Below, piece after piece: positions 1 to 32,000 of a stretch of 32,000 nt of DNA. The notes under the pieces are model-generated. The model was not told the DNA's origin. It saw only the letters and a program-made list of their open reading frames with translations, and ran no database searches. The DNA is from Promethearchaeota archaeon (GTDB lineage: Archaea > Asgardarchaeota > Lokiarchaeia > Sigyniarchaeales > Promethearchaeaceae), in NCBI GenBank assembly GCA_016933055.1, contig JAFGBS010000028.1, positions 210,001 through 242,000 on the forward strand, written 5' to 3'. A program made the position numbers and the translations under genes. How positions within the stretch are numbered: the stretch's first letter is position 1; every line of letters begins with the position of its first letter.

Positions 1-2
1 TT

Positions 3-746
3 TGCCAGTTAGGTTTATCAGAAATTGATCGAGCTTTAAATCCATTCAGAAAACTTGCCAATGCAACAAATTCTGAGTATGGATTTTTCACCAACGCTAA
101 AGCACTATATCGAGCAGCGGAAGGATTTGCTAGCAAAAAAGCCCCTCCCGATACCGATTACTTTGATCCGAACAAAGACAAGAAATTACCACGATTGATG
201 GCAGAGATTGCAGTAGATTTACGCAGACCTACCATTGGAGAAATTCGGGATATGATGTCTAAAGTAGATCATAAATGTCAGATCTGCTATCAAAATACAT
301 GTCCCGTATGTAACAATCCGTTTTATTCGTGTGGTAGGTTCTGTCCCTCTTGTAGTCGCCCTATTCATCTCCATTGTGCATCAATGTGGTCGGATCGAGA
401 AAATTCGGAATTTGCTGATAAAACGGTATTCCGTTGTCCAAATTGCTTCTTCTTGCTAAAAGTTCCACATTCTGTTCAACAGTTGATGAAAATTACTGGA
501 GGACAGTCTATAAAAGTGACAGATGAAGAAGGTTTTGCCGGAAAACCCATTCAGATGACTAAAGTCCCTGATAATATAGTAGAAAATATAGAAGATGCAT
601 GTTCGTACTGTAGCAATATCTTTACAGGACAAGAAGCGGTATATCAATGCTCGTGTAGTGCGTATTATCATCAATCTTGTCTAGAGCATATGTATAAAGA
701 AATAAAATCATGTAGGAATTGTGGTGGTTTAATAACTCCAAAATGA
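3..746 (+). CDS. 5'-truncated protein with two C4HC3 (PHD/RING-like) zinc fingers; the preceding segment may be the end of a vWA domain
   Basis: The frame of ORF 195..746 is open back to position 3 (CQLGLSEIDRALNPFRKLANATNSEYGFF...), so the gene starts left of the window. Finger 1 is CQIC..CPSC-x4-HLHC..W..CPNC with an extra CPVC..C insert. Finger 2 is CSYC-x12-CSC-x4-HQSC-x10-CRNC. Confidence 0.8.
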   Translation, partial: CQLGLSEIDRALNPFRKLANATNSEYGFFTNAKALYRAAEGFASKKAPPDTDYFDPNKDKKLPRLMAEIAVDLRRPTIGEIRDMMSKVDHKCQICYQNTCPVCNNPFYSCGRFCPSCSRPIHLHCASMWSDRENSEFADKTVFRCPNCFFLLKVPHSVQQLMKITGGQSIKVTDEEGFAGKPIQMTKVPDNIVENIEDACSYCSNIFTGQEAVYQCSCSAYYHQSCLEHMYKEIKSCRNCGGLITPK

Positions 747-750
747 AATC

Positions 751-945
751 TTATTTGGTTTTTTCAGTGATTCCACGATTTTTATTCCATAAATTCTCCT
801 CTAAATCTGCTACTCGAAGATTGATAGCAGTCAACATTTTTTCCAATTCCTCCACTTTTTTACATAATTTCAATTGCGATTTCGCTAATTGATCTTCAAT
901 GAAGCTAATGGCTTCGACAATATTATGTATATCTTTATGTTTTAT
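751..945 (-). CDS. Possible small coiled-coil protein (64 aa) with a non-canonical ATA start
   Basis: Stop-free minus-strand frame IKHKDIHNIVEAISFIEDQLAKSQLKLCKKVEELEKMLTAINLRVADLEENLWNKNRGITEKTK*, showing a heptad pattern. A GGGGGA purine tract lies just upstream of the ATA, and the frame fills the gap convergent with the previous gene. Confidence 0.35.
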   Translation of the reverse strand: MKHKDIHNIVEAISFIEDQLAKSQLKLCKKVEELEKMLTAINLRVADLEENLWNKNRGITEKTK

Positions 946-1175
946 GAGGATTCCCCCCTAACTTGGATATCAATCCTATCACTCATAAGGAGGTTATTAT
1001 GGCAATCAAATTAATAGTTAAATTATTGTGAAAGTTAGCCGAAATTTTCCAAAAAAAAATTCAACAATTTCCAGTCCCTAAAACGAAAAATTTGGGATTA
1101 GTTCTAAAAAAATTCCAATACTTCAAATATTTAGTTTCTCCCCTTCTCTTTCTTATTAGAAAGTTCTAGAGGCGA

Positions 1176-1790
1176 GTGATGATCATGGAAGATTTAGGTA
1201 ATTTATCTTATAATAATGGAAAAAAATGCCTAGTTGTCTCCAAAAAAATCATCATCTTAGGAGAAGGGGGTACAGGTAAAACAACCTTGCTCCTTCGATA
1301 TACTACAGGAAAGTTTTCTGAAGATACAAAAATGACAGTTGGTTCGGACTTTTTTGTGAAGAAAATTAAGTTTGAACACGGCAATTGCGATGTATATTTG
1401 AAACTCTTGTTATGGGATTTTGCAGGGGAAGCACGATTTCGCTTCTTGTTAAGCGATTATACACGGGGAAGCGATATAATATTAGTTGCTTTTGATTTAT
1501 CGCGTATGAAATCTATTTATCATCTTGTAGATTGGATGGAAGTACTTGAATCGGCTCGAACCTACCAAAATAAAACACCTATCTACTTGATTGGAAATAA
1601 ATACGATCTAGTGCAAAAATATCAAGAACCTGATTATGAGTATATTAATAAATGGATTCATGATTATCACGTATCCAAATATTTTGAAACCTCTTCTAGA
1701 ACTGGATATAATGTTGAAGAATTGTTTTGTGATATCACCCGTACTTTAATCGAAAATTCCAAACAAAAAGCTTCATTCTTATGGATATAA
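1176..1790 (+). CDS. Rab-like (Ras superfamily) small GTPase
   Basis: G1 GEGGTGKT, G2 MTVG, G3 WDFAGE, RabF-like RFRFL, G4 GNKYD, G5 ETSS; no C-terminal Cys motif. Confidence 0.93.
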   Translation: MMIMEDLGNLSYNNGKKCLVVSKKIIILGEGGTGKTTLLLRYTTGKFSEDTKMTVGSDFFVKKIKFEHGNCDVYLKLLLWDFAGEARFRFLLSDYTRGSDIILVAFDLSRMKSIYHLVDWMEVLESARTYQNKTPIYLIGNKYDLVQKYQEPDYEYINKWIHDYHVSKYFETSSRTGYNVEELFCDITRTLIENSKQKASFLWI

Positions 1791-1840
1791 ATTATTTTTT
1801 TCTCATGAGATTATCCATATTTACCAATTTTTTAATTACT

Positions 1841-1886
1841 CAAAAACTATGCTATCGCTTAGCATATAGAAGTTCGAATTTTGCAT
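1841..1886. repeat. Left copy of a 46-bp direct repeat containing the palindrome ATGCTA-N5-TAGCAT
   Basis: caaaaactatgctatcgcttagcatatagaagttcgaattttgcat matches 3400..3445 at 42/46 positions. Confidence 0.9.
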
Positions 1887-1898
1887 TCTGAGATCAAA

Positions 1899-2182
1899 TA
1901 TAGCACTTATATTGGGGGGATTACTTTGAATATGGTCGAGGAATTGAAATCAATAGTCAAGGAGTGATATATGTTACTGGTACAACATCGTCATCTGATT
2001 TTCCCACTGTTAATGCTTATTTTGAGTCTTAAATCGGCTCGAATGATGCATTTATTCTAAAACTACATGCGGATTGATCATTCTTTTATGGGAATACTTT
2101 GAAGATTTTAATTGGTGGTTGTAGTATAATTGCAGTCCTGGGAATTATCATCATTTATTCGAGTAAAATAAAAAACAGATAG
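1899..2182 (+). pseudogene. Remnant of an SBBP (beta-propeller repeat) surface protein with a C-terminal TM anchor
   Basis: YSTYIGG, then a frameshift in the G6 run at 1914-1919, then DYFEYGRGIEINSQGVIYVTGTTSSSDFPTVNAYFES*IGSNDAFILKLHAD*SFFYGNTLKILIGGCSIIAVLGIIIIYSSKIKNR*. This follows the SBBP pattern YSTYLGG..G..I.VD..G..YVTG.T.S.DFPT.NA.....G..DAFV.KL..DGS. There are two in-frame stops and no start. Confidence 0.8.
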
Positions 2183-2316
2183 AAGCAAGCTATATAATTC
2201 TTGAAGTAAATCGCAGTTCAAGTTGATATTGGTAACACAATGAGATTAGCGAACCCAGAAGTTGTCGACCACAAGAAACTCGGAGAAATCAAATTCTAAG
2301 TTTCTATTTTTTTTTA

Positions 2317-2559
2317 TCATTTTCCAATTAGCTTCAAAAATTCATCTCGAGTTAAACCACTTTGTTTAATAATAGAAAGCAAAGTTCCTTTGGGAATAGG
2401 ATCTCGGAGTGGAATGATAACTAAATGTGAACTCTCGTTTTCATCATATCTAATCAATGCTCTATGACTCCCTTTTCCCCTTTTCGGTGCATCCTGAAAT
2501 CCTGCTTTCAATAACTTTTGAATGAGTTTCTGGGCAGAGATCATAGGCAGTCTTGTCAT
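2317..2559 (-). CDS. hicA: HicA-family mRNA interferase toxin
   Basis: 80 aa; LP.IS..KLI..L.KAGF, catalytic GSH motif, VIIP....I.KGTL.SIIKQSGL..DEF; 4-nt overlap with hicB. Confidence 0.92.
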   Translation of the reverse strand: MTRLPMISAQKLIQKLLKAGFQDAPKRGKGSHRALIRYDENESSHLVIIPLRDPIPKGTLLSIIKQSGLTRDEFLKLIGK

Positions 2560-2795
2560 ATATCCATCTCAATTTGACTAGTGAATTTCTGTTTAGTGGA
2601 AAAAATCTGCGAATAATCTTCAAGCAATCCTAATTCCTTTGCGTTTTCTAACCATAATTCAATTGCTTCTTTCAAATTACTTAATGCTTCTTGTGGAGTA
2701 TCTCCAGCAGAGGAAACTTCGATCTCGGGACATTTTGAAACGAAAACTCCCTCTTCTTCCCAAATCAAAGCAGTGAGGTTGGTTTTTGACATCAT
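2556..2795 (-). CDS. hicB: Short HicB-family antitoxin with no DNA-binding domain
   Basis: 79 aa; EEEGVFVSKCPEIEVSSAGDTPQEALSNLKEAIELWLE is the HicB partial RNase H fold signature; lies upstream of hicA (hicBA order). Confidence 0.92.
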   Translation of the reverse strand: MMSKTNLTALIWEEEGVFVSKCPEIEVSSAGDTPQEALSNLKEAIELWLENAKELGLLEDYSQIFSTKQKFTSQIEMDI

Positions 2796-2857
2796 GAATC
2801 AAATAGTTTTGTTGAGTATATAATACCAGTGAATCCAAACAAAAAAGCTTATTGAAA

Positions 2858-3062
2858 TTAATTAACAGATTCAGCATAAGAAAAAGCAGCTTTAATATCT
2901 TTTTTTGTCAGAGAAGGATATTTGAATGATTTCTACATCAGTCATTCCTTCAGCAATGGAATCCAAAATTACCGATGCCATAATTCGAGTACCTTTTATG
3001 CAGACCTTTCCATGACAAATTTTTGGATTCGCTGAGATTCTTTCTACCCACGATTCTGTCAT
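2858..3062 (-). pseudogene. Frameshifted DUF433-family (VapB45-like antitoxin) gene
   Basis: MTESWVERISANPKICHGKVCIKGTRIMASVILDSIAEGMTDVEIIQ is typical DUF433. The expected C-terminus YPSLTKKDIKAAFSYAESVN* continues in another frame after CAA-A-TAT (about 2920) and ends at 2858. Confidence 0.8.
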
Positions 3063-3109
3063 TGTACTATAGAGCAATAGTGTCTATGAAGAAAAAAATG
3101 TATGGACAT

Positions 3110-3166
3110 TTCATAGATTTATATGCGATTTAACTTAGCTTAAGGCATCCAGATTATTTCAACCAT
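3110..3166 (-). pseudogene. 5' remnant of a RelE/ParE-type toxin
   Basis: MVEIIWMP*AKLNRI*IYE starts with an ATG overlapping the end of the antitoxin gene (aaaATGGTTGAAATAA) and resembles the ParE N-terminus M..I.W...A..DL..IY.YI; the rest is lost. Confidence 0.55.
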
Positions 3167-3339
3167 TTTTCGAACCTTTTACGAACTTCCTCATGCGAGA
3201 TGCCTTAGTTTTTTTCACTTTGAGTTATTCCAAGTTCAATTTTGTGTTGAAGATAAAATGCTTCAAAAATATCGTGGTATTCGGCATCATTCGGTAATTT
3301 TTCGATGATATCAATTACTTTTTTCTTGGTGGATTGCAT
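3154..3339 (-). pseudogene. Antitoxin of the type usually paired with RelE/ParE toxins, with a premature stop
   Basis: MQSTKKKVIDIIEKLPNDAEYHDIFEAFYLQHKIELGITQSEKN*GISHEEVRKRFEKWLK*, with internal TAA at 3205-3207. It follows the pattern K....LP.DA..EDI..........KIE.G........SHEEV..R..KWL. Not in the ORF track. Confidence 0.75.
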
Positions 3340-3399
3340 ATACAGTAAACGAAGGAACAGATATTTAATTCATCGTAGAGTGCTGAATTTTTATCTATT

Positions 3400-3445
3400 C
3401 AAAAAGCATGCTATCGCTTAGCATATAAAAGTTAGAATTTTGCAT
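3400..3445. repeat. Right copy of the 46-bp direct repeat
   Basis: caaaaagcatgctatcgcttagcatataaaagttagaattttgcat; 4 mismatches to 1841..1886, with the palindromic core identical. Confidence 0.9.
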
Positions 3446-3591
3446 CTAAATAGAGATTACGTCTTTTAATGCAAGGTTATGTTTTCTAAAAGAATATAAG
3501 AATATTTCTAACACACTGAACTTAATTGATCAGGATTTTTGAATACAACTAACCAACCAAAAAATTCTTCACTTAATTAGACGTTGCAAAG

Positions 3592-5184
3592 GTGAGTTGC
3601 GTCATGACAAAAAAAATTGTGTTCGTAGGACCTCCTAGCTCTGGCAAATCGACATTGCGTCGATTATTCTTTGAGGGAGAATCAGCTTTTGATTTACTTA
3701 ATCATCCCTTGGAACCTACTCGGGGTAGTGAGATTTACACTTATAAAATGAAGGAAGAAATTGGTGTATTCGACCTTTCAGGGCAAGAATTGAATCGATG
3801 GTTGGGTCAAGAGCAAGAGGTATTTCAGCAAACTGATGTGATATTAATCACACTTGATGCAACTACGGATTTTAATTTATGCAGTAAACTCATAACTCAA
3901 ATGCAAAAGATACAACAAGAACGATGCTCATCTGCAACTTGTTATATACTGTTTCATAAAATTGATTTATTATCGGATAAGGATCATAAGATCTTAAAAG
4001 ATAATATTAAACAAAATCTACCGAAATCACACCAATGCTCAATATATTATACAAGTATTAGAAATGAATTTTACTTGAACACATTAAACGTTGTGTTAGA
4101 TATTTTGGATGATGTACAATCTAAACAAATCATTAGCACCCCATATAATTTTAATACATTTCGTTCGCTAGCAGGTCTTTTATCCCAATTAAAGAAAATG
4201 AAGGTAGCTAATTTTGCTGAACTCACGGCGTCCTTGAATGTACATCAACATGATTTAGCTACATTGTTGAACCAACTAAGTGGACAAAAATATTTATTAT
4301 CACGAAATTATGGCTCTGATCAAGTTTTTTTCCTCTCTGATGCGGGAGAAGAATATTATAAGGAATTTGTCCAACGATTTTTGCACAAGAGGGATATTGA
4401 GGAAACTAGAAACCTTCCAAATTTTGCTTTTCCCTCTGTTGATGATGTGAAGTTTGAACGATTTGATTTCAACCTATCAAAAATCAATAATAAAAAATAT
4501 GTAGCAAGTATGTGTGAAAAACTCATTTATGGAATACTTATAAGTGATGAAAATGGTCGTTTGTTGATAACAGTCGAAAATGGTAATAATGCACTAAAGA
4601 ACATCTTAGCCACTGAAGATAATCCCAGTTTTGATATAGAATTAGTCCCAATGTTTATCAATGCAATGTATAAATTTAGTGCTGAAATAAACTTGCAAGG
4701 TTTTACGGGTTTTCAATTGCAGGGTAAGAATATTAATGTTCATTCAATGCAATTTGACCGATTTACCTTAACATGCTTTACTTCTCCCTATTTCAACCCA
4801 GAAATTGTGAAGGATGCCTTTATAGAAATGTTTGATAGATTTAGCATTCGCTATGACGCAGAACTTGAAGACTTTTTGCAAACTGGCAACGCTACACCAT
4901 TTCAATCGTATAAACCTGCTTTCTTAAAAGAATTTCAGAAAATCACTGTTGAGTTTCTACATCAGCTGGATTCCCATATTGATGAGAAATCAATGAATTC
5001 TTATAAAGAATTATACCGAAAATTAGATGGAATTCAATTAAGCATGGTGTCGGATTCCTTACGCTATAAATTGAAAGATTTCAAATTACGTTTTATTCAA
5101 GCAATTTTGGACCAAGATTACACGACTTTAAATGATTTATCGAAAAAGGTTGATGCTCTATCGTTGAAAATAGTCACAAATTAG
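3592..5184 (+). CDS. Rag/Gtr-like small GTPase fused to a winged helix and a longin/roadblock-like domain
   Basis: G1 GPPSSGKS, G2 EPTRG, G3 FDLSGQE, G4 FHKID (HKxD as in Gtr1/RagA), G5 TSI. About aa 190-256 is MarR-like wHTH (FAELTASLNVHQHDLATLLNQLSGQKYL...FFLSDAG). About aa 311-440 is IYGILISDENGRLL...LVPMFINAMYKFSAEI..., a longin-like segment. Confidence 0.82.
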   Translation: MSCVMTKKIVFVGPPSSGKSTLRRLFFEGESAFDLLNHPLEPTRGSEIYTYKMKEEIGVFDLSGQELNRWLGQEQEVFQQTDVILITLDATTDFNLCSKLITQMQKIQQERCSSATCYILFHKIDLLSDKDHKILKDNIKQNLPKSHQCSIYYTSIRNEFYLNTLNVVLDILDDVQSKQIISTPYNFNTFRSLAGLLSQLKKMKVANFAELTASLNVHQHDLATLLNQLSGQKYLLSRNYGSDQVFFLSDAGEEYYKEFVQRFLHKRDIEETRNLPNFAFPSVDDVKFERFDFNLSKINNKKYVASMCEKLIYGILISDENGRLLITVENGNNALKNILATEDNPSFDIELVPMFINAMYKFSAEINLQGFTGFQLQGKNINVHSMQFDRFTLTCFTSPYFNPEIVKDAFIEMFDRFSIRYDAELEDFLQTGNATPFQSYKPAFLKEFQKITVEFLHQLDSHIDEKSMNSYKELYRKLDGIQLSMVSDSLRYKLKDFKLRFIQAILDQDYTTLNDLSKKVDALSLKIVTN

Positions 5185-5190
5185 CATAGA

Positions 5191-5213
5191 TTTTTTATTT
5201 TTCCTTTTTTTTT
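5191..5213 (+). terminator. Putative oligo-T archaeal terminator
   Basis: ttttttatttttccttttttttt directly after the stop of 3592..5184. Confidence 0.5.
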
Positions 5214-5370
5214 CTAAAGTTCGATTAGGATGTAACTGAGCTTTTAAAATAAATGACTCACTATGTTTGCAAAACAGCAAAATAAGTGAAATACCAATAT
5301 ATTTGAATTATAGATTTATTTCCATCAAATTATTTTATAAGGACATATTATCCAAAGTCAAGGTGCAAAA

Positions 5371-6369
5371 ATGGTATTAAAAGCTCCCAAGAAGATTAAA
5401 ATCGAGGATGAAGAAATTTCTCGAAAATATAAGATTATTGCTGAAAACTTACATAAAACCTATCTGTTAGGCAAAACTGCAGTTGCAGCTTTACGTGGTG
5501 TGGATGTGCAGATAAAAGAAGCTGAATTTATCGGACTCTACGGACCTTCTGGATCGGGAAAAACCACCCTTTTAAACTTAATAGGTGGTTTGGACTACCC
5601 TACGAGAGGAAAGATATTTCTTGATGGGATAAACATGGCAAAATTAGACGATAATGAGCTTGCTGACCTAAGAAGGGATCACATTGGCTATGTTTTTCAG
5701 TTCTATAATTTACTCCCACTGCTAACAGCTTTAGAAAATGTCATGATTCCTCTACATTTCCAAGCAAAATTAAGTAAAAGAGGGAAAGCACGAAAAGCAA
5801 TGGAACTTTTACGTCTTGTAAAACTTGATGAACGAGCAAATCACACTCCAAGTGAACTATCGGGAGGAGAACAACAGCGGGTGGCGATTGCACGCGCCTT
5901 TGCGAATGATCCCTCCATTGTCATTTTAGATGAACCGACAGGTGATTTAGATTCGAAAACTGGAATTGAAATACTTAATTTGCTACGTGATCTTAATCGA
6001 AAGGGAGCAACATTTGTTACAGCCACTCATGATGGGGCCGTCTCAGAATATTGTTCTCGTGTATTACACCTAATGGATGGCAAGATCGTAACGGGTTCAA
6101 AAGCAGAAGGATTGAAAGAAACTCCTCAACAAAGGAAAACCCGACTTGAACATCAGCAAACGAATCGACAATTAGTGGAAGAAAAGATATTAAAAACCAT
6201 TGAAGGAAAAGATCAAATCAGTATTGAACGATTACGTGCAGGGATTCCCTCTGAATTAATGGAACATCTCCCCATCCACTTTGATGACATTATTCAAGAA
6301 TTAATTGATAATGAAAAAATCAAGGGAGAACTCGATAAGGGTGTTCTTTTTATTCAAAAAGAAGGATAA
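5371..6369 (+). CDS. MacB/LolD-type (type VII) ABC ATPase with a C-terminal PCI-like winged-helix extension
   Basis: Walker A GPSGSGKT, Q-loop GYVFQFYNL, signature LSGGEQQRV, Walker B IVILDEPTG, H-loop ATHD; about 92 extra C-terminal residues. Confidence 0.93.
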   Translation: MVLKAPKKIKIEDEEISRKYKIIAENLHKTYLLGKTAVAALRGVDVQIKEAEFIGLYGPSGSGKTTLLNLIGGLDYPTRGKIFLDGINMAKLDDNELADLRRDHIGYVFQFYNLLPLLTALENVMIPLHFQAKLSKRGKARKAMELLRLVKLDERANHTPSELSGGEQQRVAIARAFANDPSIVILDEPTGDLDSKTGIEILNLLRDLNRKGATFVTATHDGAVSEYCSRVLHLMDGKIVTGSKAEGLKETPQQRKTRLEHQQTNRQLVEEKILKTIEGKDQISIERLRAGIPSELMEHLPIHFDDIIQELIDNEKIKGELDKGVLFIQKEG

Positions 6370-6399
6370 TACCAGATTATTGTAATTGGAAGCGTTCTC

Positions 6400-9237
6400 A
6401 TGAACATAATTGCCTATGCATTCAAAGATCTAAAAACTCAAAAATTTCGAGCAATATTAGGAGTAGTCGGAGTAGCGGTCAGCATTTTTCTTCTAACTTC
6501 AGTTTCCTTCTTGACTGATGCTGTTTCTTCTGCCTATGTGGATTATCTTGTCACAGATGCAGGGGGAATGGATGCCACTGTAAGTTATCGATGGCTTGAT
6601 GGATACACCGACAGCACCTTTGGTTCAGAGTACAATTTCAGTTATAATGAATTAATTGAAAAAATCGAGGTCGAAACCGATCAAATCGAGCATTATATTC
6701 CGAGATATCGGCAATGGCATTATTTTTATACTTCTAGATGGGGTTGGCGAGGCACAGAAATGGTGGGATTGAATATTTCGTATGAAGAAGAAATTGGATT
6801 TGGAAAATTCTTAAATACGGGATATGATTTCGTTACTCATGGTATTCCAGAGGGATATTGCGCCATATCATCCAAAATGGCCGAAGAATGGGAAATATTT
6901 GTTGGTGATTCATTCCGATTATATTGGTGGGAATGGGTTCCCGAGCAATACTGGCTCTCTCATTATTATGATTTAACTATCTTATCAGTTTTTGATCATC
7001 TATTGAAATTTCCCACTTGGATGGAGGAAATAGTGGTGGTTGATCTTTCAAGCATTCCCACTTACTTTAATAACAGTTATGGAGGGATGGAAGGTCGAGT
7101 TAATCATTTGCATATGACTTTTAAAAATTCCCAGAGCTTATATGATGTTCGAGATATCCAAGGATCGGAACGTGCTGTTGAGTCCATTGGTGCAAAAATT
7201 CAGACTGCTTTAGGGTATGGCTACTGGGTGGATTTACCAAAATTGACTAGTTTGGGTGACGCAGAATATCTGTCCATTGGGACTCGAATTATATTTATTT
7301 TTATAAGTCTTATCTCTATGTTAATTTCAGGAATTTTAATTAATGGGATCCTTTCAACTTCCGTTGAGGAAAAGATTCGAGAATTCGGCATATTCCGAAC
7401 ATTAGGTGCTCGGAAAAATTTCAATCTGAAATTAGTGATCGTTCAAGGTCTTCTAATTTGCGTTACAGGCACCACAATAGGGATTTTTTTATCTTGGTTA
7501 GGCGTATCACAAATTTTACTACCTCTATCTACGAGATGGATACCCTCTGAGATATTATCAAGTCCTATTCAATTCGTATTAAGACCAACAACATTGTTGA
7601 TTTCTTATGCGATAGGAATTGGAGTTTCTCTTGTGGTTTCTCTCTCACCAGCCATAAAAGTAATGCGATTGCAAATAGTAGAAGCAATTAATCCTTACAG
7701 ACATGAGGAATCCGTCTATAAATTAGTCAAAGAAGAGACTGTGAATGTAAGATTAATAATAATCGGATTGATTCTTGCCATAAATGGAGGATTAATCTTC
7801 TTCTTCCTACCACGTCTGATTGTGACATTGAATTTTTCTTTACTATCGACTATACTAATAATCGTACTCCTAGCTTTTCTTGTGGGGTTAACAATGGCGG
7901 GAATTGGTCTAATGCCCCTTCTTTTACGATTTTGGATAGCCATATTGAGACCTTTTGCACGGAAATTAATTGCGATAATAAGAGTAACAATTTTTCGTCA
8001 TGAAAGGCGAAATTCTTCTACAATTTTGATGTTTTGTTTATCGTTTTCCTTTGTATTATTTGCATCTAGTATGGTAGAAATTCAAAACGTTCAAGTAGGT
8101 GCTCTAATCCAGACTGAATTGGGGTCTCCATTAGTAATTCGTCGAGCAGGACATTCCCGTGCTATAACTACGGACTTCCAAGAGGAATTGATGCAGATTG
8201 AGGGCATAGAACGCAGTAGTGTTGTACTAGCTCATCCTGAATTACTTAAATCAATATATGCCTATGGAGAGGATGTTTATTATGATGCGGAAATTGGAGA
8301 TTACATAAACTTGAAATCAAGTGATATTCGATTATATGCTCTTGATAAATATTATGTAGACACAATTTACACTGAATATATTCAAATGTCTCGGGGGACA
8401 ATTAAAACAAGCTTTCCGGCCCTATTTAATGGAAATAACACATGCATTATTTCGACTGCTTTAAGCGAAGATTTATCTCTCAATTTGTATGATACTGTTC
8501 GATTGACCTTTATACGAGGCGATGAAACAACACAAGCTGAATTTGAAATTGTTGGTATAGCTAGTTTATTACCTGGCTTAGATCGATTCAAGGGTAGTTC
8601 TATTTTTGGAGGAGCTGATGGAGTTGCAATATCACATGAAAAATATCTTGAATATATGGAAATTCCAAAACCAGCATGGGCTTGGAGGATATTTGTCAGT
8701 GTTCGCGAAGATATGATTTCTCAAACACAAATGATTGAAGAAAAAATAGACGAGACTCTCTATGGAAAATGGACTTTTGGAACATATAATGTTCAAAATC
8801 TTGTACAGGAAGTGGAACGCGGTTTTCTTACAGTTCAAATTGTTCTTCAAATAATTTTATCCTTTACGATAGTGATTTGCATGTTTGGATTATTTGCAAG
8901 TTCTTATTCAAGTATTTTAGAGCGTAAACGTGAAATAGGAATTTTGCGTGCATTGGGTTTAAGAAGGGAAGGAGTTAGTAGATTATTCACTGTAGAATCC
9001 GTAGTTATATTACTAGCTAGTGGATCCACGGGAACAATAGTGGGATTTTCTACAGCAGCATTATTATCACAAAATTTGTCAATTTTCGCCCAATCACCAA
9101 GATTACTGAGTTTTCCTACTTTGACAACACTAATTTTATTTGCAGTTAGTTTGGTCGTCCTTTTGGTAGGAATGATGGCTATCCTTAGAAAAATTAAAAG
9201 AAAAAACTTGATGGAAATTTTTCGGGAGACACAATAA
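6400..9237 (+). CDS. FtsX/MacB-type ABC permease 1 (two fused permease modules)
   Basis: N-terminal TM followed by a large extracellular domain, repeated twice; motifs VEEKIREFGIFRTLGA and ILERKREIGILRALGL. Confidence 0.9.
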   Translation: MNIIAYAFKDLKTQKFRAILGVVGVAVSIFLLTSVSFLTDAVSSAYVDYLVTDAGGMDATVSYRWLDGYTDSTFGSEYNFSYNELIEKIEVETDQIEHYIPRYRQWHYFYTSRWGWRGTEMVGLNISYEEEIGFGKFLNTGYDFVTHGIPEGYCAISSKMAEEWEIFVGDSFRLYWWEWVPEQYWLSHYYDLTILSVFDHLLKFPTWMEEIVVVDLSSIPTYFNNSYGGMEGRVNHLHMTFKNSQSLYDVRDIQGSERAVESIGAKIQTALGYGYWVDLPKLTSLGDAEYLSIGTRIIFIFISLISMLISGILINGILSTSVEEKIREFGIFRTLGARKNFNLKLVIVQGLLICVTGTTIGIFLSWLGVSQILLPLSTRWIPSEILSSPIQFVLRPTTLLISYAIGIGVSLVVSLSPAIKVMRLQIVEAINPYRHEESVYKLVKEETVNVRLIIIGLILAINGGLIFFFLPRLIVTLNFSLLSTILIIVLLAFLVGLTMAGIGLMPLLLRFWIAILRPFARKLIAIIRVTIFRHERRNSSTILMFCLSFSFVLFASSMVEIQNVQVGALIQTELGSPLVIRRAGHSRAITTDFQEELMQIEGIERSSVVLAHPELLKSIYAYGEDVYYDAEIGDYINLKSSDIRLYALDKYYVDTIYTEYIQMSRGTIKTSFPALFNGNNTCIISTALSEDLSLNLYDTVRLTFIRGDETTQAEFEIVGIASLLPGLDRFKGSSIFGGADGVAISHEKYLEYMEIPKPAWAWRIFVSVREDMISQTQMIEEKIDETLYGKWTFGTYNVQNLVQEVERGFLTVQIVLQIILSFTIVICMFGLFASSYSSILERKREIGILRALGLRREGVSRLFTVESVVILLASGSTGTIVGFSTAALLSQNLSIFAQSPRLLSFPTLTTLILFAVSLVVLLVGMMAILRKIKRKNLMEIFRETQ

Positions 9238-12200
9238 TGATGAATATATATTCCCTAACAAAAAAAATTCGAAAATGCATTCAGCTAGTAATTGTATTCA
9301 GTTTTATTTCGTTAATTATGTTCTCTCCTGAGCTCCCTTTCATATCATTATCTGTAAATGATACACCTCAACTACAAAGTCCGTATAGTTCCGATGTGGC
9401 GGGTTCTGAAATGTATAGTGAACAATTATCTGCCTATATTGCCGGAAATGCGTCAATAATAAAACAAGGATATATTACGAACGATTCAAATATTTTGCGA
9501 GGATTTGATTATAGTGATCCAGCTTTTCATGAATGCTCGGTTTTAATCGCTTTATCAAATGGGATTACCCCCCAAATTTTCCCGAATCCGTTCAGTTCAA
9601 GTGCTTTCGGTTCGGAAAAATTCTTAACTTATGATTCTTTTTACGGTTTTCTATACTATGAATCTGCGACGGGTTCAGGAAAAGCAATAGCAGATCGCGC
9701 AAGTCGTGCTCTAAATATAATTGAAAACCTCTTTAATATCCAGCTTTTCATGCTTGATACCTTTAGTAAGAATCGATTTTATCCATTTTTTGGTTTTTAT
9801 CCAAATTGGGATGATTTATTTGAGTTAATCATAAATAATGCTCCACAAGATGGATATTGGGGTGCTATTGATTCCGCAAGATTATTGAGTAAAGAATATA
9901 TGACAAAAAGTCATCTCAGTTCGTATATTTTGATGTTAGATTCCGTGAACACCCTTTCATCTGGATTCGATTTCCCCGTTGAATTTGAAAAATTTGAAAT
10001 TGATCACATATCCACCTCCTTCGCTGATGTATCCGAAATCTCCAATATTTTCAGTAGTGTCTTTGATTTCTTGAACCTAACCAGTGGGGTGTTTTCTATG
10101 TTCGATACATCACAATTATTGAGGGGAGATTCTAAAATCATTACCACTATTTTACAATACGAGGGTTTAGAACAAGGAATACAACGCATTTCAGAAAATG
10201 AATATAATTTTGATCTACTGCGAGCACTAAATTATAATTCTTCAGAAAGGGGATCCCTTAGCCCTAGTAAAAAAATATACATTTCATTAGTAGGAGCTTT
10301 ATTATCGGAAATTGATATTTCTATCTATTCCTCAGATATTTTAGGATTTACTCCTCTTTATCATAACTTTTCCAGTTACATATTGGATTCCATTGAAGAA
10401 GCTGCATTTCTACTCGGTCAGAATATCGATATTTCCATAATTTCTGATTATTCTCTAAGAACATTTTGGCATACAGATGATGACGTCAATCGCATCGTTA
10501 CAAATTTATATGATCATGCGACTATAGAAAATCCGTTGAATTTAATAACGACCTTAAGCTTAACAGGTTTGCCCGTTATACCAACGGGTATTTTAGAACC
10601 CTTAAAAGAATTCATAATTCGATACGCAATTAATTCGACCGAGCCAATATTACGGATAGAAAAGGATTATCGGTTTATTTCTTATGAGACCGGTGAATAT
10701 GAAATAGATATAAAAGTAACGAACGAAGGGGATATCCCCGCATGGGGGCGTAAAATCGAATTACCGATTTTAAATCAAACCTTTTTGCCAATCCCTACTG
10801 TTATCACAGATTTTATCGAATTGCAATATGGAATGACAGCAGAAGAATTTCTTATACCAGAAGAACCACCCAGATTCATTTTCATAGATTCTTTAGGATC
10901 AGGTGTATTCGATTATCTTTATCCATCAATAACTAATTTTTCGCAACTCACCTTTTATAATCCTCAATTAGCTGAAGACATTTTAGCTCCGAGTAATGAT
11001 GATTATTTTAATTCTTCGGGAGTATCACAAGAAGAACGGCAACTATTAGCAGAATTGTTCAATCAATCATCCAGCATATTTAATCAGGACAATTGGAAAT
11101 TAAATCCAGGGGAATCTATTACTTACACACTTAGCGGCTTATCCAATGAAGCTTTCTTCGATTATTCCAGTTTTTATGATTTGAATTTCACCATAACGGG
11201 GGATAATTTAGAACCATATCTTTCTTATGGTCAATCAATCCTCCCTAGCGAACCATCCTATGCTAGAATAGAAGATGGACTTACTTGGGATATCCTTTCT
11301 GAACAAATTGGTCAAGATAACCTCATTCAAATATTTTTTTCATTTGAGAATACTACACTCATTGATTTCTACAATTTTTCTTTGGACCAAATAGGCTTGA
11401 ATTTCGAATTTACCTCTAATTTAGAACTTTCTATGGACACTCAGTTTACCTTAGAATTCTTTAATACTACGGATATGACGTTCCAATTAATACAAAATTC
11501 TCTTTATAGTGCAACAAACACGAGTGTCGAATTTAACACACCATCTAATCTGCTAGATTATATAGATCCCGCGAATAATTATCAAAGTATCTTTAAATTG
11601 ACGTTCAAAACAGAACTCCCACAAATTTTGTCGATTGATAGCCTAATCGTTCAATTTATTGATAGAGATTTGGATATTATCATGCAATCTCCCGCAAGAG
11701 TAGCGTATACGACTTATACAGGACATAATACATATTTTATTGATTCCAATCCCATTACGGCTGTTACAGATCCAGCACCCATATTGATTGCTACTTCAAC
11801 TTTAGATCATTATAGTTCTGCTCCGGGAATATTAAATACCTATAATTTAACAATCGAGAATGTGGGAGGTCTACAAGCGAATCAGGTAAATGTTACTCTA
11901 AAAGCACCTGGCATAATAGCAGATTCAGGTAATTTTACTCTTGAGAATGGATACCTCTTGTACGAATATCCCAATATTAGTGTTGGGAATTCAATTCAAA
12001 ATCTTAGCTTCAGTTTTTATACTCCTAATAGTTATAATCTCCCCCTTGCTGAAGTTGAGTACAATCATCCCATCACATTATTGAACCTAACTGATTCAGA
12101 TTTCACCACCTATACCAACGATCTGTTCATTTCCGCTCCTATTGATTATTTAACTCGGTACCCCTTTTTGTATGTATTGAAACTTTACTATAAAAGTAAT

Positions 12201-13091
12201 TATACAAATGCAGATACTGCATTTGGACTAGCACCTCAAGTAGGGGATATAATCCGGTTAGATATGGTAATTGAAAATACCGGTCCAATTACTCTTTCAG
12301 ATTTTAATTGCTCGATTCCAAATAATGTGATTGGATTTAAAAGAATGGATAATACTACAGTTCAATTTGCAAACATACAAAAAACAATCAACCAGACATT
12401 TTCTACAGAATTAAAAAAAACATACTGGGATTCTATTTTATTTCCTAATATAGATAGCTTCAATTCAAGTCAGAAATTCTCTATTCAGTTTGCACAAAAA
12501 TTTCCAATTGTATTGGGCTTTAAGAATTTTGAAATACAAAAAACATTCTCAGATTATGATGGAGTACAAAATTCCATTGTAACTGTGCAAATAAATGTCA
12601 CAAATACCGGAAATTTAAAAGTATACGATATGACCGTGATTGATTTTGCGGGATATCCAAAAGAAGGCTTTTCACTTGTAAACGGTACCCCTGATAAACT
12701 CATATCCTCACTTACTCCTGGTGAGTCTTTCATTTACACATATTCATTAAAACTCAATAAACAAGGCATCTATGAAATTAATCCCGCATCTCTCTCTTAT
12801 CGCTATATTACCACTCAAACTGCTTACAGCAGTGTTTTTCAGGTTAAGGTTCGCAATGTTTGGGTTGTAAATGCGCTTTATGTGATACTGCCAAGTTTAA
12901 TAGGAGGAATGACAGTTGGCTTGATTTATTGGTCTAAAAAAAGGTATGATTTAGAAGCAGCTGAATTTTCCCGAAGAGAGGAATTGATGTTTGGTCAAAA
13001 TCTCCGCTCAGTAGCTTGGAATAAAAGAACTCTTCAAGAAGATCTCCTAGATACTGAAGATTTAAAAACAAAGGGGGAGGATACTTTTTGA
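9237..13091 (+). CDS. Large membrane-anchored surface protein (1284 aa) with several DUF11/CARDB-like Ig domains and a TRAP-beta-like C-terminal domain
   Basis: N-terminal hydrophobic segment; recurring I.V.N.G Ig-like strands (IKVTNEG, LTIENVG, MVIENTG, INVTNTG); many N-x-S/T sequons; C-terminal TM plus a roughly 50-aa cytosolic tail. The ATG overlaps the previous stop (TAATG). Confidence 0.8.
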   Translation: MMNIYSLTKKIRKCIQLVIVFSFISLIMFSPELPFISLSVNDTPQLQSPYSSDVAGSEMYSEQLSAYIAGNASIIKQGYITNDSNILRGFDYSDPAFHECSVLIALSNGITPQIFPNPFSSSAFGSEKFLTYDSFYGFLYYESATGSGKAIADRASRALNIIENLFNIQLFMLDTFSKNRFYPFFGFYPNWDDLFELIINNAPQDGYWGAIDSARLLSKEYMTKSHLSSYILMLDSVNTLSSGFDFPVEFEKFEIDHISTSFADVSEISNIFSSVFDFLNLTSGVFSMFDTSQLLRGDSKIITTILQYEGLEQGIQRISENEYNFDLLRALNYNSSERGSLSPSKKIYISLVGALLSEIDISIYSSDILGFTPLYHNFSSYILDSIEEAAFLLGQNIDISIISDYSLRTFWHTDDDVNRIVTNLYDHATIENPLNLITTLSLTGLPVIPTGILEPLKEFIIRYAINSTEPILRIEKDYRFISYETGEYEIDIKVTNEGDIPAWGRKIELPILNQTFLPIPTVITDFIELQYGMTAEEFLIPEEPPRFIFIDSLGSGVFDYLYPSITNFSQLTFYNPQLAEDILAPSNDDYFNSSGVSQEERQLLAELFNQSSSIFNQDNWKLNPGESITYTLSGLSNEAFFDYSSFYDLNFTITGDNLEPYLSYGQSILPSEPSYARIEDGLTWDILSEQIGQDNLIQIFFSFENTTLIDFYNFSLDQIGLNFEFTSNLELSMDTQFTLEFFNTTDMTFQLIQNSLYSATNTSVEFNTPSNLLDYIDPANNYQSIFKLTFKTELPQILSIDSLIVQFIDRDLDIIMQSPARVAYTTYTGHNTYFIDSNPITAVTDPAPILIATSTLDHYSSAPGILNTYNLTIENVGGLQANQVNVTLKAPGIIADSGNFTLENGYLLYEYPNISVGNSIQNLSFSFYTPNSYNLPLAEVEYNHPITLLNLTDSDFTTYTNDLFISAPIDYLTRYPFLYVLKLYYKSNYTNADTAFGLAPQVGDIIRLDMVIENTGPITLSDFNCSIPNNVIGFKRMDNTTVQFANIQKTINQTFSTELKKTYWDSILFPNIDSFNSSQKFSIQFAQKFPIVLGFKNFEIQKTFSDYDGVQNSIVTVQINVTNTGNLKVYDMTVIDFAGYPKEGFSLVNGTPDKLISSLTPGESFIYTYSLKLNKQGIYEINPASLSYRYITTQTAYSSVFQVKVRNVWVVNALYVILPSLIGGMTVGLIYWSKKRYDLEAAEFSRREELMFGQNLRSVAWNKRTLQEDLLDTEDLKTKGEDTF

Positions 13092-16000
13092 AAAGCATTA
13101 AAAGATCTCACCAATTCGTTCTTGGATTAAGTTTCACAATATTAATGATTACGGCCATTGCGAATACTCAATTATATGAAAATACGATTTACATAGGAAA
13201 TGAATTTCGAGATCCTCCTTCCTCCCAGATGAATTATATAAAAGACCAATTACATCTCGATCCTTATATTTGGAATACCCTTGGATTTTCAGGAGATCCC
13301 AATGCATCCATCGTAATAATTGGTTCTGGTATTGATTTTAGGCACCCGAAATTTGGCTACGATTCATTCGGAGATAAGGATTTCAACAAAAAAATCATAG
13401 GGTGGAAAGATTATGTGAACATTTCCAATTTGGAACCTGTCGATCCTCATGGATTGAGTACCTTTACAGCAATATCGGCATTTGGAAATAATGATTCCAA
13501 TTCAAAAATTTACTTAGATAGTGAAAACCGAACTTCTATTACTTTGGGCAGTAAATATGAGCAACAAAATCTATTTCCCACAGATCCTGGACCTGGGTGG
13601 TTTAATATAAAATTAGGATCATTGTGTATAGACCAAATAAATGCCAACATCACTCTGAACGCCACATATTCAGAATATAGCACAAATTTCATCCAAAATG
13701 CCAGTTTTCAAATAAAATCAGGAAATACCGTGCTAAATCAGACTATTGAAGATCTACATGGGATTTATAGAAACCTTAGTTATACCACGGAAATTCAACC
13801 CGCAATTTATGACTTTTACTTTCGATATTACTTGAAATTTTCAAGCCCCGCAAATTTTTCTGTGAATGCAATTATAAAAGCACCCTTAGAAAATGGAACA
13901 GATTACTCGGGAATTGCACCTCAAACAAAAATTATTGGATTACGTATATTGAATGAAAAATTAGAGGGAAACGTATCATCTTTAGTTTCCGCCTTAAATT
14001 GGGCAAAAATTAATCGTGATGATTATCATATTATTGGAATTCAAGTTGATTTGGGTGATTATGAATGGGATGTTTCTGCAACTATCCTCTCAGACGTTAT
14101 TGAGAGCGTAATAGAAAGTGGAATCATGTTATTCCTACCAGCGGGAGACAGTGGTGTAAAAACAAATGCTCTTAATCCTCTGGTCGTAAGTGAATACCCT
14201 ATTGTTGTAGGTTCTGTCAGCGATATTGGAAAACTGACATTTTATACATCACTTGGGCAAGAAATTTCTACTAACCATAAAAAAATCGACATTCTTGCGC
14301 CAGGTGGTAGTTATCTTGCTGGACATCGAACAATTATTTCAGCTGATACAAACGCAAATGATGCCTTAGGATATTTACAGGATCAAAGTATCAATGATTC
14401 TACATCCATAATTAGTACTTCTATCAGTACAGGATTTGTTACTGCGGCATATAGCTTATTAGTCGAAGCCTTGGGAGGTTATATGGTCTGGGAAAGCCTG
14501 CGAACCATAAATACAACATTAGCATTAAAATCTCGTTTATTAATGACAGCGACAGAATTGAATCAAGCAAGAGAAGACAATCCCTACACAACTGCAGTTG
14601 ATGAGAGCTCGACTATTTTTTCACCAAATATAGATCGGGGATTAAAGGATACTATAGAAGGATTTGGATTACTCAATATTCCTGCAGCTCTTGAAAGTAT
14701 CTTATTTGAAATTATGATGGATAGTCAAGTTACGGATCACCTTGTTTCTGCCCCAATTAATATTACAGGCTTGCATAGTTTTGCCCGGAGAATACAATTA
14801 AACCAAAATGAATACTATAATTTTACTCTCAATTTCTCGAATTCTTCCGATCTTGATCTATATATATATCAAAATCGTTCCGATTTGTTCGGAGACCCGA
14901 TTTTAATACAAAAATCCACTTCAAGTGGGAATATTAACGAATCTATTGTTTTCGGATTAGAACAAGATTCTGGAGAATATATTTTAGTAATTAAGTCAAT
15001 TGATGGAAATTTAACGAAATTCGAATTAAACGTGACTAATTTACCAAACCTAAATGCACCAACTCTTACAGATCATTCAGTGGCTGGGATTCAAGGATAC
15101 AACGACACTTTGGATACCTTTGAATTCATGATTAACTATACTGATTTAGATAATCTACCACCAATAACGATAGATCTCAATATTACGGGTGTTTTTGAAT
15201 TGATTCCATTTATAAAAGTTTCAATGGATATGAATTACACTGATGGCTGCTTATATTCAGCAAGATTTCATTTCTACGAGACGGGAACATACCATTATCA
15301 CATAATTGCTTGGGATGGAATAAACTTAGTTAGAACTCCTGAACTAGTAGAATACAATTTAACAGTAGTTCCAATAAAAAATGCTGTATACAACAATTAT
15401 AGCTGGTTCTTTTCCTCGATGGGTGATTGGGAGAAAGAGGGTTATTGGAACAACATCTCTCAATCCAATGAAATCGATCCCCGAGGAATAATGGGACAAA
15501 ATTGGAACGCATTATACTTTGGGGATACGGATTCCGCTTATTTGGGAAAATATTCTTACGAAAGTGTGCCAGAATTGAGTGTATCAAGAGCCTATTCCCC
15601 ACAATTTTGGTTAAATGCAAGTTCCAATCCAATTCTTCGACTAGGAACGCGAATTAGTATAAATCAAGGCGATTTCTTTATCTTAAACATCCGCTTAAAT
15701 AGAACGGGTTCGTGGACCACAATTGATTCATTCAGTAACTCTGAAACTGAATGGAGATTGTTAAAATATGATTTATCAGCATATGTTTCATCATATGTTC
15801 AATTTCAACTGGTAGTAGAATTAGATTTATTAGATGATATTGAGTACAATAAGGGTATTTTACTTAGTGAATTCACTCTATTACAACAACATCCTGTTAA
15901 CATCAATCCAACTTTGATTTTTAATGCCACTGTAACCCCAGATGAAGGTCCTATATATCAAAATTATCGTTTTTCTGTTATTGTCGGAGATAAAGACGGA

Positions 16001-17494
16001 GAAACTCCGGATATGGTGTATTTAGAGATAGATCAAATCAATTATACGATGTTTAATATATATGGTGATTTTGATAGTACATATGAGTTGGATAATGGAA
16101 CCTTAGAATCAGGAGGAATCATATATGCGTATGACATATTTCTCGCTGCTGTTCGCAATTCCACTTTCCGCATCCATGTAGTAGCCAATAGTTACAGTAT
16201 GACAACGGAATTTTTCGCCGGACCACAATTAAGCATACATACCACTTCCTCTTTTCCTTATTATGGAATTCCGTCCAATATGAGCGTATATGGTAATCCT
16301 CAACCTCATCCTCAAACAATATGGGTAAGTTCTAGTAATTCCCTCCACTATATTGCTCGAGATGAGGTTTGGTATTTTGGTGAAAAATACTACTTTGGAT
16401 ATGGAGAGAACTGGAATGTATATATGGTAACATCCCTAATTCGTATTCCGCGTTCTACTGAAGAAACCGATCGAGTTTACTTATGGTTTGAACATCAATT
16501 AAGGTTTGATACACTTTTTCCCCAATTATTTGGGGATGATTATGCACAAATAATGATTTCCCCGGATTTCGGATCTCATTGGTATGAACTCATAACATAT
16601 GATGAAAATGTGAATCAATATCAAAGTCAAAAAATTGATTTGTGGAATTATAGAGGAATGGATGTGCTCATTCGTTTTAACTTTCATTCCGATGATACTA
16701 GTTTTCTACCAACGTTCCAGACGGGATGGTATGTACGAAATATTATGGTAAATGTGGATCTATCTTTAGATAAAGAACCCCCTACCGTAATTTTCACCAA
16801 TATTATACCGAATATGGAAGTTAATGAAACATTTACTATTGAAATATATATTACGGATCCCTCAGGAGTGGATGATAGTTTAGTTACACTTTTCATTAAT
16901 ACAATTATTATAGACGATGCAGTTTCTGAAGATGGAGTAATCCTGTATGATTTAGATACAACTAAATTTCGAAATGGAAATACCACAATTTCAGTTTTAG
17001 CGTATGATGAGGTGGGGAACAAGATCATTGAAACCACTTATATTATTATAAAAAATGAAGGCTCTCCAATGGTGTGGATTTATATAATAATAGGGGTCAC
17101 AATTGCTCTAATTGCAGGAATTTTATATTTCTATTTTCAAGTATTCGTACCCTCTCAAAGGAAGAAAGAACTACGTCAAGAGATGTTATCGGAAGAACAA
17201 CAAAGAAGATTGATGGAAGAACTGAGAGAGCGTCAAGTGACAGAAATGAGAATTCGAGAAGAAACAGAACTAGCTACTCCAGAATCTGAGGCGTTGAAAT
17301 CTTTTACATATGAATGCAGAAGATGCAGGAAACAATTTCAAAATCAAGACTATATTTGGTCAATGATTTGTCCCGATTGTAAAACGGATACCTTAAATTT
17401 GGTATACCAGTGTAAATTATGCGGAAAAATCTATTATGAAGATATGCCGGGAGAATATTTCTGTAAAGATTGTAATATCAAATTATTAAAATAA
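13088..17494 (+). CDS. Single-pass membrane protein: degenerate S8 subtilase domain, PPC-like, MAM/cleaved-adhesin-like and Ig-like domains, TM helix, coiled coil and double zinc ribbon
   Basis: Subtilase scaffold motifs IIGSGIDFRHP, YSGIAP.TKII.LRIL, AGDSG, IVVGSV, DILAPGG, STSIS, LLMTA, GFGLLNI; TM at about 17069-17149; C-terminal CRRC, CPDC, CKLC, CKDC. TTG start overlaps the previous stop, with a GGAGG RBS. Confidence 0.85.
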   Translation: MKSIKRSHQFVLGLSFTILMITAIANTQLYENTIYIGNEFRDPPSSQMNYIKDQLHLDPYIWNTLGFSGDPNASIVIIGSGIDFRHPKFGYDSFGDKDFNKKIIGWKDYVNISNLEPVDPHGLSTFTAISAFGNNDSNSKIYLDSENRTSITLGSKYEQQNLFPTDPGPGWFNIKLGSLCIDQINANITLNATYSEYSTNFIQNASFQIKSGNTVLNQTIEDLHGIYRNLSYTTEIQPAIYDFYFRYYLKFSSPANFSVNAIIKAPLENGTDYSGIAPQTKIIGLRILNEKLEGNVSSLVSALNWAKINRDDYHIIGIQVDLGDYEWDVSATILSDVIESVIESGIMLFLPAGDSGVKTNALNPLVVSEYPIVVGSVSDIGKLTFYTSLGQEISTNHKKIDILAPGGSYLAGHRTIISADTNANDALGYLQDQSINDSTSIISTSISTGFVTAAYSLLVEALGGYMVWESLRTINTTLALKSRLLMTATELNQAREDNPYTTAVDESSTIFSPNIDRGLKDTIEGFGLLNIPAALESILFEIMMDSQVTDHLVSAPINITGLHSFARRIQLNQNEYYNFTLNFSNSSDLDLYIYQNRSDLFGDPILIQKSTSSGNINESIVFGLEQDSGEYILVIKSIDGNLTKFELNVTNLPNLNAPTLTDHSVAGIQGYNDTLDTFEFMINYTDLDNLPPITIDLNITGVFELIPFIKVSMDMNYTDGCLYSARFHFYETGTYHYHIIAWDGINLVRTPELVEYNLTVVPIKNAVYNNYSWFFSSMGDWEKEGYWNNISQSNEIDPRGIMGQNWNALYFGDTDSAYLGKYSYESVPELSVSRAYSPQFWLNASSNPILRLGTRISINQGDFFILNIRLNRTGSWTTIDSFSNSETEWRLLKYDLSAYVSSYVQFQLVVELDLLDDIEYNKGILLSEFTLLQQHPVNINPTLIFNATVTPDEGPIYQNYRFSVIVGDKDGETPDMVYLEIDQINYTMFNIYGDFDSTYELDNGTLESGGIIYAYDIFLAAVRNSTFRIHVVANSYSMTTEFFAGPQLSIHTTSSFPYYGIPSNMSVYGNPQPHPQTIWVSSSNSLHYIARDEVWYFGEKYYFGYGENWNVYMVTSLIRIPRSTEETDRVYLWFEHQLRFDTLFPQLFGDDYAQIMISPDFGSHWYELITYDENVNQYQSQKIDLWNYRGMDVLIRFNFHSDDTSFLPTFQTGWYVRNIMVNVDLSLDKEPPTVIFTNIIPNMEVNETFTIEIYITDPSGVDDSLVTLFINTIIIDDAVSEDGVILYDLDTTKFRNGNTTISVLAYDEVGNKIIETTYIIIKNEGSPMVWIYIIIGVTIALIAGILYFYFQVFVPSQRKKELRQEMLSEEQQRRLMEELRERQVTEMRIREETELATPESEALKSFTYECRRCRKQFQNQDYIWSMICPDCKTDTLNLVYQCKLCGKIYYEDMPGEYFCKDCNIKLLK

Positions 17495-17509
17495 TGAAGG
17501 AGAAAAATA

Positions 17510-20422
17510 ATGAACACATTTCAATTTGCATGGAGAGATTTTAAAAAGCAGAAATTGAAGAGCATTTTCGCAATCTTAGGGGTAATGATAGCAATTTTTC
17601 TGCTCACAGCAATTGGAATGTTAATCGATTCTCTAAGTTATAGTTTTTTGGATGTAGCTACGGCTCAATCTGGGAGTTCCGATCTTATAATTACGAAATC
17701 AATATCTCCAGATTTAACTTTTAATCCTTATATGAATCACAGCTATATTGAATCTACTGCTGATATTGAGGAAATTGATAATTACTATCCTCGAATTTTA
17801 AATTTCATTGATATGGAAACCAAACAAACGATAGATGATCCTACAAGAGTAATGTTTTACGCCATAAATAGCACACTTGAACAAGAATCTGGAAAAATGG
17901 GAGATCTAATTTTATGCGATCCCATCACATTAGAAGAGACCGGGGAGATTTATGATAATCCTATACCTGAAGGTCGTGTGATAATTTTGAAGAATACTGC
18001 AAAAATATACTCTCTCTCTGTAGGGGATTGGATGATTCTCACTTACACCCGATACAGCATAAATGTCACAGTAGATGCAGTATGTGTTCAGAAACTCAAA
18101 TTCAGTGCCGTGGAATCCAACTTAGTTATTATGGAACTGGAACAAGCTCAATCGTTCTTAGATAAACCTAACGAAGCAAATTACATAATGGCTACATTCA
18201 AAAATCCCGGAAGAATTTATGATACTCGGAACATCGAAGCAACTACAACAAGAATCCGTGATATCGGAGAAAAAATCCAACGGGTAATCGGATTTGAATA
18301 TATAATTTCTGCTCCAAAATTATCAGAAGTCGAAAATTCCGAGTTCATGACAACACTCATGAATACCATGATGATTTTTGTTTCCATAGTTGCAATGTTA
18401 ATCAGTGGAATACTAATAAATTCAATTCTAACTACATCAATAGAAGAAAGAATTAGAGAATTTGGAATAATGCGTGTGGTTGGGAGTAAAAAACGTGAAA
18501 ACATGCAGATCGTGCTTTATCAAGGAATATTAATAGCAATCTTTGGAACTACTGCGGGAGTGGCTATTGGAATCGCTTCCGTACCCTTCTGGTTATGGTT
18601 GATCTCCTCCCTTTCGGTGATATGGTCCAAAGGAATTCCGATGATATGGAATTTCCAAACCATCATACAAAGTATAGTTGTTGGGATAGTCGTAACTGTA
18701 GCAATATCATTACTCCCGGCATTGAAAGCGGGAAAAATCGAAATTTCTAGTGCTGTCGATCCATACAGAAGAGATCAACACCAGAAATATAAACTCAAGA
18801 AAGAAGGATCGTCCAATTTCCGTATTATGTTAATTGGTATAGCTGTGAGTACTGCAGGATTGCTTGTTTTCATTTTTCTACCTCGACTATTGCTTGCAGA
18901 AGATCTTATTCTCGTTTTATCTCTTTTTATTACGTTACTCTTGGCAATTTTGATTGGTTTAGTTTTTGCGTTGGTTGGGATAGTTCCAGCAATCGAATGG
19001 GTAATTGTACATATTTTTAAACCCTTTATTAGTAAAATATTCCCAATTGTGCAATTGGGTTTAAAACGAAATCGAAGACGTAATCAAGGAAATATTTTAC
19101 TATTTTCCTTAAGTTTCTCTTTTATTTTCTTTTTCAGTACATTCATCGTTATGCGAGCACAAATTACTACGAATAGTCTCGAAAATACTTATGGTTCAGA
19201 TCTGGTTCTTATCAATCAAGGTTCGGAAGCGACAAGAGATAATGTAGATTTTAATTTATATGATCAAGTTTCACAGACTATCGGAATAAAAAGTACTGCA
19301 CCTTTAATGTACAATACCATTGATTTGACGGAGATAATATCTGTACTTGTTACTGCGTTGGAACAAGGTGTAGATCCCGAATCTATTGCGGAGTCATTCC
19401 GGAGGATTTTTAGTATTAATAAAATAGAGACTTATATTGGCTCAATCACATTTAATAAATATGTGGAATGTGGGTTATTTGGAGTAAATCAAGAGTACGT
19501 AGATATTTCTAATAATGATTTCTTCATTTGGGATAAATCCTCTGGTTCAAACGACAATAGCTTTAAACAAATATTCGATACATCACGCAATGATACAATT
19601 ATTATTTCAAAAAATATAGCGGAATACATTGGAGTGACTGAGATTGGAGATCAAGTCAGAATGGTGTTTGCAGAACCTGGAAAAGAGAATCAAAATACTG
19701 GGAAAGCAATCACATTCACAGTTGCCGGAATATCAGCAGGGATGCCGGGAATTTGGAATTTTGGAAGTTCTCAAGCGAGTATATGGGGGGCGGGAGTAAT
19801 GATGTCGATAGAAAATTACGTAAAATACATATATCCTAATGAACCTTTAACTCAAGCAACTCCGATTGATAAAATTCTGATCAACTTAGAGGACACTTCT
19901 ACTGAAAGTATTAATGATGCGAAAACTTTGATAACGGATCTTTATGGAACAAATTATCGAATTTTAGTCGATGATAATGTGTCTAAAATTAAATTATTCA
20001 CTCAAAATGACCAAGTTATCGACATTATTATGCAAGTACTATTGATTTTAACCATTATTATTGCTTTATTTGGATTGATATCAACAATGTATTCTTCATT
20101 ATTAGAGAGAATGTTTGAAGTTGGATTATTGCGTGCAATGGGATTACAAAAAAATGATGTACGAAAAATTTTCATATTTGAAAGCTTATCAATGATGTTA
20201 TCTTCTGGGACAATGGGCACAATAGTTGGTACATTTATTGCTTATCAAATGATTGCCAATGTAGCGATATTATTAGAGACACCGGTAGTATTTGTGTTTT
20301 CAACTGCTGCCTTTCTGCGAACTTACCTCCTTTCCATAAGTATCTGTATAGTGGGAGTACTTTTTATTACTCGAAGAGTATCTCAATGGAGTATTATGGA
20401 AATATTTCGAAAGACGTTCTAA
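17510..20422 (+). CDS. FtsX/MacB-type ABC permease 2 (two fused modules; paralog of 6400..9237)
   Basis: Same layout and motifs as permease 1: IEERIREFGIMRVVGS, LLERMFEVGLLRAMGL, C-terminal MEIFR; RBS GAAGGAG. Confidence 0.9.
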   Translation: MNTFQFAWRDFKKQKLKSIFAILGVMIAIFLLTAIGMLIDSLSYSFLDVATAQSGSSDLIITKSISPDLTFNPYMNHSYIESTADIEEIDNYYPRILNFIDMETKQTIDDPTRVMFYAINSTLEQESGKMGDLILCDPITLEETGEIYDNPIPEGRVIILKNTAKIYSLSVGDWMILTYTRYSINVTVDAVCVQKLKFSAVESNLVIMELEQAQSFLDKPNEANYIMATFKNPGRIYDTRNIEATTTRIRDIGEKIQRVIGFEYIISAPKLSEVENSEFMTTLMNTMMIFVSIVAMLISGILINSILTTSIEERIREFGIMRVVGSKKRENMQIVLYQGILIAIFGTTAGVAIGIASVPFWLWLISSLSVIWSKGIPMIWNFQTIIQSIVVGIVVTVAISLLPALKAGKIEISSAVDPYRRDQHQKYKLKKEGSSNFRIMLIGIAVSTAGLLVFIFLPRLLLAEDLILVLSLFITLLLAILIGLVFALVGIVPAIEWVIVHIFKPFISKIFPIVQLGLKRNRRRNQGNILLFSLSFSFIFFFSTFIVMRAQITTNSLENTYGSDLVLINQGSEATRDNVDFNLYDQVSQTIGIKSTAPLMYNTIDLTEIISVLVTALEQGVDPESIAESFRRIFSINKIETYIGSITFNKYVECGLFGVNQEYVDISNNDFFIWDKSSGSNDNSFKQIFDTSRNDTIIISKNIAEYIGVTEIGDQVRMVFAEPGKENQNTGKAITFTVAGISAGMPGIWNFGSSQASIWGAGVMMSIENYVKYIYPNEPLTQATPIDKILINLEDTSTESINDAKTLITDLYGTNYRILVDDNVSKIKLFTQNDQVIDIIMQVLLILTIIIALFGLISTMYSSLLERMFEVGLLRAMGLQKNDVRKIFIFESLSMMLSSGTMGTIVGTFIAYQMIANVAILLETPVVFVFSTAAFLRTYLLSISICIVGVLFITRRVSQWSIMEIFRKTF

Positions 20423-22023
20423 TTTGTTTTTCGCCCTTTTATCTTATTTTTATAGATAATGAATAATGCCAAACTTGGTATTATTATGATTAAAAATATG
20501 TTATATCCAGGGACTTTATTATCAGGAGGATCTGGTAAATCAACTAATACAACTCGAGGATTTGAAATTTCCGATTCAATACCTTTCACTATGCATGTAA
20601 CTACATAGAAATAAGTCCCCTCCTCCATACCAGTTTCGATTAAGCTATTACTGGTTAAAATTTTATAAGGTATTCTACCAGAAATATCAAGGATGGGATG
20701 AATATCCCGATATAAATGATATCCTTCACTTTCAGGAAAATATTGCCAGTTGAGATAATATGTCCCGTTTAAACTTGGATTGGGTTCTATTGGAGTAAAA
20801 TAAGGCGCTGGTGGTGTGCTATAAGAATAAAATTTAAGCAAATATAGGTCGTAATCACCTGAAATCTCTGCACTTCCATTATACCCCCCGCATACATATA
20901 AATAATTATTATAAGCAAATATTGATTTAGGAATATAATGATAATCATCATTCCATTTGGGATAACTTGTTTCTACTAAAATTCCATTATAACTATATTT
21001 AGCTAGCACAACTTTTTCATATTCAGCCTCCCTACCCAACGTTGTACCACAAACAAAGACATAAAACTCATTAGCCCAAATAGAATATGCCTTATCCTCT
21101 TCTGGTAAGCTCCAAATTTGATACCATAATTCATTTCCATCAGAATCCCACTTCATTATAAGCATATCGGTAGTCAAATCTGTCTCATTCCAAATATTAC
21201 CGCAAAAATACAAACTTGTATCAAATCCAAACATTGATGTGTAATACTCTTCATAAGGTGTACCCCACGAGCGATTCCACAATTGGTTTCCATCAGAATC
21301 CCATTTTACTATCAAGGTATCATTTAGTCCCGAACCATAACTAGACGTACTTCCGCAGGTATATATTTCATTATTTATACCCCAAACATCAATTCCTTCT
21401 TCCCAATTTCCACCACCCCAAGTTCGGTTCCATATTTGGGAACCATAATCATCCCATTTGATTAATAGGAGATCATGTGAATATACACCGCTAAGATAAA
21501 TTTCATTTTCAATACCCCAAACTGAATGGGCAACCCCATAATTCCCTCCCAAATACCAAGTTGTATTCCAAATTTGATTACCCTCGGAATCCCATTTTAT
21601 CAAAACCAAGTTATCACTGGAAGTTCCTGCAGTATATATAAAATAACTATTGCTCCATACGGCATTTCCATAAACACCCATACCAATAGTCCATGTCACA
21701 TTCCAATCTTGATATCCTCCACCCCATTCACTATATCTAGCTAAAATTAACTTGGGATTCGTTGTATCTGCATCCAAGGTTCCGCAAACATATATATAAT
21801 ATTGATCTGCCCATACATCTTGCGCGAAATCTAAATTGGACCCCCCCCAAGAGGTTTCCCATAAAAGATAGGTGGGGTCTGCCAAGGGAAGATTTATAGA
21901 GCTTATATCAGGTGAAACAGATGGTAACAGAAGTGTTTCATCCATCGGACTTGTTAAGGCTATGATAAAAATCATCAATGAAATTAAACTGAAAAAAAAG
22001 TATAAGCGATTCTTCCGATTCAT
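20419..22023 (-). CDS. Surface beta-propeller repeat protein with an FN3-like domain and a Loki-CTERM-type anchor
   Basis: N-terminal signal/TM; 5-6 repeats of L.KWD.DGNQ.WN.TWG; FN3-like segment LNW....GY.LYR..GTYFYVVT; ends VPGYN followed by a TM helix and a basic tail. Confidence 0.85.
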   Translation of the reverse strand: MNRKNRLYFFFSLISLMIFIIALTSPMDETLLLPSVSPDISSINLPLADPTYLLWETSWGGSNLDFAQDVWADQYYIYVCGTLDADTTNPKLILARYSEWGGGYQDWNVTWTIGMGVYGNAVWSNSYFIYTAGTSSDNLVLIKWDSEGNQIWNTTWYLGGNYGVAHSVWGIENEIYLSGVYSHDLLLIKWDDYGSQIWNRTWGGGNWEEGIDVWGINNEIYTCGSTSSYGSGLNDTLIVKWDSDGNQLWNRSWGTPYEEYYTSMFGFDTSLYFCGNIWNETDLTTDMLIMKWDSDGNELWYQIWSLPEEDKAYSIWANEFYVFVCGTTLGREAEYEKVVLAKYSYNGILVETSYPKWNDDYHYIPKSIFAYNNYLYVCGGYNGSAEISGDYDLYLLKFYSYSTPPAPYFTPIEPNPSLNGTYYLNWQYFPESEGYHLYRDIHPILDISGRIPYKILTSNSLIETGMEEGTYFYVVTCIVKGIESEISNPRVVLVDLPDPPDNKVPGYNIFLIIIIPSLALFIIYKNKIKGRKTN

Positions 22024-22243
22024 TGTTGTCTAAACTACTTTAGATGAATATCAAATTTTAATTCTTCCTAATTCTATTTCTAGCTTTCAAATACTTGTAT
22101 ATCTTCTGATATTATGAAAATTTATTATGAAAACAATTTTATTTTTCTATGCGTTATGTATATTAACCCCAGAACATTTCGAAGGTATTTGGAAGGATAC
22201 AGAATTTCTTTTTTTGGATAATTGAAGGGGAGTAGAACAAACC

Positions 22244-23179
22244 ATGTATGATACAAACACAGATAAATACTCAAGATTTCTGATTGTCAGTGATGTACAT
22301 GGTTTAGTCAAGGAATTCACTCAATTCCTCGCTCTAATGCAAAAAAAATACAATGACACTATACGATATTGCGTACAATTAGGGGACTTCTTTAAAGGCA
22401 GGAATGTGATTCGCAATAAAAAAACTTATTCATTTTGGAAGGATACATCAATTTTCAAGGAATTTCCATTTCCAATTTTTAGCGTGAAAGGAAATGAGGA
22501 TATTAATATCCCTGAATCATGGTGGAGTGGGGGTATGCTGAGTCTACTTCCAAATTTAACTGAATTCCAGTTGGATAGATTTAATTCCATCCCATTGCAT
22601 TATTTTGAAGAAGATGGAGAGAAAATCCGTGAATTGGGAGTGGGAAAATTGATTCGTCTAAATATGCCACGAAAGAGACATAAAGATGAATATTATCCCA
22701 TGTTTAATTGTACGTACGAAAAGAACTCACCTATAGCTCCTATTTTAGAATCAGATAGACCCGTTGATTTCATGTTATCCCATGTTCCACCATATGGCTT
22801 ATTAGATAGAACGAGAGACGCAATAACACATAAACACATTCGCAATACAGGGAGTAAATTACTTCGTCTTATCATCGATAAAAGACACCCTCAAGTTATT
22901 TTTTTTGGTCACAACCATTATTGTAATTACAAATTCTTTGGTGAGATGTTAGTAATTTCTGTCGATAAATTCTGTAGAAAAATGCCTTACGAATTCTCTT
23001 CAACTAATGAATACTCTACAATTACAAAAAAAGTTGATTCAGAAGAAGAGGTCAATGGATTTAGTTATTGTGTTGTTACCGAAAAAGAAGAATCTTATCT
23101 AATTGAAATATATCGTAGAAATCAATTAGTCTTTCAGTATGATATGTTACAACAAAATATCTTATACTCAGCGTTCTGA
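22244..23179 (+). CDS. Calcineurin-like metallophosphoesterase
   Basis: Motifs SDVHG, LGDFF, KGNED, LSHVPP, FGHNH. Confidence 0.88.
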   Translation: MYDTNTDKYSRFLIVSDVHGLVKEFTQFLALMQKKYNDTIRYCVQLGDFFKGRNVIRNKKTYSFWKDTSIFKEFPFPIFSVKGNEDINIPESWWSGGMLSLLPNLTEFQLDRFNSIPLHYFEEDGEKIRELGVGKLIRLNMPRKRHKDEYYPMFNCTYEKNSPIAPILESDRPVDFMLSHVPPYGLLDRTRDAITHKHIRNTGSKLLRLIIDKRHPQVIFFGHNHYCNYKFFGEMLVISVDKFCRKMPYEFSSTNEYSTITKKVDSEEEVNGFSYCVVTEKEESYLIEIYRRNQLVFQYDMLQQNILYSAF

Positions 23180-23998
23180 TCCTAAATCGCAATAATTCTC
23201 TAGCCAATTTAATATACGGTTCATTACTTGATTTTTTGCCAAAATATAATTATGTCCACCTCTTGCAAGTAAAAAATAGTCCTTTTTTTCCAAACCAAAT
23301 GCTGCTACATTGGTCCAAAAATTGTTCACTGCTACAATTTGATCGTCTTTAGAATGGATTAAAAGAAGCTTTTTTCGTATGAACTGACTAGATGGATTAT
23401 ATCGCAAAAGTCCAGTCATACTAAATATATCCATACCACCCAATTTACTTCGTAATTTCCATATTTTTCTTTGGAGAGGATTAAATCCATTAAAGAAGTC
23501 TGCAGGGCTTGATATTGCTCCTAGCGCTATCAAGTGTGTAATGTGCGGTATTTGATTTCCGGTAGTTAATGCAAGCAATGCTCCCAAAGACCATCCAATA
23601 AGAATTATTCTGGATTGATCAACATACTTTTTAAGTTGAAAATATTGGACTAAATGTTTAAGATCATTTTGCATTCCGTGTACATCAGATCTGTTACCCT
23701 CGGATCTGGAATGCCCTCTTAAATTCACCATAATTACAGCATAGCCATGATTAACGAGAGATCGGGCAGCATATGCCAACCTACGGGCTTTGGATCGGTA
23801 TCCATGCAGTAAAATTGCAATAGGTAGTGCATTAGTTAATTGGGATCCATTAGGTAACACTTCAAATCCAGTAATCCGGTCATTAGGGCTAATTTCGATT
23901 GTAAATGGGGTTATCTTTTTGGATTCTCTATGTAATTTCATCATTTGCACGAAATGCATTTCTAATGCCAGATTTTTGCACAGTTTCGTTTCTCTCAC
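23168..23998 (-). CDS. Alpha/beta-fold serine hydrolase
   Basis: LLHGY oxyanion loop, NLRGHSRSEG, nucleophile GWSLG, acid HSKDDQIV, catalytic His GGHN. Confidence 0.9.
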   Translation of the reverse strand: MRETKLCKNLALEMHFVQMMKLHRESKKITPFTIEISPNDRITGFEVLPNGSQLTNALPIAILLHGYRSKARRLAYAARSLVNHGYAVIMVNLRGHSRSEGNRSDVHGMQNDLKHLVQYFQLKKYVDQSRIILIGWSLGALLALTTGNQIPHITHLIALGAISSPADFFNGFNPLQRKIWKLRSKLGGMDIFSMTGLLRYNPSSQFIRKKLLLIHSKDDQIVAVNNFWTNVAAFGLEKKDYFLLARGGHNYILAKNQVMNRILNWLENYCDLGSER

Positions 23999-24079
23999 CT
24001 AAATATCATCATAATATGAACTTGTTGAAGTTATTTCTATTATCATAATCTTCATTAGTGGTAACTTCTTTTTTTTCAT

Positions 24080-24748
24080 GTGTATTCATTTGCAGTAACT
24101 GCTTCATCAATAAAAAAAAAAATTATCACCCTAATCCTACTTGCATTGAATGTCGGTACATTTATTGTTGTGAATGTATATTTGGGACAATTATATTTAC
24201 TTCAATTAGCTCAAAACAATTTACTTATCTCACTAGGAGAATACTATCGTCTTTTTACTTCTATGTTTGTTCATGCTGACATTTATCATCTTTTATCAAA
24301 TATGGTTTTTTTGGTCATATTTGGTCTTCTAGTTGAAAATAAGTATTCAGTAATTCAATACTTGTCAATTTATATTTTTTCGGGATTAATCGGTAATATT
24401 GTGTCATATTTTGTGTTACCTAGAGAAATTTTCTCACTAGGAGCTTCTGGATGCATATTTGGAGTTCTCGGAGCCTATTATGTTTCTTTTACGGAATATG
24501 ATCGATCTATGATTTTATATGCCATAGTTTCATCTTTGGTGATGGTTGGGTTATCCATTGGTACGACAGTAAATTCCTGGGCTCATCTTTTCGGTGCAAT
24601 TGGAGGACTCTTTTTGGGATGGATTTTTACTCTGTATAAACGCAAAAAGAAAAATAAAACTAAAACCGATTATTATGATGGAAATCAATTTAGTTATACA
24701 GATATGGAAAATATAGAAGATGATGATGAAGAGATTGAGGATTATTAG
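24080..24748 (+). CDS. Rhomboid-family intramembrane serine protease
   Basis: YRLFTSMFVH, HLLSNM, GASG (Ser), AHLFG (His), about 6 TM helices; acidic C-terminal tail. Confidence 0.93.
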   Translation: MYSFAVTASSIKKKIITLILLALNVGTFIVVNVYLGQLYLLQLAQNNLLISLGEYYRLFTSMFVHADIYHLLSNMVFLVIFGLLVENKYSVIQYLSIYIFSGLIGNIVSYFVLPREIFSLGASGCIFGVLGAYYVSFTEYDRSMILYAIVSSLVMVGLSIGTTVNSWAHLFGAIGGLFLGWIFTLYKRKKKNKTKTDYYDGNQFSYTDMENIEDDDEEIEDY

Positions 24749-24760
24749 AATTTTTTAGAT

Positions 24761-25912
24761 CTAGTAATTTCGGAGTATTTCTTCCTCAATTTCTCTTTTC
24801 TTTTTTCTTGTTCGCTCCTTGAGTGCAAGAAATAATTCTGAATAAATCATTTTTAAGAGTTGCACTTCTCTTGTTAATGCAACTCGGTTCTCCATTTTAT
24901 TTTCATAGATGATTTTTACGATATTTAGTAAATAGCTAGGGAAAAAAGATTTCACATAAAAATCGCTCTTTAAACAATAATACTCCTTTTTATCCTCACC
25001 TTGGATTACGATGATTAAATCATTTTCATATAAGGTTTTCAGAATATAATCTACGTCTCGGACACCTTTAGACGCGAGATTTTCAAAATCAGAACGAGTG
25101 ATAACTGCCACCCGCAACAGCTTTAATAATTCATAAATCTGAGTATCCAAAATCACCTTTTCAATGATTTGTAATGCGTCCTCATCAGATGGAAGATAAC
25201 CAGAAAAGAATTTTGTAACCTCTTTTTGATAACTGTGCTTAAGTGCAGATGGTAATCCTCTAGTGTCTATTGAATCGAATTGATCGACTGGTGGGATTCG
25301 CTCAAATATGATATCTTTAAGAAAAAAAATCCATAAGTTACCCTCGATCATTCCCATCCGAATAATGCCTAATTTTTCTAAACCCATCAATGTAGGTTCA
25401 ACGTCAAAAAAACCCCCTTCGTAAATTTCTTCGATTTTACGCACCAAGTGAGATTTTTCAATGACTGCAGTTTTTCGTAAAATGTCCAGAATTATCCGCC
25501 GAAGATCATTTTGAAAGAGCCAAGATAATTTTTGTTCATCATTTAGCATATAATAGCGCTCAACTGCATTATAAAAAAGTGCTATATTGTCCAAATATTC
25601 ATTATTATGTAGATTTTGAATTATTAACTGCAAAGATTCAATATATCCATCTTCATAGTTATCTGTTCTTTCCTTTCTATCTATTACTAAAACAAAATAA
25701 TAATTACCGTCAGGACCGGATCTATAGGATAAATATTTTGTATTGTCTATAATAGTCTCAACCAGAAAAGATGGCGCATTTTCCTTAGCTATATGATGTG
25801 CATATAAGTGGATTAAATTTGCATCTGAAATATGTACATCATGTGGATATTGAGTAATGGTTCGGATTCCCTTAGTTTCATCCCAAAAACAAATTATGAG
25901 ACCTCTAGGCAA
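24761..25912 (-). CDS. Hypothetical protein with a longin/uDENN-like N-terminus and two winged-helix-like segments
   Basis: The likely start is TTG at 25912 (MPRGLIICFWDETKGIRTITQYP), right after the upstream stop and about 10 nt below a GGAGG, rather than 25936. wHTH-like segments are RRIILDILRK...LMGLEKLGII and YELLKLLR...ILKTLYENDLI. Confidence 0.7.
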   Translation of the reverse strand: MPRGLIICFWDETKGIRTITQYPHDVHISDANLIHLYAHHIAKENAPSFLVETIIDNTKYLSYRSGPDGNYYFVLVIDRKERTDNYEDGYIESLQLIIQNLHNNEYLDNIALFYNAVERYYMLNDEQKLSWLFQNDLRRIILDILRKTAVIEKSHLVRKIEEIYEGGFFDVEPTLMGLEKLGIIRMGMIEGNLWIFFLKDIIFERIPPVDQFDSIDTRGLPSALKHSYQKEVTKFFSGYLPSDEDALQIIEKVILDTQIYELLKLLRVAVITRSDFENLASKGVRDVDYILKTLYENDLIIVIQGEDKKEYYCLKSDFYVKSFFPSYLLNIVKIIYENKMENRVALTREVQLLKMIYSELFLALKERTRKKKREIEEEILRNY

Positions 25913-25913
25913 T

Positions 25914-26318
25914 TTATGATTCCTCCAACTTTTCAAAATTTAACTCTGAAAGAGGATAATGCATGTCTACTTTTCGCCAAATAAGTTCCATCTTTTGTAT
26001 AACTAACTCTTTTCTTTGGGAAATTTTCAATTTACGATTAATATTCTTATTTCTCTTAATAAAATGTTCTAAATTGCCAGCAATTCGAAGAAACTTAGGT
26101 TTCACCAAGTTCTGGACAAATTTGATGCATGAAATAATAAGGAATATTACTATAGGTAATCCTAGGGAACTTCCAACGATAATCAGTAAAATAATTTTAC
26201 CATCTATAGTGGGGACTATAGATATACTGAGATTATAATATCCCATTAATCCCAAACAAATGGTGGAAATAATTAGTAAAACTAATACACTCAGAAGAAA
26301 TACATAACTGTGTTTCAT
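25914..26318 (-). CDS. Small hypothetical membrane protein (2 TM helices plus a basic cytosolic tail)
   Basis: 134 aa, two hydrophobic stretches, stop adjacent to the next start (apparent operon). Confidence 0.7.
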   Translation of the reverse strand: MKHSYVFLLSVLVLLIISTICLGLMGYYNLSISIVPTIDGKIILLIIVGSSLGLPIVIFLIISCIKFVQNLVKPKFLRIAGNLEHFIKRNKNINRKLKISQRKELVIQKMELIWRKVDMHYPLSELNFEKLEES

Positions 26319-26439
26319 TACGATCTTGTGTGTATACAGAAATTTAAAATATTTTCTAATATCAAGGCATTAGAATGGGATTTTCTACTAGGAGATACCT
26401 CTAAATTTAAAATGAGGAGTTACTCTTTTATCTTATACC

Positions 26440-29400
26440 ATGAATGATTTTGGGGTAAATTCTAAGAACGAAAAAATCAAGAAATTAACCGACGCGCTTT
26501 GGAGATTTTGGTGGTTAGTTTTATTTCTTTTTATATTACCCATAGGAATTGCTGGTATAATTGGATTTAGTGTAAATCGAATTTTGGCATCAAAAATTTC
26601 GTGGATAAATGAGTTCTCTTATTCTCTTTTTCTATTGCTAATACCGATATTTCTTCTAGTTTTTTTAATACCGTATGAAAAATACCGTAAACATAAGTTC
26701 TTTATTTCTACAAATCTACCCACCTATAAACACGTAATATTCTTCACATTAATCCCCCTTATACCCCAATTGTACTATCAAATCGTAAAGATCATATTAG
26801 TTAGACTAAATATTGAATATTCAATATTTTTTGGAGATTTAGGGCTCTTTAATAGGATTTTAACTCCCATGGTTTCTATAATAACTATTGGTTTTTATCT
26901 CTATACTCGAAAACCTTCATCAGCAGTAATATTTTCTACCACTATAAAAACGATTGACAAAATTGTCATTATCTTATATCTAACGATACAAAGCATTTCA
27001 ATAGTGATATTCCCTAATCGATTGAATTTGCCTTTCTTAATCCTGAATGCTTTGCTGTTTACTGTTTTCATGGGAGTATTTCATTTTGGTCTAATTAAAA
27101 ACTCCTCCACAGAGGAAAAATTACCATTAGATTTCAAAATTCGCTTACTGTTTAATATTTGTACTGTTATGGGTCTGATTTGTTCGATTTTGTTGATTGG
27201 ATGGATCTTCTGGTTGTATTACGCACTTGATATATACATTATCATTATGCAGACACCTTTAATTCTCATTCTTTCCCTAAAAGGTATGATTATATATTCT
27301 TATAATCAAGTACTAAATACTCAATTATCGGATACGGTTAAATCACAGAAATCATTACCGGTAATCAATTCATTCTTGGCATTTATTCTAATTCTGGTTT
27401 GTATTTGCTTTTTTATCTACTCCTGGAATCAATTGATATTCGAAATAATAACTATTGCGTATCTAATTATAATTTTCATTTGGATAGGATTAGATTACCG
27501 AACTAAGATTATATCAACAATTAATGCAAAAATAGCAAGCTTGCTTTCCTCCCTGTTATTAATTAGTTTAATCACCATTATTATTCCAATAGCACCTATA
27601 TATCAAATAACAATTGGTTCTGTATTACTGTACCTCGATCTGGCACTATTATCTTATTGGAGAATACTTGATAGAAATAAAATAGCAGTAATTCATGCAT
27701 TTTTATTTTCGGCAATAATTTTAGAGGTCTTTTATACACTATGGGACTTAGTGGTAGTTCGATTAGAATCCCTACTAACAAATCCCAGTTTAATTATATG
27801 GTTGCGAGTTTTTTTGTTTTCGTTTGCATTTTTAGTATCAACAATATTATCATTATTTCGAGTCGTGTTGAAAAGATTCAAAGGAAAAGTATCTCGATTT
27901 ATAAAATGGGTATTTTTAGTTGTACATTTTATGCTTGGGGTGGCTATAACTGGAATAGTGTATCTCACACTCGGAAAAATAATCGTAGGAGTGTTAGAAC
28001 CATTCTGGATTTTCTTCAAGATTCTCGCTCCGTTAATTATATATATCCCAATAAACGTTGGAGTATTCAAAATCTATTATAAATATGGAATATATTCCAG
28101 ACGTAGCATAATTAATATCGATGCATATAGTATTAACTTAATTTCTTTACTCTTAGGAATTTCAGCCGTAATTTTTTTACGATCAGTGGGCTCCTATCTA
28201 ATTTTAGGATTTTTATTCACAATTAGCATTATATTACATCTATACTTAAAGAAAAAAAATCAATTTCTGGAAGATTTAACCTATCAGAAATGGATGGTAG
28301 TCTTTCATCCATTAATGCTTTTTGAAATAAACATAGGATTATTACTTATTTTTATCCAAAATTTGTCGTTAAGTGTCTCCCTTTCGATTTTTACTGCAAT
28401 GCTAATTACCCAAGTTGTGCTATTTGTGTTTAGAAAGCTGAAGTTTCTATTCGGTGACCGATTTGCTATCTCTTATAATATACTTTCAATTATGCTGCAA
28501 GGTATTTTTCTTCCCATATATTTAGATTCAATTATTGATGCTTTCATAATTAATCTGGGCGCTGAACTTACCACTTTCCTTTCATTTTTATGCCCTATTA
28601 CCATAATTTCAATATATTTACTGATTTTTTTCACCTATAGTTTAAGAAATGGAATTTTGACTTCAAAAATTGCTGTTAAATTTACAAACTTATTGTATTT
28701 TTCGACATATATCATGTTCTCATTGATTCCTACCTACGTTCTTCAAATACTTCAGCAAAACCCTATCACAGGAAGATTTTTATCTGAAATATTCTATTTT
28801 TCCGCTTCCTTACTTGTTTGGATTCTGTTCGATAGCTTTACTATTCATGGAATGATATTTGGACCAAAAAAGTGGATATTGCTAGCGATTGAAGACAGTA
28901 TATTTCTAGAAAATCCTACCAAGAAAAAAATATTTCAAATACAATCTGCAACTGGAATTGAGTTAATTTTTAATTCAGAAAATGAAGTAAAGATCGATGA
29001 TTCAGTGGTCTCGAAATATTTAAACCGACCAGAACTATTCTACGAGCCCAAAAACACTTCAGATCTTTTGTTAGGCCATTTTTCTTGGGTCCTTTCTGTT
29101 TTTGTAAATCTGATATCTGTACTATATGTAATTCAGACAACAAATATAATTCAGATTTCTTTTGGTTTAGCACTTTTTCTTCCTGGATTATTGTCTTATG
29201 TGACGCTTATTCTATTATACAAGTTCAAGATTGTAAAAAATCCATTAAAACAAATTTTCTACAATGTTAATTTTATTTATAATATTTTTTCTGGTGCTGT
29301 AATACTATTTCCCATCATTCAACAACCCTTGATTTCTATATTAGGAATTACTAATGCCTCTCTTGTCGCACTAGTCTGTTCAGCAGCTTTTGCATTTTCA

Positions 29401-32000
29401 TCTTTCCATATTCTTAAGAAAAGATTGGTTTCTCGCACTCCAGGCTTCTATTATATCACATTATTTATTCTATGGGTGCTATTCTCCACGATTTTAATTA
29501 TTTCTATTTCATTTACTGCCAGTGTATTATCAAGCGTTGAAGGATTAGAAAATACCTTCCTTGTCGCGGTATTTTCAAACTCCTTTTTTATTGTCTTTTT
29601 GACACTTAGTTTCATTACTCTAGCCTTTCTGGGTGCTATAGGTTATATTTTCAAGTATAACACTGTAATTTTGCAACGGGTCCCGATATATACATTTTTT
29701 ACAGAGGAAGAGCTAAAGAACGGAGAAATATCTAAGCAAGAATTAGAATTTTTAGAAAAACGAGGTTTTGCTTCAAAAAAGACTGAGGATTTCTTAAAAG
29801 AACGCGTCAAGTTGTTAAAAACTTTCAAATTTCGACATTATGCTAGCATTTTCACATATATGATTTCTCCCATTTCCTTGTTCATTTTAGGAATTCTTGC
29901 GGGGAATTTAGGATACGCATTATTTACACGTTCTCTGTTGTTAGAAGCTTTTGTTGCTTATTTATTGAGCATCCTATTAGGTTTCACAATAGATAATAGA
30001 TGGACAAAATATGTTAATCGCGAGTTAAACAATCAAATCCGATGCATAGTGTGGATCATTTTTCAAGTTATTATATCCATTTCCGTTGCTTTATTACTAG
30101 AATTAACGTGGTATGGTCGAATTCTCCTTTTTCTGCAAATTTATTCCATATTAATGCCCCCATTAAATTATTTTTTAAAAAATGCAGGATTTAAAGTAAT
30201 AAAATGGACAGAACGCACTGAGGAATTTACAAAATTACTAATGGTTATTACATCGACCGCATATTTAGCCAATCTCTCCTTAAGTACATTCTTCATCCAT
30301 TTACATTCATCTACAACAAAGATCTTAGGATATGTCCCCTTTTTATTGCTGATAGTTCATATCATATTCCATATCACCTATTTTCGGAAAGAAACATCCC
30401 TTAAACGCTTTTATCGAACCTACAATTTATCATTTCCCTTTATCATGATCAGCCTGTACTTAATTAGATACCAAACACAAATATACGAACTTTTTCCACC
30501 TTGGGTGCCGGTTCTTTCTATAATTTCTCCGATTTTATCTGTTATATTGTTATGGTTTGCGTTATTCTATTATTATTCCATGGTTAAACAATTCAATATT
30601 ATTCTGAATTTCTTCTACCAATTTATTCTTATTTTTATTGGGTCTATCTATATTCTTCACTTAGTCATAATTCCCCTAAGCACTCAGTATGGTTATGGAT
30701 ATTTACATACTGATCAGATATTGGTAAGTTGTGCTATAACGTTTATTGGTTTTTACTATATACGTAAGGCAGCATATTTCGAGATATACAAAGGCTTTTT
30801 GCAAGAGGAACCTGTTCGATTCCGCTCTATAGGGATTATTGCTGGAATATTGCGTACTGTAGGAGTTATTTTATTCGTTGGTTCTATCCTAAGATTAGTA
30901 AATGTCATCTTTAATATCGCAATAACTCGTTGGACTATAACAACTTTAAATCTCTGGCAATTATCATTAATAAATTCCATTTTTAATTGGTCATTGGCTA
31001 GTTTTCTAGGTCTATTTTTATTTCTCTTCTTCTTAAAAGGATATTTCAAAAATTTTGACCAATATTCTTATAATTCTCGATTTATAATTCGCATTTTTAC
31101 CGTGCTTGCAGCATCTTTTGCAGTAGGAATGACAGTTATTCTTTATGAAACTACATATTTATTTGCATTGCCGCCTATATTAGTCGGTTGTTATTTTTGG
31201 CTATATTTTATTCAGAAAAAGAATCCTTATAGAGCAAACTTAACCATAGGCGCAGCAAAATCCATTCTGGTCTTTTTCTTCGTCTTCTGGACGTTGCATC
31301 AATATATTTTCAGATATTTATTTGGATCAATACTTATTTCTTCATCTCTTCTAACTACCATAGAATTATTACTATCTGCTGGCATCACTGGATTTGTATT
31401 TTCCCGGACCTTCCAAAATATTATCCTAAAAGGAAAAAATACCTTCTCCTGGATATTATTAGTGAGTTCAGTTAGTGCTATTTGTTATAGTTGCTTTCTT
31501 TCTTTGGATAATCTTGGACTTATAATTTCAGAACCGACAATAGAATTGGATTTCACCTTAAATTTGACTCTTACTCTTAATTTTGGGATTTTATTATTGT
31601 ATCTAGCTGTGGCTGTCCATCAATGGAAAATATCAAAAAAGATTTGGGATGTAGCATGGTGGTTATGGTTGTTCCTACCAATAATTAACTTCACGATTAT
31701 TTATCAATCTATAAGGGGTATAGATACTATTACAGAATCATTTTTTGTATTTGGATTAGAGGTTTCTGGTTCCGTATTATTAACAATAATAATATCTACA
31801 TTACTATATTTACCCATTATTTTAACCAAGTTTCAGAAAGCATACAAATGGTTTTTCTTTTTAACATGGATTGAAGCGATTCCCGTATGGATCTGGCTAG
31901 CTCCAAACATATTTCGAGATCCTAATTCTATATATTTATCTCCCTTATTTGTAACTGGATTATCTTTAATTTCTGCTGTTCCACTTCTATTTTCATTAAA
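26440..32000 (+). CDS. Giant polytopic membrane protein, 3'-truncated by the window (more than 1853 aa, about 50 TM helices)
   Basis: ATG at 26440. I read the frame codon by codon to 32000 and found no stop. It begins MNDFGVNSKNEKIKKLTDALWRFWWLVLFLFILPIGIAGIIGF. It is absent from the ORF track, presumably because no stop lies in the window. Confidence 0.9.
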   Translation, partial: MNDFGVNSKNEKIKKLTDALWRFWWLVLFLFILPIGIAGIIGFSVNRILASKISWINEFSYSLFLLLIPIFLLVFLIPYEKYRKHKFFISTNLPTYKHVIFFTLIPLIPQLYYQIVKIILVRLNIEYSIFFGDLGLFNRILTPMVSIITIGFYLYTRKPSSAVIFSTTIKTIDKIVIILYLTIQSISIVIFPNRLNLPFLILNALLFTVFMGVFHFGLIKNSSTEEKLPLDFKIRLLFNICTVMGLICSILLIGWIFWLYYALDIYIIIMQTPLILILSLKGMIIYSYNQVLNTQLSDTVKSQKSLPVINSFLAFILILVCICFFIYSWNQLIFEIITIAYLIIIFIWIGLDYRTKIISTINAKIASLLSSLLLISLITIIIPIAPIYQITIGSVLLYLDLALLSYWRILDRNKIAVIHAFLFSAIILEVFYTLWDLVVVRLESLLTNPSLIIWLRVFLFSFAFLVSTILSLFRVVLKRFKGKVSRFIKWVFLVVHFMLGVAITGIVYLTLGKIIVGVLEPFWIFFKILAPLIIYIPINVGVFKIYYKYGIYSRRSIINIDAYSINLISLLLGISAVIFLRSVGSYLILGFLFTISIILHLYLKKKNQFLEDLTYQKWMVVFHPLMLFEINIGLLLIFIQNLSLSVSLSIFTAMLITQVVLFVFRKLKFLFGDRFAISYNILSIMLQGIFLPIYLDSIIDAFIINLGAELTTFLSFLCPITIISIYLLIFFTYSLRNGILTSKIAVKFTNLLYFSTYIMFSLIPTYVLQILQQNPITGRFLSEIFYFSASLLVWILFDSFTIHGMIFGPKKWILLAIEDSIFLENPTKKKIFQIQSATGIELIFNSENEVKIDDSVVSKYLNRPELFYEPKNTSDLLLGHFSWVLSVFVNLISVLYVIQTTNIIQISFGLALFLPGLLSYVTLILLYKFKIVKNPLKQIFYNVNFIYNIFSGAVILFPIIQQPLISILGITNASLVALVCSAAFAFSSFHILKKRLVSRTPGFYYITLFILWVLFSTILIISISFTASVLSSVEGLENTFLVAVFSNSFFIVFLTLSFITLAFLGAIGYIFKYNTVILQRVPIYTFFTEEELKNGEISKQELEFLEKRGFASKKTEDFLKERVKLLKTFKFRHYASIFTYMISPISLFILGILAGNLGYALFTRSLLLEAFVAYLLSILLGFTIDNRWTKYVNRELNNQIRCIVWIIFQVIISISVALLLELTWYGRILLFLQIYSILMPPLNYFLKNAGFKVIKWTERTEEFTKLLMVITSTAYLANLSLSTFFIHLHSSTTKILGYVPFLLLIVHIIFHITYFRKETSLKRFYRTYNLSFPFIMISLYLIRYQTQIYELFPPWVPVLSIISPILSVILLWFALFYYYSMVKQFNIILNFFYQFILIFIGSIYILHLVIIPLSTQYGYGYLHTDQILVSCAITFIGFYYIRKAAYFEIYKGFLQEEPVRFRSIGIIAGILRTVGVILFVGSILRLVNVIFNIAITRWTITTLNLWQLSLINSIFNWSLASFLGLFLFLFFLKGYFKNFDQYSYNSRFIIRIFTVLAASFAVGMTVILYETTYLFALPPILVGCYFWLYFIQKKNPYRANLTIGAAKSILVFFFVFWTLHQYIFRYLFGSILISSSLLTTIELLLSAGITGFVFSRTFQNIILKGKNTFSWILLVSSVSAICYSCFLSLDNLGLIISEPTIELDFTLNLTLTLNFGILLLYLAVAVHQWKISKKIWDVAWWLWLFLPIINFTIIYQSIRGIDTITESFFVFGLEVSGSVLLTIIISTLLYLPIILTKFQKAYKWFFFLTWIEAIPVWIWLAPNIFRDPNSIYLSPLFVTGLSLISAVPLLFSL

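Follow-up and report, generated by a model that had tools for sequence, protein, structure and literature searches.

A stretch of DNA from a Promethearchaeota archaeon (the window, 32,000 nucleotides) carries a five-gene cassette of unknown function that is strictly conserved in Asgard archaea of the Lokiarchaeia type; the two cultured species that were checked both have it. The genes are co-oriented at positions 5371-20422 of the plus strand and encode, in this order, a LolD/MacB-type ATPase, a predicted 10-TM double-FtsX permease (permease A), a 1284-aa single-pass protein (P3), a 1468-aa S8 subtilase homologue with a double zinc ribbon (P4), and a second permease (permease B). By analogy with YbbAP-TesA and FtsEX, the five products could form a single mechanotransducing envelope complex of these archaea, a reading to which we give roughly even chances. 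The initial annotation, which had viewed the locus as an envelope machine of type VII ABC permeases acting on large membrane-anchored partners, is partly supported in its overall interpretation. The features of the cassette are listed in Table 1.

Table 1. Features of the five-gene cassette, in window coordinates, with the evidence for each
Feature	Position	Strand	Evidence
Upstream intergenic region, putative terminator and promoter/RBS	5190..5370	+	direct sequence reading
ABC ATPase, 332 aa	5371..6369	+	PF00005, E 6e-36
ATPase C-terminal extension, ~90 aa, winged-helix-like	6103..6366	+	conservation; faint PCI match
Permease A, 945 aa, fused double-FtsX	6400..9237	+	PF02687 in two stretches, E 2e-27
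P3, single-pass surface protein, 1284 aa	9237..13091	+	signal/anchor 18-36, TM 1213-1231, cytosolic tail
P3 PIG-T/Gpi16 LbT1-like "half-rib-cage" head, residues ~56-468	9402..10640	+	fold matches of predicted model
P3 CBM32 / F5-8 type C-like jelly-roll, residues ~642-811	11160..11669	+	predicted fold
P3 Ig-like stalk: CLIPPER/pilin-type ~843-970, CARDB-type ~995-1093	11763..12515	+	predicted fold
P3 membrane-proximal TRAP-beta/CARDB-like Ig domain, residues ~1095-1205	12519..12851	+	PF05753, E 1.8e-15
P3 TM helix and cytosolic tail with E-F-x-R-R-E-x-L-x-F-type motif	12873..13088	+	alignment, 23 homologues
P4, single-pass S8 subtilase homologue, 1468 aa, TTG start	13088..17494	+	signal 11-29, TM 1328-1346, cytosolic tail
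P4 subtilase domain, residues ~45-560	13220..14767	+	alignment to Tk-SP 3afg/9ues; Pfam
P4 cytosolic double zinc ribbon, four CxxC pairs	17300..17491	+	Cys conservation, weak profile matches
Permease B, 970 aa, fused double-FtsX	17510..20422	+	PF02687 in two stretches, E 1.7e-28

The gaps of 30, -1, -4, and 15 nt between successive genes, as given in the initial annotation, are confirmed by the ORF coordinates and the junctions read from the sequence, and the genes are translationally coupled through the overlaps of -1 and -4. Ahead of the ATPase gene, an oligo-T run 3' of the preceding gene is followed by an AT-rich stretch, with a TTTATAA-like box ~35 nt and an AAGGTG motif 8 nt upstream of the ATG; this region may contain the terminator, promoter, and RBS of the cassette.

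The synteny check across Asgard genomes proposed in that annotation showed that the two inner genes are conserved together with the ABC genes. The order ATPase, permease A, P3, P4, permease B is identical and co-oriented in all 20 fetched loci, which come from three families, and recurs in 48 of the 50 further loci with enough flanking sequence; the remaining further loci are interrupted by contig ends and are consistent with the five-gene order as far as it can be read. Among the loci with the conserved order are those of both Promethearchaeum syntrophicum MK-D1 and Ca. Lokiarchaeum ossiferum. The flanks vary from family to family, with RNase III and Ham1 next to the cassette in f3 but a roadblock-like gene and Metallophos in f1, which indicates that the block is kept as a unit. 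Further, every P3 relative with examined surroundings, including the subtilase-free variants and distant paralogs, adjoins double-FtsX permeases; none of the examined loci contained a P3-family gene apart from permeases of this kind. Full-length P3 relatives were found in only one order of the phylum. Five relatives with 92-100% complete genomes and no P3 match have no permease A ortholog, the best matches being partial at 24-26% identity, and four of the five possess only a short stand-alone S8 paralog. P3 is the constant partner of both permeases. The subtilase, on the other hand, is dispensable for the core, since four-gene variants without it occur in a Sigynarchaeum-type family and in a second cassette of L. 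ossiferum.

Sequence matches support the assignment of the ATPase and the permeases to type VII (MacB/FtsX) ABC systems in kind, in agreement with the initial annotation, with a Porter/Sabre fold of the ectodomains only putative. The nucleotide-binding domain of the ATPase (residues ~25-240) has intact Walker A, signature, Walker B, and H-loop motifs, as read in the translation, and its best NCBIfam matches are LolD (7e-70), MacB, FtsE (6.6e-60), and YbbA (5e-57), all under the equivalog cut-offs. The ATPase orthologs are 58-86% identical and encoded by the first gene of the cassette in all loci. The C-terminal extension is conserved in all cassette variants, those lacking the subtilase included. 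The initial annotation called it PCI-like, and a PCI match does exist, but its E value of 0.15 and 12.7 bits place it below the cut-off of 22, so that a winged-helix-like or PCI-like nature of this tail is faintly supported.

The two permeases are paralogs with ~30% identity, scoring 96 and 99.5 bits against PF02687 (cut-off 25.5), whereas MacB_PCD scores 25.4 bits on permease B, just under its cut-off of 27, and is undetected in permease A. Each has 10-11 hydropathy peaks above the threshold, with TM9 of permease A falling under it, and TM1 and TM7 are each followed by a loop of 250-290 residues. Combined with the paired FtsX stretches, the peaks would fit an arrangement of 1+3, 2, and 1+3 helices, that is, a fused 10-TM chain of the YbbP/BceB type, and in permease A this YbbP-like topology predicts extracytoplasmic domains at residues ~38-296 and 560-813. 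Sequence matches of permease A in PDB are MacB, LolF, and YtrF. Its orthologs, 38-80% identical, invariably occupy the second place in the cassette, and those of permease B the last.

Both giant proteins have one N-terminal and one C-terminal hydrophobic segment by hydropathy, and their density of N-X-S/T sequons (2.3-2.6 per 100 aa versus 0.3-0.7 in the ABC parts) is compatible with glycosylation, which the initial annotation had assumed. For P3, residues 40-1205 were modeled with AF2 (pLDDT 81.6, pTM 0.75). The head of this model is predicted to fold like PIG-T/Gpi16. It aligns with 7w72_T in VIA-align at Z 16.5 and an rmsd of 3.9 A over 270 residues (model 17-429 to PIG-T 26-344), followed by 7wld_T at Z 15.9 and 9ub7_E at Z 13.3, the next unrelated match being at Z 10.4. 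Foldseek with the head returns PIG-T as the top three matches (E 1e-8), and the first row of an ESM Atlas search is a PIG-T cluster. Two independent AF2 models with pLDDT of ~82 yield the same match, with Z 16.6 and 16.5 for 7w72_T. With the full-length model the alignment reaches PIG-T residue 516 via the CARDB-like domain, with extra domains intervening. The likeness is one of predicted fold without sequence similarity: identity in the structural alignment is ~9-10%, and PF04113 (Gpi16) has no match in P3 (E<=0.1), in the whole genome (E<=10), or in 50 family members (E<=10). PF01650, PF06728, and PF04114 (PIGK/PIG-U/GPAA1) have no match in the 91%-complete genome, two of these three profiles being silent in control genomes as well. 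The head was missing from the initial annotation. A PIG-T-like fold also occurs in ~380-aa proteins of Nitrososphaerota (ESM Atlas).

Downstream of the head, the CBM32-like region (model residues 603-772) has many CBM32/discoidin-type matches with Z 7-10; this is a likeness of predicted fold, and sugar binding is putative. The stalk matches 9ifr_A (Z 11.3 on model residues 806-929) and the CARDB structure 3idu_A (Z 10.3). The last domain is recognizable at the sequence level: residues 1100-1200 match TRAP_beta, CARDB, and DUF11 in Pfam/NCBIfam, with BatD scoring on the same domain, PF05753 TRAP_beta reaches 57.3 bits on residues 1101-1198 (cut-off 22.4), and the family profile matches mammalian TRAP-beta chains (8b6l_F, E 3e-4). 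The motif in the cytosolic tail is kept in families f1-f4 and missing from the second L. ossiferum paralog.

The P4 orthologs occupy the fourth position in 48 of 50 complete loci. Peptidase_S8 (PF00082) matches residues 265-500 with 43.1 bits (cut-off 21.8), compared with 87-125 bits in orthologs with an intact triad, and the best match to a solved structure by sequence is Tk-SP (E 6e-17). In P4 of this genome the catalytic Asp is replaced by Gly79, the His by Leu123, and the oxyanion Asn by Asp354, with Ser445 retained; it is an S8 homolog that is not predicted to be an active enzyme. The triad and the oxyanion Asn are present in 18 of 21 aligned orthologs and in 52 of 53 further loci; the pseudoprotease state is derived, the loss of Asp, His, and the oxyanion Asn being confined to this genome, its congener, and one neighboring genus. 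Thus the "pseudoprotease receptor" of the initial annotation holds as to the dead triad in these few genomes, but not for the system at large, which generally has a predicted active protease. In this genus the protein has lost these residues yet remains full-length, so that its role here can be no more than that of a binding subunit or a structural one.

The cytosolic zinc ribbon of P4, also proposed earlier, is borne out by four CxxC pairs after the TM helix. All eight Cys are invariant in 21 of 21 orthologs, and no other stretch of the protein is as well conserved, with weak matches to Zn_ribbon_6, DZR, and HypA. The invariant ribbon and the conserved tail motif of P3 suggest membrane proteins that stay in place and make contacts in the cytosol, and the conserved cytosolic tails argue, in line with the large partners of the initial annotation, for resident partners over exported cargo. 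The link to intracellular signalling or protein turnover suggested there may exist.

We propose that one LolD/YbbA-type ATPase powers both YbbP/BceB-type fused permeases, and that each permease, with its two extracytoplasmic domains, makes up a full pseudo-dimeric transporter. P3, as the constant partner of both, would present its PIG-T-like scaffold head and CBM32-like domain on a stalk of Ig domains, the last of them TRAP-beta-like, and in most lineages the second partner would be the membrane-anchored subtilase with its cytosolic double zinc ribbon. In the manner of FtsEX with its hydrolase activators and of YbbAP-TesA, ATP binding and hydrolysis would set the permease ectodomains in motion (mechanotransmission), which would act on the resident partners, no solute being pumped through the membrane. 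In this way the subtilase would be switched or placed on the PIG-T-like scaffold; alternatively, membrane-embedded substrates would be raised toward the subtilase. As the core lacks the protease in some lineages and the protease is dead here, control of the protease cannot be the core function. Physical contact between the five products is putative; conserved operons can also encode proteins of one pathway without mutual contact.

Alternatively, the two giant proteins, very large and probably glycosylated, may be clients, and the permeases a dedicated system that extracts them in a LolCDE-like way, aids their insertion, controls their quality, or sheds them. Type VII systems of the LolCDE type indeed have membrane-anchored proteins as substrates, the best NCBIfam matches of the cassette proteins include LolC/E and LolD, P3 and the permeases are strictly co-inherited, and a client-specific system would explain why each cassette has its own P3 paralog (L070). 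We nonetheless regard it as unlikely: proteins with such conserved cytosolic tails fit permanent residents better than extracted proteins, and the cassette encodes no LolA-like release-type chaperone.

An ordinary MacB/BceAB-type efflux or detoxification transporter (for antimicrobial peptides or lipids) whose only tie to the surface proteins is a common operon is a quite unlikely explanation. Bacteriocin-export and DevA-type ATPases, besides MacB and LolD, are among the closest sequence families of the ATPase, and duplicated permeases of the ADOP/YbbP type are widespread and mostly uncharacterized. However, every lineage keeps two permease paralogs around the giant genes, stop and start codons overlap, the loss of P3 and permeases is joint, and the window contains neither an MFP/adaptor nor BceRS-type two-component genes.

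Finally, a BceAB-like trans-membrane sensor of flux or ligand, in which a ligand (for instance, a glycan) at the CBM32-like domain or the dead protease pocket would drive the ABC cycle and signal to the zinc ribbon and the ATPase tail, would account for the BceB-like 10-TM topology, the CBM32-like fold, the cytosolic modules conserved in three of the five gene products, the retention of a dead protease in this genus, and the roadblock/wHTH gene (here fused to a Rag-like GTPase domain) conserved just upstream in family f1, but it is very unlikely, as the cassette encodes no kinase, response regulator, or DNA-binding output, the upstream gene is not conserved outside family f1, and a protease that looks active in most lineages suggests catalysis rather than sensing.

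Among known systems, the proposed mechanotransducing complex can be compared with YbbAP of Escherichia coli, a type VII ABC transporter that binds the hydrolase TesA periplasmically (PDB 9GE6-9GE8) with a YbbAP-TesA stoichiometry of 2:1:1, and whose YbbP has 10 TM, ectodomains between TM1-2 and TM7-8, and a TM5-TM6 hairpin joining the FtsX repeats (PMC12646458). Both have a YbbA-like ATPase, a fused permease, predicted here to be 10-TM, with two ectodomains, and a hydrolase gene beside the transporter genes. Unlike YbbAP-TesA, the cassette is archaeal, has two paralogous permeases and an ATPase with a winged-helix-like tail, and its putative partners are giant single-pass membrane proteins, where TesA is a small soluble SGNH esterase; its hydrolase is an S8 protease, optional and dead in this genus. 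FtsEX, another type VII ABC system, acts by mechanotransmission on extracytoplasmic partners that are hydrolases or activators of hydrolases (EnvC, PcsB, CwlO, RipC), of which EnvC is a catalytically dead enzyme homolog. The cassette ATPase resembles FtsE, as noted above, but FtsX is a 4-TM monomer that dimerizes, the FtsEX partners, soluble and coiled-coil, have peptidoglycan as their target, whose synthesis is not known for these archaea, and the sequence similarity is limited to the generic FtsX and NBD domains.

PIG-T is the scaffold subunit that holds the protease PIGK in the eukaryotic GPI transamidase (PMC9098846). Like PIG-T/Gpi16 (7W72, 7WLD, 9UB7; PF04113), P3 has a signal peptide, a predicted half-rib-cage lobe, and one C-terminal TM, perhaps with a counterpart of the membrane-near beta-sandwich, and its gene adjoins that of a membrane-anchored protease, as PIG-T holds PIGK; it exceeds PIG-T, however, by ~700 residues, the stretch between head and membrane being taken up by CBM32-like and Ig domains, and the neighboring protease is a subtilase, whereas PIGK is a C13 cysteine protease. 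As in TRAP-beta (SSR2, PF05753), a membrane-proximal Ig domain with a sequence-level match precedes the TM helix, but TRAP-beta stands alone as a ~180-aa subunit of a Sec61-associated complex, and in P3 the domain closes the stalk of a 1284-aa protein from an ABC cassette. Finally, P4 resembles the membrane-anchored subtilases of archaea (Tk-SP of Thermococcus kodakarensis, 3AFG/9UES; pyrolysin-type) as a large multi-domain extracellular S8 protein, and differs from them in the replaced catalytic Asp, His, and oxyanion Asn, in the C-terminal TM followed by the cytosolic double zinc ribbon, and in its fixed position inside an ABC cassette.

The five genes of the cassette, encoding an ABC ATPase, permease A, the giant surface protein P3, the subtilase homolog P4, and permease B, lie exactly where the initial annotation had placed them, all on the plus strand and with gaps of 30, -1, -4, and 15 nt. 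The window is AT-rich (GC content of ~33%), and Ras- and Rag-like small GTPases and a RING-finger protein, typical of the gene content of Asgard archaea, are encoded around the cassette. The gene before the cassette ends ahead of an oligo-T run, and upstream of the first ATG lie a TATA-like box and AAGGTG. Judged from the sequence, the five-gene block looks like one transcription unit.

Features of the cassette and its surroundings (nucleotide positions in the window) and regions of the P3 protein (residues)
Feature	Position	Strand	Basis or remark
530-aa protein with Rag/Gtr1-like GTPase domain	3592-5184	+	
Gene 1, ABC ATPase	5371-6369	+	ORF
Gene 2, permease A	6400-9237	+	ORF
Gene 3, P3, 1284-aa protein	9237-13091	+	ORF
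Gene 4, P4, subtilase homolog	13088-17494	+	ORF, TTG start
Gene 5, permease B	17510-20422	+	ORF
534-aa ORF	20419-22023	-	no Pfam match
Calcineurin-like metallophosphoesterase	22244-23179	+	
α/β-hydrolase (S33/S9-like) and rhomboid intramembrane protease	23168-24748	- (hydrolase), + (rhomboid)	
Open frame of >1853 codons, running past the window end	26440-32000	+	no Pfam match
P3, helical/beta region after the head			no match
P3, CBM32/F5-8C-like jelly roll	residues 642-811		structural comparison
P3, stalk: CLIPPER/pilin-like Ig domain, then two CARDB-type Ig domains, the last TRAP-beta-like			structural comparison
P3, C-terminus: TM helix, then short cytosolic tail			conserved E-F-x-R-R-E-x-L-x-F-type motif in the tail

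In the 530-aa protein, the GTPase domain is N-terminal and the C-terminal ~300 residues have no Pfam match. In the loci checked of family f1, one of the families of relatives compared (f1 to f4), this C-terminal part is a separate co-oriented gene of 308-423 aa directly upstream of the cassette. The gene is present in L. ossiferum and P. syntrophicum but missing from family f3, and it could represent a sixth cassette gene or a regulator specific to the lineage. In six f1 loci, homologs of the metallophosphoesterase, encoded on one strand or the other, occur just 3' of the cassette; the f3 loci have Ham1 there instead. The 534-aa ORF, which runs toward permease B and shares 4 nt with its end, is kept only in the congener, with 38% identity across the C-terminal half. 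For the hydrolase and rhomboid pair, 3-4 kb 3' of the cassette, no conserved linkage to it was found in other loci.

This genome contains one copy each of genes 3 and 4, whose homologs lie side by side among 40 relatives of the same order. The initial annotation had proposed to check the synteny of the five genes: in all 20 fetched loci, from three families, the five genes, their order, and their orientation are unchanged. When one genome per species was scanned for the pattern, 65 loci were obtained, among them those of Promethearchaeum syntrophicum MK-D1 (NZ_CP042905.2, ~1,265,500-1,283,500), Ca. Lokiarchaeum ossiferum B35 (CP104013.1, ~4,852,800-4,871,000), and Ca. Harpocratesius repetitus; genomes titled Hermod-, Thor-, or Odinarchaeota are placed by the genome collection in the window's own order. 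The full order is present in 45 loci and, with one gene split, in 3 more; 15 are cut by contig ends and are consistent as far as present, and one, from Ca. Sigynarchaeum springense, has no subtilase. Locus L111 (CP070831.1, bin108; locus positions 9001-11649) is the only one where the cassette ends inside gene 3 and is followed by 9 kb of unrelated sequence, a break that may be a rearrangement or a misassembly. The flanks differ by family: f3 has RNase III and Ham1, f1 a roadblock-like gene and the metallophosphoesterase. Since they are not conserved between families, it is the five-gene block itself that is kept.

Among 301 sampled genomes of the phylum, gene 3 occurs at full length only in f1 and f3 (62 of 75 genomes), and elsewhere the match is limited to its Ig domain. 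Five relatives without gene 3, 92-100% complete, also have no permease A ortholog; in four of them only a shorter stand-alone S8 paralog was found, away from any ABC gene. An exhaustive P3 profile search against 1.84 billion representatives returned 179 proteins below 1e-30. Besides ~30 full-length clusters and family fragments, these comprise a distant group in which similarity is limited to the first ~620 residues, as well as giant repeat proteins whose match is confined to the Ig-type stalk region. The two members of the distant group that were looked up both adjoin double-FtsX permeases. The case is strong that the five genes form a functional unit, and their products plausibly form a physical complex.

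In family f4, to which Sigynarchaeum belongs, three loci show the order ATPase, permease, P3-like gene, permease, or a contig-cut remainder of it, with no subtilase; a fourth (G022) is reduced to one permease and a short P3-like gene next to it. L. ossiferum contains a second, rearranged cassette with the order permease, ATPase, P3-like gene, permease, again with no subtilase. These subtilase-free variants indicate that the constant set consists of the ATPase, a pair of permeases, and a P3-family protein, to which families f1-f3 have added the subtilase. The second L. ossiferum cassette (L070; CP104013.1, ~2,016,000-2,036,000, locus positions 5415-15291) encodes a P3-like protein of 1059 aa without the cytosolic tail.

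P4 is composed of a signal sequence, the S8 domain, ~770 more extracellular residues, and, on the cytosolic side of a single TM helix, a tail containing four CxxC pairs. Aligned with Tk-SP (3AFG/9UES) and orthologs, it has Gly79 for the catalytic Asp, Leu123 for the His, and Asp354 for the oxyanion Asn, and keeps Ser445. The initial annotation, which called P4 a dead subtilase, is thus borne out for this genome but not for the family: the LDTG, GHGT, AAGN, and GTSI motifs are intact in 18 of 21 aligned orthologs, and their loss in this alignment is confined to the window, its congener (MAG AMARA_1), and one neighboring genus. All four residues are kept in 52 of 53 further loci, the exception again being AMARA_1; this count is a motif check, and six apparent exceptions besides L073 were due to the strictness of the regular expression and still carry D, H, N, and S. 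The S8 profile scores 87-125 bits in orthologs with an intact triad, compared with 43 in the window copy. Inactivation of P4 is a later event in two genera, and the dead copies are still full-length. The eight zinc-ribbon cysteines, invariant in 21/21 orthologs, form the best conserved region of the protein. A PDB sequence search with residues 560-1330 gave no match, and an ESM Atlas feature search with the C-terminal ectodomain gave a single match of 0.79, at chance level.

The product of gene 1, with its ATPase motifs intact, is most similar to LolD, the nucleotide-binding domain of MacB, FtsE, and YbbA, all under the equivalog cut-offs. Its C-terminal extension of ~90 residues, kept in every cassette variant, has only a faint match to PCI (E 0.15), and an ESM Atlas feature search with it gave nothing usable. 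Co-occurrence of this tail with the subtilase was considered and rejected, because the tail is also found in subtilase-free variants. ATPases of family f3 have a charged, conserved N-terminal extension of ~70 residues, seen in L042, L044-L046, L050-L054, L056, and L057 and absent from f1 and the window. Genes 2 and 5 are paralogs with ~30% identity; each permease has two FtsX stretches, about ten hydrophobic helices, and loops of 250-290 residues after TM1 and TM7. E. coli YbbP is described as having this topology: of its 10 TM helices, TM5-6 serve as a linker, and the periplasmic domains are inserted between TM1-2 and TM7-8. The ATPase YbbA, YbbP, and the hydrolase TesA assemble into a 2:1:1 complex (PMC12646458). 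By this precedent, each cassette permease would need only two copies of the one ATPase to make up a complete transporter.

In the sequence of P3, only a membrane-adjacent TRAP_beta/CARDB/DUF11 domain was detected (TRAP_beta, 57 bits), and the family profile matches mammalian TRAP-beta chains (E 3e-4). Residues 40-1205 were modeled with AF2 from 23 homologs (pLDDT 81.6, pTM 0.75). In an exhaustive structural comparison (VIA-align), this model matched first PIG-T, chain T of the human GPI transamidase (7w72_T, Z 16.6; 7wld_T, Z 16.1; fungal 9ub7_E, Z 12.5), followed by single Ig domains at Z 11.3 and below. With the whole 1166-residue model, Foldseek gave generic multi-Ig proteins at low TM, and the Atlas generic DUF11/CARDB/BatD-type clusters. 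The first 775 residues folded alone from a 50-sequence alignment (pLDDT 81.8) again had PIG-T on top, with Z 16.5 and rmsd 3.9 Å over 270 residues (model 17-429 versus PIG-T 26-344), the best unrelated match having Z 10.4. For this shorter model, three PIG-T chains headed the Foldseek results (E 1e-8), and a eukaryotic PIG-T cluster was the first row in the ESM Atlas. The matched part of PIG-T is the LbT1 'half-rib-cage' lobe, a platform keeping the protease PIGK above the membrane (PMC9098846). Rows 3 and 4 of the Atlas search are two Nitrososphaerota clusters (805 and 60 members) of ~380-aa hypothetical proteins that align with the PIG-T-like head over its full length (TM 0.53-0.55 by the shorter protein), which suggests a stand-alone archaeal family with a predicted PIG-T-like fold.

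The PF04113 profile of PIG-T/Gpi16 has no match in P3 (P0003), in the genome, or in 50 P3 family members, and identity in the structural alignments is 9-10%. Because of this lack of sequence support, we describe the modeled P3 head as PIG-T-like in fold and do not file it as a member of the Gpi16 family. The PIGK, PIG-U, and GPAA1 families have no match in this genome, the controls for two of the three being uninformative. An intermolecular disulfide like that between PIG-T Cys182 and PIGK Cys92 is unsupported, as neither P3 nor P4 has a family-wide conserved ectodomain cysteine. An ESM Atlas feature search with the P3 ectodomain gave nothing usable. We find it very unlikely that the P3 family is a true, very divergent PIG-T homolog and the cassette a prokaryotic scaffold-protease machine, in which the scaffold logic of the eukaryotic GPI transamidase would have its archaeal counterpart or its evolutionary source. 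If so, P3 would hold the protease at a set height above the membrane, the type VII ABC permeases would lift membrane-embedded C-terminal anchors or lipids to it, and GPI-transamidase scaffold logic would be joined to a TRAP-beta-like module in one archaeal protein.

Our best reading, to which we give about even chances, is that the ATP-driven movement of the four permease ectodomains acts on the P3 scaffold, as well as on the subtilase that P3 would hold in the cassettes encoding one. This movement would either gate the subtilase or offer it membrane-embedded substrates, and the P3 cytosolic tail, the zinc ribbon, and the winged-helix-like domain of the ATPase could link the partners to the ATPase side. 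A complex prediction for the P3 head (50-479) and the S8 domain (40-560), both entered as alignments, scored 0.00, which speaks neither for nor against binding. It is unlikely that the ABC parts are a client-handling system for the giant proteins, and the cassette is quite unlikely to be a plain efflux or resistance pump. A BceAB-like sensor is very unlikely.

No description of the cassette was found in the literature on Asgard FtsX and subtilase proteins or on PIGT in archaea, including Asgard, and the main text of the MK-D1 glycoproteomics paper does not mention its proteins. An exact look-up of the five MK-D1 orthologs gave no match, probably owing to start codons that differ from those annotated. 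Lokiarchaeia have no ordered S-layer, and unassigned 'complex surface proteins' are seen in cryo-tomograms of L. ossiferum (PMC9834061). The cassette is a conserved candidate envelope machine, single-copy except for the two in L. ossiferum, and its presence in both cultured species checked makes it directly testable; the active, dead, and missing proteases form a natural series, a built-in comparative experiment. The predicted PIG-T-like and TRAP-beta-like folds, otherwise tied to the eukaryotic ER lumen, would here be combined in one Asgard surface protein beside a protease, a pairing that bears on the origin of ER-lumenal machinery.

Mechanotransmission by type VII ABC machines is known for FtsEX, LolCDE, and MacAB and, since 2025, for YbbAP-TesA; with the cassette, it would also occur in archaea and involve single-pass partners of giant size. 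Among well-studied systems, the closest are two type VII ABC machines with extracytoplasmic partners, FtsEX with its hydrolase activators and YbbAP with the hydrolase TesA, and the PIG-T likeness of P3 offers a second analogy, that of a scaffold placing a membrane-anchored protease. [quoted passage not shown]

Follow-up and report, generated by a model that had tools for sequence, protein, structure and literature searches.

The 1468-residue protein encoded at positions 13088-17494 of the stretch of Lokiarchaeial DNA analysed here (32,000 nucleotides, hereafter the window) is, judging from aligned sequences, a true pseudoprotease, its subtilase fold being no longer capable of Asp-His-Ser catalysis. 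Pseudoproteases as a class are already known. We consider it probable (roughly 0.58) that this one binds or scaffolds, without proteolysis, as one subunit of a type VII ABC envelope machine found throughout the Lokiarchaeia.

Active site and architecture of the subtilase homolog

The open reading frame runs through 1468 codons without interruption, as the earlier note on this DNA had described. Its TTG start overlaps the stop of the upstream gene by 4 nt and is preceded by a Shine-Dalgarno-like run, GGGGGAGG. The gene and the parts of its product are as follows.

13088..17494, plus strand: fourth gene of a five-gene cassette, triad-less S8 subtilase homolog, 1468 aa (alignment, Pfam)
13112..13174, plus strand: N-terminal signal/anchor segment, residues 9-29, predicted from sequence only (hydropathy scan)
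13265..13492, plus strand: N-terminal part of the S8 domain, in which the motifs for Asp (Gly79) and His (Leu123) are degenerate (alignment, phmmer)
13493..13879, plus strand: beta-sandwich insert of ~130 aa after the His helix, GOLD-like by fold (alignment, AF2, VIA)
13880..14707, plus strand: core of the S8 domain, keeping Ser445 and with Asp354 in place of the oxyanion Asn (Pfam PF00082, residues 265-500; VIA)
14708..17050, plus strand: ectodomain stalk (AF2 model, mean pLDDT 84)
17066..17140, plus strand: transmembrane helix, residues 1327-1351 (hydropathy scan, AF2 model)
17144..17293, plus strand: charged helix, predicted cytosolic, residues 1353-1402 (tail alignment, AF2 model)
17303..17491, plus strand: putative double (tandem) zinc ribbon holding four CxxC pairs (alignment; Pfam matches sub-threshold)

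The protein forms an S8 subtilase fold, as a homologous fold. Pfam PF00082 matches residues 265-500 at 43.1 bits against a cut-off of 21.8, the AF2 model has a pTM of 0.84, and Foldseek returns TM-scores to subtilisins of 0.80-0.85. The closest solved structure is Tk-SP of Thermococcus kodakarensis (3afg/9ues; Z 35-37.5, 29% identity), with a best VIA match of Z 37.5 and an rmsd of 2.5 over 296 residues; in phmmer, residues 61-135 pair directly with both its Asp motif and its His motif (PDB 3afg). Together with related archaeal S8 proteases that carry a beta-sandwich insert, Tk-SP is among the closest known systems. Unlike the window protein, Tk-SP is secreted and active as a protease, its propeptide being cleaved off, and has no 130-aa insert, stalk, transmembrane helix or zinc ribbons.

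A MAFFT alignment of 36 sequences places Gly79 (GGT, 13322-13324) in the catalytic Asp column, Leu123 (TTG, 13454-13456) in the His column and Asp354 (GAC, 14147-14149) in the oxyanion Asn column, with Ser445 (TCT, 14420-14422) in the Ser column as the sole triad residue kept. Every intact relative has D, H, N and S in these columns. The alignment and phmmer agree with the residue numbers that the earlier note had assigned to the four sites. Seven sequences (P0001, P0003-P0007 and L013; hereafter the dead forms) carry Gly or Ser at the Asp position, Leu or Gln at the His position and Asp at the oxyanion Asn, while all relatives outside this set are D/H/N/S. Ser445 is retained in 7/7 dead forms. 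Asp354 is invariant across their clade, against Asn in 31/31 and 80/80 intact relatives. Erosion goes further, the Gly of G-T-S having become Ser and the Ser of S-L-G having become Asp. At the sequence level, no clade-specific conserved His or Glu substitute was found at or near the catalytic motifs.

The lack of a propeptide, also remarked on from the sequence before, is borne out by comparison. The mature domain is preceded by 43-78 residues in the dead forms and by 110-214 in the intact relatives, and the ~90-aa pro-region, recognised by position and length only, is present in the intact forms and absent from all dead ones; a Pfam search for an I9 domain in the pro-region found none. Between the signal segment and the start of the mature domain lie ~33 residues here compared with ~135 in the relative P0008. 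Since only 10 more codons are open 5′ of the TTG, no pro-region is hidden upstream. The characteristics of an active S8 protease, namely a complete Asp-His-Ser triad, an oxyanion Asn and an autoprocessed pro-region, are all missing from the protein.

The earlier note had described an insert of about 140 aa after the His site and a protein built like a receptor. The insert is real (~130 aa, residues 136-264), with strands at 121-240 in the AF2 model and a VIA match of Z 10.4 to a p24 GOLD domain, but it is not special to the dead form, as the intact relatives have it too. The AF2 model of the stalk gives, in order, a PPC-like sandwich (541-652), an Ig-like domain (659-761), a jelly-roll (771-932), an Ig-like domain (943-1039), a jelly-roll (1065-1223) and an Ig-like domain (1233-1321); Foldseek matches it to reelin repeats and the RPTPmu MAM-Ig module, and Pfam matches InhA-like_MAM and Big_7 weakly. 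The transmembrane helix, the long helix and the four CxxC pairs (residues 1410, 1428, 1442 and 1459) were all located in the sequence or model. The ectodomain holds 38 N-x-S/T sequons and K/R-rich residues directly follow the transmembrane helix, a pattern that fits a predicted topology with the sequons outside and the K/R-rich side, and hence the tail, in the cytosol. The ribbon region is modelled as short beta hairpins; all eight of its Cys are invariant among 23 family members, and its Pfam matches (HypA, DUF7129, Zn_ribbon_6 and DZR) all fall under the curated cut-offs. Two tail features belong to the dead clade: an acidic ATPESEA motif, found there only, ends helix 1353-1402, and the proteins stop directly after the ribbon at ..LLK, the post-ribbon segment being lost. 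Because the insert, transmembrane helix, coiled helix and double zinc ribbon occur in all intact orthologs, these receptor-like features, although present, are ancestral and not adaptations of the dead form.

Descent of the dead forms and selection on them

The dead substitutions recur in seven independent assemblies at 41-72% identity; they are due neither to chance nor to assembly error. The dead forms make up one clade (SH-aLRT 100), and a single change accounts for the pattern. Within it, the subclade of the window protein sits on an internal branch of 1.08 changes per site, a long one that would fit a change of function. Orthologs in the same operon that keep D/H/S had been named beforehand as counting against a pseudoenzyme; they do exist, but only as more distant relatives (<=37% identity), and the loss is conserved throughout the dead clade. 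The distant intact orthologs thus indicate that the loss of the catalytic residues is derived and clade-specific, at the level of the aligned sequences, and are not evidence of activity.

The dead domain is under strong purifying selection and is no less constrained than that of the intact orthologs. In the dead clade dN is 0.16-0.24 against a saturated dS of at least 1.5, with the protease domain at 0.16-0.21 and the stalk at 0.21-0.24. Protease-domain dN divided by downstream dN gives 0.63-0.97 for dead pairs and 0.67-1.06 for intact pairs. Of the positions in the protease domain, 49 do not vary within the dead clade and reach at least 90% identity among the intact forms. The ortholog comparison that the earlier note had proposed therefore came out in favor of its pseudoenzyme reading: triad and oxyanion residue are lost, and the loss is conserved under purifying selection in seven assemblies of a monophyletic clade.

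The five-gene ABC cassette and related systems

The S8 gene lies in a conserved operon with an FtsE/LolD-like ATPase and FtsX permeases (Pfam, NCBIfam). The other four genes of the cassette are listed below.

5371..6369, plus strand: gene 1, LolD/MacB/FtsE-like ABC ATPase, 332 aa (Pfam ABC_tran 6e-36)
6400..9237, plus strand: gene 2, duplicated FtsX-domain permease A, 945 aa (Pfam FtsX twice, 2e-27)
9237..13091, plus strand: gene 3, giant single-pass ectoprotein, 1284 aa (Pfam TRAP_beta 1.8e-15)
17510..20422, plus strand: gene 5, duplicated FtsX-domain permease B, 970 aa (Pfam FtsX twice, 1.7e-28; MacB_PCD 2e-5)

The best NCBIfam matches of the ATPase are LolD, MacB and FtsE, and its orthologs are 57-86% identical, including a conserved C-terminal extension of ~95 aa. 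Both permeases match the LolCE/MacB/ADOP duplicated permeases of NCBIfam, and a hydropathy scan of permease A gives ~9 hydrophobic segments and two large external loops. The gene 3 product has a signal segment and a C-terminal transmembrane segment (hydropathy scan), with a TRAP-beta/CARDB-like membrane-proximal domain. An identical cassette occurs at eight loci in two families of the order, namely in the window and at L001-L004, L006, L007 and L010; at 8/8 loci gene 3 and the S8 gene either overlap, by up to 8 nt, or lie at most 2 nt apart, and dead and intact S8 forms occupy the same position. Nearly all members of the order of the window have the S8 family, mostly as a single copy and always within this cassette; it is present in 12/13 and 110/135 genomes of the order's two main families, with one copy in the window's own genome. 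The literature searched yielded no account of such a cassette. A Rag-like GTPase gene lies upstream of the cassette at four loci of the same family; this linkage is absent in the order's other main family.

Among known systems, MycP is essential for the stability of the ESX complex, with a protease activity that is not essential (PMC5082899). Like the window protein, it is a subtilase with a C-terminal transmembrane anchor encoded within the operon of a membrane machine, and the folds match at Z 28.5-30.6 (MycP3, 4kg7; MycP5 in 7np7; VIA). However, MycP keeps its triad, is bacterial, serves ESX and not a type VII ABC transporter, and lacks both the zinc-ribbon tail and the Ig/jelly-roll stalk. 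Identity as a mycosin was rejected, with NCBIfam TIGR03921 at 28.1 bits against a cut-off of 278.75 and ABC/FtsX neighbors in place of Ecc genes.

CspC and CspA of C. difficile are subtilase pseudoproteases that serve signal sensing and regulation (PMC6636752, PMC7200643, PMC12880746). They share a subtilase fold with mutated catalytic residues (Z 26.0 to CspC, 6mw4; 29.5 to CspA, 9pr9), whereas they are soluble spore proteins that keep the prodomain and lack the transmembrane helix, stalk, zinc ribbon and ABC cassette, and they lost catalysis on a separate occasion, within bacteria. A Csp-type assignment was likewise rejected, as the window protein is membrane-anchored, without a prodomain and part of an archaeal ABC cassette, with only the generic S8 fold in common.

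Type VII ABC systems provide further parallels. The LytM domain of EnvC, devoid of catalytic residues, acts as an adaptor of FtsEX (PMC7668044), and YbbAP-TesA pairs such a transporter with a hydrolase (PMC12646458). There, as here, genes for an FtsE/LolD-like ATPase and an FtsX permease stand together with one for an extracytoplasmic protein of hydrolase fold, which in our case is a putative partner linked to the ABC system by cassette membership. The partner is M23 or SGNH in those systems, whereas the putative Lokiarchaeal one is S8 and is itself membrane-anchored with a predicted cytosolic zinc-ribbon tail. A pair of duplicated permeases and one more giant ectoprotein also set the Lokiarchaeal cassette apart, as does its archaeal setting without peptidoglycan.

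Role of the protein

Under the reading that we prefer, a binding or scaffold subunit, the machine would comprise the LolD/FtsE-like ATPase, both of the duplicated FtsX/MacB-type permeases and the pair of giant single-pass ectoproteins. The S8 module would have as its core task to hold something in or near its cleft, candidate partners being the translationally coupled TRAP-beta-like protein, the external domain of an FtsX protein or some polypeptide of the surface. Whatever the module holds would be acted on by the permeases through ATP-driven mechanotransmission, and the zinc-ribbon tail would be a cytosolic tether. In intact orthologs the triad would be needed at least for removal of the pro-region; with the pro-region deleted in the dead clade, catalysis would have become dispensable and the role of the protein would have been kept, by a PCSK9/MycP-type logic in which the link between pro-region loss and triad loss comes from one evolutionary event. 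On the other side, 107 of the 110 species whose genomes were checked keep D/H/N/S and 3 are dead. Proteolysis is thus normally under selection in the family, and the role of the dead form may consequently differ from that of its orthologs instead of being a shared core role.

A stand-alone receptor, in which the dead cleft binds an outside peptide or protein and signals through the transmembrane and coiled helices to zinc ribbons that recruit or release a cytosolic effector such as the upstream-encoded Rag-like GTPase, appears improbable. A single pass, a large ectodomain predicted to be glycosylated and a strictly conserved cytosolic double zinc ribbon would suit it, as would the GTPase gene 5′ of the cassette at four loci of one family, the dead clade's own ATPESEA motif and loss of the segment beyond the ribbon, and the precedent of the C. 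difficile signal receptors CspC and CspA (PMC6636752, PMC12880746). Nevertheless, catalytically intact orthologs share the architecture, which is thus not tied to loss of catalysis, the GTPase linkage is missing from the other main family, and a recognisable signalling output domain was not found in the protein, its zinc-ribbon matches being sub-threshold. Its fixed place between two FtsX permeases in a type VII ABC (FtsX/MacB-type) cassette favors a machine subunit more than a stand-alone signalling receptor.

It is also quite unlikely that the protease module is a functionless spacer that lost its triad neutrally and left the role to the stalk, transmembrane helix and zinc ribbons. Stalk and tail are conserved, down to the eight invariant Cys, and a single loss in a small clade is what a rare neutral event would be expected to leave. 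The dead protease domain is, however, at least as constrained as the stalk and equal to the intact orthologs in this respect, still shares its 49 conserved positions with intact forms, and holds even the replacement Asp354 invariant.

Sedolisins (S53, same clan as S8) use Asp at the oxyanion position, and both subtilases and sedolisins need a pro-region for folding. A cryptic enzyme with Ser445 as nucleophile and non-canonical partners, using a sedolisin-like acidic mechanism with Asp354 as oxyanion-hole Asp, or carrying out transpeptidation or esterolysis, is highly improbable: Ser445 and the Asn-to-Asp change are constant in the dead forms, sedolisin structures match at Z 24-25 (VIA) and Glu196 of the insert is invariant in the clade, yet Glu196 sits in a poorly aligned loop adjoining an N-glycosylation sequon, the folding pro-region is absent, the Gly preceding Thr-Ser has changed, as has the S-L-G Ser, and the His column is Leu or Gln, with no Glu, Asp, His or Lys conserved there or within four residues beyond. 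The Ser-Glu-Asp mechanism of sedolisins, which calls for Glu at the His position, Asp one helix turn further on and an oxyanion-hole Asp, was accordingly rejected, in spite of Asp354, for lack of an acidic residue at the His column or up to four positions after it in the dead forms.

Something of a long shot is the fuller proposal that the cassette is an undescribed, Lokiarchaeia-specific envelope machine in which a type VII ABC mechanotransducer drives two giant single-pass ectoproteins, one with a TRAP-beta-like foot and the other a subtilase module with GOLD-like insert and cytosolic double zinc ribbon, which together would reshape the cell surface or make it attach (protrusions, partner contact). 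The S8 module would mainly bind, and coupling to eukaryote-like cytosolic regulators would run through the zinc-ribbon tail and, in the window's family, the adjacent Rag-like GTPase.

The triad-less clade offers an evolutionary handle, in that catalysis and pro-region were lost together and domain, cassette and zinc-ribbon tail were kept under selection, which predicts a non-proteolytic essential role for the subtilase module. Cultured Lokiarchaeia carry intact orthologs in which this prediction is directly testable. An archaeal, membrane-anchored case hereby joins the short list of subtilase pseudoenzymes. If the fuller envelope-machine proposal is true, the dead clade would be a natural experiment indicating that the S8 module is mainly for binding and not for cutting.

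Loss of catalytic residues in an intact frame

The S8 reading frame of the window (13088-17494, + strand) is open over 1468 codons. Its TTG start codon is preceded by a GGGGGAGG run and has a 4-nt overlap with the stop of the upstream gene, and only ten further codons are open upstream of it. The window is AT-rich (CDS GC 34%), and the nearest relatives of the protein are annotated as Lokiarchaeota/Promethearchaeota MAGs, which identifies the organism as a member of the Lokiarchaeia within the Asgard archaea. The Pfam Peptidase_S8 match (43.1 bits against a cut-off of 21.8) is confined to residues 265-500, while residues 61-135 align in a phmmer search of PDB sequences with the Asp and His motifs of Tk-SP, the Thermococcus kodakarensis subtilisin-like protease (PDB 3afg). 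In alignments with first 35 and later 40 relatives, Gly79, Leu123, Asp354 and Ser445 share columns with the Asp, His, oxyanion Asn and Ser of all relatives that keep these residues (intact relatives). Modeled with AF2 (mean pLDDT 77.9, pTM 0.84), residues 28-560 match subtilisins with TM-scores of 0.80-0.85 and Tk-SP at Z 37.5 (rmsd 2.5 Å, 296 residues, 29% identity), with MycP3, MycP5, CspA, CspC, PCSK9 and sedolisins lower in the same list. Taken together, the alignment columns, the phmmer search and the structural matches establish that the earlier note had assigned these four residues correctly.

The triad-less pattern is common to six proteins from databases and the genome of one more species; the proteins P0003-P0007 and the locus L013 have 41-72% identity and come from separate assemblies and studies. 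In these dead forms the Asp is replaced by Gly (once by Ser), the His by Leu or Gln and the Asn by Asp, with the Ser retained. Erosion around the active site goes further, with Gly substituted in G-T-S and Ser in S-L-G, and N354D, S128A, G135N, W465Y, I480L and Glu196 (in the insert loop) are invariant changes specific to the dead clade. The dead forms make up a single clade (SH-aLRT 100) in a maximum-likelihood tree of 41 sequences, on which one change accounts for the distribution of triad loss. When the catalytic columns were read in 110 species representatives, three genomes (G000, G131 and G143) carried dead forms and 107 carried intact ones, with no independent triad loss elsewhere in the family among these 107. 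Catalytic residues are intact at L122, a locus from a high-GC genome.

Within the dead clade dN is 0.16-0.24 and dS at least 1.5, giving an omega of at most ~0.1-0.15, which is an upper-bound estimate since dS is saturated. With an unbroken frame in seven assemblies and a low dN/dS, pseudogene decay is rejected. This bears out the claim that the gene is not decaying, and the triad loss is itself conserved under purifying selection across the orthologs of one clade. The ratio of dN in the protease domain to dN in the next 460 residues is 0.63-0.97 for dead pairs versus 0.67-1.06 for intact pairs, so the dead domain gives no sign of relaxation. Within this domain, 49 positions never vary among the dead forms and also reach at least 90% identity across intact relatives. 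The S8 protein of the window is a genuine pseudoprotease and not a decaying gene.

Architecture shared with intact relatives

Three changes coincide in the dead clade, affecting the catalytic residues, the pro-region and the C-terminal extension. All intact relatives, and none of the dead forms, carry ~90-100 aa that separate the signal segment from the mature domain. No Inhibitor_I9 or other propeptide family was matched by Pfam in the N-terminal regions of the intact relatives, so this putative pro-region is called from position and length only. The 30-60-aa C-terminal extension beyond the zinc ribbons is gone in the dead forms, which terminate at ..LLK and have an acidic ATPESEA motif ahead of the ribbons.

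Beyond residue 541, the AF2 model (residues 541-1468, mean pLDDT 84) gives the following order:

Residues from 541: a PPC-like sandwich, then Ig-like, jelly-roll, Ig-like, jelly-roll and Ig-like units
Residues 1327-1351: TM helix
Residues 1353-1402: long helix
Residues 1406-1468: two short zinc-ribbon hairpin units

All intact orthologs also have a beta-sandwich insert after the His helix, a TM helix, a long charged helix and a predicted tandem zinc ribbon, and these features are therefore not special to the dead form. The insert, given as ~140 aa in the earlier note, is present at ~130 aa and is common to intact Lokiarchaeial and Bathyarchaeial S8 relatives; the eight Cys of the tandem ribbon are invariant in 23 family members. 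Of the description as a pseudoenzyme built like a receptor, the first half stands, while the receptor-like build is ancestral and common to the intact orthologs.

The insert (window 13493-13879, + strand; residues 136-264) has its best matches among p24-family GOLD domains (Z 10.4 and 8.8, ~98/100 residues aligned), a likeness that is only a lead, as Z near 10 is common for sandwiches. Pfam gave no significant match for residues 125-270 or 540-960, and the zinc ribbon falls under every curated Pfam threshold. Foldseek with the 541-1468 model returned reelin repeats and the RPTPmu MAM-Ig module, and the modules so matched are generic adhesion-type beta modules. An ESM Atlas search with residues 541-1330 gave a top match of 0.79, under the useful range. 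One Ig-like unit (window 15020-15350, + strand; residues ~645-755) is a ~100-aa repeat matching no Pfam family; many giant proteins in the representative library, 1000-6800 aa long, carry 4 to 42 copies of it.

The cassette and its neighbors

The S8 gene is the fourth of five genes whose order is identical in the window and seven other loci:

Gene 1: LolD/FtsE/MacB-like ATPase with a conserved C-terminal extension
Gene 2: duplicated FtsX permease
Gene 3: TRAP-beta/CARDB-like giant single-pass protein
Gene 4: S8 protein
Gene 5: second duplicated FtsX permease

This order is kept around dead forms (loci L001, L002, L006 and L007) and intact forms (L003, L004 and L010) alike. At each locus the TRAP-beta-like and S8 genes either overlap or directly adjoin, suggesting that their translation is coupled. 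The ATPase extension (window 6070-6369, + strand; residues ~235-332) is a conserved stretch of ~95 aa starting GLKET, is absent from typical FtsE and LolD proteins and resembles a small helical or winged-helix domain in its sequence pattern.

Among 400 scanned genomes of the phylum, members of the S8 protein family are mostly single ORFs of ~1600 aa. Of the order's two main families, one has this protein in 12/13 genomes and the other in 110/135. The genome of the window has a single copy and, at other sites, three S8 genes unrelated to it; with only that copy present, compensation from an intact paralog inside the cassette is ruled out. Two metatranscriptomes of the probable source study contain next to none of the window's sequence words, a result that carries no information about expression.

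Several further genes lie around the cassette:

Window 3-746 and 1176-1790 (+): protein with two RING-like fingers (weak Pfam) and Ras/Roc/Arf-like small GTPase
Window 3592-5184 (+): protein with N-terminal Gtr1/RagA-like GTPase domain
Window 20419-22023 (-): 534-aa protein with signal segment and C-terminal TM
Window 22244-23179 (+): calcineurin-like metallophosphoesterase (Metallophos)
Window 26440-31998 (+): ORF of > 1853 codons, extending past the window end

The Rag-like protein (~500-530 aa) is encoded directly upstream of the cassette in 4/4 window-family loci with upstream sequence (also L001 496-2076, L003 266-1780 and L010 3-1484), at 30-79% identity. An order-wide linkage is unsupported, the upstream protein at L004, from the other main family, being unrelated. 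RING-like and small GTPase genes are typical Asgard 'eukaryotic signature' genes, and at L001 the same small GTPase adjoins the Rag-like gene. The Metallophos gene, found 0.1-2 kb downstream of the second permease on either strand in six loci (the window, L001, L003, L006, L007 and L010), may be a further conserved neighbor. The 534-aa protein, without a Pfam match, has ~eight repeats of W..WG / L.KWD..G pattern, looks like a beta-propeller and has a 525-aa counterpart in the same place at L001. The long terminal ORF likewise has no Pfam match, and the L001 ORF matching its position is called as a 3513-aa product.

A proposed role without proteolysis

The receptor-like build is ancestral and belongs to an envelope protein that, in its usual form, is an active subtilase tethered to the membrane and part of a type VII ABC cassette. 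Given that the dead form keeps its cassette place and that its protease domain is equally constrained, a persisting non-proteolytic role of the S8 module is the most economical explanation. The module would bind or scaffold inside the machine and continue to do so in the dead form, while intact orthologs would require catalysis at a minimum for removal of the pro-region; the joint loss of pro-region and triad fits this idea, though as one single event. Among the rival readings, a receptor standing alone is unlikely and a protease domain surviving as a vestigial spacer is more doubtful still. A cryptic enzyme is very improbable, no clade-specific conserved His or Glu being found in the sequences at or near the catalytic motifs.

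The strongest argument against a simply persisting role is the retention of the triad in 107 of 110 species. Selection thus normally maintains proteolysis, and in the dead clade the function itself may have shifted, beyond the shedding of a dispensable activity. The long branch to the subclade of the window would fit such a change.

There are known cases both of subtilase pseudoenzymes and of membrane subtilases with roles independent of proteolysis. CspC and CspA are subtilase pseudoproteases serving as sensors (PMC6636752, PMC7200643, PMC12880746), and ESX complex stability requires MycP but not its protease activity (PMC5082899). Among relevant transporters, FtsEX has as its adaptor the catalytically dead LytM protein EnvC (PMC7668044), and in YbbAP-TesA a hydrolase is the partner of a type VII ABC transporter (PMC12646458). 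Neither the cassette nor its S8 protein turned up in the searched literature on Asgard/Lokiarchaeia subtilisins, FtsX and MacB proteins, zinc ribbons and pseudoproteases. What is new is an archaeal, membrane-anchored, zinc-ribbon-tailed subtilase pseudoenzyme with a fixed place in a type VII ABC cassette.
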